Shown here: in pieces, positions 1 to 64,000 of the stretch
Position numbering within the stretch: the first letter of the stretch is position 1
How the letters are laid out: each line of letters starts with the position of its first letter
Assembly (NCBI GenBank): GCA_963769935.1
Contig: CAVYNY010000020.1
Coordinates: 192,001-256,000 of the forward strand
Origin: an uncultured delta proteobacterium
GTDB taxonomy: Bacteria > Desulfobacterota > Desulfobacteria > Desulfobacterales > JAFDCJ01
DNA length: 64,000 bases
Direction of reading: 5' to 3'
The notes under the pieces: model-generated
What the model was told of the DNA's origin: nothing
Databases searched by the model: none
Seen by the model: only the letters and a program-made list of their open reading frames with translations
Made by a program: the position numbers and the translations under genes

Positions 1-137
1 AAACCTGGAAGTCCCAGGGGGCTGCGAGCATGGAGCAGCGGGCCAAGGCAAAAGTTAAACATATCCTGGAAAATCATCGCCCGCAGCCGCTGCCGGTGGA
101 GGTGGACGCAGAAATCGATAAAATACTGGGTAGATGA
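1..137 (+). CDS. MttB-family methyltransferase, C-terminal end (5' partial)
   Basis: Frame 3 reads TWKSQGAASMEQRAKAKVKHILENHRPQPLPVEVDAEIDKILGR*, matching the C-termini of the three full MttB homologs in this window. Confidence 0.8.
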   Translation, partial: TWKSQGAASMEQRAKAKVKHILENHRPQPLPVEVDAEIDKILGR

Positions 138-206
138 TCAACCGAAATTTCAGGCAATTTAGGTATTTTGTAATTTTTCTGCATTTTTATTCAGGAGGTT
201 TCATAA

Positions 207-1451
207 ATGAGTGCGAAAGATCTTTTTTTCATGCGCGACCCCTGGGTTTATCGTCCGGATGCCCCTAAGACGGAGCGCGAAGATGCCCGGCTGGGCCTTG
301 ATACGCGCTGCCTGCACGCTGGATTTCATCCGATGCAGGATTTGGAGAGTTTCCGTTCCTTTGTACCGCCGATCACCCCTTCCATGACCTATCCCTATGA
401 AACATTTGATAAGATTCCGTGTCCGGTCTACGGCCGCACCCGCACGCCGACCAACTCGCTGCTGGAAGAGCGCCTGGCATCACTGGAAGGCGGCGAGGCC
501 TGTATTACGGCCGGTTCGGGTTCCCAGGCCTTGTTCAACCTGATTTTTACCATTGCGCGGCCGGGGGACAACGTGGTCACCTCCCTGAATATATTCGGCG
601 AAGGCTATAAGCAGGCGGCCACTGTCTTTCCGGAACGCTGCCGGGTCGAGTTTCGTTTCGTGCAAAATCCGGCCGATCTCAAATCCTGGGAATCCCACAT
701 CGATCAGCGGACCAAGCTGGTCTGGATCGAAACCCCCAGCAATCCTTGTCTATTTATCACCGACATCGCCGGGGTGGCTGGCGTCGCGCATGCCTGCGGC
801 GTCCCGCTGCTGGTTGACAACACCACGGCCACCGCTGCTTTGCAGCAGCCGATGGCCCTGGGAGCGGACATCATATTGCTGTCGATTACCAAGTTTTTAG
901 CCGGCAATGCGACGGTAATCGGCGGCGCCATCATCGGGGAGGAAGCACTGGTGGAAGATATCCGCTGGAATACAACCGAATTTCTGGGCTCCATCATGCC
1001 GCCCCTGGAGGCCTGGATGACGCTGCAGTATCTTGAAACCCTTTCCATGCGCATGCAACGGCACAGCGCCAACTCCCAGGCCGTGGCCGAATTCCTGGCC
1101 GTCCATGCCAAGGTCAAGCAGGTCAACTACCCCGGCCTGCCGGATCACCCCCAGCATGAGCTGGCCCAGCGCCAGATGAAAGCCCACGGCGGACTGATGT
1201 CGTTTGTGGTCTCAGGCGGCATGCCGGCAGCGGCGCAAGTGATGAACGCCTTGAAGCTTATCGTGCACGCCGTCACCTTCGGCACCAGCCGCACCATCTG
1301 CATGCACCCGGCGACCATCACCCATGAACACATGACCCCCGCCGAGCGCCAAGCGGCCGGCATCGACGACGGCCTGATCCGGCTTTCGGTCGGCCTGGAA
1401 AATCCCGAGGATATCATTGCGGATCTGGATCAGGCCCTGACGAGGCTTTGA
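207..1451 (+). CDS. PLP-dependent Cys/Met trans-sulfuration family enzyme (methionine gamma-lyase / cystathionine gamma-synthase-like)
   Basis: YGR..PT, LEERLASLEG, ETPSNP, VDNT, SITK (PLP lysine), GLIRLSVGLE motifs; RBS aggagg. Confidence 0.88.
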   Translation: MSAKDLFFMRDPWVYRPDAPKTEREDARLGLDTRCLHAGFHPMQDLESFRSFVPPITPSMTYPYETFDKIPCPVYGRTRTPTNSLLEERLASLEGGEACITAGSGSQALFNLIFTIARPGDNVVTSLNIFGEGYKQAATVFPERCRVEFRFVQNPADLKSWESHIDQRTKLVWIETPSNPCLFITDIAGVAGVAHACGVPLLVDNTTATAALQQPMALGADIILLSITKFLAGNATVIGGAIIGEEALVEDIRWNTTEFLGSIMPPLEAWMTLQYLETLSMRMQRHSANSQAVAEFLAVHAKVKQVNYPGLPDHPQHELAQRQMKAHGGLMSFVVSGGMPAAAQVMNALKLIVHAVTFGTSRTICMHPATITHEHMTPAERQAAGIDDGLIRLSVGLENPEDIIADLDQALTRL

Positions 1452-1833
1452 CCCCCAAGGATTTAGAGACAAGCAAAGAATCCTGGCCCAAAGGACCAGG
1501 TTTTCAATGTTGGAATACAACCGCTGCCCGGACAGAAACCGGATTATCCTTGACACAACCCAAAGAAATAGTTTAAGCCATCTAGGCCAGGGGGTTGCGG
1601 CTACCAAGAACTTGGTGGCGCAACCCATCTGTATTATTAACCTTTTCAGTGCAGCCGGCGTTATTTTTGAGATAAAACCAAAATTCCAGTGCTCCCAAGG
1701 CGATGCACTGCCGAATTTTCCTTTTCTGACACCTTCACGCGAAGGTTTCTAAACCACCAATAGATGGGTGCCGCCTGCGACGGTTTAGGGAGGCATTTCT
1801 TTTGAACCCAGGGGAAAAAAGGAGGAAGTCAAC

Positions 1834-3480
1834 ATGAAGGAACACGAAAAAATTCATTCCGCAGTCAATGAACTCAAAGACGACCTGGACAAGGGTAAAA
1901 TCTCCCGGCGCGATTTTTTGCGCTATGCAACTTTGTTGGGCGTCTCCGCGACAGCCGCCGGCCAGCTGGCCGGGATGGTCTGGCCCCAGAAGGCTTTTGC
2001 CGCTGTAAAGCGGGGTGGAACCATTAAAGTGTCCTCGCCGGTTCACAAAGTGACCCATCCGGCCCAGTTCTCCTGGATCTCGCCCAGCAACCAGCTGCGT
2101 CAAGTGGCGGAATATTTGACCTTCACCGATGCCGATAATATTACCCACCCGTATCTGCTCGAAAACTGGCAGGCCAGCGATGATCTAAAAACCTGGACCC
2201 TGAATCTTCGTAAGGGAATCAAATTCAACAATGGTGACGAATTCGTCGCCGACGATGTGATTTTTACCATGGGCCAGTGGCTGAACAAGGATGTGGGATC
2301 GTCCATGCTCGGTTTGCTGGGGGCTTATCTGGAACCTACCGGAATCGAAAAAACTTCCGCTTATCAGGTGACGCTGCACCTCAAAGCGGCGGAAATTGCA
2401 GTCCCCGAACATCTGTTCCACTACCCGGCCATGATTCTGAACCACCGTACGTTTGAGGGCGATTTCATTAAAAGGCCCCACGGTACCGGTCCTTATACCC
2501 TTGAAGTTTATAAAGAGGGGGAGCGCTGTGTCCTAAAAAGGCGCAACGACTACTGGAAGAAGGGGGCGGACGGAAAGCTCTTGCCGTACATGGATGGTGC
2601 TGAATTTATTGATATGGGAACTGAAATGCCTCCCCAGATCGCGGCCCTGCAGGCCGGCGAGATCGACCTGATCGACTTCGGCGATATCGGCGGCACGGAG
2701 GCCTTTGCAGCCTTGAAAAATGACAAACGGGTCAATATTTACCCGGCGACAACCAACCAAACCCGGGTTCTGCGGATGCGGGTAGACATGAAACCCTGGT
2801 CCGACAACAACGTGCGCACCGCCCTCAAGCTGTGTCAGCACCGCGAAAAAATTCTGGCGTTGGCCTACTTCGGGGAGGGGCTTGTGGGACAGGATGTCCA
2901 TGTCAGCCCCAAGCATCCGGATTACTGTCCGATTGGTACGCCTCCCTTTGATCCGCAGCGCGCCAAGCAGCTGCTGAAGGATGCCGGTTACAGCAATGGC
3001 CTGGATGTCAACCTGGCGGTGGGCAGCGGCTGGAAGGAAATTGTACGCTACGCCGAAATCCTCAAGCAGGATGCGGCGCCGGCAGGCTTCAGGATCAATA
3101 TCCAGACCATGCCCAACAGCCAGTACTGGGAAAAATGGACCGAAGTGGACCTGGGAATTACGACCTGGGCCCACCGTCCGATTGGAACCATGGTGCTGAA
3201 TCTGGCCTACGTCGGCGACGACACCGGAAAACCCGTGCCCTGGAATGAAACCCGCTGGGTCGATGCGGAGTTTTCCAAATTGCTCAAAGAAGCCAACGGC
3301 ACCCTGGATCTTGAAAAGCGCCGCAAGATATTCTGTAAACTCGAAAATATCCAACAAAGCAGGGGCTCGATTGGGATTGCTTTCTGGATCAATGTCTGGA
3401 ACATGACCACCAAGCGCGTCCAGGATATCAAAGCCCACCCAAGCCTCTATTTGATGTTCGACAAGGTATGGCTCACCTAA
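1834..3480 (+). CDS. ABC transporter substrate-binding protein, family 5 (Opp/Dpp-like), Tat signal
   Basis: SRRDFL twin-arginine motif; LRKGIKFNNG and GTGPY motifs; RBS aggagg. Confidence 0.92.
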   Translation: MKEHEKIHSAVNELKDDLDKGKISRRDFLRYATLLGVSATAAGQLAGMVWPQKAFAAVKRGGTIKVSSPVHKVTHPAQFSWISPSNQLRQVAEYLTFTDADNITHPYLLENWQASDDLKTWTLNLRKGIKFNNGDEFVADDVIFTMGQWLNKDVGSSMLGLLGAYLEPTGIEKTSAYQVTLHLKAAEIAVPEHLFHYPAMILNHRTFEGDFIKRPHGTGPYTLEVYKEGERCVLKRRNDYWKKGADGKLLPYMDGAEFIDMGTEMPPQIAALQAGEIDLIDFGDIGGTEAFAALKNDKRVNIYPATTNQTRVLRMRVDMKPWSDNNVRTALKLCQHREKILALAYFGEGLVGQDVHVSPKHPDYCPIGTPPFDPQRAKQLLKDAGYSNGLDVNLAVGSGWKEIVRYAEILKQDAAPAGFRINIQTMPNSQYWEKWTEVDLGITTWAHRPIGTMVLNLAYVGDDTGKPVPWNETRWVDAEFSKLLKEANGTLDLEKRRKIFCKLENIQQSRGSIGIAFWINVWNMTTKRVQDIKAHPSLYLMFDKVWLT

Positions 3481-3496
3481 GTCATAATTATTACCG

Positions 3497-3538
3497 GAGC
3501 AGGCCTCGCCTGAATTTAAATTCAGGCGAGGCCTGCTC
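3497..3538. terminator. Perfect 42-bp palindrome after the SBP gene (stem-loop: mRNA stabiliser or partial terminator)
   Basis: gagcaggcctcgcctgaatttaaattcaggcgaggcctgctc is its own reverse complement; no U-tract directly after it. Confidence 0.6.
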
Positions 3539-3571
3539 ATCGCGACCCCTTTTTCTGCAAAGATTCAATTT

Positions 3572-4639
3572 ATGAAGGGACATGGTGAACATCTGGAGGC
3601 AATTTGCCGCCGCTTTAATATTCCTGATTTTCTTACGCCCTGGCTCGACCGGTTTTTCGAACCGGCCGAAATGACCCTCATCCGGATTTTATCTGAAAAA
3701 CCTTTACGCCCAGCATCCCTGGCCGGCCGGATGGCCGACAGGCCCATCGAGATTTTTCTGGACAGAGCCTACCGGCGGGGGATCATCAACCGCCTGCCGG
3801 ACGGCCGGATCGATATAACAGACTTTCATGTGCGCTTTGAAATCTGGGCCCTTTTTGAAGGGTGGCAGGACATTCCCGCAGAGATTCGCCGGCGTCTCAA
3901 CGACTGGGAAATGGCCTTTTACGAAGCGAGCAAACGGGATCAGATTGAATCCCTGAAAAAGGGGACTGCCGGAGCGAATGCGGATATTGCCGAATACATG
4001 CTGCTGACAGAGGCTGAGGATCTGATCGCGCACGCCCCCCGTATTTACCTGTGGCCATGCAACTGCCGCGCCATGATGGGAGAATGCCGCCAACCCTTGT
4101 ATACCTGCCTGCGCTTCAGCAATGACCGCGGATTGGGTTGGGAAATCTCAGCCGGTCGCGCCCGAGAAATTATCCATGACGCCAACCGCAAGGGACTGAT
4201 GCAGGTCGGTGAAGTTTCAACAACACCTGACGGCAGGTTTACCGGCGCGATATGCAACTGCTGCACGCACTGCTGTTATCCCCATCGCTTATCAAAGCGC
4301 TTGGGCTCTGAGAAGATCTGGCCGACCAGCCGTTATGTAGCCCAGCATCTGGTCGAACTCTGCTCCTGCTGCGGCAAATGCGTTGCCCGCTGCCCATTCC
4401 AGGCCTTTCAATTTCAAAAATCATCTCCGAACCGCAGCCGGGACCGCAAACGTGCTATCGTTTTTAATCCGGACGCCTGCCGTGGGTGCGGCCTCTGCCA
4501 GACCGGCTGCCCGGAGCAGGCCATCCGGATGATTCCACTGGACGCTGAAAATTGCAAACCCTTGTCCGTCCGCTTGGGTGCGGTCCAACAGACTTTCCAA
4601 CAACCCGGGTTCGCTTCCACCCCAACCCTGCACCGTTAA
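3572..4639 (+). CDS. 4Fe-4S dicluster-binding protein
   Basis: CSCCGKCVARCP and CRGCGLCQTGCP ferredoxin motifs, plus CNCR..C and ICNCCTHCC. Confidence 0.88.
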   Translation: MKGHGEHLEAICRRFNIPDFLTPWLDRFFEPAEMTLIRILSEKPLRPASLAGRMADRPIEIFLDRAYRRGIINRLPDGRIDITDFHVRFEIWALFEGWQDIPAEIRRRLNDWEMAFYEASKRDQIESLKKGTAGANADIAEYMLLTEAEDLIAHAPRIYLWPCNCRAMMGECRQPLYTCLRFSNDRGLGWEISAGRAREIIHDANRKGLMQVGEVSTTPDGRFTGAICNCCTHCCYPHRLSKRLGSEKIWPTSRYVAQHLVELCSCCGKCVARCPFQAFQFQKSSPNRSRDRKRAIVFNPDACRGCGLCQTGCPEQAIRMIPLDAENCKPLSVRLGAVQQTFQQPGFASTPTLHR

Positions 4640-4710
4640 GGGGGCGGACCCAGGCGGAACTAAAATGGGGATGGGCTAACGCCGCTGGCCGGTTCAAAAG
4701 GTTGTCGAAA

Positions 4711-6009
4711 ATGGCAAAATTTATTTTAAGACGTTTTTTTCTGTTGCTGCTGACGATGTTTCTGGTGTCGATTGCCGTTTTCCTGATCACGGAATCTTCC
4801 CCGGGTAATGTGGCCAAAAACGTCCTGGGTGCCTTTATTACGCCCGAGCAGGAGGCCTCCTTTCTGGCTCAAGTGGGCCTGGATAAACCGATACTGACGC
4901 GCTACATTTACTGGCTTATCGGCAGCGACTGGCAGGCAGCGCACAAAATCGGCCTGCCGTTGCAGCGCATAACCACCCCGAAGGGTTTTCAGGAATGGTG
5001 GGCCGTCCGGCCGGACGGCAAGTTGGTTCGCTGGGAGCTTGAAGGCGAAAACCTCAAAGCCTTTGTGCGCAGCCCTGACGGTCGCATCAGCGAGCAGCTC
5101 GACAATGACCGTTGGACCGTCGGCCAAAAAGGCGTCAGCACCTTCTGGGGGGTCGACCGCCAGAATCACGCCGTACTCTGGGAAAAAGGCTCCGATCAAA
5201 AAGTGTGGACATTTGTGGTCGGAACCGGCTGGATGGAGTCCACCGGCGGGCCCATATCCTATATCCCGTTAAAAAAGGGCTTTATTCGGGGCGATCCGGG
5301 TGTTTCGCTGCGCACCGGGCGCCCGGTAGGCAACAGTTTGTTTGTACGATTGCGAAATTCCCTGGTGCTGGCCGGCATCGCCTTTGTGATCGTGATGCCG
5401 CTGGCTCTGCTTCTCGGGATCATTGCCGGTCTAAAAGAAGGCTCGCTGAAGGATCGTTTCCTTTCAATCTCAGGGATGATGTTTTCGGTGATACCCGAGT
5501 TTGCCACCGGTATTTTTCTGATTTTGATTGTGGCCGTGTGGTGGGGCCTGGTACCCGGCGCCACGGTATTCGGCGAAAAAGCGCCCTGGGAAAGACCGGA
5601 CATGCTCATTTTGCCGGTACTGACGCTGACCCTCATCGAGCTGGGCTATGTGCTGCGAATTACCCGGGCCAGCATGGTCGAGGTTATGCGCGCACCGTTT
5701 ATTCGCACGGCTTTTCTCAAAGGCCTGCCGTATTGGCGCATCGTCTTCAAGCATGCCTTACGCAACGCGCTGATGGCGCCGATCACGGTCATCATGCTCC
5801 ATATCAACTGGCTGATGGGAGGAATTGTGATTGTGGAAGTCGTGTTCGGCTATCCCGGCCTGGGGCAATATTTGCTGGACTCGGCCCTGTATAAGGATAT
5901 CAACGCACTGGAGGCGGGCGCCATGATACTGGTCACGGTGGCGGTCGGCACCCAGCTGTTCGCCGATATCATATACACGTTTTTAAATCCCAGGATACGC
6001 TACGGTTAA
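4711..6009 (+). CDS. ABC permease, OppB/DppB-like, with large extracytoplasmic insertion
   Basis: MAKFILRR start; EAA-like loop FIRTAFLKGL; EVVFGYPGLG; LNPRIRYG end. Confidence 0.9.
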   Translation: MAKFILRRFFLLLLTMFLVSIAVFLITESSPGNVAKNVLGAFITPEQEASFLAQVGLDKPILTRYIYWLIGSDWQAAHKIGLPLQRITTPKGFQEWWAVRPDGKLVRWELEGENLKAFVRSPDGRISEQLDNDRWTVGQKGVSTFWGVDRQNHAVLWEKGSDQKVWTFVVGTGWMESTGGPISYIPLKKGFIRGDPGVSLRTGRPVGNSLFVRLRNSLVLAGIAFVIVMPLALLLGIIAGLKEGSLKDRFLSISGMMFSVIPEFATGIFLILIVAVWWGLVPGATVFGEKAPWERPDMLILPVLTLTLIELGYVLRITRASMVEVMRAPFIRTAFLKGLPYWRIVFKHALRNALMAPITVIMLHINWLMGGIVIVEVVFGYPGLGQYLLDSALYKDINALEAGAMILVTVAVGTQLFADIIYTFLNPRIRYG

Positions 6010-6061
6010 AGCGGCCGACGGTGCCACGCAACGAATTTTTGAAATATCATCCGGAGAGTTT

Positions 6062-6994
6062 ATGACAGCCTCTGAAGAAGCCATGGATACGGCCGAAGTA
6101 TCGCAACCCGGCAGCTTTCCTAAACGCATGTGGGGCGGTATCTCCATTATTTTCTCCTCCAAAGTGGCGCTGGTCGGTTTTGCGCTGGTCTTTTTTTGGA
6201 TGTTCACGGCGGTTTTTGCACCCTTTCTGACCCGATACACCCCGGTTGAGCAGGACTGGAAAGCACCCAATGAAGGGCCATCCCAAGCGCATATCCTTGG
6301 TACCGATGAGCTGGGACGGGATCTATGGTCCCGGTTGATATACGGTGCCCGGGTCGTCCTGATCGTCCTGCCGATTACGGAAAAATACTGGCTGCCTGGC
6401 GGCACGGCGATCTGGGGGGTTCTGGCAGCCCTTCTGGTGGGAATGGCCTTCGGACTGGTGGCCGGTTTCTATGGCGGGTGGATTGATGAAATCGTGATGC
6501 GTCTTTTAGACGCCATGATGGCGGTGCCCATCATCCTGCTTTATTTAATTATCATGGCCGCCCTGGGGGCATCCGCCTTGAATGTGGTCATCGCCATTAC
6601 CATCGTGGGCACCCCCGGGATTGCCCGTCTGGTGCGCAGTTTGACGCTGGATATCCGCACCCGGGAATACATCCGGGCAGCCGAGACCCGGGGTGAGAAT
6701 CCATGGCACATCATGTTCGTTGAAATCCTGCCCAACGCACGCGGTCCGATTATCGTCGATGCCATGCTGCGCGTTGGTTATGCCATATTCGCCATGGGAA
6801 CCCTGGGTTTTCTCGGTCTGGGGCTGCCGCCGCCGTCCCCCGACTGGGGCAGCATGGTAGCCAAGGGCCGGGAGTTCATCCTGTCGGGCAGCCCCTGGGC
6901 CGCCCTGTGGCCGTCGCTGGCGATTGCCTCACTGGTGGTCGGGCTTAACTTGTTGGCCGATGGGTTGCGGGAAGAAACGATGCGCTATCAGTAA
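6062..6994 (+). CDS. ABC permease, OppC/DppC-like
   Basis: HILGTDELGRD, EYIRAA, LGFLGLG..PPSPDWG. Confidence 0.93.
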   Translation: MTASEEAMDTAEVSQPGSFPKRMWGGISIIFSSKVALVGFALVFFWMFTAVFAPFLTRYTPVEQDWKAPNEGPSQAHILGTDELGRDLWSRLIYGARVVLIVLPITEKYWLPGGTAIWGVLAALLVGMAFGLVAGFYGGWIDEIVMRLLDAMMAVPIILLYLIIMAALGASALNVVIAITIVGTPGIARLVRSLTLDIRTREYIRAAETRGENPWHIMFVEILPNARGPIIVDAMLRVGYAIFAMGTLGFLGLGLPPPSPDWGSMVAKGREFILSGSPWAALWPSLAIASLVVGLNLLADGLREETMRYQ

Positions 6995-7069
6995 TTTCGG
7001 CGGTCGGCGGCCGGGGATGATTTTTTTGGAAGATCCGCCGGCACAGCCAAATGGAAGGAGTTTAACTTG

Positions 7070-9196
7070 ATGGGTTCTGAAACAGTGGTCGAGGTCGAAA
7101 ACCTTTCCATTGCCTATGACACCCGCAGAGGTGAGGTCGAAGCGGTGCGGGATGTCTCCTTTGTGGTCAAGGAAGGCGAAACGGTCGGCCTGGTGGGAGA
7201 ATCCGGCTGCGGCAAAAGTACCATCGCCTATGGAATGGTCAACTTTCTGGGACCCAACGGCAAGATTACCCATGGCCAGATCCGCTTTCAGGGGCAAGAG
7301 CTTGTCGGTCGCTCCCAGGCGGAACTTAAAAAGCTCCGAGGCAACCGGATTGCCATGGTGTTTCAGGATCCCATGCAGGCCCTGAACCCCTCCCTCAAAC
7401 TGGGTGCGCAGCTGGCCGAAGTACTGACCTGTCACCAGGCCGTAACCTGGGAAGAAGCTTGGCAGCGCTCGATTGAGATGTTGCAGCGGGTGAACATGCC
7501 CGATCCCCAGGAGGTCATGAACCGCTACACCCATCAGATCTCCGGCGGACAGCAGCAGCGGGTGGTCATCGCCATGGCGATGCTCAACAATCCGGCCCTG
7601 CTGATCATGGATGAACCCACCACGGCCTTGGACGTGACCGTGGAAGCTGCCGTGCTGGATTTGATCGAGGAACTCAAGGCGGATTTTCGGGCGGCCAATA
7701 TTTTTATTACCCACAACCTGGGCGTGGTCGCCCGGGTCAGCGATCAACTTTGCGTGATGTATGCCGGCCAGATGGTGGAAAAGGGCCCCGTCTCAGAGAT
7801 TTTCCGCAACCCCAGTCATCCTTATACCATCGGGCTCTTAGGCTCCGTACCGCGCCTGGGACAGGACAAGTCCGGATCGGTCCTCGAGCCCATTCGCGGG
7901 CGCGTGCCGCCGCCGGCGAGACGACCAAAAGACGAGTGTATATTTGCGCCGCGCTGTGACTACGCCACCGACACATGCCGCCAGGGGATGCCTCCCTTTG
8001 TGGCGGTCAGCCCCCAGCATACCGCACGCTGTATTTACGCCCTCGAAATTGATTCCCGCCAGCGCACCCGGAAGCGGCCCCAAGCATTGAAACCATCGGC
8101 CAGGACTCAAGATTCGCAGCAAGACCTGCTCAAGTTTGAACATCTCAAGGTCTATTATCCCCAGGAATCCAACTCGGTTGCCAGTCTTTTTGGCATGGGT
8201 GAAAAGAAATATGTCAAAGCTGTCGATGATGTCAGTGTCGGAGTGGCCAAAGGCCGAACCCTTGGGGTGGTGGGTGAATCAGGCTGCGGTAAATCATCCC
8301 TCGTCAAGGGGTTGATCGGTCTGGAGCCGATAACCGGCGGCGACGTGCATTTTATGGGTATCGACAACACCATGCCGGTAACACAGCGCGATACCAACCT
8401 CATTAAAGAAATGCAGATGGTCTTCCAGAACCCCGATTCCACCCTCAACCCCTCTTATACGGTCGGCTCCCAGATCGCCCGGCCCATTCGGCGCTTCAAG
8501 ATCGTACCCAGAAATCAGGTCAGGGACGAAGTAATCAGACTTCTCAAGGCGGTGCGTCTTTCGCCGACCTTCTACGATCGACTTCCCCGCCAACTCAGCG
8601 GGGGTGAAAAACAGCGGATCGGGATTGCCCGCGCATTGGCCTGTCGTCCCGATTTGATCATCTGTGATGAGCCGGTTTCGGCCCTGGATGTTTCGGTTCA
8701 GGCCGCGATCATCAATCTTTTGCTGGAAATTCAACAGATGTTCGGCTCTTCCATGATTTTTATCGCTCATGACCTGAGCGTGGTGCGTTTTTTCTCGGAC
8801 GATATCGCGGTTATGTATCTGGGACAGATTGTGGAAATCGGTCCGGCCGATGCCATCTATATGCCACCGTATCATCCTTACACCGAAGCACTGCTTTCGG
8901 CGGTTCCCATCCCGGATCCGGATGTCAGGCAAAAAGAGCTTCGTCTCAGCGGCAACGTGCCCAGCGCCCTTAATCCGCCCGCGGGATGCCGCTTTCATAC
9001 CCGCTGTCCGCGGCGCCGGTCAATGCTCCCGGACGGCGGCAAAATCTGTGAAACCGAAATTCCACCCTGGCGCACACGGGATAGAAATCATCGGATATTT
9101 TGCCATATTCCGCTGGAGGAGTTATGCAAGATCGACCCGGTTGTAAAAGTAAAAAGAGCCGACGGTGACTATAGCCGTGTTCCAAATGAGATTTAG
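7070..9196 (+). CDS. ABC ATP-binding protein with fused OppD-OppF domains
   Basis: Two GESGCGKS Walker A motifs, SGG signatures, two Cys-containing HPY C-terminal domains. Confidence 0.93.
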   Translation: MGSETVVEVENLSIAYDTRRGEVEAVRDVSFVVKEGETVGLVGESGCGKSTIAYGMVNFLGPNGKITHGQIRFQGQELVGRSQAELKKLRGNRIAMVFQDPMQALNPSLKLGAQLAEVLTCHQAVTWEEAWQRSIEMLQRVNMPDPQEVMNRYTHQISGGQQQRVVIAMAMLNNPALLIMDEPTTALDVTVEAAVLDLIEELKADFRAANIFITHNLGVVARVSDQLCVMYAGQMVEKGPVSEIFRNPSHPYTIGLLGSVPRLGQDKSGSVLEPIRGRVPPPARRPKDECIFAPRCDYATDTCRQGMPPFVAVSPQHTARCIYALEIDSRQRTRKRPQALKPSARTQDSQQDLLKFEHLKVYYPQESNSVASLFGMGEKKYVKAVDDVSVGVAKGRTLGVVGESGCGKSSLVKGLIGLEPITGGDVHFMGIDNTMPVTQRDTNLIKEMQMVFQNPDSTLNPSYTVGSQIARPIRRFKIVPRNQVRDEVIRLLKAVRLSPTFYDRLPRQLSGGEKQRIGIARALACRPDLIICDEPVSALDVSVQAAIINLLLEIQQMFGSSMIFIAHDLSVVRFFSDDIAVMYLGQIVEIGPADAIYMPPYHPYTEALLSAVPIPDPDVRQKELRLSGNVPSALNPPAGCRFHTRCPRRRSMLPDGGKICETEIPPWRTRDRNHRIFCHIPLEELCKIDPVVKVKRADGDYSRVPNEI

Positions 9197-9207
9197 AAAA
9201 CTCGGAT

Positions 9208-9434
9208 AAATCCCAAATTCAAAAGCTCAAATCCGAAACAGTCTCCAAAATTCGATGACTTAATCCGATCCGCTTGTCTCTGACTTTCAACATTCGCTCT
9301 GAGTTCAAATCAAGGAAACACACCCTCGGCCTAAGCTCGGGTCGAATGCTTGCGATAGGCCAAAACTTGTTTGGAGCATTGGTGCTTTGAATTTGGATTT
9401 TGTTTGTTATTTGTGATTTGGAGCTTGTAATTTT
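9208..9434. repeat. Inverted-arm element, family A (CAAAT-rich heptamer arms), copy 1
   Basis: Left arm aaatcccaaattcaaaagctcaaatcc..., right arm ...tttgtttgttatttgtgatttggagcttgtaattt; homologous to 10016 and 37120. Confidence 0.7.
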
Positions 9435-9515
9435 CTATTTTCAAAGATTCTGGTTAGATATCCTGTTCTACTTGTTTTATTTCATTCCCGGGACGCCGCA
9501 CCAGAATCGAACCCA

Positions 9516-9908
9516 TCAAGTAACCGTGATAACCGGGCAGGGAGCGCTCAGGATGACAAACTGAGCATTGGAACCGAACACCAATTTGCCGACTTTCGAC
9601 CTTTTTTTCACTCCGATAACGATTTCGTCAATGTTGTTGTCCTGCGCAAACTCAACCAGATATTCCCCGGGGCTGAGAAAGCTGACCGATGCGCTGGTTT
9701 CGCAAACAAGATCATTGATGTTATGGGTTCTTTTTAATTTCTCCAGTTTGTCTTCGGCCGCTTCGATATCATCTTTTTGCAGCTGGGGGCTTTGTTCCAG
9801 GACGGTAACGATAAATAAATCGGCATTAAAAGCTCTGGCTTGTTGCAAGGCGACCTGCAAAGCTTCCTCAGCTACCTTGGATTCTTCATAACCCACTAAA
9901 ATCTTCAT
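9516..9908 (-). CDS. Universal stress protein (Usp family)
   Basis: MKILVG start; IVIG...GKLVFGSNAQFVILSAPCPVI. Confidence 0.93.
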   Translation of the reverse strand: MKILVGYEESKVAEEALQVALQQARAFNADLFIVTVLEQSPQLQKDDIEAAEDKLEKLKRTHNINDLVCETSASVSFLSPGEYLVEFAQDNNIDEIVIGVKKRSKVGKLVFGSNAQFVILSAPCPVITVT

Positions 9909-10015
9909 TTTGACCTCCCTTGCCTATATAATGAAACCTATCGAAATTAAGGTGGCTGTCGTGTCAAATCGCCTGAAGCTAAAAAATTAGGAGCAATGCA
10001 TAGCCGGCAGAGTAT

Positions 10016-10230
10016 AAATTCCAAATTCCAAGCACCAAATAACAAATAAATCTCAAATTACAATAATCAATGACCGAAGCCGGCCAAACCAAGAGAATCC
10101 GGCTGGTTACTTTTTCCGTGCACTCTTTATTGTCAGAAGCGGTGACCAAAACAGATGCAGTCCGGTTTGGAATTTTAAATTTTGGTCATTGTTATTTGTT
10201 TGGAATTTGCTATTTGGAATTTGTGATTTT
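10016..10230. repeat. Inverted-arm element, family A, copy 2
   Basis: aaattccaaattccaagcaccaaataacaaataaatctcaaattacaataatcaatgacc ... ggtcattgttatttgtttggaatttgctatttggaatttgtgattt. Confidence 0.8.
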
Positions 10231-10342
10231 AATATAAGCCGGCCCTGAAAACGGAATAAATTATGCGGCAGGTTCGCCGGCAACTCCTTATTTTCCAATT
10301 GCCTCTTTACATAGTTTACAATCCTCGCAAACGGACCAGTAT

Positions 10343-11674
10343 TCAGCCCACCGGCATCGTAATCAACGGCAGGAGCTGGCCTGCATCCGGAAGCTCCTCG
10401 CAGCGCCATAGCATCTGCTCTAAATCGGCCGCTCGTTCTTGGGGCATTTGTTCGCCGGCCAACCAGCGAAATTTTTCCCGCAGCGCCCGGTCTGTCGGCG
10501 GGCGGGTCGCTTCCCAGTTCGCTTCCACTTCACCGGAGTCAAATATTCCACCGCCCTGGGTTTCAATTTCAACACGCGCATACCGTTGAGCCGGAAACCG
10601 CGCACTATAATTTTCAAATTCGATCAGTTTCACGCAGTCACAAAGCTTTAATACTACCGGATTGGTCAGGGACTGTCCGCTGAGCTCCGAGACACCCAGG
10701 CGGCCGAACACAAGGGCCGCCGCCAGCGGAAAGGGCAGACTGTACTGCGCCTCCTCGGTGGACCGGGGGCGGCGGCAGTTTAGCCTGACAGCTTCATGAA
10801 AGGTGAAAACTCTTATCTGCCGCACCTGCTCGGGCTTTACACGGTAATTTTGCTGCAGCGCCAGGGCGGCTTCGATAGACGGCTGGGCCCAGCGGCAAAC
10901 GGCATGGGGTTTAAAATATTGTCCGGTAAATTGCCAGCTGCCGGCCAGATCATGCCATATTTCTTTGACTTCATCAGACACCACCGTCAACGCAGGGGCT
11001 CCCGTGAAACCGGCCTGTGCCAGCAGTGCGGCACTGACGCCGGCCATGGCGCCCCATCCGGAGCCGTCCTTTACCATGGTCGGATGGTCGATACAGCGCA
11101 TCATTTGAGAGCGCGGGCCATGGTACTCAGCGATCCCTAAGGCATGTGCAGTTTTCTCCCTGTCCAAACCGAGCCGCCGGGCAGTCACGGCAGCCGAACC
11201 GATGGCATTCCAGGCACCGGAGGTGTGATAATCGCAGGTGCTGGCATGCAGCGCCATGCCGGCTCGCAGAGCTATTTCATAGCCGATGACCAGAGCCGTC
11301 AGAAAGTCTTTGCCCGATTGGGCGGCCGGACTTCTCAAACCAATGGCAGCCAACAGGCTCGGCACTACGGCGGCGCCGGCATGCCCCTTGGTTAAACAAT
11401 GGCCGTCGTGGATATCCAGAGAATCGATGGTCATTCCGTTTGCCAAAGCCGCTCCCGGCGGCGAAACCAGGCGGCCGTCAAGCCACAATTGCGCGCCCTC
11501 CCCGGCGAATACCATCGCAGCGAAATCGTGAATAATCTGCGATAAGGTCGTGGCCCGGCCGCTGATGCCGGAACCCAAGGTATCCAAAAGGCATCGGCGG
11601 GCCTGATGACGAACGTTTTGCGGCAAATCGTTCCAGGTTGTTTCATGGATAAATTGAGCTACCTTGGTTTCCAT
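10343..11674 (-). CDS. MmgE/PrpD family protein
   Basis: LLDTLG, AALANG...LDIHDGH...GH, GYEI, YFKPHAVCRW, AQYSLPF. Confidence 0.9.
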   Translation of the reverse strand: METKVAQFIHETTWNDLPQNVRHQARRCLLDTLGSGISGRATTLSQIIHDFAAMVFAGEGAQLWLDGRLVSPPGAALANGMTIDSLDIHDGHCLTKGHAGAAVVPSLLAAIGLRSPAAQSGKDFLTALVIGYEIALRAGMALHASTCDYHTSGAWNAIGSAAVTARRLGLDREKTAHALGIAEYHGPRSQMMRCIDHPTMVKDGSGWGAMAGVSAALLAQAGFTGAPALTVVSDEVKEIWHDLAGSWQFTGQYFKPHAVCRWAQPSIEAALALQQNYRVKPEQVRQIRVFTFHEAVRLNCRRPRSTEEAQYSLPFPLAAALVFGRLGVSELSGQSLTNPVVLKLCDCVKLIEFENYSARFPAQRYARVEIETQGGGIFDSGEVEANWEATRPPTDRALREKFRWLAGEQMPQERAADLEQMLWRCEELPDAGQLLPLITMPVG

Positions 11675-11686
11675 AGCAAATTCGCC

Positions 11687-11849
11687 TTAGGGTTCACAAA
11701 AAAATTAATTCACAGTTTTAGGCGCTGAGGCGCTCTTGCGGCAAGGCGCGAAAACGCAGGAATATCCGGATATTCCGAGCTTTCGCAACGCAGCCGCAAG
11801 AGATGCATCGGCGTATAAAATGTGAAGTTATTTCTGAGTGAGCCCTTAG
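11687..11849. mobile_element. ~163-bp MITE-like element, copy 1
   Basis: Imperfect terminal inverted repeats ttagggttcac...gtgagccctta; near-identical inverted copy at 23388-23550. Confidence 0.8.
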
Positions 11850-11858
11850 TTTGGCCTT

Positions 11859-12098
11859 GAAGGGAAGTAGGCAGATAGCCAGAAGGCTTGGAAGCTGGGA
11901 GGCTCAGAGGCTGGAATGCTCGAAAGCCGGTCAGGACAAAATCTCTTCTTGTTTCCGAATTTCTCAACTTCCAACCCTCACAGCCGCCAATACTCCAGGC
12001 CTGCAAGTCTTTTAGCCTGTCGACCTTCAGGCTTCACATCTTCCCAACCTCCCGACTTCTCAACTTCTCAGCTTCCCGGCCTGTCAGCCTCCCAGCCT
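11859..12098. repeat. Inverted-arm element, family C (octamer GGAAGCTG / CAGCTTCC arms)
   Basis: gaaggcttggaagctgggaggctcagaggctgg ... cttctcagcttcccggcctgtcagcctcccagcct; abuts the MttB stop codon. Confidence 0.7.
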
Positions 12099-13548
12099 AA
12101 AGCAGTATTTCATACTTTTCCCGTATCGCCTTTTCTACGTCGGCCGGGATGTAAGCTTTTTCTTCCCGGGCCAGAATTTTTTTCGCAATCTCCCGCGCCC
12201 GTGTGCGGGCATCCTGCGAACCTTTCTCCAGCCATTTTTCCCGGCTGTCCTGATCGGCAACTCCAATGCCGTTAAAATATTCCCGGCGCATATGCGTCAA
12301 CGTGTGCGGTGAAGTAATAAATGACCCGCCGGGGCCGACCTGGTTAATGGCTTCCAATGCCAGGTGTTCATCATCCACCTGGATGCCTTGCAGGACTTGG
12401 CAGCACATGCCGATAATTTCGTCATCGATAACAAACTGCTCGTAGGCGACGGCCAGCATGGACTCCAGCATGCCGGCGGCATGGTGCACAAAGTTGGAGC
12501 CACCCATGGCCGCCAGTACGGTTGTCAGCGCTTTTTCCCAGGCCGCCTGCGCGTCCGGGATTTTAGCATCGGTCAGTCCGGACGAATTATAATTCGGCAC
12601 CTTTATAAAGTGCGCCAATTGGTGGATGGCGGCATTCATCATCCCGCACTCAACCGCTCCGCCCAGGTAGCCCAGGCTGCGCAGATTGGCCCGGCCGGGA
12701 ATACCACCGTACAGGACAGGTGCTCCGGGATTGGTCAGCTGGCAAATTGTAATCCCCGCCAGCTGTTCGGCGTGAAGCTGCGCCAAAGTTCCGGCCATCG
12801 TCACCGGTGAGGTGGATCCGGCCATGGGGGCGGCCGAAAGCGCCACCGGTATTCGATTGCGCACCGCTTCCTGCATGATCAAGGTCGACTGCGTGCACAG
12901 CTTCAGGGGGCTGATCGCAAAAGAAGCGATTACCGAAATAAAAGGTTTTTCCACCAGCGCCTGCTGATTTCCGGCGATCATAGACGCCAACTCCAGGACC
13001 TTGTGAAATCCTTCTTCGTTGCCGACGCCGGCCATGACATGCTTGGCGGTGGCCTTCAGGCAGGCGAAAAATGAATTGACGTCATAGGCCGCCACGGGAA
13101 TATCGGTGGGAATGCAGGGTCGCAGGAAAAAATGGATGTTGTCCAGAGCGTCCACCAGCCGCCCCAGCCGGTACAGGTCGCTCAAAGTAGTTGGGCGGGC
13201 CTGCCCGTCTTCAAGATCCAGAATTTTAACCGCCGCCCCACCTGTGCCGAGATAGACACGGTGGCGGGTCAGATCCAGATCATTTTTTCCATCACGGCTG
13301 TACAGAATCACCTGTTCCGGAGCCAGCGCGGCCTGGGACATGACCAGCTCAGGCTTGAGAAAAATTCTTGACCGTTCTCTATCTACCGATATGCCGCGGT
13401 TTTGGAGCATGTCGATAGCGGCTTCAAGGCCGGTCTCGTATTTCATCCCGGTGCTTTCCAGGATACTTAACGCAGCCCGATGGATGGCTTCGATATCTTC
13501 AGAAGACAACGGCTTATACAACCCGCCGCTGAGGCCTTTTAATGACAT
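12097..13548 (-). CDS. Trimethylamine methyltransferase (MttB) superfamily, non-pyrrolysine
   Basis: IHRAALSILE, SPL, PMAGSTSPVTMAG, GLTDAKIPDAQ, HAAGMLES, VGPGG; no in-frame amber codon. Confidence 0.92.
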   Translation of the reverse strand: MSLKGLSGGLYKPLSSEDIEAIHRAALSILESTGMKYETGLEAAIDMLQNRGISVDRERSRIFLKPELVMSQAALAPEQVILYSRDGKNDLDLTRHRVYLGTGGAAVKILDLEDGQARPTTLSDLYRLGRLVDALDNIHFFLRPCIPTDIPVAAYDVNSFFACLKATAKHVMAGVGNEEGFHKVLELASMIAGNQQALVEKPFISVIASFAISPLKLCTQSTLIMQEAVRNRIPVALSAAPMAGSTSPVTMAGTLAQLHAEQLAGITICQLTNPGAPVLYGGIPGRANLRSLGYLGGAVECGMMNAAIHQLAHFIKVPNYNSSGLTDAKIPDAQAAWEKALTTVLAAMGGSNFVHHAAGMLESMLAVAYEQFVIDDEIIGMCCQVLQGIQVDDEHLALEAINQVGPGGSFITSPHTLTHMRREYFNGIGVADQDSREKWLEKGSQDARTRAREIAKKILAREEKAYIPADVEKAIREKYEILL

Positions 13549-13641
13549 GCTTGACTCCTTTATAAAGGATCTTAATATACTTTTGATTCTATTGAAACCA
13601 ATTTTTGCATAGCCTTAAATACGGCGAGATGGGGGTAGAAC

Positions 13642-14541
13642 ATGCTGCTGGGGTTGCACACCTACAGTTTCTATCTGCACGGCATCGGGCAGGCCTGGGC
13701 CGATTTCAAACTGCCCTGGTCCAGGCAGATGAGCACATTTGAACTCTTCGATGCGGCGGTTGCGATGGGTCTCGACGGGCTCCATCTGGACGACGGGGTC
13801 TTGGAAACCCTCGACCCTTCCTACCTGCGGGAAGTAAAGGCGGCCGCTGAAGATCGAAAGCTTTACCTTGAGTATAACTTTTCGTTGGATATGGGCGGCA
13901 TGGGAATCGGGCTCCAGCACGATCTTGCTGAAGCCATTGCAACGACCGCGGCTTTGGGATCAGACGTCGTTAAAGTCAGCATGGATTTGAAGCGCCCGCG
14001 CCCGTTGGCCGCCAGCCGCTTCCATCCGCAGGTAAAGGCGCAGATGCAAAAAATTGCGTCCCAATTAAAGGCCGCGGCCCCGGCCGCCGAAGCTGCCGGG
14101 GTTAAGATCGCAGTCGAAAATCATTGCGACAGCTTTTCCGAGGAGATCCTCTGGCTGCTGGATCTGGTAGGCCATCCGATGGTGGGTGCCTGCATCGACA
14201 CCGTCAATGCCCTGATGGTCATGGAAGATCCCATGCAGGCTATTGCCAACCTGGCTCCGCGGGCGTTTACCAACCATTTCAGGGACGACCGGATTGAACT
14301 GCAGCGCTACGGGTTCAAACTGACGGGCGCCGCCGTCGGAGAAGGCGACATCGATATGAAAGGCGCCTACGAAATTATTAAAACCAAATCAAGCATGCGC
14401 CGCATCAACATTGAGACGGAGATGGAAATTCCGCTGGACGATATGGCGCAGGCGCTGCGCATGGAAAAGGAAACCGTTGAACGCAGCATCCGCTACTGCC
14501 GCGAAGTGCTGGGAATTAAGAGGGAAGATCGGGAGGAGTAA
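13642..14541 (+). CDS. Sugar phosphate isomerase/epimerase-family TIM-barrel protein
   Basis: AVENH, CIDTVN, NHFRD, GEGDIDM, NIE metal-binding motifs. Confidence 0.82.
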   Translation: MLLGLHTYSFYLHGIGQAWADFKLPWSRQMSTFELFDAAVAMGLDGLHLDDGVLETLDPSYLREVKAAAEDRKLYLEYNFSLDMGGMGIGLQHDLAEAIATTAALGSDVVKVSMDLKRPRPLAASRFHPQVKAQMQKIASQLKAAAPAAEAAGVKIAVENHCDSFSEEILWLLDLVGHPMVGACIDTVNALMVMEDPMQAIANLAPRAFTNHFRDDRIELQRYGFKLTGAAVGEGDIDMKGAYEIIKTKSSMRRINIETEMEIPLDDMAQALRMEKETVERSIRYCREVLGIKREDREE

Positions 14542-14558
14542 AGAATCCCGGTCCGAGG

Positions 14559-15272
14559 CTATCTGCTGCGGCATTTGTTGATTTTTTCCAGACTTGCAAG
14601 ATACAGGAAAGTATTCACCCCCGCCCAATGCCCTGCAGGAGGTTGATTCTTGTACTTGTTGTAAAAGGCGACCAGATCTTCGAAAGTATCCAGATCATTC
14701 CACCAGGGCAGCAGGTCTGATTTGACACCGAGTTTTTGGGCCTTCGCAAGGGTGTCGGACAGCACCCGCGCGGTACTCCAGGGAATATTATCAAACAGTT
14801 CCGGATGGGGTCGGCGCATGCCCACCAGATAGTAGCCGCCGTCGTGACAGGGGCCGAACACGACCTCGGTTTGATTGGACAGCAGGCGCTTGAATGATTC
14901 CCGAATTGACCAGCACGGTAAATCAGGGGTGTCGCTGTCTATAATGGAAACAGCGTCGTAGCCGCCGGCAAGTTTTTCAACGAAGATATTATTCAACCTT
15001 TCCCCCAGGTCCCGGCCTTTTTGGCAAAAAAGACCGATTCCATTCCGGCTGAACGGGACGAACACCTCCCCGGCATCCGCCGGCGTAAAAGCAATGGCCA
15101 GTTCGACCCCCCTTAAGGTGTCGAGGGTCATTAGCCGGTCCTGCAGGAAACATCGATACAGGTCGGCCGCCTCTTCGGATGTCAGGTGGGGGATGAGACG
15201 CGTCTTGACTTCGCCCGGCACCGGCGCCTTGGCAACCACGACTAAAAGCAATTTTTCGTGTTGTTTGTCCAT
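14559..15272 (-). CDS. DUF2064 / TIGR04282-type glycosyltransferase-fold protein
   Basis: AKAPVPGEVKTRL, QKGRDLGERL, IDSDTPDL, GPCHDGGYYLVG, IPWST, DLDTFEDL; TGATG overlap with the upstream gene. Confidence 0.9.
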   Translation of the reverse strand: MDKQHEKLLLVVVAKAPVPGEVKTRLIPHLTSEEAADLYRCFLQDRLMTLDTLRGVELAIAFTPADAGEVFVPFSRNGIGLFCQKGRDLGERLNNIFVEKLAGGYDAVSIIDSDTPDLPCWSIRESFKRLLSNQTEVVFGPCHDGGYYLVGMRRPHPELFDNIPWSTARVLSDTLAKAQKLGVKSDLLPWWNDLDTFEDLVAFYNKYKNQPPAGHWAGVNTFLYLASLEKINKCRSR

Positions 15273-16279
15273 CACAGGCTCCAGCGAACGCCGCATCCCC
15301 GGCAGCATTGCGGCGGTGTTTCAGATTGATGCTGTTTTCGGAAGTTGCGGTATCCGGAACCCCACCAGATTTCTTCCAGTGATTCTTTGAAGGCATTGCC
15401 CAAAACAATGGAAGCATAATCAACCGTGGCAAACGGGGAAATGCAGCAAGGCAGCACATTGCCGTTGGCGGTGATGTACATGAGGCTTGACGGTCGATAG
15501 CACTTGATCCAGGGCAATCCGGCGGCCGCCTGTCCGCGCAGACTTTCAGCAGGCTGCGATAATCCGGAGGCGTTGAATTGGATCCGCCGTTTCACAGCCA
15601 GGGCCTGGCTTTCCTCAATCAGCGCCGCAGTCCCGGCATCGGAGTCCTGCAGGCTCTTGGAATCCCGGGCCAGCCCATGGCCGTGATCATCCTGAAAATA
15701 TACCAGCCGTTGCAGGTATACCTCTCCGATGCCGATCTCGGCTGCCAGTTTCACAAAACCCGGTAGCTCGGAAATATTGTCCCTGGTTGCCAAAAACCAC
15801 AGCGAGGGTTTGGGGTGGGTCGCCCGGTGCTGTTTTTGAAGCAATACAAAGGACCTGAGATTTTCTAAAACCTGCTCAAATTTGTCGCTGTTGCGGATTT
15901 TTTGGTATCCGATGGCCGAGGCGGCATCCAGCGAAATGCGCAGTTCGTCCAGCCCGGACCGGATGAGATCGCGCTGCATCCGGCCGCTGAGAAGTGTGCC
16001 GTTGGAATTAAACAGCACATATACATCACGCCTTTTGAGGTGCCGGATAATTTCGCGAAGCGCTGGATTTAAAAGCGGTTCTCCGATGCCGTGCAAAATG
16101 ACCTTCTCCAGTTCCGGCAGCTGGTCGGTAATCATTACGACTTCTTCTAAAGAAAGATCCCGGCTCGGCTCCCGGCGGCCGAGGTATAAAATACAGCCTT
16201 TGCATCTGAGATTGCAGCGGTTGGTCGATTCGAGGTATAAAGTTTTGGGCAGTTTCAAATTTTGATGGACCACCAGCAT
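15272..16279 (-). CDS. Radical SAM protein with C-terminal SPASM/Twitch-like domain
   Basis: CNLRCKGC, GIGEPLL, SNGTLL, CYRP..YITANGNVLPCC...CCRGC. Confidence 0.9.
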   Translation of the reverse strand: MLVVHQNLKLPKTLYLESTNRCNLRCKGCILYLGRREPSRDLSLEEVVMITDQLPELEKVILHGIGEPLLNPALREIIRHLKRRDVYVLFNSNGTLLSGRMQRDLIRSGLDELRISLDAASAIGYQKIRNSDKFEQVLENLRSFVLLQKQHRATHPKPSLWFLATRDNISELPGFVKLAAEIGIGEVYLQRLVYFQDDHGHGLARDSKSLQDSDAGTAALIEESQALAVKRRIQFNASGLSQPAESLRGQAAAGLPWIKCYRPSSLMYITANGNVLPCCISPFATVDYASIVLGNAFKESLEEIWWGSGYRNFRKQHQSETPPQCCRGCGVRWSL

Positions 16280-16334
16280 ATTTTTGTTTAGATATTTAAT
16301 TGTGATTTCTTGCGCTTTATGAAAAAATAATTTC

Positions 16335-16415
16335 ATCACGAAAACACGAAATATAGAAATCACGAAATTTATCTTTTAACCTTTTCGTGTTTTCGTCCTT
16401 TCGAGCTTTCGTGAT
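16335..16415. repeat. Short inverted-arm element (CACGAAA / TTTCGTG arms)
   Basis: atcacgaaaacacgaaatatagaaatcacgaaa ... tttcgtgttttcgtcctttcgagctttcgtgat. Confidence 0.7.
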
Positions 16416-16504
16416 AAATTCGTTCTTTTGGTTTCGCTTTGTCCGAGTTAGGGGTTATCGACTTACCAACTTAACAGCTCACCAGCTCATCAGCCTAAAC
16501 GTTT

Positions 16505-17506
16505 TTACACCCCTCTCACAATGGTTGTACAAATGCTTCCGGTCCGCAGCGGTTTTGCGACCGGAGATAATTGTCCCGTCAGCTTTACGGTTTGGCCTTT
16601 ATAAATCGGACAGTATTCATCGGGCGCTTCCAAACTTCCGCGCAGCCTGCGCCTGGCGGCGCATCCGCCGCCGCAGTTGCGGACGTATTCGCAGCTGGTG
16701 CAAAATTGCGGGGTGTAATGGGTTGATTGAAATTGGGGCGTATCTAAAATGGCTTCTTTTTTTTCGGCAAGGTCATCGATGGTTAGATCCGAATCAGGCC
16801 AGTAGACGCAGGCTTTCAGTTTGCCGTCCGGTGTCACCCGCAGGCTGCGGCCGCCGCAGGCCGTGCCGCTTAAACCGTTTAATCCCAAAAATGTGTTCAC
16901 CAGCGGTTCCGTAACGGAGATGATTTCACTGTGGTCGAAGAGAATTTCGTAGGCATCCCAGTACTGCTCGAAACTCGGCATAAATTTTTCGGTGTACATG
17001 GGCTGGTAGGCATTGACGCGAAAATCTACATCGAGTGAGGCTGCCAGACGCGCAATGCGGCCCAGATCCGAGCAATTGAGATTCATCAGAACCGCCAGAA
17101 TCGACACGCGGATTCCCAGTCGCTGACATCTTTCAATACCTTGCATCACCGTCTGCCAGTTTCCGGCCCCGCGAAATCGATCCTGTCGAACCTGGTCCGG
17201 AAAATCGACTGAAAACTCGACATCCTGAAAGTACTTGAGCTTCTCATCCGGCGTAATCGCCAGCGTATAACCGTTGGAGGCCAGGGTCATCTTGATGTCA
17301 CGGCTCTGCAGGTAGTCTATAATCTGGAAATATTCCGGGTTTAATCCGTTTTCACCGGTTCCGAAGCCGATGGAGCTGATCTCGAGACTGGAGCAGACTT
17401 TTTGAACATCGGCCAGCGTCAGATTATAAATCAGATCCTGATCACGGTAGCAATGGGCACAATGCAAATTGCAGTTGCTTGTCAGTCCGATTCCCAGGGA
17501 AATCAT
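16505..17506 (-). CDS. Radical SAM protein with SPASM domain
   Basis: CNLHCAHC; C..G..LRVTPDGKLKAC, CTSCEYVRNCGGGC, DEYCP; RBS ggagg. Confidence 0.9.
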   Translation of the reverse strand: MISLGIGLTSNCNLHCAHCYRDQDLIYNLTLADVQKVCSSLEISSIGFGTGENGLNPEYFQIIDYLQSRDIKMTLASNGYTLAITPDEKLKYFQDVEFSVDFPDQVRQDRFRGAGNWQTVMQGIERCQRLGIRVSILAVLMNLNCSDLGRIARLAASLDVDFRVNAYQPMYTEKFMPSFEQYWDAYEILFDHSEIISVTEPLVNTFLGLNGLSGTACGGRSLRVTPDGKLKACVYWPDSDLTIDDLAEKKEAILDTPQFQSTHYTPQFCTSCEYVRNCGGGCAARRRLRGSLEAPDEYCPIYKGQTVKLTGQLSPVAKPLRTGSICTTIVRGV

Positions 17507-17547
17507 TTGGTTACCTCCGACCCAGATCGACTGGAAAAAAAAATTAC

Positions 17548-18231
17548 TTAAACTTTGACAATAAGGTATTTCAGCGGCACCAGAAACATATAGTAGGCGG
17601 CCAGGATGGTACCTCGAATGGTTCCGGTTACCTTGGATTGGCCGATGCGCCGGCGGTAATTGACCGGCACGCTTTGAATCCTCAACTTCTTGCGGGCGGC
17701 TTTAACCACCATTTCCACCGGCCATCCATATGTCATTTGCTGCATGCCCAGATCAAACAGCCGGTGCGCTTTGATCGCACGAAACGATCCGACATCGGTT
17801 ATATTTACGCCATATAGCCGCTGCAGTAAAAACACGATAAAGCGATTTCCCAGACGACCATGCAGCGGCATGGCGCCTTTCTCCAGCAATCCCTTGATGC
17901 GGCTGCCGATCACCAGATCCGCCCGGTTGTCTAATAGAGGGCCGACAACCGCCTCCAACTGGGCCGGATCATCGCTGCGGTCGCCGTCCAAAAATACAAT
18001 GACATCGGCATCCACGGCGGCCTTCGCGCCGGCCAGACATGCGAATCCGTAGCCGGGCCGGGGCTCAACAATAACCCGCGCGCCGGCTGAAGACGCCTGG
18101 GAGGCGGTATCATCGGTGGAGCCGTTGTCGACCACGATAATCTCATGCACCCGGTCGGCGGGTACGGCTCGGACAACTTCACCAATGGCCTGCCCCTCGT
18201 TGAGGGTCGGTATGACGACGGATATTTTCAT
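17548..18231 (-). CDS. Glycosyltransferase family 2 (polyprenol-phosphate sugar synthase-like)
   Basis: VIPTLNE, VVDNGSTD, FLDGD, GSR, RIGQSK. Confidence 0.92.
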   Translation of the reverse strand: MKISVVIPTLNEGQAIGEVVRAVPADRVHEIIVVDNGSTDDTASQASSAGARVIVEPRPGYGFACLAGAKAAVDADVIVFLDGDRSDDPAQLEAVVGPLLDNRADLVIGSRIKGLLEKGAMPLHGRLGNRFIVFLLQRLYGVNITDVGSFRAIKAHRLFDLGMQQMTYGWPVEMVVKAARKKLRIQSVPVNYRRRIGQSKVTGTIRGTILAAYYMFLVPLKYLIVKV

Positions 18232-18292
18232 TATGCCTCTGGTGCCTTTTATCTGACATCATGCTCGGATGAAACTATATGAATTCCGAAGA

Positions 18293-18510
18293 TTTTTTTC
18301 GATCAAACTGGCCGCCTTTCAGGCCAGCGGCGGTGCTCGTGTGAAACTTCATTGAATTCGATGCCATTTTTACGAAGTGTCTCACCGCTGAGAGCGCAGA
18401 GATTAATTAAACTTTTCTTTCTCGGCGTTCTCAGCGGGCTCTGCGGTGAACTATTATGTTTCTTTTTTGATCAGACCGGCCGTTGTTTTGGCCGACGGTC
18501 CGGCTGAGGC
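18293..18510. repeat. Composite intergenic repeat: two ttttt(c/t)gatca(a/g)ac(t/c)ggccg hairpin units around a caccgc..agag / ctctgcggtg inverted element (18382-18449)
   Basis: Direct similarity between ~18293-18330 and ~18463-18500; related ctctgcg arm at 33159-33190. Confidence 0.6.
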
Positions 18511-18539
18511 GGAACACCTGAAACCCAATCACAAACTGC

Positions 18540-19313
18540 CTATTGCAGCGGCCCTTGGGCATTCAGCGCCCAATTATAGTCCAGGTAGGCAATTTTGGGC
18601 CCATGCTGCAAAAATGCCAGCGTCTTTTCGTCAAGATAGGGCTTTATGAAATTCAGCACCGAACCCGACTTAGACTCGAAATCACCTTTGTACCAGTCAA
18701 ACAGTTTGGAAAGATAGAGGGTGTTATCCGCAGAGTCGGTGCGCGTGCCGCGGTTCGAGTTCAGGTACTTGCGGGTCTCTTCTTCCAGCTTGGCCTGCAC
18801 ATTTTCGGCGGTATAGGCAAAACGGGGCAGCGGCGGGCAGCTGGAAGATGCACAGACGATGGCGAAATGAATTCTGGGGTCTTTAAACTGCTTGCGTAAA
18901 ATATCGTTCTCGATATCGTCCTGGCTCAAATGTTTGCCGGCCACTATATGGTCCCGGGTGGTAAAAAATTTGGTCGAGGTCCAAATCCCCGGCACAAAGG
19001 TTTCGCGCACACTTTTTTTGGGCTTCCACTGGATTACCTTGTCGATGGTAACGGCATTGTAGGCATCGATCCAGAAAGCCAGCTGCCCGTCGCGGGACAT
19101 GGCCTCCGGATTGGCGGTTTCCAGGGATTTCATGTAGGCCCGGAACATGCTATCCCCGGCAATGCCGTTGTAGTCGACCAGCCCCTTGTCGTTGACATAA
19201 GTTTTCAAAACCTGATCGAATTTTGATTGATCGAAATCCGATGCCGTCGCCGGTCGGCAGAGGCCCATGACGATCAATATGGATGCAATAACGATGATTG
19301 TGTTGATTTTCAT
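18540..19313 (-). CDS. DUF547 domain secreted protein
   Basis: Signal peptide MKINTIIVIAS; GLVDY, LAFWIDAYNA, DPRIHFAIVCASSSCPPL, LSKLFDWY, YNWALN. Confidence 0.9.
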   Translation of the reverse strand: MKINTIIVIASILIVMGLCRPATASDFDQSKFDQVLKTYVNDKGLVDYNGIAGDSMFRAYMKSLETANPEAMSRDGQLAFWIDAYNAVTIDKVIQWKPKKSVRETFVPGIWTSTKFFTTRDHIVAGKHLSQDDIENDILRKQFKDPRIHFAIVCASSSCPPLPRFAYTAENVQAKLEEETRKYLNSNRGTRTDSADNTLYLSKLFDWYKGDFESKSGSVLNFIKPYLDEKTLAFLQHGPKIAYLDYNWALNAQGPLQ

Positions 19314-20725
19314 AATTTTACCCCCGCGATGTCTTCTTTTTTGCGGCTGAAGTCCAGGCCGGCTGTTTGCCCGCTGTTGGCAGCCTTTTTTAATATATAA
19401 CCGCCGGCCAGAAGTGCAAACAGGGGCAGGTATTCGGCCAGCAGAATCCAGACCGGCATTTTCCCTTCGGGCGGCACATATTTTAAATAGGACAGGGTCA
19501 CGGTACAGGTAAACATCAGCCAGGCCGGGCTGGGAAAAAAGATCAGAAAGGGAATGATCAGGATGACATACCACGGATGCAGCGAAGCCGGCATCAGGAC
19601 CATCAGCAATCCCGTTAAAATATAGGCATACCACACTACCTCAGTGTCTTTTTTTTCTTTCAGGAAAACGACCAATCCGGCTGCTGACAGAACGATGATA
19701 AACAAAAAAGTCAGCGGGTAGTAGCCCAGCCCCGGGATCAGGTGCATCAGAAAATATTTTAAGCCTAAATTGAAGCTCTCATGGGAATCATTTAAATAAA
19801 CCGGCAAAAATCCCGCAATTTTGCCGCCTGCACCGGCAAACGGCAGATAGAGCACCAGGATGGCTGCCGCAAAGATAACCAGGCCTTTTATTCTGTCGCC
19901 GCGATTTAAGAGGGCCGCCAGCAGCAGGGCCGGATACACCTTGACCGCAGCCGCGAGGGTCAGCATGATGATTGCCGGTATTTTTTTTCGGATGGTATAT
20001 AAATAAAGGGCAGTCACCATCAAAAAAACGGTCAGCCCTTCGAGATGGCCGCTGTAGGCTATTTCCCATATGACCAGGGGATTCCAGGCATAGACGATGA
20101 TTTTCGCTAAGGCGAATCCCCGGGTCTGAAGCAACGCGGCCAGCACCAGCAGGGTCAGGATATCAAAAAACACCATGATAGCCTTGTGCCCGGTGACACT
20201 GTCTCCCGCCAGGATATAAAAAATCCGGAAAAAGACCTGGGCTCCGGCCGGATACACGGTAGGATAACCTTTGCGGTTGATGTTGGGGAAAATCCGATCT
20301 TCGCGCAGGTTTTTCAGTTCGGCGGCTCCCGGCGGGTAAAGGTAGGGGTTGATCCCGTTATGCTGCACCCGGCCGTCCCAGATATAGCGATACATGTCTT
20401 TGGATAGCACGACCGGGTCCGGCGCGATCAGACCGAGCCTGAACACAATCGCCAGCAGGATAATGATGCCCGCCAACCACCGGGGTGTTTGTGTGGGCGG
20501 CATCTTTAGAACCAGAAAGACGCAGATCAGATAAAGAACGCCTAAAAACAGAAATATGACGACATAAAGCTGAAGCTCCGCCAGCCCGGAAAATATGGAA
20601 ACGAGATCATCAATTTTAAAATTTATCCAATAAATTGAAGCCGATAGAATTCCCAAGCCAATGATAACGGCCGATACGACCCGGGAGTTAAGGCGGGTTG
20701 TATGTTTAGGATTGCGTCTTTCCAT
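19310..20725 (-). CDS. GT-C membrane glycosyltransferase (GT87 / DUF2029-like)
   Basis: Polytopic; LSKDMYRYIWDG, GINPY, YAWNPL..E...SGHLE, HPWY. Confidence 0.85.
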   Translation of the reverse strand: MERRNPKHTTRLNSRVVSAVIIGLGILSASIYWINFKIDDLVSIFSGLAELQLYVVIFLFLGVLYLICVFLVLKMPPTQTPRWLAGIIILLAIVFRLGLIAPDPVVLSKDMYRYIWDGRVQHNGINPYLYPPGAAELKNLREDRIFPNINRKGYPTVYPAGAQVFFRIFYILAGDSVTGHKAIMVFFDILTLLVLAALLQTRGFALAKIIVYAWNPLVIWEIAYSGHLEGLTVFLMVTALYLYTIRKKIPAIIMLTLAAAVKVYPALLLAALLNRGDRIKGLVIFAAAILVLYLPFAGAGGKIAGFLPVYLNDSHESFNLGLKYFLMHLIPGLGYYPLTFLFIIVLSAAGLVVFLKEKKDTEVVWYAYILTGLLMVLMPASLHPWYVILIIPFLIFFPSPAWLMFTCTVTLSYLKYVPPEGKMPVWILLAEYLPLFALLAGGYILKKAANSGQTAGLDFSRKKEDIAGVKL

Positions 20726-22205
20726 ATCCGTGCTTTACCGAGAGAAAAAAGACGTAGAAAAAGCCCGAGGTGTAGATCAGCAGGAAGGGGCTGACAAGAT
20801 ATTTGCTGAAAAGAAGAAACATCAGAAGCCCGCCCAGCGAATAAAGCCCCAGTAAAAATTCGAGAATCGACACGGCGCTTAAAGGAATCGAATAGTTTTT
20901 GCCGCGCCAGCTGTCCTGCTGCTTATTAATACCGTATTTGGGAGTGCGCACAAAACCGCTTTTTATATTCAGCAGTGCTTCCAGGACCGCCTTGGTGTTA
21001 TTCACCGCAATGCCGGTTCCCAGGCACATGAGAAACGGCAGAAATTTGATACGGGTTTTCCAGTCGCGATAAAGAATTTTCTGAGAGAACAAATACATCG
21101 ACGATGGTCCGAATGTGGCCAGGCTGAGCATGGTAAATATCAAGACCGGGTAGGAAAGGTTGTCAAAAAACCATTGCGAGTAGAGCATCGGAATGGATGT
21201 CAGCACCACCAGGAGCATCATCGGATGGACCATGTAGTGGGTCAGGTGCAGAAACGCCTGGATTTTAACCAGCAGCGGTGCCTCGGACTTGAAAAGTTTG
21301 CCGAGATTTTTTTTGGCGGTCTGGATTGATCCCTTGGCCCAGCGATGCTGCTGGGATTTAAAGGCATTAATGGTCACCGGCACTTCCGCCGGACAGACCA
21401 CTTCGGTTACAAACTTTAGTTTCCAGCCTTTAAGCTGAGCCCGGTAGCTCAAATCGAGATCTTCGGTGAGGGTGTCGGCCTGCCATCCGCCGGCATCTTC
21501 GATGGTTTCTTTGCGCCAAATGCCGGCCGTACCGTTAAAATTCATAAACAAGCCGCTCCAGGCGCGTGCGGCCTGCTCCACCCCGAAGTGGCCGTCGATT
21601 CCAATCGACTGTGCTCGGGTCAGCAATGAATAATCGTGGTTGATATGCCCCCAGCGGGTTTGCAGCATGCCGACCTTGGGGTCGGTGAAATACGGGATGG
21701 TTTCTATTAAAAATTCCGGATTAGGAATAAAATCGGCGTCAAAGATTCCCACAAGTTCGCCTTTGGCAGTTTTGAGACCCTCTTTCAGGGCACCCGCCTT
21801 GAAACCGGTGCGATTGTCGCGGTGAATATATTGAACATCGAAGCCCCGGTCATTCATCTGCCTGGCCAAGGCCTGGACAATATCGACGGTGTCATCGGTG
21901 GAGTCGTCCAGAATCTGGATTTCAAGCAGTTCCTTGGGGTATTCAAAGCAGCAAACCGATTTGATCAATCGGTCAACCACATAGCGTTCATTGAAGATCG
22001 GCAGTTGGATGGTGACCCGCGGCCAATTTTTGACGGGAAAATCCCGGTAAAATCTTGTTTTTATCTCTGCATGCTGCTGAAGGTTTTTGGGGCGGTTCAG
22101 ACGATAAAACAGCATGAGCAAATAGCAGTTCATGCCGTAGGTAAGCAGCGCTGCCAGGGCAAACAAATATATTCCCAGCATTGCGTATTGAAATGAGTCC
22201 GTCAT
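20706..22205 (-). CDS. Processive GT2 glycosyltransferase (cellulose synthase / CslA-like)
   Basis: QLPIFNE, DDS, GFKAGAL, FDAD, TED, QQHRW (QxxRW), FVRTPK. Confidence 0.92.
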   Translation of the reverse strand: MTDSFQYAMLGIYLFALAALLTYGMNCYLLMLFYRLNRPKNLQQHAEIKTRFYRDFPVKNWPRVTIQLPIFNERYVVDRLIKSVCCFEYPKELLEIQILDDSTDDTVDIVQALARQMNDRGFDVQYIHRDNRTGFKAGALKEGLKTAKGELVGIFDADFIPNPEFLIETIPYFTDPKVGMLQTRWGHINHDYSLLTRAQSIGIDGHFGVEQAARAWSGLFMNFNGTAGIWRKETIEDAGGWQADTLTEDLDLSYRAQLKGWKLKFVTEVVCPAEVPVTINAFKSQQHRWAKGSIQTAKKNLGKLFKSEAPLLVKIQAFLHLTHYMVHPMMLLVVLTSIPMLYSQWFFDNLSYPVLIFTMLSLATFGPSSMYLFSQKILYRDWKTRIKFLPFLMCLGTGIAVNNTKAVLEALLNIKSGFVRTPKYGINKQQDSWRGKNYSIPLSAVSILEFLLGLYSLGGLLMFLLFSKYLVSPFLLIYTSGFFYVFFLSVKHGYGKTQS

Positions 22206-22652
22206 AATTCAACCGGAAAGTTATACTCCGTTGATAGACGATACCTATTTGAATCTTATTTAAATAATAAATTATTTAAGGGATAGCCCCTCTGCCCATA
22301 ATACTGACACTATTTATATGAATAGCCTTTGAAAGACAAGTGAATTTGCACGGACCTGCCTTTTATATGTGATGTTTGGAATTGAATAAAACTCCCGTTC
22401 CGCCTGAAGCATTTCAAGACCATTTTCTGGCGGATCGGCAGCCCATCCTTATCAAAGGCAGGGATTCTGCCATCGGATGATGGTTTGATCCTTTGGGTTT
22501 GAATTAAAAAATCCCATTGTCTATAAAGAAAAAAACCGGTAGAAAGGTAAAGAATCCTGGGCCGGCTTCCGGCCGGCAAGCAGGGCCGGGCTTTGGTTTC
22601 AGCCCGGGCGGCGGCGTTTGCCCTCAGGCAACCGATGGAGAAAGGGAATGAT

Positions 22653-23381
22653 ATGGCCGGCGTAAAAGAACACTATGATAAATTGCTTGCCCCCTACTAT
22701 GCGTGGATATACGGCGGGTCAGAATTAAAATTTGAGGAAAACCGCAAATTTTTTCAATCCCACGGTATCCGTCCGGCTCAATCCGGAGCGGCAGTGGATT
22801 TGGGTGCCGGATCCGGCTTTCAGTCGATACCGTTGTCTCAAGCCGGGTTTAAGGTCCTTGCGATTGATGGATGCCATGATCTGCTGATGGAACTTAAATC
22901 ACATGCCGCAGGATTGGTCATTGTCACGGTTGAAGACGACCTGCTGAATTTTACCGAACACATCGCCGGAAAAGTTGAACTCATCGTTTGCATGGGCGAT
23001 ACGCTGACCCATCTGCAGACTCTGGCGGAAGTTCAGGCTCTGGTTGAAGAGGGGTGTCGGGCTTTGGAGGATAACGGCCGTTTGATTTTGGAATTCAGAG
23101 ACTTAGCTGCTGAATTGAAAAACCTGGACCGCTTCATTCCCGTGCGAAGTGATTCCAATAGAATTTTTACATGCTTTCTCGAATACGAAGAAAAACATGT
23201 AAAAGTTCATGACATTGTTCATGAAAAAACCGGAAACCAATGGGTGATGAAAAAAAGCTATTTCCGCAAGCTCCGCATCCCGCAGCAGTGGATGAGCGAA
23301 TGTTTGCGAAAAGTCGGATTTACGATTGAAAAGTTAGATATTCATAATGGCATGATAACGATCATTGCCCTTAGGTGCTGA
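22653..23381 (+). CDS. Class I SAM-dependent methyltransferase
   Basis: VDLGAGSG motif I; CMGDTLTHL. Confidence 0.9.
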   Translation: MAGVKEHYDKLLAPYYAWIYGGSELKFEENRKFFQSHGIRPAQSGAAVDLGAGSGFQSIPLSQAGFKVLAIDGCHDLLMELKSHAAGLVIVTVEDDLLNFTEHIAGKVELIVCMGDTLTHLQTLAEVQALVEEGCRALEDNGRLILEFRDLAAELKNLDRFIPVRSDSNRIFTCFLEYEEKHVKVHDIVHEKTGNQWVMKKSYFRKLRIPQQWMSECLRKVGFTIEKLDIHNGMITIIALRC

Positions 23382-23387
23382 TGGCAA

Positions 23388-23550
23388 CTAAGGGCTCACT
23401 CAAAAATAACTTCACATTTTATACGCCGATGCATCTCTTTCGGCTGCGTTGCGAAAGCTCGGAATATCCAGATATTCCTGCGTTTTCGCGCCTTGCCGCA
23501 AGAGCGCCGGAACAACTAAAACTGTGAATCAATTTTTTCGTGAACCCTAA
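23388..23550. mobile_element. ~163-bp MITE-like element, copy 2 (inverted relative to 11687-11849)
   Basis: taagggctcactcaaaaataacttcaca ... tgtgaatcaattttttcgtgaaccctaa. Confidence 0.8.
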
Positions 23551-23575
23551 CCATAGGAGATGCGGGAAAAATTTT

Positions 23576-23851
23576 TCAACTATCTTCGCGGTCGTTTTCA
23601 TCTGCCGGCCTTTTCCTACCGCCATATGAATAAGACAGTTTGATGTCTTTTAGAATTTCTCTGGCTATATTGGCCTGATCCTTTCTAACCATCAGCCTCA
23701 TCGGCAACGCATTGAATATATAGGGTGCAACATATTCACCCTGGATAAAATAGGTGATGCCTTCGGCATCCAATATGGATTTTAGAAAAACGCGGTCACC
23801 TGCATTGTAAGTTTCTAAAATCGGTACAAATTCTATGAATTCATTTTTCAT
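23576..23851 (-). CDS. DUF2007 / putative signal-transducing small protein
   Basis: LKSILDAEGITYFIQGE...RLMVRKDQ..AREIL. Confidence 0.8.
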   Translation of the reverse strand: MKNEFIEFVPILETYNAGDRVFLKSILDAEGITYFIQGEYVAPYIFNALPMRLMVRKDQANIAREILKDIKLSYSYGGRKRPADENDREDS

Positions 23852-24067
23852 GATTTCTCATAAATCTTACTTTTCGATTCATATCTCCGGGCGCGATAAC
23901 TCGGATTCGCTTATCTGTCAATACGAAGCAGATAGGAAATGACTTCGGAATGTTCCCAATTTCCCGACTGTATGTTTGGTAATTTGAGAGGTTGCCGGGA
24001 CCGGCTGCTGGCGAATTGGAAAAAGAGCCTTACCTTTTAGGAAGCTTTAGGATAAGACCACGCCAAC

Positions 24068-25105
24068 ATGCCGATCCCGAACCGGGCAGGGAGGAATCTA
24101 ATGGCCGCCAGCTATATTGCCACAATGACGCCGGATGCTCACCAGCTCAGCACACTCGCAGCTGCCGCCCGCATGTTTCAGACAGCCGACACTTTTTTGA
24201 ATTCGCTTTCGTCCGAACAGCGCCGGGTCGCCTGTTTTCCCTTTGAAGACGGCGAGCGCTATGGCTGGCATTACGTACCCCGCAGACGGAACGGGCTGGC
24301 CCTGAAGGACATGACCGCCGATCAGCAGGTGCTGGCCCGGGGGTTTTTAAAGACCGGGTTGAGCCAAAGCGGCTATTGGAAATCAGCCACCATCATGAAG
24401 CTGGAGACGGTCCTGCGTGAAATTGAAGCCTTTAACATGGGTCGTGACCCGGAAAAATACTTCTTTTCATTTTTCGGACGTCCGTCCGGGAACGGCACCT
24501 GGGGCTGGCGGGTGGAGGGGCATCATCTATCGCTCAACTTTACCATTGTCAAGGGACGTCTGCTGGCAACCGCCCCGCGCTTTTTCGGTGCCAATCCGGC
24601 CAAAGTCGCGGCAGGGGAATTGAGCGGTTTGCGGACCCTGGCCGCTGAAGAAGATTTGGCCCGGCAGCTGTTAATTTCTCTGGATTCGGAGCAGAGACAA
24701 AAAGCAGTTTTTCGCGAACAAGCCTATGGCGACATTGTGACCGGCAACGCGGCAGAGGTTTCGCCCCTCGAGCAGGTGGGCATTGCAGCAGCTGCCTTGG
24801 ACGAGGCGCAGATGGATTTTCTGATAAGGCTGATCGACGAGTATGTATCGGCCTTGACGCCTGAAATCGCACGGCAGCGCAGCGCAGCAGTCCGCAACAG
24901 CGGTTTGAATCAGATTCATTTCGGCTGGGCCGGCAGCCTCGAACCGGGCCGCCCCCACTACTACCGTATTCAAGGGACCGCCTTTCTGATCGAATACGAC
25001 AATGTCCAAAACAGCGCCAATCACATCCACACGGTGTGGCGCGATTTCGACGGCGATTTCGGCCAAGACCTTTTAAGGGAGCACTACCGGAGGGCGCATC
25101 GGTGA
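24068..25105 (+). CDS. DUF3500 domain protein (start uncertain)
   Basis: WHYVP, RDPEKYF, WGWRVEGHHLSLN, FFGANP, YYRIQG, NHIHTVWRD..DFG. Confidence 0.85.
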   Translation: MPIPNRAGRNLMAASYIATMTPDAHQLSTLAAAARMFQTADTFLNSLSSEQRRVACFPFEDGERYGWHYVPRRRNGLALKDMTADQQVLARGFLKTGLSQSGYWKSATIMKLETVLREIEAFNMGRDPEKYFFSFFGRPSGNGTWGWRVEGHHLSLNFTIVKGRLLATAPRFFGANPAKVAAGELSGLRTLAAEEDLARQLLISLDSEQRQKAVFREQAYGDIVTGNAAEVSPLEQVGIAAAALDEAQMDFLIRLIDEYVSALTPEIARQRSAAVRNSGLNQIHFGWAGSLEPGRPHYYRIQGTAFLIEYDNVQNSANHIHTVWRDFDGDFGQDLLREHYRRAHR

Positions 25106-25174
25106 AAAACCCGGGCTCCGTTTCCGGCGCGTTATTGTAAGAACATCCCCCCGGACGCCTCAATCCGTTGGCCG

Positions 25175-26173
25175 GTGATCCAATGTACCTCTTCCGAGGA
25201 AAGGAGATTGATTGTGAGAAAAAGCCGGATCATAGTGGACGATAACTTACTTGTCTTCGGGTTGGCGGCATGCCATGCGTCAACCACCGCCCCGGTAAAG
25301 ACACGAACCGACAATTCTCCAAGGGTCATTGCCCACCGTGCGGGCGGCGGCCAGTGGCCGCAAAATTCCCGAACCGCCGTGCTCAACTGCATAGCAAAGG
25401 CTCAAGACCCCACCCTTCAAAATCGTTATGACGGCATGGAGATGGATATTGTTCTGACCAAGGACGGTATTCCGGTTTTATCCCATGACCCATGGGTTCA
25501 CACCGCCCTGTGCACCACGGCATCCGGCGAACCGATCCGCGACCGCGTCTTGATCCGTGAAAAAACCCTGGCCCAACTTCAATCCCAATACATTTGTGGA
25601 GGAGTTCGGGAGCCTGACTTTCCACAGGTCCATCCGAAAGCCGAGCCGATCATGACGTTGGATGAAGTTCTGCAGGCATTGAAAAAGGCGCCGAAAATGA
25701 TGCTGTATCTGGACGTCAAAATCGACGGTGACCTGACCGCAAGTGCCGAAGATTACGCCAAAGCAATATCCGCGCTCTGGGAGGCCGCTGGATTGTCAAA
25801 TCGTCTTTATGTTGAGGGGCCTTCGCCGGACAGCCTGGCGGCCTATCGCGCGGCGTTCACGACGAACTTTGTGCCCGTGTTGTCCTATCCGGCTTTCAGC
25901 GCAACGGAAAATTTCACCTGGACGGCGCTCAAGGCACGCTGGCTCACCAAACTAAAGCTGCGCAGCCCTCTGGCGGCGGCTCGCAAAGCGCAGGCCGGAG
26001 CAGTGGCCGCTCCAACGCAGGTGGTTACCCGGCACGCGGTCGGGGAAGCCCGGGACAACGGCGTTGAAGTGGTGTTGTTTACTCCAAACACCCGGGATGA
26101 TCTTGAAAGGTATTGCCAATGGCCCGTGGATGTCTTGATTACCGATTATCCGGACCTGGGGCACTGCCCATAA
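25175..26173 (+). CDS. Glycerophosphodiester phosphodiesterase family protein (start uncertain)
   Basis: IAHRAG, QNS, EMDIVLTKDG..VLSHD, ITDYPD. Confidence 0.85.
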   Translation: MIQCTSSEERRLIVRKSRIIVDDNLLVFGLAACHASTTAPVKTRTDNSPRVIAHRAGGGQWPQNSRTAVLNCIAKAQDPTLQNRYDGMEMDIVLTKDGIPVLSHDPWVHTALCTTASGEPIRDRVLIREKTLAQLQSQYICGGVREPDFPQVHPKAEPIMTLDEVLQALKKAPKMMLYLDVKIDGDLTASAEDYAKAISALWEAAGLSNRLYVEGPSPDSLAAYRAAFTTNFVPVLSYPAFSATENFTWTALKARWLTKLKLRSPLAAARKAQAGAVAAPTQVVTRHAVGEARDNGVEVVLFTPNTRDDLERYCQWPVDVLITDYPDLGHCP

Positions 26174-26189
26174 CTGCCGGATTCATAGC

Positions 26190-26395
26190 GAAATCTGCCT
26201 GATGCTTCACGATGATCTCTGCTTCGTCGGTAGTGAATCCTGTGCCTGAGAAAGCCGAGAGCGGTTGAAATCGCACCCCCTCCTCTGATAAACCCGTCAT
26301 CAAAAAAGGAAGGCAACAGAGCCCATCCGAATTACTAACATCGAAAGGGCTAATACGAGAATAAGTAACACGACAGAAACCATAGCGGCCACCAT
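26190..26395 (-). pseudogene. N-terminal fragment of a TrkA-C-associated membrane protein
   Basis: Frameshifted reading ...VIRMGSVA / MTGLSEEGVRFQPLSAFSGTGFTTDEAEIIVKH; follows an attC site. Confidence 0.55.
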
Positions 26396-26418
26396 CTTGA
26401 GGAGGATGCCTCAGCGAG

Positions 26419-26520
26419 GTTCGACTGAGCTAACCTGCCGGCCACCATACCTTCGCGCCTGCGCTGGTCTTTACGGAAAACCGCATACTTTTTCCGTTCA
26501 AGTGCAGCGGCAGGTTGGCT
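26419..26520 (-). other. Integron attC site (3' end eroded)
   Basis: AGCCAAC ctgccgctgcacttgaacgg ... ccggcaggttagctca; homologous to the attC at 28109. Confidence 0.7.
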
Positions 26521-26535
26521 GGTATCATGCTACTG

Positions 26536-26937
26536 CTACTTACCGAACGAATTCAATGACATTGCCACTGAGGAAAACTCGCGCAGCAGCTGCTTATCAA
26601 CAGTTACTAAAGGAACCTTCAGGTCCTTTGCCGTAACGATAAATTCACAATCATAAGCAGAGCATTTGCTTTTTGAGGTAAGCCTCAAAACTTCATATGA
26701 TGGAACCTCATACTCTCGATCCCTTAGTAATTTCAAAGCACTATTCATTATTTGCTGAGCTTGCTCCAACTTTATGATTTTTTTTCGCATATAAAAGGCA
26801 AGAACATTGCGAAATTCGCTACGCCATAAAATGGGTGCCGCCCACTCATTGTCCTTTTGCAGGGTTCGTTCGGCTAAAACGGATTGCTCGCTCGATAGGA
26901 AGAGATAGCCGATAACATTTGTATCAACCACAATCAT
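26536..26937 (-). CDS. vapC: VapC / PIN-domain toxin
   Basis: MIVVDTNV, SAYDCEF, LVTVDKQL. Confidence 0.92.
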   Translation of the reverse strand: MIVVDTNVIGYLFLSSEQSVLAERTLQKDNEWAAPILWRSEFRNVLAFYMRKKIIKLEQAQQIMNSALKLLRDREYEVPSYEVLRLTSKSKCSAYDCEFIVTAKDLKVPLVTVDKQLLREFSSVAMSLNSFGK

Positions 26938-27176
26938 AGCCGGCCTTCTGCTTTTGCCCGGTTGAATTCCTTATCACTGATCAGATGTCCGGCTGTCAAT
27001 TGACGGAGCTGACGAGCATTCTCAAGCACCTCCTCGAGATCGATCCGGCGGCTGACAACATTATTTTCAATGCACATGATAATCTCGCTATTGATGGAAC
27101 GCCGATTTATTTGTGCGACTGACTTAAGCCGCTCGTAAAGCTCATCAGGTATATTCTTGACTGTAACAGTTGCCAT
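26934..27176 (-). CDS. Arc/FitA-like ribbon-helix-helix antitoxin
   Basis: MATVTVKNIPDELYERLK..A..NRRSINSEII; 4-nt overlap with the toxin; upstream TTGACA-17-CATATT with a tggtttcatatt direct repeat. Confidence 0.88.
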   Translation of the reverse strand: MATVTVKNIPDELYERLKSVAQINRRSINSEIIMCIENNVVSRRIDLEEVLENARQLRQLTAGHLISDKEFNRAKAEGRL

Positions 27177-27260
27177 ATTAGCGCCCCCAAATGATTTCAA
27201 TATGAAACCAATATGAAACCAAATGGAGTTGTTGTCAAGCCCAAAACAGACATTTATGTT

Positions 27261-27358
27261 TGCCAACCTCCACAAATAAGCTGCGTGTCAAAAGCGTTTC
27301 GAACTCGCACCGCCCTTACGGTAAGCCGCCTTCACCGCACTTGAACAGATTGGTTTTA
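27261..27358 (-). other. Degenerate integron attC site
   Basis: ...gcagcttatttgtggag GTTGGCA core; GTTGGC matches the AGCCAAC inverse core closing the vapBC cassette; left end degenerate. Confidence 0.55.
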
Positions 27359-27755
27359 TTCCAACATTGAAAACCTGGTCCTGTGGGCCAGGTCAGAGGA
27401 GATTGGCTTGTGCCGTAAACAGATGCCGTGGAATGATGAAACAGCATTCACGCCGCGCAGCGGGAGGGATACCACCCCAAAGAGCGCATCACCTTGATCA
27501 TGGGTCCGACAGCTCAGCTGCCGTTCGTTTTAATTTTGAAGAGGTCCTTGATTCTGGTTGCCACAATGGATATTTTATTAGTTGTTGATGGAGCTTGTAT
27601 CTGACAGCAATCTATCATTTGCGGGCTTCGCAAAAGCGAATATTTGGCCGATTATTTTTAAATAACTTGTTCCAGCCAATGCGCGCAGTTCGCTTTTGTT
27701 TGTCTGAGTTGTCGCTGCGCGTCGTTGAGTTAAATACTGCCAGGAGGTGAATGAC

Positions 27756-27920
27756 ATGGATATGGAAGTTAGGGAAGAAGAAAAAGAGGTTGTTTGCCAT
27801 GCGCTTAACATATATTTAAAAGATCTGAGGGGGGAAATCACTAAGACCGAAAAACATGACATGAAAGTCGACCTGCATCGCGAGGAAGACCTCATTAAGA
27901 AATTCATCGCGCGTTGTTGA
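27756..27920 (+). CDS. Small hypothetical protein, 54 aa (below the ORF-track cutoff)
   Basis: Strong RBS aggaggtga; MDMEVREEEKEVVCHALNIYLKDLRGEITKTEKHDMKVDLHREEDLIKKFIARC*. Confidence 0.65.
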   Translation: MDMEVREEEKEVVCHALNIYLKDLRGEITKTEKHDMKVDLHREEDLIKKFIARC

Positions 27921-28108
27921 TGGTTTATCGCGTTCCATGCGGATTTTATATCCGGTGGCGTGATTTTTCCTGTGACAATTTTTTGCAGAGCGAGCCCGAA
28001 AGTTTATGCGGGGGGGGCGGGGTTGACTTTCTAACTTCGGCCTCAGAAGGATAAGTACGATCCAAGGTGAGTAATTTACTCCGTTAAACCTTTTCCAAAT
28101 CAACTTTT

Positions 28109-28214
28109 GCCGAACGTTTTGAGCTAACCTGCCGGCCACCTTACCTTCAAACCTGAACAGGTCTTTACGCAAAATCGCATATTTTGCCGGTCAGGTTAAG
28201 CGATTGGGTTAAGC
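28109..28214 (-). other. Integron attC site
   Basis: GCTTAAC ccaatcgcttaacctgaccggc ... gccggcaggttagctcaaaac GTTCGGC; starts 4 nt after a stop codon. Confidence 0.88.
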
Positions 28215-28218
28215 GTCA

Positions 28219-28659
28219 TCAACGCCTCCAAACTGGCGACCAATCGCGAGCCATCTCGCTACGGCACGCGTGAGCTATGGCAAGGGAGCGCGTGTTGTCC
28301 GATTCGGCTGAGCCGGACCGGAGTCCGTTGCCGAATGCCACCATGGCGTCTGTGACGTCTTGGTTTTCGACCATGCCCATGACGCCCCAGTAGAGGGACC
28401 AAAACCGATCGACTCTGCGGACAGGCGGAGCCGGTGCAACAGCCGGCACAGCTGAATCTCTGCCGTAGATGGCGATGCCGGCTGCAACTTCAACCGCCTC
28501 TTCGCACCACCTCAGCTTTCGCTCAAGAAACGGCCGCGCGGCTTCCACTGCTTGATTCCGAGTGAACTGATATGTACCGGCAAGCAGGCCGACGAGCGTA
28601 AGGGCTACGCCGGAAATCTTCAGCCAATGTTCCAGGGACTTCGGTGCTTCTGCGGGCAT
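28219..28659 (-). CDS. Hypothetical cassette protein with N-terminal TM helix
   Basis: RBS gagga; ORF ends directly before attC. Confidence 0.7.
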   Translation of the reverse strand: MPAEAPKSLEHWLKISGVALTLVGLLAGTYQFTRNQAVEAARPFLERKLRWCEEAVEVAAGIAIYGRDSAVPAVAPAPPVRRVDRFWSLYWGVMGMVENQDVTDAMVAFGNGLRSGSAESDNTRSLAIAHACRSEMARDWSPVWRR

Positions 28660-28785
28660 GATGCTGTCCTCGCTGATTAACTGGCATTTTTTAATCACAA
28701 ATCAAGACACGACCCCTTGTTTCTTTTTCAGCTTGGTACTATTTTCCAAATGCGCCCGGCCTTGGCAGTAACCTGGACTGAGAGG

Positions 28786-29061
28786 TCATGATTCTATTTC
28801 GTTAAATTCCGCCTCAATGCGGTTCAATTCTTTTATTTCCTGTAAGATTTTGCTTTCATCTATCTCATTTAGTGGTTTTTTTAAATCCAACAGCGAATTG
28901 GCTTACATCGAGCTAAAACTAAATTTTTTCGTAAGTATTTTTACAGCGCTATCTCTGTTCCTTAAAATCGCATTTATTTTATCAGCGTTTTTCCGTGCTT
29001 TTAATAAACCAGCCATAATATGCTGGCGGGCATAATTTATTGAAAGATCTTTTCGTGCCAT
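28786..29061 (-). pseudogene. Stand-alone GyrA/ParC coiled-coil/C-gate-like fragment with internal TAA
   Basis: ARQHIMAGLLKARKNADKINAILRN...LTKKFSFSSM*ANSLLDL...KILQEIKEL resembles GyrA RxHILEGL..A..N.D.VI..IR...F.LS..QA.AILDM. Confidence 0.55.
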
Positions 29062-29078
29062 AGATTTATCTGAGCAAA

Positions 29079-29212
29079 TCATAACGCAGCGCTTCACTCA
29101 GCGGGCGGTGATATACAACAGACTTTGAAAAATGTGACAAAGCTCGCGAATCACACAAATAGATGGAAAACCGCCAGCAGAGCCCGGTCGGCTGTGAAAG
29201 CGCTTGTTGGGC
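29079..29212 (-). other. Integron attC site
   Basis: GCCCAAC aagcgctttcacagccgac ... gcccgctgagtgaagcgctgc GTTATGA. Confidence 0.88.
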
Positions 29213-29277
29213 GATTATCCTCTTCATTCGCCCACCCGGAAAATGCTGATCCGCTAGACACCAGTCTTTTGTAAAGA

Positions 29278-29667
29278 TTAGGCGGAACTCGTGAGTGCCT
29301 CTGCCAGAGCCTCGGGCTCAGCTATACTCACCATGAGTTGTCGCAAGCGGACCGGAAATCCCATCACATAGCCACGCTGGACTGGTGCCAGATTGATAGT
29401 CAGGATTCCCCGTCCTGATCCATTCACCAGCCATCGACCTGCGAACCCATGCACCCCACGGCTCAATGGCTTTCCATGCGTTTTCGCAGCTAAGACAACA
29501 GCTGTTCTCCGAAAACGAGATCGAAACGCCCAGCCCATTTGCACTCGCACTTCCTCACCATTTACTTCCACGTAGGAACTCGAAGGAGGCAAAAACAAAG
29601 CGCTCGAAAGCATCCCATACCATGCATCGAACTGAATGGGAAATCGTTGTAGGCCCATGCATTCCAT
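29278..29667 (-). CDS. Hypothetical cassette protein
   Basis: ORF between two attC sites; RBS ggag; VRVQMGWAF...SRGVHG..GRWLVNGS. Confidence 0.7.
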   Translation of the reverse strand: MECMGLQRFPIQFDAWYGMLSSALFLPPSSSYVEVNGEEVRVQMGWAFRSRFRRTAVVLAAKTHGKPLSRGVHGFAGRWLVNGSGRGILTINLAPVQRGYVMGFPVRLRQLMVSIAEPEALAEALTSSA

Positions 29668-29728
29668 TGCTCCGCCAAATCGCTGCGGATGATCATCCGC
29701 AGCGAGTGTCGAGGGCGCGCAGCGTCGT

Positions 29729-29786
29729 CGACAACGACGCAAATAAGGCGTGAGTTTACGAATCGCCTGAATTTGCTATGTTAGGT
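29729..29786 (-). other. Integron attC site (short, 58 bp)
   Basis: ACCTAAC atagcaaattcaggcgattcgtaaactcacgccttatttgcgtc GTTGTCG. Confidence 0.8.
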
Positions 29787-29834
29787 TATTAAATTCGAAC
29801 GATATCGATATATCAATACCCGTCCCTAATATTC

Positions 29835-29892
29835 CCCTAACGCCGGCTTCAGCCATGAGCGAAGTGAGTCGGACTGAAAAACAAGGTTATGA
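29835..29892 (-). other. Integron attC site (short, 58 bp)
   Basis: TCATAAC cttgtttttcagtccgactcacttcgctcatggctgaagccggc GTTAGGG. Confidence 0.8.
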
Positions 29893-29970
29893 TATTTTAG
29901 CCTCTGGTTTATAAAGTCCAAGTGCCATAATAATAACTTAAGCCCTCTGATCCTTATTTGGTGGCCGTTT

Positions 29971-30000
29971 GCGTCATTCCGGCGAAGGCCGGAATCCAGT
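29971..30000. repeat. REP-like palindrome GTCATTCCGGCGAAGGCCGGAATCCAG
   Basis: Hairpin ttccggc-gaag-gccggaa; complementary half cgccggaatgacgc at ~32068-32082. Confidence 0.65.
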
Positions 30001-30161
30001 CTGATCAATCTTCTCCGGCCTCCAGAGTTCTGCGAGAGATAGTTCCGGTTAAAAATATTTTTCTTAAGTTAACAGCATTAGGACCAAGGTAACGTATTGA
30101 TTTTCTATCTATTGATGTAAAATATTCGCCTGTTTTCTGGCTTAGAGCCCTCTTTTTAGGC

Positions 30162-30632
30162 TCAAAATGATCCCTCTAAGCTCATATTCGAATCCAGATA
30201 ATTCTCTGGCCCATTTTGCCAGTAAATTGTATTATCCTCCGGCTGCTGCCGTAGCGCTCTGTCTGAAATAATCATGCATCGAATTAGATGATCATCTGGG
30301 GCCACAGCGGTCGCATGATACCGGTCCCGCCAGAAAGCGCCTTTTCTGCCTTTGCGGCTATTGAATTCCTGGCCCGTTTTTCCCGCGATCAATTGAATCG
30401 ATTTCGGAATCGTTTCATTCCTGTTTCCGGTATCATAGACAAGAAGGTGAACATGATTTGACGTGACGGTAAAATTCAGAACGCAGAGCCCGAATCGCTT
30501 TTTGGCCTCAAACAGCCATTACATCCAGCGCTGTTTATCCTTTGCAAACTTTAGAAGAAATTCGCGCTTATGACAGCGGTGGGTCAGGTGCCAGGCATAT
30601 CCGGATATAAAGTGTCGATTCGCTCGGGCCAT
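30162..30632 (-). pseudogene. REP-associated tyrosine (Y1/HUH) transposase remnant
   Basis: MARANRHFISGYAWHLTHRCHKREFLL...*...TSNHVHLL...GAFWRDRY; internal stop and internal deletion. Confidence 0.8.
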
Positions 30633-30649
30633 TTTAATTCCAGTATCCC

Positions 30650-30793
30650 TCAAAAGCTATTTTGTTGTTCCCTAGACACTGACTTTTCCTCACATTTTGC
30701 AATCGCAGTAACGTCTTTCACTTTTTCATCTGCTAATCTTATCTTCTGTTCCTCAGATCTTCCTGGATAAAGTTTCACAATGACATGAGGCAT
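30650..30793 (-). pseudogene. 4-oxalocrotonate tautomerase-family gene, truncated
   Basis: MPHVIVKLYPGRSEEQKIRLA...KSVS; N-terminal catalytic Pro; first ORF after attC; interrupted at the RAYT remnant. Confidence 0.75.
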
Positions 30794-30817
30794 AATTGTT
30801 CTCCAATTTCATGGGGA

Positions 30818-30947
30818 GCATAACGCCAAGCTTGAGCAGCGCCGAAAATTAGGCGCCCATATTGTTAAACTGACAGAATGAAAAATAAACCAACTACTTA
30901 CGAAAATCGCACGGAATAAGGCGTCGGACTCAAAGCTTTTGTTGGGT
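30818..30947 (-). other. Integron attC site
   Basis: ACCCAAC aaaagctttgagtccgacgcc ... cggcgctgctcaagcttggc GTTATGC. Confidence 0.88.
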
Positions 30948-30960
30948 AAAAATTTTTATC

Positions 30961-30999
30961 TTGACAGTTATGACAACCAGTTGTACATTATTCTGTACA
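30961..30999 (+). promoter_or_regulatory. Sigma70 promoter and YefM-YoeB operator
   Basis: TTGACA-17 bp-TACATT, overlapped by two TGTACA hexamers 12 bp apart, the known yefM-yoeB operator arrangement. Confidence 0.8.
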
Positions 31000-31018
31000 G
31001 TTCACATGGAGGTGTCAA

Positions 31019-31270
31019 ATGAAAGCCATTACATATACCGCCGCACGACAAAATCTTGCAAAAACGATGGAGAACGTGTGCAAAGACCACGCGCCTGTTA
31101 TCGTCACACGTAAAACAACCGATTCGGTAGTCATAATGTCACTTGAAGACTATGAAGCCTTGGAAGAAACTGCCTACCTTTTACGTTCCCCCAAAAACAC
31201 AAGGCGCCTGGTTGAATCCATCGCTCAACTCGAAGCGGGCCGGGGGTCAGAAAGAGAACTTTTAGATTGA
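31019..31270 (+). CDS. yefM: YefM/Phd antitoxin
   Basis: YTAARQNLA, VIVTRK, MSLEDY..LEETAYLLRSP. Confidence 0.95.
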   Translation: MKAITYTAARQNLAKTMENVCKDHAPVIVTRKTTDSVVIMSLEDYEALEETAYLLRSPKNTRRLVESIAQLEAGRGSERELLD

Positions 31271-31521
31271 AGCTCATTTTTTCAGATCATGCGTGGGACG
31301 ATTACCTTTATTGGCAAAAAACTGATAAAAAAATCCTCCGGCGAATAAACACCTTAATTAAAGAAATTAAACGAAATCCCTTCGAAGGAATCGGTAAGCC
31401 TGAACCGCTAAAACATGCTTTGTCAGGATATTGGTCCCGTCGAATAAACGATGAACACAGAATCGTTTACAAAGCTTCTGCCGATTCTATTCTAATAGCA
31501 CAACTTCGATACCACTATTGA
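31267..31521 (+). CDS. yoeB: YoeB/Txe toxin
   Basis: AWDDYLYWQ, GIGKPEPLK, WSRRINDEHR, RYHY end. Confidence 0.95.
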   Translation: MKLIFSDHAWDDYLYWQKTDKKILRRINTLIKEIKRNPFEGIGKPEPLKHALSGYWSRRINDEHRIVYKASADSILIAQLRYHY

Positions 31522-31545
31522 TTGTGCCCACCCTCTGCGATCGAT

Positions 31546-31592
31546 ACCCAAGGGCGCCTTCACCAGTTTATCTGGTGAAGGCGTGGTTAGAA
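31546..31592 (-). other. Possible degenerate attC site
   Basis: TTCTAAC cacgccttcaccag-ataaa-ctggtgaaggcgcc CTTGGGT; TTGGGT matches the ACCCAAC of the yefM-yoeB cassette; shorter than a normal attC. Confidence 0.4.
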
Positions 31593-31804
31593 TTTTGGTC
31601 AATAAACTCAAACAGGTTATCGCTATAAATAAAACGAGCTGTGAAGAATGAAGACCTACCCCCTTTTGCCAGGCTTTAGCCAGATGATTACTTAAATCGC
31701 CATTTTTAAGTCCAAAAACATCGCTCTAAGACCAAAAAACGGTCTTATTTTTTACCTAAACCCGCATCAAATAAGCATCCAGTTTGGTCCGACCCCGCCC
31801 CGCA

Positions 31805-31888
31805 TCACACTGCAAATTCTCTCTTATGGCACCGATGGGTTATATGCCAGACATAACCGGGTATGTAATGTCTTTTAGCACGAGCCAT
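31805..31888 (-). pseudogene. Second RAYT transposase N-terminal fragment
   Basis: MARAKRHYIPGYVWHITHRCHKREF, paralogous to the 30632 remnant. Confidence 0.7.
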
Positions 31889-32189
31889 TTTCCGTCAATT
31901 TTCTTAATAGGTCAGTTTTTGAGGAAAATCGGTCGATTAAGACCGGTTCAAAGTCTTTTTTAAGGAATTCTATCAGCAATGTAAAAAACTTAGCGTGGCC
32001 CGTCCCCAGAGAATCCGCTATATCAAAAAATATTCGCTGTCCAATCGCTCCCACGACTCAGACTGTGCCGCCGGAATGACGCGGGGGGCTTAGAGGGCAT
32101 ATGTTACCGGCACCGGCTCCATACCATCCTTATGAATTTAAAAAAGAGACAATATTGTCGAAAACGGTACAAATATGAAGGCGATTTTC

Positions 32190-32618
32190 TCAGTCTTCAG
32201 GAGTTTGATGCAATTGACCGGCCTGATGGAGTTCAATTTTAATATATTTTGAGAATAGCTCGAAGTCTTTGTCTGTCGTGTATATTGAAAACCCGTTCCT
32301 TGCAGCCACAGCGCAAATTAGGAAATCAGTATTTGATACCTGTATTCCTTTTGATCGGCATCGATTGAAATACTTTGCAGCCGTAACATAGTCTTCGGTG
32401 AAAATTTGTAGATCGGGAAAGCTTTCAAGATGTTTCTGGAGCTTTTTAAACTGAGATTCACTGCGGATACCCGATAAAATCTCCTGACGTATGGGGCCAA
32501 TCATTTGGACACGGTGGTCTCTGATTATATGCCGAAGCTCTTGAACGGGAGCAAAGGTGCCCTGTTTGTCGCGCCTTAAAGCCAGAGACCATACGCTCGT
32601 GTCTACAATAACCTTCAT
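32190..32618 (-). CDS. vapC: VapC / PIN-domain toxin
   Basis: VIVDTSVWS, QEILSG, TDFLICA, TTDKDF. Confidence 0.92.
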   Translation of the reverse strand: MKVIVDTSVWSLALRRDKQGTFAPVQELRHIIRDHRVQMIGPIRQEILSGIRSESQFKKLQKHLESFPDLQIFTEDYVTAAKYFNRCRSKGIQVSNTDFLICAVAARNGFSIYTTDKDFELFSKYIKIELHQAGQLHQTPED

Positions 32619-32815
32619 GTGCGGCGTCTCTGTTTTTTATAGTCATATTCCGGGTCGTATTCCACTTTGCCGAACATTGAGAGAATTTTTTCCTGCTCTA
32701 AATGTTGTATATATTCTATTAGTGCCGTTGAGACCGCGTCCTTCTTAGTCTTGTGGCCGCCCAGCCTGACAGCTTTTAAGATAAGTTTGTCATCTATCTG
32801 TAAATTTGTCGCCAT
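32615..32815 (-). CDS. VapB-type antitoxin
   Basis: MATNLQIDDKLI...GGHKTKKDAV; RBS aaggagg; overlaps the toxin start. Confidence 0.88.
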   Translation of the reverse strand: MATNLQIDDKLILKAVRLGGHKTKKDAVSTALIEYIQHLEQEKILSMFGKVEYDPEYDYKKQRRRT

Positions 32816-33003
32816 AAAGGGCACCTCCTTAAAATCTATAAACGACACACAATATTACACATTTGTTTGTGTGAAATCAAGCCGTATATTGGGAGTTTCA
32901 ATAATTTAGCAGGATGAAAAAAGTTCAAGGTTGGTCTCTCGTAGAGTGCCGAGGGGACGGACGATTTTACTGTCCAGCGGAATAGGTACCAGAATTCCAT
33001 CAA

Positions 33004-33190
33004 AGAATGAATGGATTCTTTTATATTTTTTCCTAATAGACCCTGAACCATCTGCCGGAGCTACAGGGCAGGCAGGATCTACCGGATTTGTTGGATTTTT
33101 ATTGTTCTTTGTTTGCCGCCGCCGGCCCATATTGCCTTCGGCAAGATATAAAATCTATCTCTGCGATCTCCGCGTGCTCTGCGAGAGATA
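33004..33190. repeat. Degenerate intergenic element related to 34710-35031 and 18382-18449
   Basis: gaatgaatggattc...tagac...caggatctaccggatt; ctctgcgatctccgcgtgctctgcgagag. Confidence 0.5.
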
Positions 33191-33207
33191 TTATAAATTA
33201 TTCGGGA

Positions 33208-34656
33208 CTATTTGAATCGATCGACCCGCTTTTGGATTTGTGCGGCCTGCTCCGCGGGGATATTTGCCGGCTGATGGTCCTGCAGGATTTTTTGCAGTTT
33301 CTTTTGGGCCCGCTCCAGCAGGCTCGTGCTGCCGGATGACTGCCATTTGTCGTGGCCCATGCGGCTGATCAACTTGGGCCGCCACTGGGTGGATTCGAGA
33401 TTCTGCAGGGTATGCAGATGGGCCAGAAAATTGCCGTCCGCCCCCACTTCTTTGATGACATCCACCGCCAGGGTTTTATCGTCGACCGGAATGCCCCGGT
33501 AAAGACGGCGCACCTGATCGATGATTTCGTCCAGAATCACAATCATTTCCAGGCTGCCGGTGAGGCCGAAATCCAGGTACCCCACATCATGATTCAAATT
33601 GGAGCCTGCCAACTGGGCGATGAAGGTTAGAAGGCCGGCTTCGAAGGTGGCCTGCCCGTCCGGGATCTGCGAATCGCTGGTGCCGGCGTAGCCCCAGTTG
33701 GGCAGGTTATAATAATGGCTCATCTCGATGATCGCCAGATAAGACAGAAGATATTCCGGCGCATTGTAGGAGCACTGGCCGGTGGCCATATCCAGCACCG
33801 CCGGCCCCATCCCCATAATAAAGGGGGCGCCCTTGGCTTTAAGCTGGTGGATCACCAGACCGGCAAAACATTCGGCCAGGCCCTGGGCCACATGCCCGGC
33901 AATGGTCATCGGAGCGGTGGAGCCGGCAATCGGGGCCGGCGAAAAGATAACCGGCATGGCTTTTTCGGCGCAAAACAGGAGTTTGTCCACACTCTCGACC
34001 GGAAACTTCAAAGGGCTTACAGGTTCCCCGTAATAAATGGCATACGGCTTGGAGCGCAGCCCGTCTTCCCCGCCGCGCAGGATACACCCGATTGCCCACA
34101 TGGCGCTCAGATCGTCGCGGTTGTCGGCCGTGCAGACAATCGGCTTGGTCGAATTGGCCGCCATGGCCTGGAAGCTGCGCAAATAGGCCTGCTTGGCCGG
34201 ATAGTCGGACGGATTGGCAAAAGACATGATAAAGTCAATGTTGGGCAGGGCGTCGGCCGCCTTGGCTGCCCGGATGACGTCTTCCAGCAGGCAGCGGTGG
34301 CGCTGCATGCTCTTTGAATCCAGGGAGTAAATAAGATCGGAACCGGTGCCGTAATAGGAACGGTGCCCGCCAAGGTCCATGGCCTGTTTGCCTTCGCGGT
34401 CGTAGATCAGGATGTTATTGGGTGCGCTTGCCAGGGCCTGCTGAACAAGTTTCCCGGGGATTTTCACCATGCGCTCTTCTGATACGGAACAGCCGGCATC
34501 TTTGAGAAGCGCCAAGGCTTCGTCGTGGAATATTTTCATGCCGATATCGCTCAGGATCTGAAAAACAGCCCGGTGAATTTTTTCCTTATCCTCTTGGGAG
34601 AGAAACGACAATGTCGGCCGCATGGATATTTCTTCGACAGGTATGGTAGGATTCAT
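33208..34656 (-). CDS. MttB-superfamily methyltransferase, non-pyrrolysine
   Basis: YYGTGS, EPVSPL, GSTAPMTIAG, AGTSDSQIPDGQ, NLNHDVGYLD. Confidence 0.92.
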   Translation of the reverse strand: MNPTIPVEEISMRPTLSFLSQEDKEKIHRAVFQILSDIGMKIFHDEALALLKDAGCSVSEERMVKIPGKLVQQALASAPNNILIYDREGKQAMDLGGHRSYYGTGSDLIYSLDSKSMQRHRCLLEDVIRAAKAADALPNIDFIMSFANPSDYPAKQAYLRSFQAMAANSTKPIVCTADNRDDLSAMWAIGCILRGGEDGLRSKPYAIYYGEPVSPLKFPVESVDKLLFCAEKAMPVIFSPAPIAGSTAPMTIAGHVAQGLAECFAGLVIHQLKAKGAPFIMGMGPAVLDMATGQCSYNAPEYLLSYLAIIEMSHYYNLPNWGYAGTSDSQIPDGQATFEAGLLTFIAQLAGSNLNHDVGYLDFGLTGSLEMIVILDEIIDQVRRLYRGIPVDDKTLAVDVIKEVGADGNFLAHLHTLQNLESTQWRPKLISRMGHDKWQSSGSTSLLERAQKKLQKILQDHQPANIPAEQAAQIQKRVDRFK

Positions 34657-34709
34657 TGTTATAGCCCCGGAATTTAGTTTGATGGATAAAATTTAGTTTG
34701 ATGGATAAA

Positions 34710-35031
34710 AATGAATGGATTCGATTTTAATTTCTTTAAGTAGACAGGATTTACAGGATGAACAGGATCTTTTCAAGGTTTCCGGATGAAACCGTGAAAA
34801 CAGCAACCGCCTTCCGGCGCAGTATTGGGCGCTACGTGACTAAGATCAAGGATACCCTATTTATTGATGAACGAAATGCTATTCAAATCTGGGACAACAC
34901 TGAAGCTTCTACATTTTCCGCGAAGCGGATTATCTATTTCCGGTTTCCTCCGGAAACCGGAAATTAAAAATATCCCAACAATCCTGCAAATCCTGTCTAT
35001 TTTTAAAAAATAAAACCAGAATCCATTCGTT
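34710..35031. repeat. Inverted-arm element (ACAGGATTT / AATCCTG arms) with outer gaatggattc inverted repeat
   Basis: aatgaatggattc...tagacaggatttacaggatgaacaggat ... aatcctgcaaatcctgtcta...gaatccattcgtt; preceded by a 19-bp tandem duplication at 34672-34709. Confidence 0.72.
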
Positions 35032-35060
35032 AATTTATAAAATTAATTTCACTGAATGTT

Positions 35061-36945
35061 TCATGCCGCTAACCCGGGATGATCCTGACTGAATTTGATT
35101 CCCAGTTCGGCCAGTTTGGCCGCCGTCGGCCGGCCCTGCGCGTCCCATCCCATGACGCTGTAAAATTTCTTTCTCATGGGTTCCATCCACTCCGACGGTT
35201 TGGACGGCGCCTGACCGGAATTGTACTCTTTGTCAAAAAACATATCCGGCAGACGATCATCGGCCGCGCCGACGCCGCAGCGCAGGTTAAAGAGCCTTTC
35301 GGTGTTGACGATTCTCTCCCCCGCGGCAAAAAGATCGGCCACTGCAACCGGCTCTCCGGTCAGAGCCGCCGCCAGTTCCGTCTCGGCCACCAGGTCATAG
35401 GCGCAGATGAGGGATAAGGCCGGGACTTTGCATATGCCGAGGCTGTCCATCACCGTGCCGACAATCATGGCCTTTCGAACCAGTTCGGCTTTGCCGTGGA
35501 TGGATTTGAGATCGGAGGCCTTGGGTGTTCCGAACTCCTCGCCGGGCTCGTCCGGCATCCATTTATGTTCCAGCGCGGAGTAGACGTCGTTAAAATCCGC
35601 TCCACGGCTGGCAACCGTATATCCCAGGGCCGTACCCATCATGTTGTCCGGATGATAGCCGGACAGCCCAAGCCCTTTGACATGCGCGGCATAGTATTCG
35701 GATCCTCGCCCGATGATCTGGGCGGCCCGGCGCACGCCTTTGCCAAGCACGGCGCCGAACCCTTGGCCTGAGGCCATCTGTCTGATCAACGCCTCCATTG
35801 AGTTCCCGTTGCCCCAGGCCAGGTCCAATCCGCCGGTATCTTCCAATGTCAGAATATGGCGGTCAAAGAGATCCATGACAAAGGAAATGACGTTGCCGGC
35901 TGAGATATTGTCGATCCCCAGCCGGGAGCAAAGGTTGTCCAGGTAGACCAGGGTGTCCAGATCGGTCAAGCCGCATTTGGCCCCCAGCGACAGCATGGGT
36001 TCGAACTCGGGCCGGAAGACTTTTTCACCCTTGAGCCGGCCGCTGGTAAATTTCAGTTCAGCCTTGCATTGAACGGGGCATCGAAAACAGCCGCGCGACC
36101 GGGTGACCTTGTCCGTCAGATTTTTCCCGTCAATTCGATCCGCAGCCTCAAAGGTATTGGTCCGAAAATTGCGGGTAGCAATAATGCCCAGGTCATCCGC
36201 CCATTTGACGTAGCCGGCTCCCCCGTGCGTTTTAAATGTTTTAAATTCGCGGCGAATTTTTTATCTGCCGGGCATAGCGGATGACGGCTTCATTATCCGT
36301 CACCGGGACCGGAATCGGTTTCGGGGGGTTTTGTCCTTTGATAACAACGGCCTTCAGGTTTTTAGACCCCATGACCGTACCCATGCCGGTGCGTCCGGCG
36401 GCATGATCGCCGTCCGACATGATGCAGCCGAACAGCACGCCGTTTTCGGCGCCCGGACCGATGGTCAAAATCCTTAATTTTTGGCTGCCCAGCATGGTTT
36501 TAAGCTGCTCGTCGGTTTGTCGGGTGTCCAGCCCCCAGAGCGATTCGGCGCTGCGGATTTCAATCGTATCGCCGTCGATCAACAAGTAAACCGGCTTCGG
36601 TGCCTTGCCGCGGATAATCAGGCTTTGAATGCCGCCGGCGCGCAGCTGGGCGCCGAAGGCGCCTCCGATATTCGAGCTTCCCAGGATGCCGGTCAAGGGG
36701 GAACGGGCATTGAGGTGCAGCCTGGAGGAGGAGGGCGCCGCGGTTCCGGTCAGCAGACCGCAGGAAAACATGAGAATGTTCTCGGGCCCGAGGGGATCGC
36801 AATCTTGCGGCAGATTCGCATAAAGATACTGGACATTGAAGCCCCGGCCGCCGAGATACTTCCAGGTCAGCTCGGCGGGGAAAGGCTTGAATTCCCAGGC
36901 TCCCGTACTCAGATCGATTTTAAGAATGCGCCCCAAAAATGCCAT
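35061..36945 (-). pseudogene. Aldehyde:ferredoxin oxidoreductase (tungsten AOR family), one frameshift at ~36249 (possibly a sequencing error)
   Basis: YLGGRG, SPLTG, IGPGAEN, GRTGMGTVMGSKNLKA; CFRCPVQC and EFE in the shifted frame; DSLGIC, DDRLP; removing 1 nt gives 627 aa. Confidence 0.85.
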
Positions 36946-37119
36946 GCTGCAGAGTGTCCTTTAAGCGCTTGCCGGGTGTGCCGCCGGCGAGCTTATAATT
37001 TATGGAGACATTATATTTTAGGGAAACTTGAAGCGAGTGTCAAGGATGATGGCGCGGATGTGAAGGTATCGTTAAAGTAAATTCTAAAGCAGTTGCAGCG
37101 GCAGGTTTTAAAAGATAAC

Positions 37120-37335
37120 AAAATTCCAAATTTCAAGCACCAAATTCCAAATAAATTTCAAATCCCAATATCCAATGACCGAAACATTCATCAGAGTTGT
37201 ATCGTATCCGCTTCTAAACCCAGGTCTGCCGTTGATCTTTCCATTAGATACAATCGTCAAATGATTATTTGTTTGGAATTTTGAATTTCGGTGATTGGTA
37301 TTTGTTTGGAATTTGGTTTTTGGAGCTTGGAATTT
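37120..37335. repeat. Inverted-arm element, family A, copy 3
   Basis: aaattccaaatttcaagcaccaaattccaaataaatttcaaatcccaatatccaatgacc ... ggtgattggtatttgtttggaatttggtttttggagcttggaattt. Confidence 0.8.
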
Positions 37336-37401
37336 GTCATAACCTCATACTGATTATTTGACTTCGAGCACTTTTATTAGGGACCTAACGCTTAATTCTA
37401 C

Positions 37402-38937
37402 CTACTTTAATTTTCCAACCTTCTTTTCCACTGCGGCCAGTATCTTGCCGCTGCACATCAGCTCCCGCATGGCGGTGATGTCGTGTGACAGGATGCGATC
37501 GCAGTCCAGATTAGGAATCACCTCGCGGATGACGCGGTAGGCTTCCATGGTGCCCTCACCGGGTTTCAGGTTGGTGAAAAGGTCCAGGGCCTGGGCGGCG
37601 CACAGAAGTTCGATGGCGACCACATCCCGGGTATTGTTTACCACCTCGCGGCACTGGCGGGCTGCGATAGTGCCCATGGAGACATGGTCTTCCTTGTTGG
37701 CCGAGGTGGGGATTGAATCCACGCTGGCCGGATGGCAGAGCACCTTGTTTTCAGACACCAGGGCCGCCGCCGTGTACTGGGCGATCATAAAACCGGAATT
37801 AAGCCCGCCGTCGCCGACCAGAAAGGCCGGCAGTCCGCTCAGCATGGGATTGACCAGCCGCTCGATTCGACGCTCGGAAATATTGGCCAGTTCGGCAACG
37901 GCCATGCTCAGAAAATCCATGGCCAGAGCCACCGGCTGCCCGTGAAAGTTGCCGCCCAGCAAAAAGTCCTGGGTTGCGGCATAAATCAGCGGATTGTTGG
38001 TGGATGAATTCATCTCGGTTTCGATAACCTTGCGGCAATAGTTGACGGCGTCCTTGGTGGCGCCGTGCACCTGGGGCGAACACCTGAGGGTGTAAGCATC
38101 CTGCACCCGGCCGCAGTCCTTGTGGGAGGTTATGATTTCGCTGTTGCGGACAATTCGTTCCATGTTGTCGGCGGCCGCGGCCTGGCCGGGATGCGGCCGG
38201 ATGGCATGGATCCTGGCATTGAATTCGGTGCGGCTGCCCATCAGTACCTCGAGACTCATGGCGGACGCTATATCGATCAGCTTGGAAAAATGGACGGCGT
38301 CATTGACCGCCAAAGCGCCGATCGCGGTCATCACCTGGGTGCCGTTGACCAGCGCCAGACCTTCTGCAGCCTCCAGTTGGATGGGCTCCAGACCGCACTT
38401 GCTCAGCACCTGCTGACCGGTCATTTTCTGCCCTTTGTAAAACGCTTCACCCAGTCCGACCAGAACCAGCGCCAAATGGGCCAGGGGCGCCAGGTCGCCG
38501 CTGGCTCCGACCGAGCCTTTCTGCGGGATCAACGGGCAAACACCCCAGTTGAGAAGCGCAATCAGGTGTTCGACGGTCTCAAGGCAGATGCCGGAATGAC
38601 CGCGGGCCAGATCCTGGATTCGCAGTGCCATGACGGCGCGTACGGTTTCCTCGTTCAGCGGTTCACCGACGCCGGCTGCATGGCTCATGAGAATATTTTG
38701 CTGCAGCCGGCGCGTGTCTTTTTTGGAAATCACCACATCACTTAACGCACCGAATCCGGTGGTAACGCCGTATATGGTTCTTTCTTCCTCAACCCATTTT
38801 TCGATCAAGCGGCGGGTATCCCGCAATCTTTGTTCCGAAGCTTCGGTTAATTTGACATGCGCGCCCTGCCTGGCGATTTTGACCAGTTTCTCCAGCGTCA
38901 TGCCGTCCATGTCGATCATAATTGTTTTTGCAGCCAA
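37402..38937 (-). CDS. hutH: Histidine ammonia-lyase
   Basis: YGVTTGFG, SH specificity pair (LMSHAAG), MIO motif GASGDLAPL, QDAYTLRC, GGNFHG, EDHVSM. Confidence 0.93.
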   Translation of the reverse strand: MAAKTIMIDMDGMTLEKLVKIARQGAHVKLTEASEQRLRDTRRLIEKWVEEERTIYGVTTGFGALSDVVISKKDTRRLQQNILMSHAAGVGEPLNEETVRAVMALRIQDLARGHSGICLETVEHLIALLNWGVCPLIPQKGSVGASGDLAPLAHLALVLVGLGEAFYKGQKMTGQQVLSKCGLEPIQLEAAEGLALVNGTQVMTAIGALAVNDAVHFSKLIDIASAMSLEVLMGSRTEFNARIHAIRPHPGQAAAADNMERIVRNSEIITSHKDCGRVQDAYTLRCSPQVHGATKDAVNYCRKVIETEMNSSTNNPLIYAATQDFLLGGNFHGQPVALAMDFLSMAVAELANISERRIERLVNPMLSGLPAFLVGDGGLNSGFMIAQYTAAALVSENKVLCHPASVDSIPTSANKEDHVSMGTIAARQCREVVNNTRDVVAIELLCAAQALDLFTNLKPGEGTMEAYRVIREVIPNLDCDRILSHDITAMRELMCSGKILAAVEKKVGKLK

Positions 38938-39005
38938 TGGTTGCTCCTTATATAGGTTTCAGGTTTCAGGCGTCAGCGTCGACCGCCGAAGTCTATCAGC
39001 TTATA

Positions 39006-40457
39006 TCAGGCCAATTCCTTCTCCCCGCGCTTTTTTATCTCCTCCAGGCTCGCCAGGGTCTTATCGCCAAGGACCGGCGGCCGGTGTGTTTCCAGGATTT
39101 GCTGAATCTTTTCCCGCACCCGGGTGGCCGTATCTTTGGCGCCGGCTTCCTGCCACCGAGTGTACTGCTGGCGCGTAAATATATCGGGACGCCAGAGTTC
39201 ATGCTGGAAATGCTGCAGGGTATGCTTTGTATCAAGAAAATTACCGCCCGGTCCGACGGATGCAATTATCTCCCGCGCCAGAGCTTGCCGGGATATCTCG
39301 AACCCGCGCAAAAACCGCTTGGTCATTCCGATAAGTTCGTTGCCGACGATCAGCTGTTCCACCGCACAAACCATCCCCATGTCCATGTAGCCGACGTCGT
39401 GAATCAAATTCAGACCCGCCAGCCCCTGCGCCATTATATGGAAGGCGGCTTCGGCGCCGGCCTGGGCATCCAGAACTTTGGCATCGGTAGAGCCGGCCAG
39501 ACCCCAGGTGGGCAGGCCGAAGTGCTGGGCGACCTCGGCCTGGGCCGCCAGGGCTAGGCTCATTTCGGGCGCGGCCGTGCACATCAGCCCGGTGCCCATG
39601 TCGAAAATGCCGAAATTACATCCCAGTCCCACGGGGCTGCCCGGACGGCGAAGTTGAACCAGCACCAGCCCCATCAATGATTCCGCCAATCCCTGGGCGA
39701 CTGCGCCGGCTATCGTCACCGGACCCGTGGCGCCGGGCTGGATCGCCGGGCCCATCATCTGCGGCAGGCCCAGATCGGCGGCGACAAACATTCGCGCCAC
39801 CACCTCGGCGGGAAAGACAAGCGGCGAGATCGATTCGGGATACAAGACCAGAAACGGTTTTTCGCGCAGTCGGTCAAGCCCGCCGCTGACGGCTGCGGCC
39901 ATTTCGTAAACCAGTTCCGTGCCGCGTGCCGAATAGGTCAGGAAAACGATCGGTTTGGCGGTGTTGCCGACAACCGCCGCAAACTCATGCAAGTCGGCGG
40001 CTTTGGCCGGCACATCCTGGCAGGAGCCCATGGGCATCACCCAGTCGATATGTTCCAGGCTGTCGGCTATTTTGGCAGCCCGCGCGATGTCGGCGACGGT
40101 GGTCGGATGCACCGCACCGGTCAGGGCGTCTTTGGTGTTGGGGCTGGCGGTGGAGGTGCCGTAGTAGCTTTTTCGGTTTTCAACCTCCAGGGCCCGCTGC
40201 CCTTCACGATTGTAGATGGTCCAGCCCCTGGGTGCGGTGTTAAGGCATTGCCGGACAATAAACTCCGGCACTCTGATACGATCTTCGGAAACGACGGCGC
40301 CGGCCTTCTTCAGCATGGTTCCGGCATCCGGATGCAGGACTTTGAATCCCACCTTCTCCATCACTTCGAATGCCGCCCGGATTAGTTGCTGAATCTGATC
40401 ATCGGTCAGCATCCTGAACAACGGACTTTGTTTTTTCGTCGAGTTGGTCTGAATCAT
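39006..40457 (-). CDS. MttB-superfamily methyltransferase, non-pyrrolysine
   Basis: YYGT, ESISPL, GATGPVTIAG, AGSTDAKVLDAQ, NLIHDVGYMD, VGPGGNFL. Confidence 0.92.
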   Translation of the reverse strand: MIQTNSTKKQSPLFRMLTDDQIQQLIRAAFEVMEKVGFKVLHPDAGTMLKKAGAVVSEDRIRVPEFIVRQCLNTAPRGWTIYNREGQRALEVENRKSYYGTSTASPNTKDALTGAVHPTTVADIARAAKIADSLEHIDWVMPMGSCQDVPAKAADLHEFAAVVGNTAKPIVFLTYSARGTELVYEMAAAVSGGLDRLREKPFLVLYPESISPLVFPAEVVARMFVAADLGLPQMMGPAIQPGATGPVTIAGAVAQGLAESLMGLVLVQLRRPGSPVGLGCNFGIFDMGTGLMCTAAPEMSLALAAQAEVAQHFGLPTWGLAGSTDAKVLDAQAGAEAAFHIMAQGLAGLNLIHDVGYMDMGMVCAVEQLIVGNELIGMTKRFLRGFEISRQALAREIIASVGPGGNFLDTKHTLQHFQHELWRPDIFTRQQYTRWQEAGAKDTATRVREKIQQILETHRPPVLGDKTLASLEEIKKRGEKELA

Positions 40458-40654
40458 AATCCGCACCTCCGGCTTGATAGGGTTGAGCAGGACTTAATTT
40501 TCGATCATTTTTGTATAGTTTATCGCTTGACCATTTTCAACATTTTCTTTATTGTTGATGGCAACTGCACGAGACCATATAGCAGATTCCCCGCAATCCG
40601 CTGTTCTAATGCATGTTTAATACAATCCGCATCAACCTGCGGAGATCCACGTGT

Positions 40655-40825
40655 GCCCGTTGGCCCGTCTGCCGGTCAGCCGGTTTTCATGTGGGCCGGT
40701 AAACCGAAACGGGCCGGCGAACCTGTAGGCTGACCGGGCAGCTGACTAATCGGCCGACGGGTCAACCGGATAACCGGTCAACGAGCAAACGGGCCAACGG
40801 GCCAACCGGCTAACGGAACAACCCG
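40655..40825. repeat. Inverted-arm element, family B (CGTTGGCC / GGCCAACG octamers), copy 1
   Basis: gcccgttggcccgtctgccggtcagccggtt ... aaccggtcaacgagcaaacgggccaacgggccaaccggctaacgg. Confidence 0.75.
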
Positions 40826-40897
40826 TCCCACTATTCACCGCATTGATTAGGGCTTTGCGACACCTAGAAAAAATACTTGATCAAAGGAGTTAAGTAC

Positions 40898-42202
40898 ATG
40901 GATAAAAATTATGATGCAATCATTGTCGGCGCCGGCATCATCGGTTGCTGTACGGCTTTTGAGTTGGCGAAAAGGGGCTACAAAACGCTTAACGTTGAAA
41001 AACTGGGGGCCTCGGGGCAGGGGTCGACCGGGGGGTCGTGTGCCATCATCCGGCTGCACTACTCGACGCCCGACGGTGTCGCCATGGCCCGTGAAGGCTA
41101 TTACTACTGGCTTGAATGGCCGCAACATCTGCAGGTCGAAGACAAGGCCGGCATGGCCCGCTACGTCAACACCGGCTGCCTGGTTATCAAAACAGCCCTG
41201 AACAAATATCTGAAAAATGTTATGGCCAGTCTGGACAATATGGGCGTCGCTTACGAAGAACTGGATCGGGCCGGCATCCGGGAAAAAATGCCGCTGCTGG
41301 ATCTGCAGACATACTTTCCACCCAAGCTTCTCAACGATCCGGATTTCGGCCGCCCCACCGGCGAAGCCATCGAGGGCGCAATTTTTGTCCCCGAGTCCGG
41401 CTACATCACCGACCCGCAGCTGTCGACCCACAATGCCCAGATGGCAGCCGAGGCCAAAGGCGGGGAGTTCCGGTTCAATGCCGAAGTTGTGGAAATTCTG
41501 AAAAAGGACGGTCGGGTGGCCGGCGTCCGATTGAAAGACGGATCACGGGTATACGCGCCCGTGGTTGTTAATATCGCCGGGCCGCATTCGTATCTCATCA
41601 ACCGCATGGCCGGGGTCGAGAAGGGCATGAAAATCAAGACCCGGGCCCTGCGGCAGGAAGTCTGCCATGTGCCCGCCCCCGAAGGTTTTGACTACGAGAA
41701 AGCCGGAATGATCATATCGGACGGCGATATCGGCTGCTACTCGCGCCCGGAAGTCGGCAATCACGTGCTGATCGGCAGCGAAGATCCGGAGTGTGACGAA
41801 CGCGAATTTGTCCATCCGGATGATTATGACAGCAGCTTCACGGACCAGTGGACCACCCAGGCCATGCGCGAAGCCCAGCGCATCAAAGGGCTGCCCATCC
41901 CCAACCAGGCCCAGGGCGTCGTCGACCTTTACGACGTCTCCGACGACTGGATTCCGATTTACGACAAATCCGATTTGCCGGGTTATTACATGGCCATCGG
42001 CACATCGGGAAATCAATACAAAAACGCCCCGGTAGCCGGCGTATTAATGGCCGAGTTGATTCAAAAGGTCGAAGCCGGCCACGATCACGACAACGATCCG
42101 GTCAGGTTCGTCATGCGGCATACCGGCCGGGAATGCAACATCGGTTTTTTCAGCCGGTTAAGAGAGATCAACCCCGATTCCAGCTTTTCGGTCATCGGAT
42201 AA
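40898..42202 (+). CDS. FAD-dependent oxidoreductase, DAO / sarcosine oxidase beta-like
   Basis: IVGAGIIG Rossmann motif, GST..S.AIIR, VVNIAG, DVSDDWIPI, GTSGNQYKNAP. Confidence 0.88.
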   Translation: MDKNYDAIIVGAGIIGCCTAFELAKRGYKTLNVEKLGASGQGSTGGSCAIIRLHYSTPDGVAMAREGYYYWLEWPQHLQVEDKAGMARYVNTGCLVIKTALNKYLKNVMASLDNMGVAYEELDRAGIREKMPLLDLQTYFPPKLLNDPDFGRPTGEAIEGAIFVPESGYITDPQLSTHNAQMAAEAKGGEFRFNAEVVEILKKDGRVAGVRLKDGSRVYAPVVVNIAGPHSYLINRMAGVEKGMKIKTRALRQEVCHVPAPEGFDYEKAGMIISDGDIGCYSRPEVGNHVLIGSEDPECDEREFVHPDDYDSSFTDQWTTQAMREAQRIKGLPIPNQAQGVVDLYDVSDDWIPIYDKSDLPGYYMAIGTSGNQYKNAPVAGVLMAELIQKVEAGHDHDNDPVRFVMRHTGRECNIGFFSRLREINPDSSFSVIG

Positions 42203-42243
42203 TCCCCCGGCTTCAAGATCCCCAGGGATTTCAAGGTAGAGAT

Positions 42244-43245
42244 ATGAATAAGGTCCTGCTGGAGGTCCGCGATCTGCGCGTATACTTCCATGTCAAGGAA
42301 GGCGTCGCCCGGGCGGTCGACGGAGTTTCCTTCAAGCTCCGGCGGGGTGAAACCCTGGGACTGGTCGGGGAAAGTGGCTGCGGTAAGACCGTGACCTCGC
42401 TTTCGATTTTGAAACTGCTGGATGTCCCGCCGGCTGAATATCGGGGGGGAGAGATCCTTTTCGAAGGACGGGATCTGCTTAAAGCCGGCGAAAAGGAAAT
42501 GCGCCGGGTGCGGGGCAAGACGATTTCCATGATCTTCCAGGAGCCCATGACCTCGCTGAACCCGGTCTTGTCCATCGGCTTTCAGATTGCAGAGGTGCTG
42601 ACCACCCACCATAAAATGCGGCCGGCATCCGCCCGTGACCGCGCCGTTGAGTTGTTGACCATGGTGGGCATTCCATCACCCGAGCGACGGGTGGATGAGT
42701 ATCCGCACCAGCTGTCCGGCGGAATGCGGCAGCGGATGATGATTGCCATGGCGCTGGCCTGCAATCCCCAGGTGCTGATTGCCGATGAGCCCACCACGGC
42801 GCTGGACGTTACCATCCAGGCCCAGATCCTGGAGTTGATGAACCGGCTGCAGGCCGACCTGGGAGCCAGCGTTCTGCTGATCACCCATGACCTCGGGGTC
42901 ATTGCCGAGACGGCCCGGCGGGTGTCCGTCATGTATGCCGGCCGGATTGTCGAGGAGGCCGATGTAAAGACAATATTTAAATCCCCGGTCCATCCCTACA
43001 CCCAGGGGCTGCTGCAGTCCATACCCAGAATCGACGAGGAGCAGCGGCCGCATCGGCTGAGCGAAATACCCGGGCGGGTGCCGAACCTGTGTTTTTTGCC
43101 GCGCGGCTGTGCTTTTTATGACCGCTGCCCGATTCACATAGCGCAGTGCGTCGCGGAACGGCCTGAACTGCTGCCGGTGGAGGAAGGGCATCTGGCTGCC
43201 TGCTGGAGAGCCGAGGAGACCCTGAAAGGATCAAGCCTTGGCTGA
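42244..43245 (+). CDS. ABC ATP-binding protein, OppD/DppD-like
   Basis: [29 protein letters not shown]. Confidence 0.93.
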
Positions 43246-44203
43246 AGCGCTTATCGAAGTTGACGGACTCGTCAAGCATTTTGCGATCAAACGGGGTATT
43301 TTCTCCCGGGTGTCCGGTTATGTCCATGCGGTGGACGGCATCAGCCTGCGGGTGATGAAGGGCCAGACGCTGGGACTGGTCGGGGAAAGCGGCTGCGGTA
43401 AAACAACGGCCGGCAAAACGATCCTTAAACTGCTGGAGCCGACCGCCGGCACCATTCGATACAACGGGGACGATATCACCCACTACAAACGGTCGCAAAT
43501 GAAGGGGCTGCGGCGGGAAATGCAGATTATTTTTCAGGATCCGTTCTCCTCGCTGAATCCGCGCCATACGGTCAGTGCGATCATTGCCGCGCCTTTGGAA
43601 ATTCACAAGCTGGTCGATCCGTCGCAGAAGGAAGACCGGATCGCCGATCTATTGCGCAAGGTCGGTCTGTCGGCCGCCGCCATGCGACGCTATCCCCACG
43701 AGTTTTCCGGCGGTCAGCGGCAGCGAATCGGCATTGCCCGGGCGTTGGCGGTGAACCCCCGGCTGATTGTGGGCGATGAACCGGTTTCGGCGTTGGATGT
43801 ATCCATTCAGGCTCAAATTTTGAACTTACTGGAAGACCTGCAGGATGAGCTGGGTCTGACTTACCTCATGATTGCCCATGATTTGAGCGTCATCCGTCAC
43901 ATCGCCGATGTCATCACCGTCATGTACCTGGGTAAAATCGTTGAAACCGCCGCGAACAGGGAGCTATACCGGCATCCGCTGCATCCCTACACCCAGGCCC
44001 TGCTCTCGGCCGTGCCGATACCCGACCCGGAGCACAAGCCGCAGCGGATGATTCTGAAGGGCGACGTACCGTCTCCGATTCGGCCGCCGGCGGGCTGCCG
44101 CTTTCATCCGCGCTGCCCGCAGCGGTTTGAGCCTTGCGACAAAATAGAGCCCGAGTTCAAGATCGTTGAAGACGGCCACGGCGTTGCGTGTCATTTATAC
44201 TAG
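43238..44203 (+). CDS. ABC ATP-binding protein, OppF/DppF-like
   Basis: [32 protein letters not shown]. Confidence 0.93.
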
Positions 44204-44260
44204 TGATAGAAGCGGGAGGCCGGCGGCGCAAAAATCAGGATCGGCCGCAGGAGGTTAGCG

Positions 44261-45214
44261 GTGCTACAATACATCATCAAACGGGTTCTACAGGCCATAC
44301 CGCTTCTGATCGGTGTATCGATCATCGGTTTTTCCATGATGCACCTTGCACCCGGGGGACCGCTGGCCGTTTACACCCTTAATCCGACCATTACCGCCCA
44401 GGACATCGAACGGATCAAACAGGTATTCGGCCTCGACCAGCCGCTTCACATTCAATACTTTAAGTGGGCGTACGGTATTTTTACCGGCAACTGGGGCTAT
44501 ACCTTTTTCGGCGGCCGGCCGGTTCTGAACGTGATCCTGGAGCGGTTTCCGGCAACCCTTTTACTGATGGGGTCGGGAATGTCCCTGGCCATCATCCTCG
44601 GCATGCTGATCGGTATTCTGGGTGCGGTCCGGCGCTACTCGATTTTCGACTACCTGGCGACCAGCGGGGCCATGGTGGCGCTTTCCTTTCCGACATTCTG
44701 GTTCGGGCTGATGACCATATTCTTATTTTCACTAAAGCTCGGCTGGCTGCCGTCCGGCGGCATGTACACCCTGGGCGGGGAAGAAGGCATCCTGGATATT
44801 TTAAAGCATTTAATCCTGCCCACGGTGGTCCTGGCTCTGGTGCTCGTGGCCCAATGGAGCCGCTATTCACGCTCCAGTTTCCTGGAAGTCATTCATCAGG
44901 ACTACATTCGAACCGCCAAATCCAAGGGGCTTTCCGGGGGCCGCATTCTGTTTCGCCATGCGTTCCCCAACGCCGTGGCACCTTTGATTGCGCTGGCCGG
45001 AATCCAGCTTCCCTGGCTTTTCTCGGGTGCCCTGGTGACCGAAACCATTTTTGGATGGCCGGGGATGGGGCGCCTGTTTGTCGATGCGCTGACAATGAAA
45101 GAATACCCCGTGCTGATGGGCATGGTCATGATTACGGCCATATTTGTAATTATCGGCAATCTTTTGGCCGACCTAATGAATGCGCTCATCGATCCGCGGA
45201 TAAGATTGCAATGA
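44261..45214 (+). CDS. ABC permease, OppB/DppB-like
   Basis: DYIRTAKSKG, ETIFGWPGMG, IDPRIR. Confidence 0.93.
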   Translation: MLQYIIKRVLQAIPLLIGVSIIGFSMMHLAPGGPLAVYTLNPTITAQDIERIKQVFGLDQPLHIQYFKWAYGIFTGNWGYTFFGGRPVLNVILERFPATLLLMGSGMSLAIILGMLIGILGAVRRYSIFDYLATSGAMVALSFPTFWFGLMTIFLFSLKLGWLPSGGMYTLGGEEGILDILKHLILPTVVLALVLVAQWSRYSRSSFLEVIHQDYIRTAKSKGLSGGRILFRHAFPNAVAPLIALAGIQLPWLFSGALVTETIFGWPGMGRLFVDALTMKEYPVLMGMVMITAIFVIIGNLLADLMNALIDPRIRLQ

Positions 45215-46161
45215 TGACTGATTCAAACCAGACCAAAATCGATGGGACCGGGGACGCCGAACCTGGCGACGGCCGGGAGCACGCTCCCGTCGCGGGGCTG
45301 ACCATCCACTATTATGAGAGCCAGAGCCGGCGGATCTGGCGGCGGTTTTTACAGCACCGGCTGGCCGTGGCGGGCGGCGGCGTGGTGATCATGCTGCTGC
45401 TTATGGCGCTGCTGGCCGGTTTTATCTCGCCGCACGACCCCCTGGCCCTGGACACGCAGCGACGGTTTATCCCCCCATTGAAGGAGTCGAATTATTTTCT
45501 GGGAACCGATGAAATGGGGCGGGATTTGCTGAGCCGGCTTTTCTACGGCGGCCGCATCAGCCTGGTGGTCGGCGTGGCCGCCATGTTTGCCACGATCGTG
45601 ACCGGTCTGACCATCGGACTGATATCCGGTTTTTACGGCGGCAAAGTGGACATGATCCTGATGCGCTTCACCGACACGATGCTCTGCTTTCCGCAGGTGT
45701 TTCTGCTGCTGGTGCTGGCGGCCTTTATTACCCCGACGGTGATTTCCATCGCTCTGATTATCGGACTGACATCCTGGATGGAGGTGGCCCGTATCATTCG
45801 CGCTCAGATCCAGTATGTCAAAGAGCAGGATTTCGTGCAGGCGGCGTTTGCACTGGGCGCCTCGGAAATGCGCATTATGTTCAAAGAGCTGCTGCCCAAT
45901 GCCCTCGCACCGGTCCTGGTATCCGCGACCCTCAATGTCGCCAATGCGGTGCTCATGGAGTCGTATATCAGCTTTTTGGGGTACGGCATTCAGCCGCCGC
46001 TGGCCAGCTGGGGCAATATGTTGACCAACGCCCAGTCTTACTTTGATTTGGCCCCCTGGCTGGCCATTTTGCCCGGGGCCATGATCACCTTGACGGTGAT
46101 GAGTTTTAATTTCCTGGGAGACGGTCTGCGCGACGCCCTGGATCCCAGGCTGAGAATGTAG
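45211..46161 (+). CDS. ABC permease, OppC/DppC-like
   Basis: LGTDEMGRD, FVQAAFALGA, SWGNML, GDGLRDALDPR. Confidence 0.93.
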   Translation: MMTDSNQTKIDGTGDAEPGDGREHAPVAGLTIHYYESQSRRIWRRFLQHRLAVAGGGVVIMLLLMALLAGFISPHDPLALDTQRRFIPPLKESNYFLGTDEMGRDLLSRLFYGGRISLVVGVAAMFATIVTGLTIGLISGFYGGKVDMILMRFTDTMLCFPQVFLLLVLAAFITPTVISIALIIGLTSWMEVARIIRAQIQYVKEQDFVQAAFALGASEMRIMFKELLPNALAPVLVSATLNVANAVLMESYISFLGYGIQPPLASWGNMLTNAQSYFDLAPWLAILPGAMITLTVMSFNFLGDGLRDALDPRLRM

Positions 46162-46279
46162 CCTGGGAGGTAAAGTCAAAGCCTGACCTTCCGGCCAGGA
46201 TTTTAAACCTGATGCGCTGAACTCGGCTGACGGCATTCATTGCGCCATACCAGCCACAACCTTGAAAAGGAGAATTGCT

Positions 46280-47917
46280 ATGGAACGAAAAGGAATGACC
46301 AGACGTGATTTTATCAAGACCACCGGGGCCTTGACGGCTTTCGCTGCGGCGGCCGGCATGGGCATCCCCCGGCGGGCCTGGGCCGGGAAAAACAACGTTA
46401 TCATCGGCATGACCCAGGAGCCGGTCAACTTCAATGCCCTGCTGTATGTCAATTCCGGCACCGAAGAAGTTCCGGAAGCCTGCATTTTCGATGCCCTGTG
46501 GGACGTGAACGACAAGGGCGAATTCATACCGAATCTGGCCGTCCGCGTGCCGACCCTGGAAAACGGCGGCATCTCCCCGGACGGACTGGTCTGGAAGATC
46601 GAGCTGAAAAAGGGCGTCAAGTGGCAGGACGGCGCCCCGTTTACGGCCAAAGATGTTGAGTTCACTTACCAGACCATCGTCAATCCCAAAGTGGCCATCC
46701 GCTCGCGGTCGGGATTCGACCTGATCTCCGAATTTAAAATCATCGACGACTACAATGCGGAGATCCATCTTGCCAAGCCGTTTGTGCCGTTTGCCTGGGC
46801 CTGGCAGAAAATGCACATTGTCCCCGAACACATTCTGGCCAAAGTCCCGGACATCAACACGGCGCCGTACAACACCAACCCAATCGGGACCGGGCCTTAC
46901 AGACTGGTCAAACGGGTCGCCGGCAGCCACATGGTGTACAACCGCAACATGGAATACCATCGCGGTGCCCCGGCCATTGAAACGGTAATTCACAAATTCG
47001 TGCCCGATCAGACCGTGCTCTACACCCAGTTTAAAACCGGTGAGATCGATGTGCTCGGCCTGCACGGCGTGCCGCCCGAAAGGTTTGAAGAATCCCGCCA
47101 CCTGCCGGGCCTTGACGCGCTCGAGACCCCCGCGCCCTGGGTCGAGTTTATCTATTTCAACTGCGGCAAACCCCAATTCGAGGAAAAAGTCGTGCGCCAG
47201 GCGCTTTACTATGCCGTGGACAAGGAAAAGTGGATCAAGGACATCTACTACGGTCTGCCGCCCCGCACGCTGTCCTATCTGCACCCGAATCACTGGGCTT
47301 ACAATTCCAATCTGAAAGACCCCGGCTTCGATCCGGGACGTGCGGCCGAGATGCTCGATGCCGCCGGCTGGAAGAAGGGCTCCGACGGCATCCGCGAGAA
47401 AAACGGGGTCAAGCTGAAGTTCTCCATGTCCACCACCGCCGGCTCCAAAGCCCGCGAACAGGCCGAGGCCATGGTCCAGGCCAACTGGAAGGAAATCGGC
47501 GTGGCCATGGAAATCAAAAACATGCCCGCCTCAGTGGTCTGGGGCGAGTACACCACCAAGAGCCAGTTCGACACCCTGATGGTCGGCTGGGAGCCCACTG
47601 TGGGCATGGATCCGGACTACACCGCCCGCTGCCATTCCAAGCAGATCCCCGCCAAGTACGGCACCGGTTCGAATTATGTGCAGTATGAAAATCCCGCGTT
47701 GGACAAACTGCTGGAAGAAGGCGTGCTCATATCCGACATGCAGAAGCGTAAAGCCGTCTACGACAAAATACAGGCCATCCTGGCCGATGACGTCCCCTTC
47801 GCGCCGATCTTCGCCTACACGTTCATGTATGGCAAAAAGAGCGATCTGCAGGGATATAAAATCAACCCCTATGTGACCGACATTACCTGGAACATCCAGG
47901 ACTGGTCGTGGTCATAA
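46280..47917 (+). CDS. ABC substrate-binding protein, family 5, Tat signal
   Basis: TRRDFIK, LKKGVKWQDG, GTGPY. Confidence 0.93.
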   Translation: MERKGMTRRDFIKTTGALTAFAAAAGMGIPRRAWAGKNNVIIGMTQEPVNFNALLYVNSGTEEVPEACIFDALWDVNDKGEFIPNLAVRVPTLENGGISPDGLVWKIELKKGVKWQDGAPFTAKDVEFTYQTIVNPKVAIRSRSGFDLISEFKIIDDYNAEIHLAKPFVPFAWAWQKMHIVPEHILAKVPDINTAPYNTNPIGTGPYRLVKRVAGSHMVYNRNMEYHRGAPAIETVIHKFVPDQTVLYTQFKTGEIDVLGLHGVPPERFEESRHLPGLDALETPAPWVEFIYFNCGKPQFEEKVVRQALYYAVDKEKWIKDIYYGLPPRTLSYLHPNHWAYNSNLKDPGFDPGRAAEMLDAAGWKKGSDGIREKNGVKLKFSMSTTAGSKAREQAEAMVQANWKEIGVAMEIKNMPASVVWGEYTTKSQFDTLMVGWEPTVGMDPDYTARCHSKQIPAKYGTGSNYVQYENPALDKLLEEGVLISDMQKRKAVYDKIQAILADDVPFAPIFAYTFMYGKKSDLQGYKINPYVTDITWNIQDWSWS

Positions 47918-47965
47918 AAACATCACGGTCGCCTGTTCTATATTGTTCGTGAAGTTGTCCTGTAA

Positions 47966-48006
47966 AAAACGGCTGCGGGAACTTCGTTCCCGCAGCCGTT
48001 TTGTTT
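47966..48006 (+). terminator. Rho-independent terminator (likely bidirectional)
   Basis: aaaacggctgcgggaac-ttc-gttcccgcagccgtttt-gttt between convergent genes. Confidence 0.85.
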
Positions 48007-48130
48007 AATGCGGGCAGATTGCAGGTCGGCTGCTGCTGAACCACCCAAAAAGTAATCCGGGGGAAATCCATGTATCAGGCGGCTTTGGGCGGGCTTCGGT
48101 CATTAAGAAGGCAGGCGTATGATTCTGGCC

Positions 48131-48904
48131 TTATTCGGCCGCCGGAAGACTGAATGAGAAGCAGGCACCCTTCCCCAGCTCGCTTTCACACCGGATTGAC
48201 CCGCCCAGAAGGTCGATCAATTCCTTGGCCACCGCCAGGCCGTAGCCGGTTGCAGGCTCGTCGCCGGTCGGCACACTGCTGAGGGTGACGCCTTTTTGAA
48301 ATAAGCCGGCCTGGTCCTGGGCACTCAAGCCCGGCCCGCCGTCCCTGACGCTGCATTCGACCACCTTTGATGATTCATCGATGGTCACCAGAATCTCGCG
48401 TTCATGGTATGAATACTTGACGGCATTTGAAAGCAGGTTGTCCATAACGGCGGCCACGGCCACCCGGTCGGCCCGGACATAGGCCGGGTCCGCCTTGGAT
48501 TCCAATTTGATTCGAATCTGTTTTTGACTTGCCAGAAGCTGGTAATAGTTGCACGCGCGCCGGACCAATCTGGAGAGGTCAAATCTTTCGAAGGTTAGTT
48601 CGGGATTTTTTCGAATGGTGGCATCATTCATCAGTTCTGCCACAATATGTGACATGAGGCGGGCGGTGCGCTTGAGACCTTTAAGCCAGTCCTGGACCTG
48701 TTGATCCGGATAATCCTTTAGTGAGATCCGCAATAAATCGGTGGTCGCGGTGGTAACGCTTAAAAAATTATTCAGGGCATGAGCCGAAAATGCAACCGAA
48801 GTGGGATCGAAGGAGGGTATTTTTTGAAGATCCCCCAGTGCGCGCTCTAAATCCGCTTTGGCGTGTAAAATGGCGGCGGAAATCTTATCCTTGGCTTCAC
48901 TCAT
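48131..48904 (-). CDS. Histidine kinase (HisKA-like plus HATPase_c) with no sensor domain
   Basis: AHALNN H-box, NLLSNAVKY, DGGPG, GYGLA, G.GACF. Confidence 0.85.
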   Translation of the reverse strand: MSEAKDKISAAILHAKADLERALGDLQKIPSFDPTSVAFSAHALNNFLSVTTATTDLLRISLKDYPDQQVQDWLKGLKRTARLMSHIVAELMNDATIRKNPELTFERFDLSRLVRRACNYYQLLASQKQIRIKLESKADPAYVRADRVAVAAVMDNLLSNAVKYSYHEREILVTIDESSKVVECSVRDGGPGLSAQDQAGLFQKGVTLSSVPTGDEPATGYGLAVAKELIDLLGGSIRCESELGKGACFSFSLPAAE

Positions 48905-48946
48905 TTTAAAGTCCCCTGTTGATAGCCGTTGTTTCCATAAAAAAAT

Positions 48947-51608
48947 TTAAGACTCACTTCGTCCGGCGCTGACCATCTGGGCCAGCGACCGGGCCATATT
49001 GTCCAGGAACGCTTCATCCGGAAGCGAAATCGTCATTTTCAAGGTGCCGTCGTCCGCTTTTTCCATGCAATCGCTCAATTTGGCTTTGAAGGCACCGGCC
49101 AGCTGCGTCATTTCTTCCGATTCCTCCCTGGCTGAAAACATTTCACCGATAAACGCAAAGGCCGCCCCCATCAGTTTTCCGCCGGCCGCGGCGATTTTTT
49201 CTTTTCTGGCCAGTGCTTCGGCCTCCTTCTCAACCTGTTGCCGCATGCTTTCATCTTCGGCGGCATCCGGTTTTTCTCCCAGCAGAACCTCCAGTCTTCG
49301 TTTGAGCTCTTCCATGCCGGTGGCCATGTCAACCTTTGTCAGCTCGCAATCCGGATCGAGCACGGCCTGGGCAAGTTCATGCTTGGCGGAAAGCGTTGCC
49401 AGCAGGTTTTCTTCCAGGGTGTTTTCGGTCACCAGCAGATAGACCTGCACCGGCCGTTTCTGACCCATGCGATGCGCCCGACCGATGCGCTGCTCCAGGA
49501 CGGCCGGATTCCATGGCAGATCGACATTAATGACCGTATTGGCGGCCTGCAGGTTCAATCCGGTGGAACCGGCATTGGTGGTAATAAACAACCTGCAATC
49601 GGGGTCATTCTGAAACCGGTGCATGAGCGCCTGGCGCTTTTTTTGAGGCACGGACCCGTCCAGTCTGACATAATTCAGCTGCTGCTTTTCCAGAATCGGT
49701 TCGATCAGATTCAGCATGGTGGTCCATTCGGAAAACAGGACAACTTTGCGATCATCCTCCGCCATGAGCTGCTCCAGCAGTTGGCTGAGTTCGGCCAATT
49801 TGCTGGAGTACCCCGGCGGCTGCTTGTCCACTAAGAAGGTGCTGTCGGCGCACATCCGGCACATCAGCAGCGCTTTTTGCAGCCGGAGCAGATCCATTTC
49901 CGTCAGATATCTTTTCTGGATAATGGTCTGAATAATCTGGCGGTGTCCTTTCTGCAAATCAAGCTGCTCTTCGGTCGGCGGAATTCTTAAGATTTGATTG
50001 GTGCGCGGCGGCAGGTCTTTAATCACCTGCTGGCGGGTGCGTCGCAGCATGATCGGTTTGAGCTGATCTCTTAATGTATCAAGATTTTTGTAGCCTAGCA
50101 GTTTGCCTTTTTCATCGACCACCCGGTGGCGGTTGAAAAACCGAAATGCCGGTCCCAGCCTGCGATCGTCGATGAATTCCACCACCGAAAAAAGCTCGTC
50201 AATGCGGTTTTCAAGGGGCGTTCCCGAAAGCACCAGGGCAAAGGGGGATTTTAACGCCTTGATGACCCGGCTGGTTTTGGCCTCCCAGTTTTTGATGCGC
50301 TGGCCTTCGTCCAGGATAATCAGGTCCCACCGGACACGCTCGATCGACAGAAAATCACGCAGCACCTGCTCGTAGTTGCAGACCGTAAAAAAGCTGTCGC
50401 TTTCATACTGCGCCGGTCGATCCTTGGCACTTCCCAGAATAAGCCGGCAGCTGCGGTTGCTGAACCGCTTGATCTCGATGCGCCACTGCGATTTCAGGGA
50501 AGCCGGACAGATCACCAGCACCTTGGTGATGGTCGCATGCCGGGACAGCAGTTCGGCCACCCCGATGCCCTGGATGGTTTTGCCCAGACCCATGTCGTCG
50601 GCCAGGACCGCCCGGCCGGCCCCGGCGGCAAAGGCCACCCCGTCCAGCTGGTAGGGCAGCAATTCGGCTTTGAGCAGGGTCCGCCGCAGGGGATGCGTTT
50701 TCGGGTTTTCACGAATCCCGGCCACACTTTCGCCCATGCGCTCCTGGAACAGCTTGTGGTTGATGTATTCTTCGGCATCCGGATAAACCGTTACCGGGGC
50801 ATCCAGGTTCTCAAGCCGCCGGATGCAGTGGATCAGGCTTCTTTTACATTTTTAATTGCTGTGTCTCTGAAGGGTTTGACCAGCTTTGAGATTTCCGGGA
50901 TCAAGATTGTCCGGAATCAGCATGCCGAGCTGCAGCTGCTCGGCCGTAGCGCAGGTAAACACAGAGGTCATTGATTTCGGCCGGCGTTTCTCTGACGGTC
51001 TTGTTGAATTTTTTCCGGACCTGTCCAAGGCGCAAATGATGTGCTTGCAGGTGCCGAGCGTATTTTTGCGGAAATCCGGACACGAACAGTATGACTCGCC
51101 CAATTCCCAGCCCCGCAGGGCGATGCGATAACTTTTGCCGGAAACCTGACTGGTAAGGATATATTCGGTCCACAAGGCGCCTGGATCGAGCGATTGCAGT
51201 CGCATTTTTTCGGTTTGCGCTCTTTGTCTCCGATCGGCAAGTGCTTCTTCGACCAGGGCTTCGTCGCTCAGGCTCTCCATGGGGATTCTTTCAGGCGGCG
51301 GCGCCGCAAGCCCCAGCGTCAGTTTTTCCTCTAAAATCAGAGATAGGGCCGCCCCCTGATGTTCACAGGCACCGGGACAGACGCTGCAGTGAATGTTCAA
51401 ACGCTGCGCTTTTTGGGGATCGAGGCGGATGGAGACCTCTGGCCTCTTCGAGGTTCAGCCTGAAATGCTCGTTGTTGAAAGTTACCTGCTCAAACACGTC
51501 AATCTCATATTTACCGCCTTCCAAAATCAATTGCTTTCCTTGTGGGCCCAGCAGCTTGCAGGCTTGCGCATAAGAAAGACGAGACAGCTTATCTTTCAAT
51601 GTTATCAT
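48947..51608 (-). pseudogene. SWIM zinc-finger plus SNF2 helicase, several frameshifts in 50840-51440 (possibly sequencing errors)
   Basis: CSCPDF..GTCKH SWIM motif; LADDMGLGKT, DEGQ, SGTPLEN, QRIGRAHRMGQ; N-terminal part split over several frames. Confidence 0.85.
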
Positions 51609-51786
51609 GGTGACCTGTTCCTTATTTATATCGGCATGATTGTTGATTGTACGTCGTCGGTGTCTGCAGGATCGTATGTCCGGTCGGAGAACTTCTTTAA
51701 TTATCCCTCGGATTGTTTTCTGTCAACCTTGAACCGCATCAAAATTCGGCTACGAAGACACACGGGCTATAGGAAGTGCTAACTCA

Positions 51787-51815
51787 TTGACTTTATGTAA
51801 TTTCTAATCTATTCT
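51787..51815 (+). promoter_or_regulatory. Putative sigma70 promoter of the GHKL ATPase gene
   Basis: TTGACT-17 bp-TATTCT. Confidence 0.5.
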
Positions 51816-51825
51816 AACCTTGAAT

Positions 51826-51912
51826 GGGTTTGCCGGTTGGCCCGTTTGCCGGAGTGCCGGTTTACTGAAACGGGTCAACGGGCCCACGGGCTAACGGACT
51901 AACCGACCAACG
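51826..51912. repeat. Inverted-arm element, family B, copy 2
   Basis: gggtttgccggttggcccgtttgccgg ... aacgggtcaacgggcccacgggctaacggactaaccgaccaacg. Confidence 0.72.
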
Positions 51913-51924
51913 AGGACGACAGCC

Positions 51925-53436
51925 ATGTCAAACGAAGTATCCCATCTGACGATCACCGTTGATAAGAGTCATATTTTAAGCCTGGGCGAGCGGCTGTACG
52001 AGCAGAGCATCGAGCTGATCCGCGAACTGGTCAATAATGCCTACGATGCCGATGCCACGCGGGTGGATGTGACGGTCTCCGGCAAGGAGATTGTTGTGGC
52101 AGACAACGGCGATGGAATGGATATGACAGGACTTGAGCAATACTTCAATGTCGGTTCCGACGCCAAACTGCTTCATCCCAAATCTCCCCGGTTCGGCCGC
52201 GACCGCATCGGCCAGTTCGGCATCGGCAAGTTTGCAAGTCTGGCGGCCGCTTCCCGCTTTGAAATTACAACCCAGAAAGAAGCGTTTTGCGCCCGGGTCG
52301 TATTCGACCGAACCCGCTGGCTGGGACAGGGCGACTCCTGGGTGATCCCCCTTACGCGCCTGGAGCCTGATGCCGACCGGGGCAATGGGACCACCGTGCG
52401 CCTGGTAGATCTTAAAAGGATCTTCAAACCGGAGGACGTTACCCGGCGAATTGCCGAAGGTGTGCCGATCCGGGCCAAAAATTTTGCGGTTTACGTCAAC
52501 CGATATCGGGTGACGCCGCACCGATGGTCGGGCAACCGTATGCCGGTGATGGAAGGTACCCCTCACGGCATTATTCATGGAGAAATAGTGATTCTACCGG
52601 CTTCCCAGGCGTCCACCGAAAATATGGGAATCGAAATCAAGGTCAAGGGGGTCACGGTGCGGCGGGAGCTTTTCAATATCGCTGCCTGGGGCAAGGCCGC
52701 CACCCGCATCCGAGGAGAAATTCATGCCGATTTTCTGCCTTTGACCAGCGACCGGTCCGGATTTTTGGAGGACACCCCGCAATTTGAGGCTTTTCTGAAA
52801 GGCATGCAGAAAACAATTGCCGACGTTGAGAAGGTTTACCGGCAGCTGGCCTCCAAGAAGGAAAATCAAAAGGTCAGCCGGGCACTCAAGGAAGCGTTGC
52901 AGCGCGTTTATCAGGCGCTGTCCCTGAACCCGGAACTTTCCCCCTTCGGGGTTGTTCCGTTGGCGGAAAAAGGCCGCCCGGGCGTCGGCGAGACCGCCGT
53001 GGAATCCGGCTCGACGAACCAGGCGCCTGAGCAGATTAAGCCGCACGACGAGACCCGGCCGGATTCAGATCAGGGGAATGAACCATCCGCAGATGCGGAG
53101 GAGAAACCAAAAAAGGTGCGCAAGCCTTCTCTCAGAATTGCCACGCCGAACGCGGTGGTAAAAAGGCTCAAGTTCGGGGATACGGGTGTTACCTGCTGTC
53201 TGGATCACCTGGGGGAGGACGGACCGGAGTGTATTACGGAGGGAACGATCATTTATATCAACCGGGATCACCCTTTGTACAAACGCGAGTCCAAGAAAAA
53301 GGAAGCCCACATCCTGAACATCGCCCGTCTGATTACCCAGGAGATATCCCTGATGAAAGATTCGGCCAATCCGCGCGAGGCTTTCAACCGCCAGTCCAAA
53401 CTTCTGCGGGATGCCTTCAGAGACGCAGATGATTAG
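51925..53436 (+). CDS. GHKL (MORC/Hsp90-like, HATPase_c_3) ATPase
   Basis: RELVNNAYDA, DNGDGM, GQFGIGK, GTTV; C-terminal IYINRDHPLY. Confidence 0.88.
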   Translation: MSNEVSHLTITVDKSHILSLGERLYEQSIELIRELVNNAYDADATRVDVTVSGKEIVVADNGDGMDMTGLEQYFNVGSDAKLLHPKSPRFGRDRIGQFGIGKFASLAAASRFEITTQKEAFCARVVFDRTRWLGQGDSWVIPLTRLEPDADRGNGTTVRLVDLKRIFKPEDVTRRIAEGVPIRAKNFAVYVNRYRVTPHRWSGNRMPVMEGTPHGIIHGEIVILPASQASTENMGIEIKVKGVTVRRELFNIAAWGKAATRIRGEIHADFLPLTSDRSGFLEDTPQFEAFLKGMQKTIADVEKVYRQLASKKENQKVSRALKEALQRVYQALSLNPELSPFGVVPLAEKGRPGVGETAVESGSTNQAPEQIKPHDETRPDSDQGNEPSADAEEKPKKVRKPSLRIATPNAVVKRLKFGDTGVTCCLDHLGEDGPECITEGTIIYINRDHPLYKRESKKKEAHILNIARLITQEISLMKDSANPREAFNRQSKLLRDAFRDADD

Positions 53437-53607
53437 CCTTGGTGTCGACTTGCCAGGTACCGGCTCTGTGAGGCCCGGAATAAATTCCATGCAAACATTT
53501 TTTCAATTGGTTAAATTCGAGGAGAAAACCGCGAATCTTTTCAGGGTGGGCAGAGTACCGGGGCTTCGTCGGCTTTTAGTTCGCGTCATGTTCTGCTGCT
53601 GTTGACC

Positions 53608-54294
53608 TCATTTTCCCTTACGCAGCCGGCGAAGTTTTCGCTTCAATTTCACCTGCAATCGCTTAAGAGGAGTTATCGGGGCGCCTTCAAAGCGTGATCT
53701 GAGTTCCACATAGAAGCTGGATAATGAATTCAGCGTCAACTTAAACAGGTCATCCCGGCCATCGGTCGCGCCGCGGCAGATGTGATGATGGCAACCGATG
53801 GCAACGGCTTGAACCGGCACGAGCATCTGGATCTTCGATAGATCATCCAACTCCAATCTTTTTTCTGCCGACTCAATCTGCATTGCGGCCGCACGCACGT
53901 CATGTCTATCCCGGGCATATTCCTTATAGCGCATGGCGATAAGCTTTTTCCAGATCTTAAGGTGTTCGGCCGCGACGCCTAGGGTCCTCAAGTAGTTAAT
54001 ATGAGCTTTGGAAATTTTTTTGTTCAGATTGGAAAGATAGCCGCGGAATTCTCCGGCAACCCGGAGATCGGGCGCCTCGAGTACGAGCATGATCAGGACA
54101 ACCGCGGCAACCACCAGCTCATTGAAGATGCGGTCCTGCTCCGTCTGACTCAGATGCTCGAAGCGTGCCAGGTGTCGGAACTGTTTGTCATTAAACAGCT
54201 GGAACGCGGCGTTGCCGGCGGCCTGCACCAGAGCCGCCGCCGTTTCTCCGGCCATTTGATCGAGTGATTCAAATGGCGGTTTATTCTTCGTCAT
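53608..54294 (-). CDS. Hypothetical helical protein
   Basis: 228-aa ORF, no recognised motif. Confidence 0.7.
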   Translation of the reverse strand: MTKNKPPFESLDQMAGETAAALVQAAGNAAFQLFNDKQFRHLARFEHLSQTEQDRIFNELVVAAVVLIMLVLEAPDLRVAGEFRGYLSNLNKKISKAHINYLRTLGVAAEHLKIWKKLIAMRYKEYARDRHDVRAAAMQIESAEKRLELDDLSKIQMLVPVQAVAIGCHHHICRGATDGRDDLFKLTLNSLSSFYVELRSRFEGAPITPLKRLQVKLKRKLRRLRKGK

Positions 54295-54419
54295 GTCGTT
54301 TACTCAGATAATCGATATCCCGGCGTTTTCGGGCAAGTTTGATCCGATAAAAAATTGGGTAAAAAATTGGGTCTGCGCTTTCAGCGGCGAAGTATGCGGG
54401 AAAACGCCGGGCATGTCAA

Positions 54420-54489
54420 CAAACATAAGGAATTCTTCTATCAGAATTTCACCTGGTGTTATGGGTTCAAGTTTTTTCATGATGGACAC
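54420..54489 (-). pseudogene. higA: HigA antitoxin N-terminal fragment
   Basis: MKKLEPITPGEILIEEFL, then loses similarity. Confidence 0.7.
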
Positions 54490-54492
54490 TCC

Positions 54493-54636
54493 TTAATGAT
54501 AATCAACAATTTCGACGTCTTCTGCGAATCCATCCAACCAACGAAAGCAGATTCGCCACTGATCATTGATGCGAATGCTGCATTGACCGGAACGATCTCC
54601 CTTGAGTGCCTCAAGGTGATTGCCAGGTGGAACTCT
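54493..54636 (-). pseudogene. higB: HigB (RelE/ParE plasmid-killer) toxin C-terminal fragment
   Basis: RVPPGNHLEALKGDRSGQCSIRINDQWRICFRW...VEIVDYH; 5' half missing, begins at the attC core. Confidence 0.82.
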
Positions 54637-54763
54637 TATCAACCCCAAGCTGAGCGGCCGGGGACGAGCAGACACGGCCTTTCCAAAAGCCTGAATCTTT
54701 GATTAATGATGAATTCCCTTAAGCGCCGCAGGCCCCCCGGTCCGCTTGAGCGCCTGGTTGGCC
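54637..54763 (-). other. Integron attC site
   Basis: GGCCAAC caggcgctcaagcggaccgggg ... ccccggccgctcagcttggg GTTGATA; 38 nt after a stop codon. Confidence 0.85.
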
Positions 54764-54801
54764 ATATGCTGCAAGAACAAGAAACTTTACATAATTCGAC
54801 T

Positions 54802-55611
54802 CTACACATCTATCCCAAAAATTTGAGGTTCTTTCCGAGTACTGCAATTTTCATTTAACCAGTTGGCAATTTTTTTCATCATGCTGTCTTCCCAAACCCT
54901 TGCACCTGTGGGACAGTTTTTAATACAAGCACAACAGCGAATGCATAGCTCGATTTTAGTTGCCACGCTCGCATTAATTGAAATGGCTGCAGTTGGACAT
55001 ACACTGGCGCACGTACCACAAACTGTGCATGTGTCTTCTTTGGTCACTGGTGAAACAGCCATAGATCGCGCTCCGCCTTCATATGGAAATCTGCCGGGAA
55101 TTTCCAAATCCATTTGGGCATCAGGTGATTGTAACGCTGTGACTTTATCTTTAATTTTTGCTCCAAAATCCATTGCCTTTTGAACATCCAGGCTATCCGG
55201 ACGTCCATTTGCGATGGGGACATCCTTTGTTGCAAAAGAGTGCTCCCCGATGAATGCACCACCGGCAACCGGATTAAAGCCTAACTCAATTGCAAGATTT
55301 TTTAATTCTAACAATGCATCTTCAAACTCCCGGTTCCCATATACAACTATGAGAATCGCTAAGGTTTTGCTTGCTTTTATCTGTTTGAATCGATTGATTG
55401 CATCAACTGGCAGACGACCACCGTAAACAGGTGCACCTATAATTACGAGTTCATCTGAAAAGGGCGGAATTGTTTGTTGAGCTCCTTCCGGAAGTGTCAA
55501 ATTAATATGCTCGACATCTTCAACAGTGATACCTTTAGCAATACTTTCCAATACTTTTTGAGTGGTTCCAGTGGGTGAAAAATAGATGAGTTTTACCTTT
55601 TTAACTTCCAT
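54802..55611 (-). CDS. Flavodoxin-fold plus 4Fe-4S protein (EFR1-like), cassette-borne
   Basis: YFSPTGTT, GAPVYGG, VYGNR; CTVCGTCASVCP, CIRCCACIKNCP; AT-rich; RBS aggagg. Confidence 0.88.
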   Translation of the reverse strand: MEVKKVKLIYFSPTGTTQKVLESIAKGITVEDVEHINLTLPEGAQQTIPPFSDELVIIGAPVYGGRLPVDAINRFKQIKASKTLAILIVVYGNREFEDALLELKNLAIELGFNPVAGGAFIGEHSFATKDVPIANGRPDSLDVQKAMDFGAKIKDKVTALQSPDAQMDLEIPGRFPYEGGARSMAVSPVTKEDTCTVCGTCASVCPTAAISINASVATKIELCIRCCACIKNCPTGARVWEDSMMKKIANWLNENCSTRKEPQIFGIDV

Positions 55612-55791
55612 TGTTATCTCCTCCTGCTCACGAGAGCTTCCCATAAATACCTTCATTTGCTCTTCTTTCAATTACGATTATTATAAATTTGGGGGGGATT
55701 TATGGGACGTCCATTGATTTATTGATTTTTGCCTGATACCGGTTGAGAGAATATAAACGATGCATATCCATAAAATTTTATAATATCAGAT

Positions 55792-55935
55792 ATGTCTGAA
55801 CAAAAAAATCGAAAATTATTGGATGAGGTGCGGGATTACTTGCAGCTTCATCATTATTCGATTTATACAGAAAGAACCTGTTACGACTGGATAATAAAAT
55901 TTGTTCAATTTCACCAAATGAAATCAAGAAAGGAT
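55792..55935 (+). pseudogene. intI: Integron integrase N-terminal (SAM-like) fragment
   Basis: KLLDEVRDYLQLHHYSIYTERTCYDWIIKFVQFH matches the IntI N-terminus; divergent from an attC-ended cassette; catalytic domain absent. Confidence 0.78.
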
Positions 55936-56105
55936 TCGAAACGTTTCGACAAATTTCATCCGAGTCTTTTCCCTTTCATTTTTAATAAATTTGTGATTAA
56001 TTTTTCACAACAAAAAAAATATTATCCTTATCATCAGTGTCCCATATTTTTAAACTATGAGCGATCCGCTATCAACCGCAGGGCGGACATCTTGGGGGTG
56101 TTTCC

Positions 56106-58157
56106 ATGTCCGATAACACTGAGATTTCCAAGGCAATGAATATCCACCTGGGAGAAATTTTTGATGATTTGCCTGCCATGCCGCAATTTGTGGAAGGCAT
56201 TCGCCGCGCGCCCGCCCGGCATTTTAACCTCTCTCAAAAAGATACCGCGCTAGCCCTTAAAAATGCCCTGCGCTACATTCCTGAAAAGTGGCATCAGACC
56301 CTGGCGCCCGAGTTCCTGGAGGAGCTGCTCTCAAGGGGTCGAATTTACGGTTACCGATTCAGACCTGAAGGTACGCTCAAAGGCAAGCCGATTGAAGAAT
56401 ACCGGGGCAACTGCATCGAAGGCCAAGCCTTTCAGGTCATGATTGAAAACAACCTGGACTTTGATGTGGCCCTGTATCCTTACGAACTGGTGACCTACGG
56501 CGAAACCGGTCAGGTCTGCCAGAACTGGATGCAGTACCGGCTGATCAAGCGCTACCTGGAGGTGCTTACCCGAGACCAGACCCTGGTGATGGAATCCGGC
56601 CATCCGCTGGGCTTGTTTGCGTCATCGCCGGATGCCCCGCGGGTGATCATCACCAATGCGCTGATGGTGGGCTGCTTTGACGACCAGGACAACTGGCACC
56701 GCGCCATGGCACTGGGGGTGGCCAACTACGGCCAGATGACGGCCGGCGGCTGGATGTACATCGGCCCCCAGGGAATCGTGCACGGTACTTACAGCACCAT
56801 TCTCAATGCCGGACGGGCCAAGCTGGGGATACCCGCCGATAAAGATTTAACCGGACATTTGTTCGTATCCTCCGGGCTGGGCGGCATGAGCGGCGCCCAG
56901 GGCAAGGCCGTGGAGATTGCCAACGGGGTGGCCGTCATCGCCGAGGTCGATAAAACCAGGATTCAAACCCGGCTGGAACAGGGATGGATTAAAAAATCCG
57001 TCGAAGATCCGGCCGAAGCCTTCAAACTGGCGGCCGACCACCTGCGGGCCCAAAAGAGCATCTCCATCGCCTATTCCGGCAACGTGGTGGATCTGATCGA
57101 ATACGCGGTCAACAGCCATATTAAAATTGGTTTGCTGTCGGATCAAACGTCCTGCCACGCGGTCTACGAGGGCGGGTACTGCCCCCAGGGGATTTCGTTT
57201 GAAGAGCGCACGGAGCTGCTAAAGTCCGGCCATGCCGGCTTCAAGGAAATGGTGGACGCTACCCTGAGACGTCATTATGAATTGATTAAAATCCTGGTTG
57301 AGCGCGGGACCTATTTTTTCGATTACGGCAACAGTTTTTTAAAGGCCGTTTATGATGCCGGCGTCACCGATATCTGCAAAAACGGGAAGGATGCGCTGGA
57401 TGGATTTGTTTTACAATCCTACGTGGAAGACCTCATGGGACCCATTCTGTTCGACTACGGCTACGGTCCCTTTCGCTGGGTGTGCCTGAGCGGCAGGCAG
57501 GAAGATCTGCTCAAAACCGATCAGGCCGCCATGGCGTGCATTGATCCGGACCGCCGATTTCAGGATCGCGACAACTACATCTGGATCAGGGACGCCGCCC
57601 AAAACAAACTGGTGGTCGGCACCAAAGCCAGGATATTATACCAGGATGCCTGGGGCCGCATGACCATTGCCCTTAAATTCAACGAAATGGTGCGCACCGG
57701 AGCAATCGGCCCGGTGATGCTGGGCCGGGACCACCACGACACCGGCGGCACGGATTCGCCCTTCAGGGAAACCGCCAACATCAAAGACGGCAGCAATATC
57801 ATGGCGGACATGGCCACCCAGTGCTTTGCCGGCAATGCCTGCCGCGGCATGAGCCTGGTGGCCCTGCACAACGGCGGCGGCGTCGGCATCGGCAAGGCCA
57901 TCAACGGCGGCTTCGGCCTGGTATTGGACGGCAGTGAACGCGTGGATAACGTCATCAAAAAGGCCATCCCCTGGGATGTTATGGGCGGCGTTGCCCGCCG
58001 CGCCTGGGCCCGCAATGAAAATTCCATCGCCACCGGCATCGCCTATAATGAAATGCGCCGGGACTCGGATCATATCACATTGCCGTTTCTTACCGATGAG
58101 AGGATGGTGGAAGGCCTGGTATCGAAAGCCTTTGAAAAACTAGAAGCGAAAGGTTAG
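56106..58157 (+). CDS. hutU: Urocanate hydratase (long form)
   Basis: YGQMTAGGWMYIGPQGIVHGT, GLGGMSGAQ, DQTSCH, GRDHHD, HNGGGVG. Confidence 0.96.
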   Translation: MSDNTEISKAMNIHLGEIFDDLPAMPQFVEGIRRAPARHFNLSQKDTALALKNALRYIPEKWHQTLAPEFLEELLSRGRIYGYRFRPEGTLKGKPIEEYRGNCIEGQAFQVMIENNLDFDVALYPYELVTYGETGQVCQNWMQYRLIKRYLEVLTRDQTLVMESGHPLGLFASSPDAPRVIITNALMVGCFDDQDNWHRAMALGVANYGQMTAGGWMYIGPQGIVHGTYSTILNAGRAKLGIPADKDLTGHLFVSSGLGGMSGAQGKAVEIANGVAVIAEVDKTRIQTRLEQGWIKKSVEDPAEAFKLAADHLRAQKSISIAYSGNVVDLIEYAVNSHIKIGLLSDQTSCHAVYEGGYCPQGISFEERTELLKSGHAGFKEMVDATLRRHYELIKILVERGTYFFDYGNSFLKAVYDAGVTDICKNGKDALDGFVLQSYVEDLMGPILFDYGYGPFRWVCLSGRQEDLLKTDQAAMACIDPDRRFQDRDNYIWIRDAAQNKLVVGTKARILYQDAWGRMTIALKFNEMVRTGAIGPVMLGRDHHDTGGTDSPFRETANIKDGSNIMADMATQCFAGNACRGMSLVALHNGGGVGIGKAINGGFGLVLDGSERVDNVIKKAIPWDVMGGVARRAWARNENSIATGIAYNEMRRDSDHITLPFLTDERMVEGLVSKAFEKLEAKG

Positions 58158-58365
58158 CCCGTTTGCCAGTTGCCGGTTATCCGGTTATCCTCGCCGTAGC
58201 GGGATTTAGCCTGTCGAAAACATATTGGCTAATTGGCTAACAGGCCAACGGATTAAGGGGCCACGGGCCAACCGGCCAACCATGGCCAACGGGCTAACGG
58301 CCCAACGGCCCAACGGGCTAACGGGCCAACGGGCTAACAGGCCAACGGGCTAACAGGCGCAACCG
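58152..58365. repeat. Inverted-arm element, family B, copy 3
   Basis: ggttagcccgtttgccagttgccggttatccggttatcc ... more than ten ggc(c/t)aac(g/a) units; begins at the hutU stop codon. Confidence 0.82.
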
Positions 58366-58380
58366 ATCAAGGAGAAAAAA

Positions 58381-59286
58381 ATGTCATCGATGAAAAAGAT
58401 ATTGGAATGCGTACCGAATTTCAGCGAGGGGCGCGATCTGGATAAATTGGAAAAAATCCTGGAACCTTTGCGCGGCAAAGACGGTGTCAAGCTGTTGGAC
58501 TTTCAAAACGATGAAGACCACAACCGGGCGGTCGTTACGATCGTCGGCGAGCCCGATCCGTTGAAGGCCGCCGTCATTGAATCCATGGGGGTTGCCATCG
58601 AGGTCATCGATATGCGCCGGCATCAGGGCCAGCACCCCCGGATGGGCGCCATCGATGTGGTCCCGTTTATTCCGGTGAAAAATATCAGCCTGGAGGAGGC
58701 GGTCGATATTTCAAAGGATGTCGCCGCGAAGGCGGCCGCCAAGTACAATCTGCCGATTTATTTATATGAGAAATCCGCCTCCAAGCCCGAACGGCAAAAC
58801 CTGGCTGCCGTCAGAAAGGGTCAGTTCGAGGGCATGGCTGAAAAAATCACCCAGCCGGAGTGGAAGCCTGATTTCGGTCCGGCGCAGATTCACCCTTCGG
58901 CCGGGGTGACTGCCATGGGTGCCAGGATGCCGCTGGTGGCCTATAATGTGAATTTAGCCACCCCTGATTTTGAAATCGCCGACAAGATCGCCAGGCAGGT
59001 CCGGCACCTTAGCGGCGGTCTGCGATACTGCAAGGCGATCGGCATTGAATTAAAGGACCGGGGCCTGGTCCAGGTTTCGATGAATATGACCGACTACAGC
59101 AAAACCGCCTTATACCGCGTGTTTGAGCTGATAAAAATCGAAGCCCGGCGCTACGGCGTCAGTGTCGTGGGCAGCGAAATCATCGGCCTGGTGCCCATGG
59201 AAGCCCTGATGGACACCGCGGCCTATTACCTGGGGCTGGAGGATTTTTCCATGGAGCAGGTGCTGGAGACGAGGATATGGGAGTAG
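58381..59286 (+). CDS. ftcD: Glutamate formiminotransferase
   Basis: ECVPNFSEGR, DHNR, HPRMGAIDVVPF, QVSMN. Confidence 0.95.
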   Translation: MSSMKKILECVPNFSEGRDLDKLEKILEPLRGKDGVKLLDFQNDEDHNRAVVTIVGEPDPLKAAVIESMGVAIEVIDMRRHQGQHPRMGAIDVVPFIPVKNISLEEAVDISKDVAAKAAAKYNLPIYLYEKSASKPERQNLAAVRKGQFEGMAEKITQPEWKPDFGPAQIHPSAGVTAMGARMPLVAYNVNLATPDFEIADKIARQVRHLSGGLRYCKAIGIELKDRGLVQVSMNMTDYSKTALYRVFELIKIEARRYGVSVVGSEIIGLVPMEALMDTAAYYLGLEDFSMEQVLETRIWE

Positions 59287-59290
59287 GGCT

Positions 59291-59360
59291 GGATGCTGGA
59301 TACTGGATGCTGGATACTGGATGCTGGATGTTGGATGCTGGAAGCTTGATACCGGCTGCT
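59291..59360 (+). repeat. Heptamer tandem array (GGATGCT)x10, left arm
   Basis: ggatgct ggatact ggatgct ggatact ggatgct ggatgtt ggatgct ggaagct tgatacc ggctgct. Confidence 0.9.
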
Positions 59361-59427
59361 GGATTAAAGATGATAGATGGTCAGAATGCATACTATGAAC
59401 AAATAGAAAAGGATTAAGGGGGGAAGT

Positions 59428-59805
59428 TTGAGCTATAAGAAATTGGAAATTTGGCAGCTTGCTCATGAACTGGTTATTGACAAACATTTTATGACTCTGA
59501 ATAAGCTGCCAAAATTTGAAATGTATGAGGAAGGGGCTCAAATTCGGAAATCTTGCAAATCGGTAAAATCGACAATTGTGGAAGGCTACGGAAGGCGAAG
59601 ATACAAGCAGGAATTTATTCGTTTCCTAACTTATGCATTGGGTTCAAATGATGAAACACTTGATCATCTCGAAACACTATTTGAGACCGGTTCATTAACC
59701 GATCGCCCATTATATGAAGAGCTGCATCAGCGGATTGACCTTTTAGGGAAAAAAATAAATCTATTCATTCAATCCGTCCAAAAAAAACATATCAGCGAAA
59801 AGTGA
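59428..59805 (+). CDS. Four helix bundle protein (TIGR02436 / 23S rRNA IVP / Avd-like family)
   Basis: [46 protein letters not shown]-rich relative to neighbours. Confidence 0.9.
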
Positions 59806-59844
59806 CAATTTTTTAACTTTTTAGATCAAGCTATCAAAAATTAT

Positions 59845-59895
59845 GCACCAGCATCATCAAGTATCGAGTATCAAGCATCCAGCATCCAGCATCAA
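59845..59895 (-). repeat. Heptamer tandem array (AGCATCC)n, right arm, reverse complement of 59291-59360
   Basis: ccagcatcatcaagtatcgagtatcaagcatccagcatccagcatc. Confidence 0.85.
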
Positions 59896-59966
59896 TTCGA
59901 AAAGTGCTTGACCTTCATTGACACTAACCATACAGGAACAAATAAAACAAAATAAAGGGCAACTCC

Positions 59967-61259
59967 ATGAATGGCAACATGATCATCAAAAACGCTTCCG
60001 AGCTGGTTACCTGCAGCGGATTTGCAGCCAAAAGGGGCGCGGATATGGCCGAGCTGCACATTATTTCCGACGGCGCTGTAATCATTAAAGCAGGCAGGAT
60101 CGAGGCAGTCGGAACGACGGAAGATATTGAAGCCAAACTGGGAAAGACCGGTGCGGATTTATCCGGCTTCGATGTCATCGATGCGCAAGGCAAGGCCGTT
60201 CTGCCCGGCTTTGTCGACTCGCACACCCATTTTGTTTTCGGCGGCTACCGGGCGGAAGAATTTGCCTGGCGCCTGCGCGGCGACGGCTACATGCAGATCA
60301 TGCAGCGCGGCGGCGGAATCGTCAATACGGTAAAGGCCACTCAAAAAGCCGACGCCAATGAACTGCTGCAATCCGGTATCAAACGGCTGGACTCCATGCT
60401 TTCCTTCGGGGTCACCACGGTTGAATGCAAAAGCGGCTATGGTCTGGATAAAGATACCGAGATCAAGCAGCTTGAAGTCATCAACCACCTGGACGGCATC
60501 CACTATATCGACATCGTCCCCACTTTTCTGGGCGCCCACGCGGTGCCCGCAAACTTCAAAGGCCGGGAAGATGAGTTTATCGAATTCATGGTCGAAGAAG
60601 TCATGCCGGTGGTAGCCGAGCGCAAGTTGGCGCAGTATTGCGATATCTTTTGCGAAAAAAATGTCTTCTCCGTCGAACAGTCCCGGCGATATCTCAGTAA
60701 AGCCAAAGAAATGGGTTTCAAGCTCAAACTTCACGCCGATGAAATCGTGCAGCTCGGAGGGGCCGAGCTGGCCGCTGAACTTCAGGCGACGTCGGCCGAT
60801 CATCTGCTGCAGGCTTCCGACGAAGGCATCCGGCAAATGGCCAAGGCCGGTGTGGTGGCCATCCTGCTGCCCGGAACCGCTTTCAGCCTGAAAGAAGCCT
60901 ATGCCCGCGGGCGTTTTATCATCGACAGCAATTGTGCCGTCGCGCTGGCGACTGATTTAAATCCGGGAAGCTGTTTCACGGAATCCATTCCCTTAATATT
61001 TGCCCTGGCAACCCTTTATATGGGCATCACAACCGAGGAAGCGGTTTCAGCATTGACAATCAACGCGGCGGCCGCCCTCGACAGAGCCGATGCCATCGGC
61101 AGCCTGGATGCCGGCAAACAGGGCGACCTGGTTGTGCTCGAATATCCTTCATATAAGTTCATTCCCTATCATATCGGGGTCAGCACCGTTGAAAAGGTCG
61201 TCAAAAATGGAAATCTGGTTTTTGATAAAGAAAAAAAAGGAGGGGTGATATATTGTTGA
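59967..61259 (+). CDS. hutI: Imidazolonepropionase
   Basis: PGFVDSHTH, GGGI, KSGYGL, LGAHA, LHADE, ATDLNPG. Confidence 0.96.
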   Translation: MNGNMIIKNASELVTCSGFAAKRGADMAELHIISDGAVIIKAGRIEAVGTTEDIEAKLGKTGADLSGFDVIDAQGKAVLPGFVDSHTHFVFGGYRAEEFAWRLRGDGYMQIMQRGGGIVNTVKATQKADANELLQSGIKRLDSMLSFGVTTVECKSGYGLDKDTEIKQLEVINHLDGIHYIDIVPTFLGAHAVPANFKGREDEFIEFMVEEVMPVVAERKLAQYCDIFCEKNVFSVEQSRRYLSKAKEMGFKLKLHADEIVQLGGAELAAELQATSADHLLQASDEGIRQMAKAGVVAILLPGTAFSLKEAYARGRFIIDSNCAVALATDLNPGSCFTESIPLIFALATLYMGITTEEAVSALTINAAAALDRADAIGSLDAGKQGDLVVLEYPSYKFIPYHIGVSTVEKVVKNGNLVFDKEKKGGVIYC

Positions 61260-61870
61260 CCGATCAAAAAATTACTGATTTCTTGCAGCAAACCGCTTCC
61301 GGAACGCCCGTTCCCGGGGGAGGTTCCGTTTCCGCCTTGAGTGCGGCCCTGGGAGCAGGGCTTACGGAAATGGTGGCAAATTTGACCGTGGGCAAAAAAA
61401 ATTATGAGGCGGTTGAAGGCGAAATGAAAAAAATTTCTGAGACGGCCGCCAACCTCAGAAAAAAACTGACGGCCGAAGTCGACAATGACGCCACTGCCTA
61501 CCAGGGAGTCCTGGCGGCGTTTAAATTGCCCCAAACGACGGAAGCCGAAAAAGAAACTCGAAGCCGGGCAATTCAGGAGGCCATGAAAAATGCCGCCCGG
61601 GTGCCGCTGGGGGTAGCCTATGATGCCCTGCAGGTTATGGATCTGGCTGAAACGGTGATAAGGAGCGGCAACCGGAATGCCGTCTCAGACGGCGCCGTAG
61701 GGGCGATGATGGCACGCACGGCCGTCCGGGGCGCGTTATTTAATGTGAAAATAAACCTGGTCTCCGTGAAAGACAAAGCCTTTGTCAAAGAAATGATGCA
61801 GGAAGCAAATAAACTGGAACAGCGGGTGCAGGAGCGGGAGAAAGAGATACTGGCATATGTGAGAATATAG
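61253..61870 (+). CDS. Formiminotetrahydrofolate cyclodeaminase / methenyl-THF cyclohydrolase (FchA-like)
   Basis: PVPGGGSVSA, MVANLT, GNRNAVSD, NVKINL. Confidence 0.92.
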   Translation: MLTDQKITDFLQQTASGTPVPGGGSVSALSAALGAGLTEMVANLTVGKKNYEAVEGEMKKISETAANLRKKLTAEVDNDATAYQGVLAAFKLPQTTEAEKETRSRAIQEAMKNAARVPLGVAYDALQVMDLAETVIRSGNRNAVSDGAVGAMMARTAVRGALFNVKINLVSVKDKAFVKEMMQEANKLEQRVQEREKEILAYVRI

Positions 61871-61872
61871 CT

Positions 61873-62118
61873 GGTTGTAAGTTGTGGGTTGTATGTGGTG
61901 AGTTGTATGTTGTGAGTTGTGTGTTGTCTGTTGTGAGTTGTGAGTTGTTTGTGGGGTGTTGAATGGGCATTTATTGTTTGCTGCTAACCAGCTGTCGTGA
62001 ATTGGCTGTAGCATTCGAAGTAAAATAGCGAATACAAAAAGCCAACTTTATGCAAGCGGGTTTTTTTTCGCGGTTGAAAACCGCTCCCACCCACAACATT
62101 CAACCCACAACTTACACC
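61873..62118. repeat. Inverted-arm element, family E (GTTGTGA / CACAAC heptamers) enclosing a REP-like hairpin
   Basis: ggttgtaagttgtgggttg... versus ...caacccacaacttacacc; internal cgcggttgaaaaccgctcccac. Confidence 0.8.
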
Positions 62119-62190
62119 TCGCAATATCTACCATATTAGATAATTGCATATTACTATGTTAAGGCTGCAATCCGCGCCTCAGGCAATTCC

Positions 62191-63054
62191 ATGCAACTAT
62201 TTTTCGAACAATTACTCAACGGCATCGCTATGGGCTCCATCTATGCCCTGATCACCTTGGGGCTGGCGCTGGTTTATGGAATCCTGCGCATCCTGCATGT
62301 GGCTCACGCCGCGATTTACACGGTTGGTGCCTACGTGGGGCTTTATTTATTTCATCTGAGCGGCAGCCTGATTGTCGGCGTGGCCGGCAGCATGGTATTT
62401 TGCGCCGTACTCGGGGTGGCCATCGAACGGTTTGTTTACTACCCGCTGCTGAAGTACCCACCCTATGTCCCCCTGATCGGCAGCATTGCCGTGATGCTGG
62501 CGATCGAAGAGCTTTGCCGTCTGATTGCCGGTCCGCAGATTTTAACCTTTCCGGCTGAATTGCCTTTTCCTGAATTTCAAATCGGCGGCATTAACATATC
62601 ATCCACTTTGATGGCGGTTTATTGTATAACGGCCGTCGTGCTGATTGTGCTCTGGTATATTACCAGTAAAACGGAGCTGGGGCTGGCCATGCGGGCGACC
62701 TCCCAGGATATTCAGATTGCCGATGCCATGGGAATCAACAGCCACATTATCATCAGCATAACCTTTGTCATCGGCTCCGCCATCGCCGCGTTGGCCGGGA
62801 TTCTGGTCGGCATATATTACAACCAGGTTTATCCGACCATGGGCGCGGTGCCGGCTTACAAAACCCTAGCCCTGATCGTTGTCGGCGGGCTGGGATCGGT
62901 TCCGGGTGCTGTCATTGCTTCCCTGCTGCTCGGCGTGGCGGAAACACTGCTCATCGGATATGCCAATATTCCATTGCCCCGGGATGCGCTGGCATTCATC
63001 GCCATGATCGGTGTGCTGATGTGGCGCTCGGAAGGACTGCTCGGGTCGCGTTAG
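62191..63054 (+). CDS. Branched-chain amino acid ABC permease, LivH-like
   Basis: NGIAMGSIYAL..LGL.LVYG, GLAMRATSQD, VVGGLGS. Confidence 0.92.
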   Translation: MQLFFEQLLNGIAMGSIYALITLGLALVYGILRILHVAHAAIYTVGAYVGLYLFHLSGSLIVGVAGSMVFCAVLGVAIERFVYYPLLKYPPYVPLIGSIAVMLAIEELCRLIAGPQILTFPAELPFPEFQIGGINISSTLMAVYCITAVVLIVLWYITSKTELGLAMRATSQDIQIADAMGINSHIIISITFVIGSAIAALAGILVGIYYNQVYPTMGAVPAYKTLALIVVGGLGSVPGAVIASLLLGVAETLLIGYANIPLPRDALAFIAMIGVLMWRSEGLLGSR

Positions 63055-63127
63055 GGTTTACGAATAAAAATAAGTTTACAATTTAACATCCGCCCAACTT
63101 CGGAAATTTAGCTTATATCTGCAAGGC

Positions 63128-64000
63128 ATGCGCGCCAATCAAAAACATCCTGTGTCCGAATCTTCCAACCAGGCCATAGATCCCCTGCTAAAGGCATTCG
63201 ACCGGCCGGTGCTGCCGATTGCCGTATTGGTGCTCGTCGGCGTGCTGGTTTACCTTAACTCTTTGTCCAATGGTTTTGTTTTTGACGATTATGCCGTGAT
63301 TGTCCAAAACAAATACCTCACGGAGCGGGGCGCAGGTTTCCTGTCCTTTTTCAACCACTCCTATTTTAACATTGCCGGCGGTGAAGCCAGTTATCGTCCG
63401 GTGGCGACATTATCCTACTACCTTATCCACCTGGCGGCGGGGTTGAACCCGTTTTATTATCATCTGACCAGTGTCGTACTGCACATTCTGAATATTCTCC
63501 TGGTTTACCGGATGGCTTGTTTAATTCTGAAGAACCCATTATCGGCTCTGGTCGCAGGGCTGTTGTTTGCCTGCCATCCGGTCCTGACTGAAACGGTTGA
63601 CTGCATTGCCTACAATGAGGATTTGTTGACCGGCTTTTTTTTCCTGCTGGCCTTTATTTTGTACCTGAAATCAACCCCGGAAAATTTTAAAAAGGCAGCT
63701 GTAAAATACTATTGCGGCTCGCTGCTTTTTTTTCTGCTGGGGCTGCTGTCCAAAGAAATGGCGATCACCCTGCCGGCAGTACTTCTGCTCTATGACCTGA
63801 CGCTAAGGCCGGCCGGCCGGCAATCTTTTACCCCGGGGATGATTCTAAACGCCGTTAAAGACAGGGGGCGGTTATATGCCGGCTATGCGGCCGTCAGTCT
63901 GTTTTATTTAGCCCTGCGGTTTAAATTCTTGTCCAGCCCGGCGGAGCAGGCCACGCCTTTTTACGGCAGCCTGTTTGAAAGAATCCTGTATCTGCCCGCG
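63128..64000 (+). CDS. TMTC-like GT-C membrane protein (DUF1736/TPR-type), 3' partial
   Basis: YLNSLSNGFVFDD, YRPV, LFACHPVLTE.V, LLSKEMAITLP; frame appears open to the window end. Confidence 0.8.
   Translation, partial: MRANQKHPVSESSNQAIDPLLKAFDRPVLPIAVLVLVGVLVYLNSLSNGFVFDDYAVIVQNKYLTERGAGFLSFFNHSYFNIAGGEASYRPVATLSYYLIHLAAGLNPFYYHLTSVVLHILNILLVYRMACLILKNPLSALVAGLLFACHPVLTETVDCIAYNEDLLTGFFFLLAFILYLKSTPENFKKAAVKYYCGSLLFFLLGLLSKEMAITLPAVLLLYDLTLRPAGRQSFTPGMILNAVKDRGRLYAGYAAVSLFYLALRFKFLSSPAEQATPFYGSLFERILYLPA

Follow-up and report, generated by a model that had tools for sequence, protein, structure and literature searches.

Integron cassette clusters without an integrase (CALINs) are defined in PMC4889954 and described there as frequent, and the same source calls it an open question how CALINs arise in genomes that lack intI. 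Integron toxin-antitoxin (TA) cassettes, as PMC13108822 puts it, bring their own promoter and guard arrays. There is also a known route to dispersed attC sites that requires IntI only, namely the attG / SALIN insertions (bioRxiv 10.1101/2022.09.11.507474).

The window that we analysed is the whole 64-kb stretch of DNA from which the region comes. In our opinion, this region is very probably a CALIN, likely assembled by IntI in the past and now decaying. Its features are collected in the table.

The attC sites and the extent of the array

The original prediction listed eight minus-strand coordinates as 7-8 co-oriented attC sites. Every one of them is indeed the R' end of something attC-like, and the orientation is shared. 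The quality is uneven, however: about five sites look canonical and three are damaged, and the idea of a single working array is not supported. There are in fact two pieces, because 28108-27360 is not a cassette: the main array spans H (31592) to C (28109), and the B-A cassette, which carries a TA pair, stands apart, having likely inserted independently into the same part of the chromosome. attC C is the real end of the main array and belongs to a genus-wide attC family; most matches found in 13 of the 22 genus genomes cover the attC C stretch alone. attC A and attC C are 85% identical over 66 nt.

Covariance model R1 comprises 32 attC sites from plasmids and relatives, all beside intact integrases and none from this genome. 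It is our own model, not that of IntegronFinder, with training sites chosen by our own grammar. A search of the whole window with filters off returned 12 matches at E<=10, these E-values being rough; seven of the eight named sites, all in one orientation, were among the best eight, and rank two was an unrelated attC-like match (54637-54763, 28.6 bits). The covariance check thus went well for the prediction, with the exception of 27261 (attC B), a partial match of 4.4 bits (E 7.4 in a 7.2-kb search). Seven R1 matches fall within 26418-31592 on the same strand with a largest gap of about 1.6 kb, which is within the CALIN limit of at least two attC in 4 kb. Grammar and profile scanners picked up five sites of one orientation within 26.0-32.2 kb; in none of 300 local shuffles did they find more than three. 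Rfam has no family within the region.

In the R1 alignment G, F, E, D and C have R''(AAC) and R'(GTT) cores, unpaired spacers, paired L boxes and an extrahelical base. The other three lack some of these features: H has lost the extrahelical base and the crossover G, so that its crossover reads C/TT without a bulge; A keeps its left arm intact, with the R' core lost and no GTT in the canonical register; and the L stem of B is poor. Two intact 48-bp copies of H on contig C9 of the same genome score 35.3 and 33.7 bits, and contigs of runs X1 and X3 cross attC H without a gap. G has a 78% copy in genome G022. The four core matches that had been quoted (GTTGGC/AGCCAAC and three others) are real, with 6/7 bases each; agreement in the unquoted cassettes is 4/7 (29729 to 29079), 5/7 (29079 to 28109) and 3/7 (28109 to 27261). 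Folding of the bottom strands, the other check proposed, gives a mixed picture. R and L stems are present in the minimum-energy folds of E, G and D, but, against the prediction, by free energy only three of eight strands fold better than shuffles (31546, z -6.1; 26418, z -3.6; 29729, z -2.6), the remaining five, at z -1.0 to +1.0, being no better than shuffles on energy alone, and H is without its extrahelical base.

Table. Features of the region in order of decreasing position (window coordinates; bits and rough E-values are those of R1)
Feature	Coordinates	Strand	Remarks
Y1 (HUH) element stub, TIR-flanked, 5' end	31808..32007	-	TIR at 32007 through 26 codons
H-module leader, non-coding	31593..31796	-	starts at TIR-like GGGGTCGGACC motif
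attC H	31546..31592	-	47 bp, decayed; 13.3 bits, E 1.1
yefM-yoeB TA pair	31019..31521	+	PF02604, PF06769, TIGR02116; inverted in cassette 31551-30824
attC G	30818..30947	-	130 bp, canonical; 41.6 bits, E 2.3e-6
4-oxalocrotonate tautomerase cassette gene, 5' part	30674..30793	-	weak PF01361 / NF002622 matches
Y1 (HUH) transposase pseudogene, TIRYT/RAYT type	30162..30632	-	PF01797 E 3.8e-7, NF047646 E 3.5e-5
Miniature element of about 150 bp, REP-like palindrome	29934..30086		5 further genome copies
attC F	29835..29892	-	58 bp; 16.6 bits, E 0.23; R'' agrees with R' of G at 6/7
Gene-less interior of 106-bp cassette	29787..29840	-	TIRtron terminal repeat, GGGACGGGTATTGAT type
attC E	29729..29786	-	58 bp; 18.2 bits, E 0.11; R and L stems, z -2.6
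REP-like palindromic repeat	29678..29735	-	begins at the GTT of attC E
Hypothetical protein, 126-129 aa	29278..29667	-	predicted PH-like fold
attC D	29079..29212	-	134 bp; 21.4 bits, E 0.026
Short ORF, probably frameshifted	28789..29061	-	52 aa followed by about 37 aa in a different frame
Hypothetical protein, 146 aa	28219..28659	-	long N-terminal helix (hydrophobic start) and predicted four-helix bundle
attC C	28109..28214	-	106 bp; 22.4 bits, E 0.016
Non-cassette DNA with 54-aa ORF (27756-27920, +)	27444..28108	+	cores mismatch (3/7)
MITE-like high-copy repeat	27352..27443		abuts R'' of attC B; 118 blast matches in genome
attC B	27261..27359	-	remnant: R' GTTGGCA intact, L stem poor
fitA-like RHH antitoxin and PIN (VapC-type) toxin cassette	26536..27176	-	PF22513, PF01850
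attC A	26418..26520	-	terminal; 16.5 bits, E 0.25, R' positions deleted in alignment

Intact and broken cassettes

Both TA cassettes are intact, and each has its own promoter-like site (30961-30989 for yefM-yoeB, 27238-27210 for the fitA-like/PIN pair). The former recurs in three other genomes (G009, G020, G015) flanked by other attC sites; the latter has an 87% copy in G018, where it begins at TTGGC behind an attC of 40.4 bits. Altogether three cassettes of the array turn up again in other species, flanked there by different attC sites and beginning at the predicted crossover, and the same cassettes between other attC sites in relatives may be taken as an indirect sign of IntI recombination. 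By analogy with described integron TA systems, these two cassettes have likely been kept because their loss would be toxic.

The odd cassettes of the array are due to TIRtron and MITE insertions. In the tautomerase cassette the gene has been cut by the pseudogene of a TIR-flanked Y1 transposase (TIRtron); the full-length cassette exists in G018 and G010, with identity ending at 30674. The pseudogene itself has an internal stop (30521-30519) and no 3' part; its NHVH motif is kept and its PF01797 match is above the cut-off. The 'empty' cassette is a TIRtron end: its motif has 28 genome copies, several of which directly precede a transposase start codon or form inverted pairs of ends. Paired inverted GGG[GA][TA]CGG[AG]CC ends were found at 6 of the 12 examined loci of this TIRtron family, the copies in the window being partial. 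Full-length elements in relatives lie between inverted GGGG[AT]CGGGCC repeats, and the Y1 stub is 82-91% identical to their 5' ends; the other copies of the miniature element end in GGGTCGGACC-type inverted repeats. The REP-like repeat at attC E has 93-94% copies at C11:185596 (again at an attC R') and C11:466750, and occurs also in G008. Behind the short ORF, which shows no indel in contigs of runs X2 and X5, lies the end of a repeated element (28674-28735); weak topoisomerase-helix matches of the ORF's 52-aa part at 29061 were treated as chance, and no other homolog was found.

It had further been suggested that the hypothetical ORFs at 27756, 28219 and 29278 are defence candidates. We find no defence match for them in PADLOC, Pfam, NCBIfam or PHROGs: the curated defence models of PADLOC gave no family for six proteins at E<=1, and PHROGs gave only matches of E 0.013 and 0.063, to families of unknown function. 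As far as known systems go, the defence reading is not supported. ORF 27756 moreover lies outside any cassette and on the strand opposite to the array; with the query used, no copy of it turned up in the 22 genus genomes, and a contig of run X11 joins the end of the GDPD gene (26169) to 27535-27798 via 262 other letters. The protein encoded at 29278..29667 has 975 homologs and a predicted structure of pLDDT 87; VIA gives Z 8.7 and rmsd 3.8 with 81 aligned, in a list mostly of PH/PTB/FERM chains, and bPH_5 is its nearest named cluster in the Atlas. The 146-aa protein has 155 homologs, no consistent Pfam family over 61 of them, and a model (pLDDT 87.6) whose bundle matches are non-specific (best Z 10.1). 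In Foldseek neither model had a match at E<=0.001, which is not proof of a new fold. These two larger hypothetical families are seldom flanked by attC elsewhere: the PH-like gene has any attC within 2.5 kb at 5 of 46 loci and is flanked on both sides at one, and the 146-aa gene has attC directly downstream at 1 of the 51 loci searched (58 were fetched; near-duplicates and one short locus were left out).

Probable integrase loss and other possible origins of the array

As predicted, no integrase is adjacent; the only trace in the window is a 34-codon intI stub at 55813-55914, 24 kb off. There is no intact intI in window or assembly: the best IntI match reaches 164 bits where the cut-off is 265. 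Deletions or truncations are present in the four intI remnants of this genome. A complete integron, with intact intI and attI before the array, is absent, the upstream DNA being a TIRtron stub and a vapBC pair. Genome-wide there are 63 attC-like sites, in 10 clusters and 17 single sites. Of the 61 genomes searched, 26 have an IntI above the cut-off, one case being an integron of the same genus with eight attC. With the genome 96.7% complete in 41 contigs, an intact intI may have escaped assembly. An IntI that was either transient or encoded by one of the copies now broken elsewhere in the genome would have joined circular cassettes at the G/TT cores of folded attC bottom strands; after its loss the promoter-less cassettes would have become neutral DNA, gathering TIRtron and MITE insertions and deletions.

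Could the region instead be a live satellite of a working integron, with the integrase missing from the assembly and the cassettes still shuffling? Intact IntI is indeed common in relatives, five sites retain canonical cores, and half of CALINs are reported in PMC4889954 to sit in replicons encoding IntI. However, the assembly has five broken intI copies and none intact, three of eight attC sites are damaged, and no joint at an attC crossover was among those listed from eight runs (weak evidence, from contigs only and at low depth; joints with 21-33 nt sides involve repeats and were set aside), so we regard ongoing shuffling as unlikely. Far less probable still is a reading of the palindromes as chance hairpins, terminators or REP-type repeats instead of recombination sites. 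It is true that attC H is now a near-perfect hairpin just 3' of yoeB and could serve as its terminator, that attC B barely scores and that REP-like repeats are present; but the model ranking, the shuffle control and the conservation of cassette boundaries in other species largely refute chance, and the intact copies of H are canonical attC.

A further scenario, to which we give slightly less credit than to ongoing shuffling, is that the array goes back to transposition, in which a TIR-flanked Y1 element with attC in its end dropped a 'TIR + attC' module and IntI then added cassettes to the module. Its general form, that HUH (Y1) transposons with attC inside their ends seed new arrays, the 'terminal repeat + attC' replacing the intI-attI platform and accounting for the dispersed CALINs of the lineage, we hold to be equally doubtful, even if it would explain many dispersed arrays lacking intI-attI; a comparable idea has been floated for IS200/605 in PMC7923331. 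The leader and attC H do form a module, repeated twice on C9 and in G008 at 89-93% identity with different flanks, which diverge on the left at the TIR-like motif and on the right at the attC crossover. A second 'TIR + attC' module diverges likewise on C10, C13, C17, C38, C11 (truncated) and in G022. In three arrays (window, C9, C11) an H-type site comes first among the called sites. For one TIR motif, attC is no more than 100 bp away in 6 of 28 cases, where the random level is 0.19%, and 11 of 18 NF047646 matches lie within 10 kb of attC, all 11 co-oriented. But the co-orientation arises partly because arrays (15/21) and Y1 genes (13/18) both prefer the G-rich strand; DDE transposases are equally near attC (6/9 within 10 kb); and within 5 kb of called attC in five relatives, whose attC lists are incomplete, Y1 elements number 4/45 against 2/25 for DDE/rve. 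No closing TIR was seen, and the interior of the H module is unlike the full-length elements, among which no parent was found. In G022 the TIR comes after what seems to be the left arm of a further attC, as would fit an insertion into an array. An empty site was not recovered: four relatives differ from one another in the DNA next to the mttB-family gene.

Specific targeting of attC by Y1 elements was also considered and rejected: a flank test gave 5/24 against 0/29 DDE loci (Fisher p 0.015 on non-independent loci), with no whole-genome difference in five relatives. Nor did blast and tblastx against full-length elements support 31640-31810 as a transposase C-terminus. 'TIRtron end + attC' modules do recur at dispersed loci, and controls in relatives show no specificity; these controls do not favour mobile modules over arrays as neutral sinks for mobile elements. 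If such modules were mobile, they would represent a testable fifth route to CALINs.

Comparison with described systems

With TIRtrons / TIRYT (TnpA-Y1 subclass 2.1; PMC3733652, PMC6006769) the region has in common HUH Y1 genes, apparently within TIRs starting GGGG[AT]C, and miniature non-autonomous derivatives. The ends here read GGGG[AT]CGG or GGGACGGG, whereas the published consensus is GGGGWSAS, and they abut attC, while the word 'integron' is absent from the main text of both papers. A literature search by title and abstract start, with subscription journals and supplements outside it, found no link between TIRYT/RAYT and attC among the papers listed. The attG / SALIN insertions may be resembled by sites C and A, which end directly in chromosomal DNA; no base-resolution empty-site allele was recovered.

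Sedentary chromosomal integrons, as described in PMC13108822 and bioRxiv 10.1101/2024.07.02.601686, share with the region TA cassettes with their own promoter-like sites and cassettes of unknown function. The region differs in being without intI/attI, in having about six cassettes and heterogeneous attC (47-134 bp), and in showing no recognisable defence system. The closest likeness is to the CALINs as characterised in PMC4889954: two or more attC of one orientation within 4 kb, no nearby intI and, as with the 83% that have fewer than six sites, a handful of cassettes of unknown function. The CALIN reading of the original prediction is thereby upheld, the cassette boundaries being confirmed in other species. 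We see no difference in kind from that description, only a genome rich in CALINs and a region heavily interrupted; the array is an ordinary CALIN, one more of a known kind, and at the same time a clear case of decay after integrase loss, in which the TA cassettes are kept and the others broken.

Identity of the sites

Because no Rfam family matched in the region, we built a test set independent of the source genome, G000. Our own covariance model, R1, was trained on DNA from plasmid integrons and from the surroundings of intact genes for the integron integrase (IntI) in relatives. From the cassette side, 32 attC sites entered the training set, 7 from plasmids and 25 from relatives; these were selected with our own simple grammar and the R1 E-values are rough. 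The R and L stems covary in this alignment (85.5% of cells paired; 0 of 500 shuffles). Over the 64-kb window R1 returned 12 hits, and seven of the eight originally noted sites are within the top 8. The prediction of 7-8 co-oriented sites largely stands: all R1-supported array sites share one orientation, and site B is just a partial match. Scanners pass five co-oriented sites in the region, against at most three in 300 shuffles. By energy, only the bottom strands of H, A and E fold better than shuffles. The four quoted matches between opening and closing cores are real, each at 6/7 bases; three further pairs match less (4/7, 5/7, 3/7). A weak attC-like match also lies at 6730-6783 (11.4 bits, E 2.6); its cores agree and it is oriented like the array.

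Sites of the array, lettered H to A in descending coordinates, and larger integrase gene (intI) copies of G000
Feature	Position	Orientation	R1 (bits)	Remark
attC H	31546-31592	bottom strand on +	13.3	
attC G	30818-30947	bottom strand on +	41.6	
attC F	29835-29892	bottom strand on +	16.6	
attC E	29729-29786	bottom strand on +	18.2	
attC D	29079-29212	bottom strand on +	21.4	
attC C	28109-28214	bottom strand on +	22.4	
site B	27261		4.4	partial match only
attC A	26418-26520	bottom strand on +	16.5	R' lost
intI copy	C13:559.6-560.3k			broken
intI copy	C16:347.7-348.5k			broken
intI copy	C17:217.8-218.4k			broken
intI copy	C20:456.4-456.8k			broken

The strongest evidence that these putative cassettes are cassettes comes from congeneric species. 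The yefM-yoeB unit recurs in three genomes (G009, G020, G015) at 85-89% identity, directly after GTTGGG of different attC sites, and in G015 identity starts exactly at window 31551. In G018 the tautomerase unit is full-length with the same start, CGTTATGC, as in the window; the fitA-PIN unit of that genome follows a 40-bit attC, starts with TTGGC and terminates in the left arm that site A also has. The attC family of site C extends to 13 of the 22 genomes of the genus, and most of its hits there cover nothing but the site.

Decay, extent and cargo of the array

Two intact copies of a 48-bp site on contig C9 (35 and 34 bits) show what H once was; the damaged version in the window is covered gap-free by contigs from two sequencing runs. 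A Y1 transposase pseudogene (30632-30162), together with a miniature element of 150 bp, cuts the tautomerase gene at 30674. The 106-bp F-E cassette is gene-less; its interior is a terminal repeat with 28 copies in G000, often preceding Y1 transposase genes or forming inverted pairs. Between D and C lie a probably frameshifted ORF, a further repeated end and a 146-aa gene. The DNA following C is non-cassette, since the cores are mismatched, ORF 27756 is on the opposite strand, and a related organism's contig joins the GDPD gene to 27535-27798 with the B-A segment absent. R'' of B adjoins a MITE-like repeat with 118 hits in G000. Given the damage, the mismatched cores and this joint, the single array originally proposed breaks up into a six-site array, H-G-F-E-D-C, and a separate B-A toxin-antitoxin cassette.

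The assembly (8.0 Mb, 41 contigs, 96.7% complete) holds the window at C20:192001-256000. The array region is lower in GC (42-50% vs about 55%) and is flanked by the GDPD gene on one side and an mttB-family gene on the other. A 91% duplicate of the GDPD gene's 3' part (25574-26171) lies at C10:6111-6713, near Y1 transposase ends. A PYLIS_3 pyrrolysine insertion element lies at 12477-12576 in this window with mttB-family genes, short tandem repeats at 58230-58365 and 59285-59345 between histidine-utilisation-like genes, and an intact vapBC pair (32190-32815) immediately upstream of where the array begins; neither side of this pair gave a detectable attC.

Both toxin-antitoxin pairs, yefM-yoeB and fitA-PIN, are intact, each with a promoter-like site in a scan that was overall near chance (15 against 11); toxin-antitoxin cassettes with their own promoters guarding arrays are described in PMC13108822. 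The suggestion that the hypothetical ORFs are defence candidates is unsupported: PADLOC, Pfam, NCBIfam and PHROGs searches of the cargo returned nothing defensive. The anti-phage share of about 18% among tested Vibrio cassettes, as given in bioRxiv 10.1101/2024.07.02.601686, is a fair prior, not evidence for these cassettes. The 129-aa protein, with a predicted PH-like fold, has 975 homologs over many phyla, and its gene is rare in arrays elsewhere (attC nearby at 5/46 loci). The 146-aa protein is predicted to be a helix plus a four-helix bundle; attC lies directly downstream of its gene at 1/51 loci.

Integrases, transposases and dispersed sites

As originally noted, no integrase adjoins the array: the only trace in the window is a divergent 34-codon stub (55813-55914), and no IntI in G000 reaches the TIGR02249 cut-off (best 164 vs 265 bits), which is exceeded in 26 of the 61 genomes searched. 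The four larger remnants bear deletions, truncations or frameshifts; three have lost the middle of the gene and one its 5' part. The C17 junction, G/TT, resembles an IntI crossover core. The stub belongs to a second integron remnant (54637-55995), with an attC (54637-54763, 28.6 bits) and one gene, putatively flavodoxin/ferredoxin-like by eye. With R1 on 20 selected regions and the window, plus a profile scan whose threshold was never reached in 2.2 Mb of shuffled DNA, we count 63 attC-like sites in G000, as 10 clusters, two of them adjoining intI remnants, and 17 singles. Dispersed sites are also present in five relatives.

Two distinct modules of terminal repeat plus attC recur. That of H (TIR-like motif, about 205 nt, 48-bp attC) has two copies on C9 besides the one in the window, and is also present in G008; the other, made up of a terminal repeat, 39 nt and a 129-bp attC, is found at five G000 loci and in G022. 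Copies diverge on the left past the repeat and on the right past the crossover. Such differing flanks on both sides would suit transposon-driven seeding of arrays by these modules, as would the proximity of Y1 hits to attC sites in G000: 11 of 18 lie no more than 10 kb from one, each in matching orientation, where about 5% is expected at random. However, DDE transposases are equally close (6/9), the five relatives, with incomplete attC lists, give 4/45 for Y1 vs 2/25 for DDE/rve within 5 kb of a called attC, and co-orientation is partly due to a shared strand bias. The attG route of bioRxiv 10.1101/2022.09.11.507474 already offers an IntI-only origin of dispersed sites. We consider seeding improbable. 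Most simply, the arrays would be neutral sinks, and cassettes carrying scraps of TIRtrons (Y1 transposase genes enclosed by terminal inverted repeats) would have been spread by IntI.

Reverse-transcriptase elements, presumably group II introns, stand right after TIRtron-type repeats inside arrays of G000 and G008 (L034:10929, L038:10455, L188:3545) and may use the repeat as target. Our search of open-access main texts found no paper tying TIRtrons to attC; movement of a CALIN (a cluster of attC sites lacking integron-integrase) by IS200/605 is a speculation in PMC7923331. In the family to which the pseudogene belongs, inverted GGGG[AT]CGGGCC repeats surround full-length elements at 6/12 loci, an arrangement resembling the TIRtrons/TIRYT of PMC3733652 and likewise subclass 2.1 of PMC6006769. 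The array itself is a real CALIN, decayed and of a known kind, such clusters being defined and called frequent in PMC4889954.

Follow-up and report, generated by a model that had tools for sequence, protein, structure and literature searches.

The window, the analysed stretch of 64,000 nucleotides from an uncultured bacterium of the sulfate-reducer type, carries hutH apart from hutU and hutI and between two genes for non-pyrrolysine MttB-superfamily methyltransferases, with a flavoprotein of the DAO family and an Opp importer in divergent orientation, both as the original prediction had described (Table 1). The minus-strand genes are transcribed in the order MttB_A, hutH, AOR*, MttB_B, and the flavoprotein and the importer face them on the plus strand. 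The variable part of the locus is the MttB_A-flavoprotein-Opp block. hutU-ftcD-hutI-fchA is separated from the block by 8.2 kb. This interval, once read as an accessory insert of 8 kb, is indeed present before hutU but is not special to this genome, as a Snf2 gene adjoins hutH on the hutU side in two relatives (G020 and G008) and lies upstream of hutH in a third (G015). A fourth MttB gene sits just ahead of the window start, and four of the genome's six MttBs fall inside 42 kb. Upstream of AOR*-MttB_B we noted a candidate promoter-like site; a -35-like hexamer was found within 150 bases of AOR* starts in 32 of 49 upstream regions (shuffles: mean 3.3, maximum 10).

Table 1. Features of the locus, with positions in the window.
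Feature	Position	Strand	Description	Score or match
Second Opp-type importer	1834..9196	+	with 4Fe-4S protein	
MttB_C	12097..13548	-	third MttB of the window; recurrent companion of the cluster	
Xylose-isomerase-like TIM barrel	13642..14541	+	recurrent companion of the cluster	
MttB_B	33208..34656	-	non-pyrrolysine MttB-superfamily methyltransferase, 482 aa, Trp/His-Asp pocket type; core gene	PF06253, 282.6 bits
AOR*	35061..36945	-	tungsten/molybdenum aldehyde-ferredoxin-oxidoreductase family, rewired second-shell residues; core gene	AFOR_N + AFOR_C
Candidate sigma-70-type promoter-like site	37015..37043	-	TTGACA-17-TAAAAT, upstream of AOR*-MttB_B	11/12 consensus match
hutH	37402..38937	-	canonical MIO-type histidine ammonia-lyase	TIGR01225, 696.9 bits (cut-off 539.15)
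MttB_A	39006..40457	-	second non-pyrrolysine MttB, Trp/His-Asp type	PF06253, 328.1 bits
FAD-dependent amine oxidoreductase	40898..42202	+	DAO family, sarcosine/glycine-oxidase-like; accessory	PF01266
Opp/Dpp-type ABC importer	42244..47917	+	oppD, oppF, oppB, oppC, family-5 binding protein; accessory, rare	
hutU, ftcD, hutI, fchA	56106..61870	+	remaining histidine pathway, THF-dependent branch	

Linkage was counted in 201 genomes of the same order, which are kin and hence not independent, so that Fisher values overstate the associations. MttB_B orthologues occurred in 34/201 genomes, and 38 MtgB-type (betaine-type) MttBs served as controls. AOR* lay within 3 kb of 22/34 MttB_B orthologues; among the genes of the block this one, to which the original prediction assigned no function, is the most tightly tied to MttB_B, and AOR*-MttB_B is the conserved core. 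hutH was found within 10 kb of 12/34 MttB_B orthologues, from 7 families, but of 0/38 MtgB-type MttBs, though 29 of the latter sit in genomes with hutH, indicating that the proximity of MttB_B and hutH is more than chance. The mttB-hutH linkage, whose conservation had been proposed as a check, was thus not unique to this genome, and the mttB-hut link was seen in about ten gene orders. At 80 GTDB MttB_B loci, a hut gene or HAL was present at 32 by tblastn and at one more (L136) by blastp. For example, the orders (A and B for MttB_A and MttB_B) were hutC-hutH-B-Opp-hutU-ftcD in L129, B-hutH-A-hutC-hutU-hutI in L146, B-hutC-hutU-hutI-ftcD in L148, B-A-hutC-ftcD in L102 and L144, and hutU-hutI-hutH-B in L048. 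In a second cluster type, the partner of hutH and the W-type MttBs came from another metallopterin family. In three loci where hut genes were not nearby (L089, L105, L109), genes for a HisC-type transaminase, an indolepyruvate oxidoreductase-type enzyme and an acyl-CoA ligase were present, and ornithine aminotransferase and carbamate kinase genes adjoined one group (L132, L134, L141, L142). No hut gene was found in 16 of the 30 MttB_B loci of at least 20 kb, 8 of the 34 genomes had no hutH match at threshold, and in the single-contig genome G102 MttB_B, AOR*, MttB_A and hutH were far apart.

MttB_A and MttB_B are 37.6% identical, and both matched PF06253 over their full length (cut-off 25). 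They were rejected as pyrrolysine trimethylamine methyltransferases: the TIGR02369 scores (383.8 and 372.5 bits) stayed below the cut-off of 525, no in-frame TAG was found in either gene, and the pyrrolysine position is Thr326 in MttB_B. With MtgB/MtgC/MtgA of Desulfitobacterium hafniense (PDB 2QNE, 9YCE) and MtpB/MtcB/MtyB/MthB of Eubacterium limosum they have in common PF06253, the lack of pyrrolysine and His348. However, MttB_A and MttB_B form their own well-supported clades with Arg312, Tyr97 and Phe356 replaced, and they are tied to hut genes and AOR*, the corrinoid genes being mostly elsewhere. Pocket residues were placed by sequence alignment; the AlphaFold model had a pLDDT of 35.9. 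The R312 position of MtgB is Trp in 80/81 clade B sequences (W321 in MttB_B) and 29/29 clade A sequences; furthermore, Y97 is changed to T/S and F356 to G, with Tyr and Glu/Asp at 209/211, whilst His348 is retained in 110/110 sequences of both clades and followed by an invariant Asp. The genome's own MtgB-type control (C13) retains R and F. In MtgB, Arg312 forms a salt bridge to the substrate carboxylate and is required for activity; it is kept in every characterised betaine demethylase (MtgB, MtcB, MtpB, MthB and MtyB), and the Tyr97/Phe356 pair varies even among characterised members (PMC13080624). MttB_A and MttB_B were therefore also rejected as MtgB-type acidic quaternary-amine demethylases, and the Trp in both makes hercynine a less likely target and a methyl on an imidazole ring nitrogen a more likely one. 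The original prediction that a histidine derivative is demethylated in a corrinoid-dependent way and so supplies Hut and THF agrees with the recurring mttB-hut link, but hercynine as the substrate is disfavoured.

Hercynine or ergothioneine would be the substrate if an MttB took the first N-alpha methyl and the flavoprotein the other two, leaving histidine for HutH, with AOR* removing the 2-thiol or oxidising the released formaldehyde. We consider this quite unlikely. The AOR*-MttB_A-flavoprotein-importer operons of G110 and G155 do mirror a betaine-dimethylglycine-sarcosine logic, and HutH requires a free amine, so that N-alpha methyls would go first. However, the R312 on which MtgB activity depends (PMC13080624) is Trp in 109/110 A and B sequences, and a separate Arg-type MttB in L084, L098, L131 and L208 could do the job. 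The flavoprotein itself speaks on both sides, lying within 5 kb of an MttB_A-type gene in 8/27 matches but within 10 kb of hutH in 1/27. It goes with MttB_A or other MttBs, not with hut, and is accessory. A role as monomeric or beta-subunit sarcosine oxidase was rejected, since the scores were far under the cut-offs (TIGR01377, 86.2 vs 479.65 bits; TIGR01373, 65.4 vs 529.45 bits) and below all sarcosine-oxidase cut-offs; its PDB matches were weak (best E 3e-11).

The flavoprotein and the facing importer had been taken as part of the pathway. They are present here, but an orthologue of this importer's binding protein, which has a twin-arginine-like start, occurred in 3/201 genomes and at none of 80 MttB_B loci, and no mttB or hut gene accompanies the flavoprotein-importer unit in the 20 kb read from G013. 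The conserved importer is instead the second one of the window: its type is the usual one beside AOR*-MttB_B in relatives, with binding-protein types c9/c14 at 21/80 loci. The c9 type matches the binding protein of this second importer at 70%, and an orthologue occurred in 37/201 genomes.

It could be argued that the MttBs take non-histidine compounds (methyl-lysine, methyl-arginine, S-methylmethionine etc.) in a general scavenging of methylated amino acids, hut genes being nearby because genes of amino-acid catabolism gather at importers and regulators used in common. The crowding of four MttBs within 42 kb is what such an island would look like, these islands also hold MtgB-type MttBs and racemase-like and PrpD-like genes, and 22/34 MttB_B orthologues are away from hutH. 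Furthermore, a Cys/Met lyase and a flavoprotein paralogue accompany MttB_D, a paralogue of the W type, indicating that the Trp pocket is not histidine-specific, and an acidic aromatic pocket without Arg would also suit a cation distant from any carboxylate. However, several unrelated gene orders place MttB_B within operons that contain hutC, no MtgB-type paralogue in these genomes is near hutH, and histidine enzymes are present even in the non-hut contexts. We therefore regard scavenging as unlikely, and a histidine or other imidazole derivative as the quite probable substrate.

The AOR* gene is split in the assembly by one extra base at 36249/36250. The base is absent from the contigs of 4/4 public runs, indicating an assembly error, and intact orthologues have 618-646 aa. 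AOR* has the AFOR_N and AFOR_C domains and four 4Fe-4S cysteines of the AOR/WOR family, and it retains Glu311, Glu313 and Tyr427 of Pyrococcus furiosus aldehyde:ferredoxin oxidoreductase (PDB 1AOR). However, in 59/59 sequences Thr243 is replaced by Gly/Ser, Tyr312 by Phe and His448 by Phe/Tyr. Second-shell Thr243, Glu313, Tyr427 and His448 define an AOR in the strict sense, T243 and H448 being found in nearly all aldehyde-oxidisers (PMC12096430), and as such AOR* was rejected. Fourteen other AORs examined had Thr/Ser at 243 in 14 and His at 448 in 13. With two of the four aldehyde-oxidising residues gone, AOR* probably does other chemistry. Within the AOR/WOR family, non-aldehyde precedents are ASOR/WOR5, with carbon-sulfur chemistry, and BamB. 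PMC13328260 gives a defined role for 5/92 tungsten-oxidoreductase clades. Our best guess for AOR*, a tentative one, is desulfurisation of ovothiol. The genome also encodes four PBP_like_2 proteins.

HutH is assigned as a canonical MIO-type histidine ammonia-lyase on its score above the TIGR01225 cut-off, its Ala-Ser-Gly and its Tyr, His, Asn, Gln, Tyr, Arg, Phe and Glu at the catalytic positions. It is the genome's only close copy, next to one other paralogue (33%). As its MIO-forming Ala-Ser-Gly is retained, it was rejected as an ergothionase/histidine-betaine trimethylammonia-lyase; MIO-less lyases were found only at L098 and L136, both with MttB_B orthologues. hutU, hutI and ftcD are single copies above their NCBIfam cut-offs (TIGR01228, TIGR01224 and TIGR02024), and the fchA-like gene scored below its own. 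The genome thus holds the Hut pathway with the THF-dependent FtcD branch, including the MIO lyase. It differs from standard Hut by the front-end methyltransferases and oxidoreductase and by the lack of a close hutC match in the genome (best match 69 residues).

In favour of demethylation ahead of the canonical HutH, a thermophile HAL was tried on 1- and 3-methylhistidine and mercaptohistidine, and the kinetics reported were limited to histidine and to its ester and amide (PMC11432326). Against it, the same paper cites some HALs as accepting N-tau-methylhistidine directly, so that demethylation need not precede the lyase. HutH and HutU might accept methylhistidine, the MttBs then taking methylurocanate or N-methyl-formiminoglutamate as substrate, which would let FtcD load THF, and AOR* would oxidise an imidazole aldehyde or formaldehyde. 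MttB_B does adjoin ftcD or hutC-ftcD without hutH in L102, L144 and L216 and hutU-hutI-ftcD in L148, it is paired with MIO-less lyases, which would yield a methylurocanate, and E311, E313 and Y427 are kept in AOR*. However, the scores of HutH and HutU are those of ordinary equivalogs, and the genome has no second close copy of either. The module is also seen with a transaminase branch that begins at the free amino acid, and AOR* is without the T243 and H448 of aldehyde-oxidisers, so that we hold this order of events to be improbable.

Removal of the ring N-methyl before HutH has, in our estimate, about an even chance. Gene context and residue mapping by alignment suggest with similarly balanced confidence that HutH, the two MttBs and AOR* together regenerate histidine for Hut from histidines methylated on the imidazole ring. 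An Opp importer would bring in the substrate or a peptide containing it. AOR* might then use redox chemistry to strip a substituent from the ring, the ovothiol 5-thiol being the likeliest; this is the weakest step and a doubtful one. MttB_B would shift the ring N-methyl to a corrinoid protein encoded elsewhere and so to THF and the Wood-Ljungdahl pathway, and MttB_A would do the same at the second ring nitrogen or on a similar compound. HutH, HutU, HutI and FtcD, by established family chemistry, would yield glutamate and formimino-THF. Where N-alpha-methyl groups are present, the flavoprotein may remove them oxidatively. No corrinoid protein or methyl-THF transferase is encoded inside the block, and a corrinoid gene occurred at 9/80 related MttB_B loci. 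The genome carries corrinoid proteins, a pterin-binding methyltransferase, a RamA-like activator, FTHFS and acetyl-CoA synthase, with the corrinoid protein, methyl-THF transferase and activator types at C9:75.7-77.5 kb and C20:81.9-91.7 kb.

Anaerobic ergothioneine catabolism in Blautia producta and Clostridium symbiosum (ergothionase, thiourocanate desulfhydrase) is an analogy only, with a different enzyme family: its lyase is MIO-less and frees trimethylamine, whereas the window's lyase has the MIO motif and its redox enzyme is of the AOR family. Thiourocanate desulfhydrase is a xanthine-oxidoreductase-family molybdoenzyme. In ergothioneine catabolism, the ring sulfur of the imidazole is removed by a redox enzyme, giving a product that joins urocanate metabolism, and the MIO-less lyase type itself removes the N-alpha-trimethylamine (bioRxiv 10.64898/2026.04.22.720169). 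As MttB_B lies beside such trimethylamine-freeing lyases at L098 and L136, the ring methyl is the likelier MttB target. The N-tau-methylhistidine route of Beliaeva, Atac and Seebeck (2022) shares the class of candidate substrate and the use of Hut-like enzymes; it reportedly relies on Hut paralogues of its own, retains the methyl in N-methylformamide and involves no B12. Our literature search for an anaerobic B12-dependent fate of methylhistidines or thiohistidines found none, and the block is likely an undescribed oxygen-free route that removes ring methyls, and possibly sulfur, from modified histidines before their breakdown. A full ovothiol version, in which AOR* would cut the imidazole C-S bond, an MttB take the N-pi methyl and the flavoprotein the N-alpha methyls (ovothiol B/C) ahead of Hut, is possible but rather unlikely; if true, it would mean a new AOR/WOR-family reaction and the first MttB on an aromatic ring nitrogen.

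For the majority of MttB paralogues and of tungsten-oxidoreductase clades no substrate is known, and the locus offers a short candidate list for both, together with the sequence signatures Trp/His-Asp in the MttBs and Gly/Phe/Phe at T243/Y312/H448 in AOR*. Databases usually name genes such as MttB_A and MttB_B trimethylamine or betaine methyltransferases, and they should not be counted as such. Methylhistidines (muscle protein, anserine) and thiohistidines such as ovothiol are common in the biomass of animals and algae. With MttB_B in 34/201 genomes of the order, sediments may hold a true sink for these compounds. Cultured carriers are Desulfacinum infernum DSM 9756 (L139) and, for AOR*, D. 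hydrothermale DSM 13146.

By ORF calling and family scans, the minus strand of the window carries four genes, MttB_A, hutH, an AOR-family gene and MttB_B (MttB_A to MttB_D denote MttB paralogues, of which A and B are pyrrolysine-free), and the plus strand a DAO-family flavoprotein gene with an Opp importer. The source genome (G000; window at C20:192001-256000), 8.0 Mb in 41 contigs and with Desulfobacterales metagenome bins as closest named relatives, carries six MttB paralogues, four of them inside 42 kb at the block. For hutH, hutU, hutI and ftcD it has a single close copy apiece. The AOR gene was broken by one extra base at 36249/36250. Contigs of 4/4 public runs, including a run that matches the window almost exactly, lacked this base, which ruled out a pseudogene, and the orthologues in relatives were unbroken. 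Another assembly frameshift perhaps affects the Snf2 helicase gene, which is split here into parts of 596 and 182 aa but measures 883-887 aa in the relatives G020 and G015. The spacers between hutH, AOR and MttB_B consist of dispersed short repeats with about 20-80 genome copies.

Features of the window
Feature	Position	Remark
MttB_D, then Cys/Met PLP lyase	207-1451 + L206 (G000:C20:190704-192134)	also in L230, L231
4Fe-4S protein	3572-4639	recurs with the module
Xylose-isomerase-like TIM barrel	13642-14541	recurs with the module, in 8/80 loci (best 80 of 305)
Two radical SAM proteins, DUF2064, DUF547, three glycosyltransferases	14559-22205	break up the methyltransferase island
PIN-domain toxin-antitoxin-type genes	26536-27275; 32190-32820
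Repeat-bearing intergenic spacers	34657-35060; 36946-37401; 40467-40897	repeats replaced, differing or missing in close relatives
AOR-family gene	35061-36945 (-)
DAO-family flavoprotein gene	40898-42202 (+)
Opp importer	42244-47917 (+)
Snf2 helicase gene	48947-51400
hutU-ftcD-hutI-fchA	56106-61870	downstream of the plus-strand block; ORF calling and family scans

Linkage was surveyed in 201 genomes of the same order, at least 85% complete, with the top 6-8 candidates per genome scored; fragmented bins depress every count. MttB_B was found in 34 genomes, hutH in 90 and AOR* (the AOR-family gene with rewired second-shell residues) in 40; 33 genomes had the MttB_A type and 22 the flavoprotein. 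Distances came from table coordinates, where 43 of the 91 hutH rows cover all genomes with hutH plus an MttB_B, AOR* or MtgB-type (betaine-demethylase-like) match. The original prediction had joined mttB to hutH, and this linkage is conserved beyond the source genome: hutH lay within 10 kb of MttB_B in 12/34, and the link to hut genes recurs in about ten gene orders. AOR* lay within 3 kb of MttB_B in 22/34, and hutH was present in 26/34 MttB_B genomes versus 64/167 others. Among AOR* genomes, 36/40 had MttB_B or MttB_A; G155 is one of the four exceptions, yet MttB_A-type genes adjoin AOR* in its locus. As a control, 0/38 MtgB-type MttBs stood near hutH, 29 of them in hutH-bearing genomes. Because kin are not independent, gene order weighs more than the P values of these counts. 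The orders seen were hutH-AOR*-B, hutH-B, hutU-hutI-hutH-B, hutC-hutH-B-Opp-hutU-ftcD, hutH-AOR*-A and ftcD-B, and further B-hutH-A-hutC-hutU-hutI, B-hutH-hutC-hutU-hutI-ftcD, B-hutC-hutU-hutI-ftcD and B-A-hutC-ftcD.

In the best 80 of 305 GTDB loci around MttB_B orthologues, AOR* occurred in 46, the MttB_A type in 22 and a hut gene or HAL in 32 (33 with L136); 22 had neither AOR* nor a hut gene by the same test. Against linkage, a hut gene was absent from 16/30 of those loci of at least 20 kb, one MttB_B group adjoins ornithine aminotransferase and carbamate kinase genes, another adjoins ribosomal and zinc-uptake genes, and the genes are fully dispersed in G102. The Trp type of MttB described below also reaches beyond histidine contexts, as in MttB_D with its Cys/Met lyase. 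A non-histidine island, in which the MttBs act on other compounds, would accommodate these cases; set against the recurrent hutH orders and the MtgB-type control, we regard it as unlikely. The MttB_B orthologue is concentrated in this order, since the wider phylum had it in 4/301 genomes, and plasmids gave matches of 30-33% at most. The module is real, conserved and undescribed, with new MttB clades and a new AOR subfamily; in the literature searched, with most subscription journals outside its coverage, neither a link of MttB to hut genes, nor an MttB acting on methylhistidine or hercynine, nor the catabolism of ovothiol was described.

According to excerpts of one study, MtgB binds glycine betaine by Y97, F356, R312 and H348, its R312L variant is inactive, and R312 is common to all characterised quaternary-amine members (PMC13080624). 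When MttB residues were mapped to 9YCE via HMMER alignments, position 312 was Trp in MttB_A and MttB_B, position 97 Thr/Ser and position 356 Gly, with His-Asp at 348-349. Both belong to supported clades in a tree of 141 MttBs, with Trp at 312 in 80/81 of clade B and 29/29 of clade A; the MtgB-type paralogue of the source genome retains Arg and Phe. Judged from these residues, an acidic aromatic pocket lacking the carboxylate anchor would suit an alpha-amino-acid betaine less well than a protonated N-methylimidazole. The outline of the original prediction, B12-dependent demethylation of methylated histidines feeding HutH, stood, while its substrate list was too broad given the Trp at MtgB R312; it also left out the most unusual part of the locus. 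The module itself gives a directly testable substrate list.

MttB_B orthologues also occur in operons with HAL homologues that lack Ala-Ser-Gly in the alignment (L098:6757-11422 and L136:2205-6474); L119 has the layout of L098, and both also carry an Arg-type MttB. Excerpts of a preprint describe an N-pi-methyl-histidine-betaine lyase, with ovothiols named as candidate natural substrates, and report that this MIO-less lyase type itself releases trimethylamine (bioRxiv 10.64898/2026.04.22.720169). Because this lyase type removes trimethylamine itself, such pairings favour a ring N-methylimidazole over a betaine; an N-alpha-betaine route we consider slightly less probable even than the non-histidine island.

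In the proposed ring demethylation, MttB_B and MttB_A would pass ring N-methyls to corrinoid and on to THF, and the histidine left would enter HutH. Genes for corrinoid, methyl-THF transferase, activator, FTHFS and acetyl-CoA synthase are in the source genome, outside the block. HutH of the window is canonical, and its intact MIO motif speaks against an ergothionase or a methylhistidine-specialised paralogue. Excerpts of a further paper (PMC11432326) report that the HAL of a thermophile acts on few substrates, yet also cite N-tau-methylhistidine turnover by some HAL. Such turnover would allow demethylation after the lyase, the least probable of the alternatives in our view; that ring demethylation comes ahead of HutH we hold at even chances. 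A second aromatic amino-acid lyase in the source genome (G000:C12:63386-65089) is 33% identical to HutH and has Ala-Ser-Gly. With Phe-Met at the specificity position, we take it to be probably a phenylalanine-type lyase.

The shared AOR second shell is given as Thr243, Glu313, Tyr427 and His448 in passages of PMC12096430. At these positions AOR* had Gly/Ser, Glu, Tyr and Phe/Tyr in 59/59 (reference 1AOR), together with Tyr312 to Phe in 59/59, and among 14 AORs outside this group all retained Thr/Ser and 13 His. By these residues AOR* is a distinct rewired subfamily. C447-to-Asp was dropped as a signature, Asp being also found in 8/14 other AORs. Three supplementary files of PMC13328260 gave no match to a WOR clade number for AOR*, and these files and passages of the text made no mention of a methyltransferase or histidine context. 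AOR* is mostly accompanied by an MttB while MttB_B often occurs without AOR* (6/34 genomes), which suggests that AOR* extends the range of substrates to a methylated histidine bearing one more ring group. The commonest natural compound of this kind is ovothiol A, N-pi-methyl-5-thiohistidine. Ring desulfurisation has a gut-bacterial precedent (excerpts of bioRxiv 10.64898/2026.04.22.720169) and carbon-sulfur chemistry one within the AOR family (passages of PMC12096430); by analogy AOR* might be a desulfurase, a tentative assignment of low probability.

A sigma-70-type site (37015-37043) lies upstream of the AOR gene, and a -35-like hexamer precedes 32/49 AOR* orthologues versus a shuffle mean of 3.3; on this basis AOR* and MttB_B are probably transcribed as a separate unit. 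Contigs from RNA libraries of close relatives spanned 30/30 bins, though contigs give no evidence of transcription, its strand or its level. A HutC-type operator, sought as a short motif, had no match in the window.

The facing importer, part of the pathway in the original prediction, lost its support: orthologues of its binding protein (46283-47917) occurred in 3/201 genomes, and in G013 it stands with the flavoprotein and no mttB across the 20 kb read. The binding protein at 1834-3480 had orthologues in 37/201, and its type adjoins AOR*-MttB_B. Of 27 flavoprotein matches, 8 had an MttB_A-type gene at a distance of 5 kb or less and 1, that of the source genome, stood near hutH; the layout of the window is repeated in G022, a genome outside the 201. 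Flavoprotein paralogues follow MttB_D and the Cys/Met lyase in two relatives, G020 and G012, and the flavoprotein seems to be a follow-up enzyme for N-methyl amines in general. The MttB_D-lyase pair may form a route for S-methylmethionine or some other sulfur amino acid that is methylated. For the TIM barrel, Atlas yields generic names alone.

In L089, L105 and L109, MttB_B adjoins a HisC-type transaminase, indolepyruvate-oxidoreductase-type subunits and an acyl-CoA ligase, possibly an oxidative imidazole-pyruvate branch replacing Hut. A second hutH cluster type (L052, L053, L054, L060, L061, L062, L029) combines HutH (63%), often HutU, a 4Fe-4S protein, a DMSO-reductase-family molybdopterin enzyme and 1-3 Trp-type MttBs with an unbroken-frame MtmB homologue, a corrinoid protein, a polar amino-acid importer and arginase-/amidohydrolase-family genes. 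This cluster may handle a different modified histidine in parallel, and a DMSO-reductase-family enzyme in the place of AOR* fits a shared metallopterin step, without naming it. A reductive-dehalogenase-like iron-sulfur protein (L111:917-2395, L033:14695-16152; TIGR02486 at 168 bits, just over the cut-off) is found repeatedly in the genus, placed between hutU and hutH/AOR*, with the source-genome match on contig C38. In G013, MttB genes flank the gene of a roughly 1500-aa protein that carries a SIS domain and in part resembles GlmS, and G103 has a protein of similar size (loci L041:6277-10827 and L186).

Follow-up and report, generated by a model that had tools for sequence, protein, structure and literature searches.

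Hairpins with tandem-repeat arms at hut operon junctions are probably selfish, REPIN-like cassettes whose cognate proteins are not transposases

Eukaryotic Foldback transposons end in inverted repeats composed of tandem units and frequently occur in internally deleted forms; they have a DDE transposase and generate target duplications. Bacterial REPINs, with their RAYT genes, and TIRtrons are miniature intergenic hairpins made of inverted pairs, each class being matched to a single-copy cognate gene that those ends flank (PMC3116915, PMC3733652). Intervening sequences of 23S rRNA in Coxiella and Leptospira hold an S23p gene (PF05635) within the loop capping a long stem and have been described as selfish; that of Coxiella is excised by RNase III (PMC4990558). 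Short tandem units are known from the intergenic GGGAATC heptamer arrays of Xanthomonas and Nostoc (PMC4692102) and the TAACTGA arrays of Beggiatoaceae (PMC4679880), which were read as G-quadruplex or regulatory sites, with one unit per genome; like the arrays described here, they have about four units each and occur in inverted pairs, after stops and before starts. A table in the Xanthomonas paper lists an array 6 nt past bccP that overlaps the start of XCC0516, a solved four-helix-bundle protein (PMC4692102). Unlike what we describe, the accessible text of the two heptamer papers makes no connection between the arrays and either a cargo gene or mobility, and a search of the open-access literature (subscription papers and bioRxiv supplements lying outside it) found no paper linking heptamer-type arrays to the cargo proteins discussed below.

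We analysed a window of 64,000 nt from an uncultured delta proteobacterium, in which a hut operon holds inverted pairs of tandem 7-8-nt arrays at three of four junctions (hutU|ftcD, ftcD|hutI and fchA|livH-like), as follows:

56106..58157, + strand: hutU, urocanate hydratase, host gene (TIGR01228, 411 bits); stop at 58155-58157
58152-58191, no strand: left arm of element 1, an array of degenerate octamers overlapping the hutU stop
58224-58363, no strand: right arm of element 1, ~16 octamer units that are the left unit in reverse complement
58381..59286, + strand: ftcD, glutamate formimidoyltransferase, host gene (TIGR02024)
59288-59364, no strand: left arm of element 2, an array of 11 GGATGCT-type heptamers lying 1 nt past the ftcD stop
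59428-59805, + strand: element 2 cargo, four-helix-bundle gene (TIGR02436/PF05635), homolog of XCC0516 (PDB 2GSC)
59852-59895, no strand: element 2 right arm, ~6 inverted heptamer units
59967..61259, + strand: hutI, imidazolonepropionase, host gene (TIGR01224)
61256..61870, + strand: fchA-like cyclodeaminase/cyclohydrolase, host gene overlapping hutI (PF04961; NF045657 below cut-off)
61874-61952, no strand: left arm of element 3, an array of ~11 GTTGTGA-type heptamers lying 3 nt past the fchA stop
62069..62090, - strand: REP-like GTGG-tagged palindrome within element 3; the genome holds 54 similar copies
62089-62116, no strand: element 3 right arm, short, ~4 inverted units
62191..63054, + strand: LivH-like ABC permease, host gene; neighbour unchanged in four relatives

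The first-pass annotation had placed a different hairpin at almost every hut junction, each starting 0-4 nt from the stop codon. This is true of three of the four junctions, the hutI and fchA genes overlapping at the fourth without an element, and the spacing is as described for elements 2 and 3, whereas element 1 overlaps the stop. Fold z-scores were -3.68 for element 1 and -5.54 for element 2 (20 shuffles); element 3 was weaker (z = -2.21, with 6 of 200 shuffles equally good), and the REP-like palindrome inside it is a passenger. Two related metagenome contigs have an element 1 right arm that is shorter by 66 nt. The PF05635 ORF of element 2 lies in the loop of a long predicted stem, as in the 23S rRNA intervening sequences, and belongs to the identical protein family. 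In contrast to these, however, element 2 sits between the protein genes ftcD and hutI and not inside rRNA (an Rfam search of the window gave no rRNA and no match at the elements), its arms are tandem repeats, and the unit families number in the dozens and their gene-less copies in the hundreds. The four-helix-bundle gene is under purifying selection: of six pairs, four were saturated and the other two gave dN/dS near 0.04-0.07. As regards its expression, assembled contigs from two RNA runs came from strains that lack the gene or did not extend over it, and the reads gave no coverage of element 3.

Gene-less elements were present elsewhere in the window:

10016..10229, no strand: CAAATTC family
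11861..12098, no strand: GGAAGCTG family
16335..16413, no strand: CACGAAA family, cognate cargo GxxExxY
34744..34996, no strand: ACAGGATTT family, cognate cargo GxxExxY
37121..37336, no strand: CAAATTC family, 3' of hutH
40650..40823, no strand: octamer family of element 1
51827..51912, no strand: octamer family of element 1

All seven units named in the earlier annotation occur in the window, with 7-61 arrays each across the genome, although two of them are 8- or 9-mers of mixed spacing. It had also set the elements apart from IS, REP and CRISPR, and we agree. No transposase-coding IS with matching ends was recognised, in a search that did not take the DDE families singly, and there was no excess of target-site duplication (5 of 78 against a null of 7.2%, in a single family with fuzzy ends). 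The arms lack 20-40 nt palindromes bearing a GTAG/CGTC tag, being tandem 7-9-mers, and these head-to-tail units have no spacers, unlike the 23-50 nt direct repeats and unique spacers of CRISPR. The neighbours of element 2 are ftcD and hutI, in place of the reverse transcriptase and TR/VR pair found beside Avd in diversity-generating retroelements, and neither the DDE transposase nor the target duplication of Foldback elements was seen. The elements resemble REPINs in being extragenic inverted doublets that form predicted hairpins, and in being scarce between divergent genes (29 in 474 kb, against 321 in 1,159 kb between co-directional genes). The arms, however, are arrays of a non-palindromic 7-9-mer and not REP palindromes, and the cognate genes encode four-helix-bundle or GxxExxY proteins and not Y1 tyrosine transposases.

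We consider it probable that the three hairpins represent three families of REPIN-like selfish cassettes, with inverted ends of 7-9-base units and with cognate proteins that are not transposases. The families are stereotyped and of fixed polarity, exist in loaded (gene-carrying) and empty forms, and come and go at any given junction; the gene-less forms, which are far commoner, are likely to be non-autonomous copies. Across the genome we found 1,738 arrays of period 7, 8 or 9, spanning about 71 kb (0.9% of the genome), and almost none in shuffled sequence (232, 112 and 79 on three contigs, against 0, 1 and 0). The idea of one architecture with many units was borne out; 39 unit clusters had 10 or more arrays. 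An inverted partner, defined by a score of at least 14 within 900 nt, was detected for 595 arrays compared to 88 in each of two controls, so that arm pairing exceeded chance; most arrays (1,143 of 1,738) were partnerless at this threshold. Arm polarity was fixed: across 28 families the split was 282 versus 15, where 10,000 coin-flip trials averaged 183 and never exceeded 203. A dispersed homolog extending across both arms was found for 222 of 432 elements, 34 of them at 90% identity or more, and 230 of 444 alignment ends fell within -10 to +5 nt of an arm edge. Only 8 of the 222 best copies reached 95% identity, indicating little recent copying. Family members shared interiors in 154 of 310 cases compared to 85 in controls, with stereotyped and asymmetric ends. 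No 12-mer was common to more than 8 outer flanks of different families. Nesting, tried as a general rule, was visible only by eye, including at two loci, and the automated count gave 4 nested and 6 crossing pairs. These counts are approximate, as the element caller yields false pairs across genes (for example, at 9386-10059 of the window) and the gene caller was home-made.

Placement immediately downstream of stop codons, which the first-pass annotation had taken as general, proved to be a property of some families. GATTGAA-type arrays lay within 6 nt of a stop in 45 of 70 cases and octamer arrays in 8 of 17, but CACGAAA in 0 of 22 and GGAGTATT in 1 of 27, and the overall median distance was 35 nt compared to 42 nt for the null. 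Arrays within 5 nt past a stop were predominantly of the left type (192 of 573, versus 9 of 555 of the right type).

Insertion polymorphism could be seen among relatives, where junctions are empty, loaded, or occupied by another unit. The ftcD|hutI spacing is 9-15 nt, without an element, at five related loci, and a contig that is 94-96% identical (X10) skips 59283-59966, the whole 684-nt cassette, with nothing in between; this empty allele is compatible with gain or loss alike. The fchA|livH spacing is 8 nt at two loci. Arm length differs by whole units among close relatives.

The occurrence of full and empty forms was confirmed, the recognised cargo between arms being TIGR02436 or GxxExxY only. 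Paired arms flanked 91 of 105 four-helix-bundle genes of the genus, compared to 15 controls; the set comprised 113 analysed loci from 164 PF05635 matches, 14 of which fell outside the listing, and 8 loci with short flanks were dropped before this count. All seven four-helix-bundle genes of this genome were inspected, and arms of differing units were visible. Four-helix-bundle clades each keep their own unit at unrelated sites. On a quick protein tree of 112 columns, with 21 loci lacking a clear unit excluded, the unit changed 52 times compared to a shuffled mean of 79 (minimum 73), and with one locus per gene context 39 times compared to 46.7 (minimum 44). Such matching of clade and unit is expected from plain linkage too, and several clades are located at one orthologous site each; one clade (6 loci) is armless. 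GxxExxY genes, of which 16 loci from 26 were read by eye, have units different from those of the four-helix-bundle genes, with CACGAAA arms at one locus and ACAGGAT arms at two. A cognate loaded gene was found for six of the seven units named earlier; GTTGTGA had none among the 113 loci. The suggestion that a shared generator makes the arms afresh wherever they occur was not supported: the families are stereotyped dispersed copies tied to protein clades, with at least two unrelated cargo proteins. Loaded and empty copies agree in polarity and, in the GATTGAA family, in their non-repeat inner ends. The GATTGAA-clade gene, together with a sister clade, was present in 10 of 14 array-rich and 2 of 9 array-poor genomes of the genus, numbers that rest on related and incomplete genomes and leave as exceptions four array-rich genomes without a query match and two array-poor ones with a match. 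Outside the genus, the sole genome with a GATTGAA-clade gene was the only one of 18 to exceed 20 array matches.

Could the hairpins instead be useful to the host, retained as RNA stems for cutting or stabilising the operon mRNA by way of RNase III, the way 23S intervening sequences are processed, with the proteins as regulators? The predicted stems are long, elements are fewer between divergent genes, RNase III does excise the Coxiella sequence (PMC4990558), and the cargo gene copy at ftcD is conserved. However, the stems showed no excess of G-U over A-C (332 versus 323), the sense strand folded better than the antisense in only 142 of 281 cases, with no advantage beyond controls, the internal orientation of gene-less copies relative to transcription was either way round (115 versus 93), and the same junction in close relatives is empty or holds other units. 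Selection of the stem at the mRNA level was rejected on the pairing and folding data, and we regard this explanation as unlikely.

Retroposition, in which the four-helix-bundle protein would act like Avd and pass a hairpin RNA to a host reverse transcriptase, leaving SINE-like empty copies, appears quite unlikely. PF05635/2GSC is similar to Avd (PMC10053308), RNA is carried by Avd on a reverse transcriptase (10.1101/2023.10.23.563531), the genome has 10 reverse transcriptase matches (none inside the window), and loaded copies mostly lie 3' of a same-strand gene (a crude rule puts the number at 77 or more of 106). Against this, the arrays are unlinked to reverse transcriptase genes, copies have neither duplication nor tail, the stems lack a G-U excess, and the architecture is also used by GxxExxY, a nuclease. 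Linkage of the arrays to RAYT or reverse transcriptase genes was rejected, as an array lay within 900 nt of 0 of 11 Y1 (PF01797) matches and only 2 of 9 reverse transcriptase loci, and of neither of the two Y2 matches in the genome; most loaded copies have no adjoining transposase, reverse transcriptase or nuclease. It is very unlikely that the elements are neutral litter, with slippage making arrays, template switching giving inverted partners, recombination spreading them and small genes hitch-hiking, for although arm length varies by whole units, two thirds of the arrays lack a strong partner and host recombination requires no dedicated enzyme, the fixed polarity, the stereotyped, asymmetric ends with common interiors, the clade-specific units at unrelated sites and the co-occurrence of genes and arrays speak against it.

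If the elements are selfish cassettes, gene-less copies would spread at the DNA level, likely helped by the protein of their own family. This protein, probably a pentameric ring by homology to XCC0516/Avd, would recognise its own repeat. Copying may proceed via a single-stranded DNA hairpin and would not duplicate the target, in keeping with the chemistry of REPINs and IS91. The GxxExxY protein, a PD-(D/E)xK nuclease, could be the cutting enzyme for its own families; for four-helix-bundle families the cutting enzyme may be supplied in trans, and an IS91-like HUH transposon physically carries one lineage. What speaks against this reading is that the four-helix-bundle alignment has no recognisable catalytic motif and that most loaded copies, as noted, have no such enzyme next to them. 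On the coding strand, loaded copies would persist chiefly where they follow a stop codon, probably for want of a promoter other than the host transcript's, tight operon junctions would accept an insert only between the stop and the ribosome-binding site, and slippage would later change arm length.

A broader proposal is possible but doubtful: four-helix-bundle (IVP/Avd-like) and GxxExxY proteins may serve as sequence-specific keys to a so far undescribed but widespread kind of foldback-like mobile DNA in prokaryotes, each clade reading its own 7-9-nt unit, with dozens of orthogonal pairs per genome. The heptamer excess, and rRNA intervening sequences that hold an ORF, would then derive from non-autonomous copies, and HUH rolling-circle enzymes could be a motor. 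The cassette reading itself would explain why bacteria, as long noted, have too many 7-9-base repeats, and would join abundant intergenic repeats of this size, two common uncharacterised protein families (TIGR02436 and GxxExxY) and the rRNA insertions. The genus would be a ready specificity panel, its many protein clades having units that all differ and being testable pairwise for binding and mobility, and should each protein read its own unit, together they would form a natural set of orthogonal short-repeat binders. The arrays, which occupy 0.9% of this genome and lie at operon junctions, also bear on annotation and operon evolution.

IS91 as a general motor was rejected, since this genome has about three remnants of the IS91-like vehicle, which accounts for one family at most. 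The window elements have no PF04986 match nearby, no Y2 transposase and no ori/ter ends. Our motif regex recovered the transposase in only 2 of 30 IS91 loci, so that the survey of arms was confined to the vehicle's own lineage; 28 loci came from the genome-collection scan. The IS91 family leaves no target duplication (PMC13181058), as here, and one arm family is found within an IS91-like element in which a small ORF precedes tnpA. The vehicle also occurs without the four-helix-bundle gene, at two loci. In G007, seven near-identical IS91-like copies have octamer arms, six of them with a four-helix-bundle match. This element has a Y2 HUH transposase with a zinc domain, sharp ends and a PF14319 match (89 bits) in all seven copies; its left end starts at the complement of GTTC, no duplication was seen in its flanks, and the target tetranucleotide was not evident at the other end. 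The gene order of the G007 element recurs at five further loci.

Five genes host the elements: hutU, ftcD, hutI and those for an fchA-like cyclodeaminase and a LivH-like permease. Inverted tandem-array pairs occupy three of the four junctions. Each pair consists of a left arm array and an inverted right arm, enclosing a spacer or a cargo gene.

Element 1, octamer pair between hutU and ftcD: begins within the hutU stop codon
Element 2, GGATGCT pair between ftcD and hutI: begins 1 nt past the ftcD stop
Element 3, GTTGTGA pair between fchA and the livH-like gene: begins 3 nt past the fchA stop

The first-pass annotation had described a different hairpin at almost every hut junction, starting 0-4 nt from the stop. 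Three junctions do carry three different units, but hutI and fchA overlap with no element, and the spacing holds for GGATGCT and GTTGTGA but not for the octamer. All three elements folded better than shuffled sequences (z = -3.68, -5.54 and -2.21 for elements 1, 2 and 3). Element 2 surrounds an ORF of 125 codons that belongs to the four-helix-bundle family (TIGR02436/PF05635) and is homologous to XCC0516, which has a solved structure (2GSC, five chains); this ftcD-linked gene is under purifying selection (dN/dS 0.04-0.07 where measurable). On the opposite strand, 17 kb from the hutU-ftcD-hutI cluster, hutH (window 37402-38937) also has a repeat-armed element past its stop. A REP-like GTGG-tagged palindrome was seen at window 62069-62090 and 53 other sites, frequently in inverted pairs; an array is found no more than 150 nt away from 21 of the 54, and none is within 1.5 kb of any Y1 transposase hit.

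The annotation had proposed an empty-site comparison in sister genomes; sites without the element were found at all three junctions. The ftcD 3' junction of congeners is just 9-15 nt at five loci, holds the same four-helix-bundle gene within GGATGCT-type arms at L005, L007, L009 and L014, and carries other hairpins at L003, L004, L006 and L011. Between hutU and ftcD the gap is short at L002, L007, L011, L013 and L015, and is filled by an octamer hairpin at L003-L006, by an octamer hairpin holding a different insert at L009 and L022, and by other units at L008, L010, L014 and L021. Between fchA and livH, L208 and L215 have a gap of 8 nt and L210 one of 31 nt. In a run contig of 94-96% identity, position 59282 is joined directly to 59967, so that a 684-nt stretch is absent with nothing in its place; a second has 77 different bases there, and the right arm of element 1 is 66 nt shorter in two run contigs.

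Across the 8.0-Mb genome, period-7 arrays number 992, period-8 arrays 448 and period-9 arrays 306; in three contigs, counts of 232, 112 and 79 fell to 0, 1 and 0 on shuffling. Of 1,738 non-redundant arrays, 117 lie inside genes. An inverted partner is found no more than 900 nt away for 595 (88 in each control), yielding 444 candidate elements; 39 unit clusters contain at least 10 arrays each. Polarity is fixed per family, the left arm always being the same unit strand (282 vs 15). Left-type arrays lie within 5 nt of a stop codon in 192 of 573 cases (right-type, 9 of 555), right-type arrays lie within 30 nt before a start in 139 of 484 (vs 13 of 502), and gaps between divergent genes are avoided. 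Stop adjacency exceeds the gap-length expectation: with 40-100 nt of slack, it is seen in 29/73 where 7.5 would be predicted. The placement just past stop codons claimed for these elements is nevertheless a property of particular families: it is seen for GATTGAA (45/70) and not CACGAAA (0/22), and the overall median distance, 35 nt, differs little from the 42 nt of the null. A 160-nt palindromic element with direct CCTTAG-like flanks (window 11690-11850) adjoins a repeat-armed element; we take it to be MITE-like and separate from its neighbour.

The elements are copied units rather than products of local slippage. Their interiors recur elsewhere for 154 of 310 (85 in controls), and for 222 of 432 a homolog elsewhere extends across the two arms, usually at 75-85% identity (at least 95% in 8), with about half of the alignment ends coinciding with arm edges. 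Family ends are asymmetric and stereotyped, elements lie both ways relative to transcription (115 vs 93), the coding strand of the stems has no G-U excess (332 vs 323), and target duplication was not found in the one family examined (5/78 vs a 7.2% null). Together these features point to DNA-level insertion rather than selection on an mRNA stem; the orientation and G-U counts leave a host RNA function improbable.

The window's genome encodes seven four-helix-bundle genes and two hits to GxxExxY, an unrelated nuclease family, and the flanking arms differ in unit. We surveyed 113 four-helix-bundle loci in 23 genus genomes. Paired arms were present at 91 of the 105 with full flanks (control, 15). 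On the protein tree every well-supported clade has its own unit, with related units in sister clades; unit changes numbered 52 against 79 after shuffling, and 39 against 46.7 with one locus per gene context. Seven clades keep one unit across at least three different contexts, a number that short flanks may inflate, and some others are confined to a single orthologous site. One clade, possibly a domesticated copy, is armless; its members (L049, L060, L110, L112, L123 and L124) share one linked gene context. GxxExxY genes have arm units of 8-10 nt; the arms at L066 are the CACGAAA arms of the window's empty family, and those at L078 and L083 are ACAGGAT arms. Full and empty forms had been proposed for seven units; six occur loaded, four of them carrying four-helix-bundle genes and two GxxExxY, while GTTGTGA had no such form among the loci examined. 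Within the genus, a GATTGAA-type gene was found in 10 of the 14 genomes rich in that array and in 2 of the 9 poor in it (Fisher p 0.036, a significance exaggerated by kinship among the genomes).

One family has an identifiable vehicle. G007, a congener, contains seven recent copies (L089-L094, L211) of an IS91-like element, the six compared being 97-100% identical, with sharp ends, octamer arms just inside both ends, an IS91-type zinc/HUH transposase and, upstream of it in the accessory-ORF position, a four-helix-bundle gene. Small palindromes interrupt both genes; the palindromic insert family involved, about 40 nt long and noted in the L091 copy, is common in the window's genome. The left end opens with the complement of GTTC, which in IS801/IS1294 is the cleavage word of terIS; IS91 elements leave no duplication (PMC13181058). 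L222, L223, L226, L232 and L239 share this gene order, and in L224 and L229 the arms and transposase are present but the four-helix-bundle gene is missing. Rolling-circle chemistry can therefore mobilise cassettes of this kind, though with only about three remnants in the window's genome the route need not apply to all of them. One remnant, C13:346050-346800, is internally deleted, its four-helix-bundle gene reduced to its two ends.

Architecture, polarity, dispersal, polymorphism and clade-unit matching are documented. We consider it reasonably probable that the elements are cassettes in which a cognate protein would recognise the unit of its own family, copying would follow a single-stranded DNA route and the moving enzyme would be supplied in trans. 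Beside a host RNA role, retroposition is marginally less credible still, and neutral litter is the least likely account.

The elements are real, and are best read as miniature selfish hairpin DNA whose cognate proteins are not transposases. In their working they resemble REPIN/RAYT (PMC3116915, PMC3733652) yet fail the tests that define that class; they have a protein in common with rRNA intervening sequences (PMC4990558) and with Avd (PMC10053308, 10.1101/2023.10.23.563531). Passages of PMC4692102 already report inverted heptamer pairs beside stops and starts in Xanthomonas, and its table places an array on the XCC0516 start, uncommented in those passages. Excerpts of PMC4679880 describe heptamers near starts in Beggiatoaceae, and of PMC12418385 a general enrichment of tandem repeats in intergenic DNA. 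Our search of the open-access literature found no paper tying arrays to four-helix-bundle or GxxExxY genes. The window's genome adds many orthogonal families together, a clade-unit code and strain-level empty sites.

Elsewhere in the window, an Rfam PYLIS_3 match (12477-12576) lies within a gene for an MttB-like methyltransferase, the open frame of which contains no amber codon, and an aldehyde ferredoxin oxidoreductase-like gene (35061-36945) appears as two ORFs, 234 and 311 aa long, separated by a gap.

Follow-up and report, generated by a model that had tools for sequence, protein, structure and literature searches.

A four-helix-bundle gene enclosed by inverted heptamer arrays and exchanged between bacteria at operon junctions: a possible selfish cassette

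The stretch of DNA analysed here, 64 kb in length (hereafter the window), comes from the genome labelled G000; other G numbers denote the genomes compared with it, while L, C and X denote loci, contigs and sequencing runs. Between ftcD and hutI, the window holds a PF05635/TIGR02436 gene enclosed by complementary terminal arms of tandem heptamers, a build known from rRNA intervening sequences (IVS), yet located at this gene junction and not inside an rRNA gene (Table 1). The initial annotation had placed ten GGATGCT units 4 nt after the ftcD stop. The coordinates agree as to the position (the first GGATGCT lies 4 nt past the ftcD end at 59286) and a tandem heptamer arm is indeed present, but the figure of ten describes a consensus only, because no more than 4 of the 11 degenerate left-arm heptamers (77% matches) are exact CTGGATG, two being CTGGATA and five carrying one or two changes. 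The reverse-complement right arm was likewise recovered, though more degenerate than claimed, with an exact AGCATCC in only two of its six to seven or so units. The enclosed ORF starts with TTG and is AT-rich as described (GC 37%, against 54-56% in ftcD and hutI).

Table 1. Coordinates of the cassette, its neighbours and related elements (positions in the window unless a locus or contig is named)
Feature	Position	Strand	Remarks
Gene-less 8-mer hairpin, GGCCAACG family	58158..58363	+	between hutU and ftcD
ftcD	58381..59286	+	upstream host gene, context; TIGR02024, 432 bits; cassette starts at its stop codon
Left arm	59288..59364	+	11 degenerate heptamers, family consensus CT-N-GAT-R
AT-rich spacer	59365..59427	+	putative ribosome-binding-like G-rich run at its end
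Four-helix-bundle gene, PF05635/TIGR02436	59428..59805	+	125 aa, intact, purifying selection
Right arm	59845..59895	+	about 6-7 reverse-complement heptamers
Spacer	59896..59966	+	likely hutI ribosome-binding site; missing in the compact empty allele, retained in the 77-nt allele
hutI	59967..61259	+	downstream host gene, context; TIGR01224, 481 bits
Gene-less hairpin, GTTGTGA-type heptamers	61874..~62125	+	3 nt past the stop of an fchA-like gene; right end approximate
IS91-family element copies, G007	L231:626-4446 and L232-L236		
~250-bp MITE loci	G018: L301-L312 and L299; G015: L298, L300; G000: e.g. C15:29881, C22:598789		

In the predicted RNA fold of positions 59270-59975 the arms form an imperfect stem from which the gene is looped out (-193.6 kcal/mol, z -5.6, none of 20 shuffles as good), in agreement with the stem proposed from the letters alone. 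Also as first read, neither transposase nor RT lies inside the cassette, and no target duplication is seen. The 10 PF00078 matches of G000 include none at this locus, so that no RT lies beside the gene; its neighbours are hut genes only, without a Y2 transposase, and IS91 end profiles find no match there. Rfam gave no match of note in 55500-62300, and a sigma-70 scan was uninformative (five weak sites vs 2.0 expected).

Other gene-less hairpins are scattered in the window. The one upstream of ftcD shares its unit family with a truncated paralogue on contig C11; it is 66 nt shorter in the X8 and X9 strains and is skipped (171 nt) in one X10 contig. Further inverted 7-/8-mer arrays without a gene lie at 16335-16413, 37121-37336 (the C-rich arm first, the opposite of the usual order), 40663-40823 and 51827-51912, and a 503-aa ORF at 51925-53436, with arrays just upstream, has by eye the look of a GHKL-type ATPase. 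Such empty hairpins had been taken for non-autonomous relatives of the cassette. Gene-less hairpins do share units with gene-bearing cassettes, but most of those in the window belong to other repeat families and are thus kin to sister cassettes rather than to the present one.

The 125-aa product matches TIGR02436 with 83.6 bits (cut-off 24) and PF05635 with 82.8 bits (cut-off 33.8). Its predicted model (pLDDT 96) shares its fold with Xcc0516 (2GSC; TM 0.85, E 5e-6), BT_0352 (2RLD; TM 0.73-0.76) and Avd (4DWL; TM 0.73), the last match being weak by E-value (0.13); profile scores and structure match together uphold the family assignment and the kinship with Avd. Between the G000 gene and the G018 copy, dN is 0.09 and dS 1.19, and the gene is intact and under purifying selection. 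No close relatives were found in viral contigs or phages, and all plasmid matches stay below 60% identity. The GxxExxY genes of G000 are not enclosed by inverted 7-9-mer arrays.

Each protein clade is paired with one repeat unit. The flanks of homologues had been proposed as a check, and paired arms prove to be general there: among the closest relatives (best 80 of 382 GTDB loci, 66-85% identity, less three with short flanks), GGATRCT-type arms stand on both sides in 72 of 77 and GAAGATT-type arms in none; among relatives of the C13 paralogue (80 from metagenomes, less 14 with short flanks), GAAGATT-type arms stand in 61 of 66 and GGATRCT in none, the nine unit variants per family having been picked after the data were seen. 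The best 80 loci span Desulfobacterota, Ignavibacteria, Bacteroidota, Calditrichia, Verrucomicrobia, Planctomycetes, KSB1 and Marinimicrobia, and their counts are not independent because many loci share a site. A de novo array search reached a score of at least 24 in 66/77 near flanks vs 0/59 distant flanks taken as control. Over 45 loci the unit reads CT-N-GAT-R; either arm tolerates any base at position 3, and position 7 is without G-U asymmetry. The unit drifts with protein identity, from CTGGATR at 69% or above through CTSGTTR at 54-57% and CGGGTTR at 45-51% to GACAGAT or GGATTAA at 30-35%, GACAGAT adjoining the 35% relative L210; one armless relative at 61% and one at 70% with another unit are exceptions.

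The upstream neighbours belong to 47 gene families among 78 loci and are mostly co-oriented, the left arm usually beginning at the upstream stop. The outer flanks of the relatives do not align, hence the window cassette carries no conserved non-periodic terminal repeats of the kind that end a MITE. At L052 (dxr), L055, L058, L064, L070 and L098 the left arm itself provides the stop codon and last codons of the upstream gene.

At the ftcD site the cassette comes and goes. The clade gene is present in 6 of 23 genomes of the genus, single-copy and always after ftcD. Eighteen ftcD loci of the genus have downstream sequence: five hold the full cassette, one a truncated version, five a compact gap of ~10 nt, and the remaining seven hold remnants, other hairpins or other spacers, with filled and empty states interleaved on the ftcD tree. 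The clearest exchange concerns G007 and G010, in which ftcD is 90.7% identical (9.3% of bases differ, dS 0.34) and the cassette gene 99.5% (2 of 375 bases, dS 0.00; binomial p 1e-13). Arms apart, near-identity sets in ~12 nt upstream of the ftcD stop and ceases ~15 nt upstream of the hutI start, and the sister loci L008 and L025 are empty. In genomes of other families the cassette lies after ftcD in three and before it in one; between G195 and G224, ftcD is 82% and the gene 64% identical, with different arms. Most ftcD-site copies form one clade, and an AU test on 48 sequences (fast search) does not reject their monophyly (p 0.19); therefore long residence and many losses would explain part of the pattern; the copies are best regarded as a site-faithful lineage subject to exchange and replacement. 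G102 and one clade of the genus (L003, L004, L006, L007, L011, L213) do not have hutI between ftcD and the fchA-like gene.

Close strains tell of the same site. Twenty sequencing runs hold the region, of which seven were compared, as contigs. In a DNA contig from X10 (1831 nt, ~95% alike), 59282 is joined directly to 59967 with an ATGA stop-start overlap, hence a clean empty allele exists as DNA. Parts of the ORF are present in X1, X2, X10, X11 and X12, and the contigs of five DNA runs, from which rare forms are dropped, revealed no circle junction. Empty ftcD-hutI sites, which the initial annotation had suggested looking for, thus occur both in genomes of the genus and in contigs of near strains, and the gene is not fixed there. 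Of the conditions that the initial annotation set for refuting its reading, two bear on sequence data (homologues generally without paired arms; a gene fixed between ftcD and hutI), and neither holds. Presence and absence at one site, joined to one recent transfer between species, establish the cassette as mobile.

Tandem arrays of period 5-10 number 884 throughout the G000 genome. Those with a period of 7-9 make up 865 of this total and are mostly gene-less; 813 of the 865 lie outside long ORFs and 302 have an inverted partner within 700 nt, vs 41 with a unit of another family in that place. G000 has seven TIGR02436 matches, six of which have inverted arms, by eye with a different unit each time (automatic pairing of arms recovered four of these cassettes); a 5' truncation affects one of these six cassettes, and the seventh match is frameshifted, with arrays of the same direction. 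Several abundant repeat families are gene-less in this genome. Arrays lie at most 10 nt from a stop codon in 190 of 454 array-bearing gaps (null mean 135.5, maximum 159, 1000 draws), and likewise in 101 of 344 roomy gaps (46 expected), an enrichment to be read as an upper estimate because genes were called crudely and stop codons occur within the units. Folding of the empty hairpins is unbiased between leading and lagging strands, the replication strand being taken from local GC skew only. In a few long ORFs (C10:579889, C17:200184, C18:284553, C35:135408 and C38:28847), GGATRCT arrays run in frame. Elsewhere, for instance at C33:17560-17846, hairpins of different families are nested, as if newer ones insert in older loops.

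Across 250 genomes of the order, at least five exact triple-repeat matches were counted in 9 of 11 genomes with the clade gene (called at 70% identity or more) vs 15 of 239 without, counts which include each cassette's own arms and come from kin that are not independent; the GAAGATT-type unit was found in 1/11 carriers vs 28/239 non-carriers. For the C13 clade, any cognate match was found in 7/15 vs 22/235 genomes, and at least five in 1/15 vs 8/235. A tie between gene and arrays of the kind seen in REPIN-RAYT systems is thus strong for the window clade and weak for the C13 paralogue. Matches to the window unit also abound in drafts (83-92% complete) that lack the clade gene, namely 288 in G002, 276 in G015, 86 in G003 and, in G004, a number within 76-288, which means that the persistence of arrays does not need the gene.

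The closest known kind of element is the ORF-bearing 23S rRNA IVS of Coxiella burnetii and, as cited in the same paper, of Leptospira (PMC4990558). The Coxiella IVS is described there as an S23p ORF with a 28-bp stem and GACAGAT heptamers, cut by RNase III; like the cassette, it holds its PF05635 ORF where a terminal stem loops out, with tandem heptamers upstream of the ORF, its heptamer being that found beside L210 and its repeat number differing between strains. Unlike the IVS, the cassette sits at mRNA operon junctions, at many unrelated sites, with an intact ORF under purifying selection, a clade-specific unit and hundreds of gene-less hairpins. REPIN-RAYT systems (REP, BIME) likewise combine a single-copy gene with a family of intergenic hairpins that outlast it, several families per genome; their partner is, however, a Y1 HUH transposase and not a four-helix bundle without known catalytic role, and the cassette differs also by its tandem 7-9-mer arms and by having the gene inside the hairpin. 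In contrast to Avd in a DGR, the cassette protein (14% identical to Avd) adjoins no RT, template repeat or target gene. The cassette thus belongs to none of the REPIN-RAYT, DGR and IS91 groups; it is built like an ORF-bearing rRNA IVS, yet located in an operon.

Along the same line, intergenic tandem 7-8-mers, patchy across phyla, are on record: paired tandem 7-8-mer sites on opposite strands in Geobacter metallireducens, with ISGme8/9 nearby (PMC2700814), and TAACTGA repeats in Beggiatoaceae (PMC4679880). The accessible text of neither paper ties such arrays to a four-helix-bundle gene, and a literature search mostly confined to papers outside subscription found none that describes operons in which a PF05635 gene stands between inverted arrays specific to its clade.

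What best accounts for these observations, with a probability that I put at about one half, is a cassette of gene plus repeats that moves as one unit at operon junctions, likely selfish, whose ring-forming protein would bind its own arms while the enzyme that moves it is likely borrowed. Its likely selfish nature is suggested by the joint gain, loss and swapping of gene and repeats between bacteria. The build, the pairing of protein and unit, the mobility, and the position at a stop codon with both host genes intact are matters of observation. The steps that would follow are these. The host operon transcript would yield the protein, which may assemble like its solved pentameric homologues 2GSC and Avd and recognise the CT-N-GAT-R array in hairpin form. 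Recognition would tag the cassette, as well as hairpins that share its unit but hold no gene, as substrates to be copied, whether through recombination or through a single-strand enzyme that the host or an IS encodes (in one sister lineage, an IS91-family HUH transposase). Slippage could then lengthen or shorten the arms, and gene-less hairpins would outlast a lost gene. Several observations speak against the selfish cassette: within the genus the clade gene is single-copy and always after ftcD, so that no genome shows new copies; arrays have no Y1 transposase and few RT loci in their vicinity, and the IS91 subfamily is not found in 50 genomes with this cassette type; arrays are plentiful in drafts without the gene, and the genome link of the C13 clade is weak. 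The pairing of protein and unit, too, could arise from linked inheritance alone.

A broader version of the selfish cassette may be put forward tentatively. These elements would form a widespread selfish class. A pentameric Avd-like protein would read the code that tandem 7-9-mers, different in each clade, spell out on the hairpin arms, and would thereby license its own cassette, along with hundreds of gene-less hairpins, for copying to stop codons by a borrowed single-strand transposase; rRNA IVSs would have arisen from copies inserted in rRNA, and the known heptamer arrays would be the non-autonomous population. If so, rRNA intervening sequences would represent one landing site of a general element. 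In any event, the finding joins two old puzzles, namely the large, Avd-related PF05635 family, with two solved structures and function unknown, and the intergenic 7-9-mer arrays. The pairing of protein and unit allows binding to be tested directly, each non-cognate unit serving as a negative control, and the near-identical copy in two species, together with the empty alleles, delimits the moving unit.

A rather doubtful alternative regards the protein as a regulator that binds the repeats and is otherwise carried along passively; the arrays would be its sites (for autoregulation, or for control of operon mRNA or DNA). The arrays would have spread by slippage and within MITEs or IS, and the gene would have been swapped by homologous recombination in the flanking genes. 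Freedom at position 3 in both arms and the lack of G-U asymmetry at position 7 are to be expected of a motif that is bound, more so than of a stem under selection; purifying selection and a single copy per genome point the same way, and the paired sites of Geobacter are interpreted as regulator sites in PMC2700814. Moreover, a MITE of ~250 bp, bounded by terminal inverted repeats and recently amplified in G018, carries GGATGCT hairpins; G018 has 13 of its loci, G015 two and G000 ~20 decayed copies. No cognate transposase of this MITE was found in G000, searches with its head as DNA gave no match in 10 genomes, and an identification of that head as an IS91 oriIS was rejected, the head being one of the two terminal inverted repeats. 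A regulator is, however, hard to square with the G007/G010 near-identity, which ends within ~15 nt of both cassette ends and is sharper than a usual recombination tract, with the rarity of arrays in divergent, promoter-bearing gaps (7% vs 11-13%), or with a patchy presence in many unrelated host operons, which suits a selfish unit.

It is unlikely that the cassette acts as an IVS of mRNA, in which RNase III would cut the stem, thereby splitting the operon transcript or freeing the gene RNA, and spread would proceed via a reverse-transcribed copy, the Avd-like protein aiding a host RT. The precedents are the Coxiella IVS, of the same build down to its heptamers and cut by RNase III (PMC4990558), and Avd, which, according to 10.1101/2023.10.23.563531, attaches to a stem-loop of RNA and without which the RT of a DGR does not work; the predicted stem and the closeness of arrays to stop codons also fit. 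Yet empty hairpins fold equally well on the sense and antisense strands (60:55, n=115), which lends no support to a stem at the RNA level; judging by the 45-locus frequencies, mismatches would fall at roughly every second position-3 pair, and RNase III cuts without rejoining. As for a host RT, those of G000 resemble by eye the group II intron type. An RNA-library contig from X8 (705 nt, 98% alike) does join ftcD to hutI without the gene, 59287 being linked to 59963 through 77 other letters; missing from it are the left arm and the gene, as well as most of the right arm. This junction may reflect a DNA allele or a loss at the RNA level; the first 30 letters of its spacer match 59885-59914 at 25 positions, five differences that point to another strain, and an empty allele is known in DNA. 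The two RNA runs belong to one study, and that their contigs do not cover the ORF is by itself no evidence.

None of the 11 Y1 transposase (PF01797) loci in G000 has an array within 1.5 kb, and only 2 of 9 RT loci examined are near one, at 0.5-1.3 kb. In G007, by contrast with the window cassette, a PF05635 gene (55% identical to the C9 paralogue of G000) travels with a transposase, in the order GAAC left end, TGGAATRA arm, PF05635 gene, PF14319+PF04986 transposase, inverted arm and fixed right end. Seven transposase copies are present, and six elements compared whole are 99.2-100% identical at unrelated sites. With a Y2 transposase, GTTC-type terIS, multiple copies and no target duplication seen, this is an IS91-family element; as in IS91 (available text of PMC13181058), its gene lies just upstream of tnpA, though its target side is A/T-rich and differs from the GTTC/CTTG of IS91. 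The linkage recurs in G010, arm and transposase occur together in G001, and deleted derivatives exist in G000, G004, G008, G018 and G021. Since arms lie inside both this element and the MITE, they use other elements as vehicles at least sometimes, and the IS91-linked sister element provides a lead to a candidate mobilising enzyme for the selfish cassette. The window cassette, however, has no transposase and neither the ends of that element nor those of the MITE. The transposase subfamily, with 224 database relatives, was not found in 300 genomes of the class, 401 of the phylum and 50 with a window-type cassette.

Least likely of all, despite the seven-copy G007 element, the G010 linkage, the decay series in G000, G001, G004, G008, G018 and G021, and the terIS ends and orf121 reported for IS91 in PMC13181058, is a general descent of these cassettes from rolling-circle transposons of the IS91-like HUH type. 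In that case the gene would be an accessory ORF like orf121, the arms would be subterminal sites, and transposase and ends would have been lost here. Against this, relatives of the G007 transposase occur in the retrieved flanks of 0 of 80 window-clade and 0 of 80 C13-paralogue loci, distant IS91 transposases (25-37% identity; L237-L282) have no PF05635 gene adjoining, element end motifs occur on only 3 of 88 TGGAAT-type arms in G000, and the ACGT-type end is not enriched around arrays.

In the G007 element, a short palindrome interrupts both ORFs, and two copies hold an IS110-like ORF (family assigned by eye). A GC-rich palindrome of 32-40 nt (L231:678, 834-890 and 1885-1918), with many copies in G000, interrupts genes and other elements, and an IS110-like ORF adjoins one of its copies.
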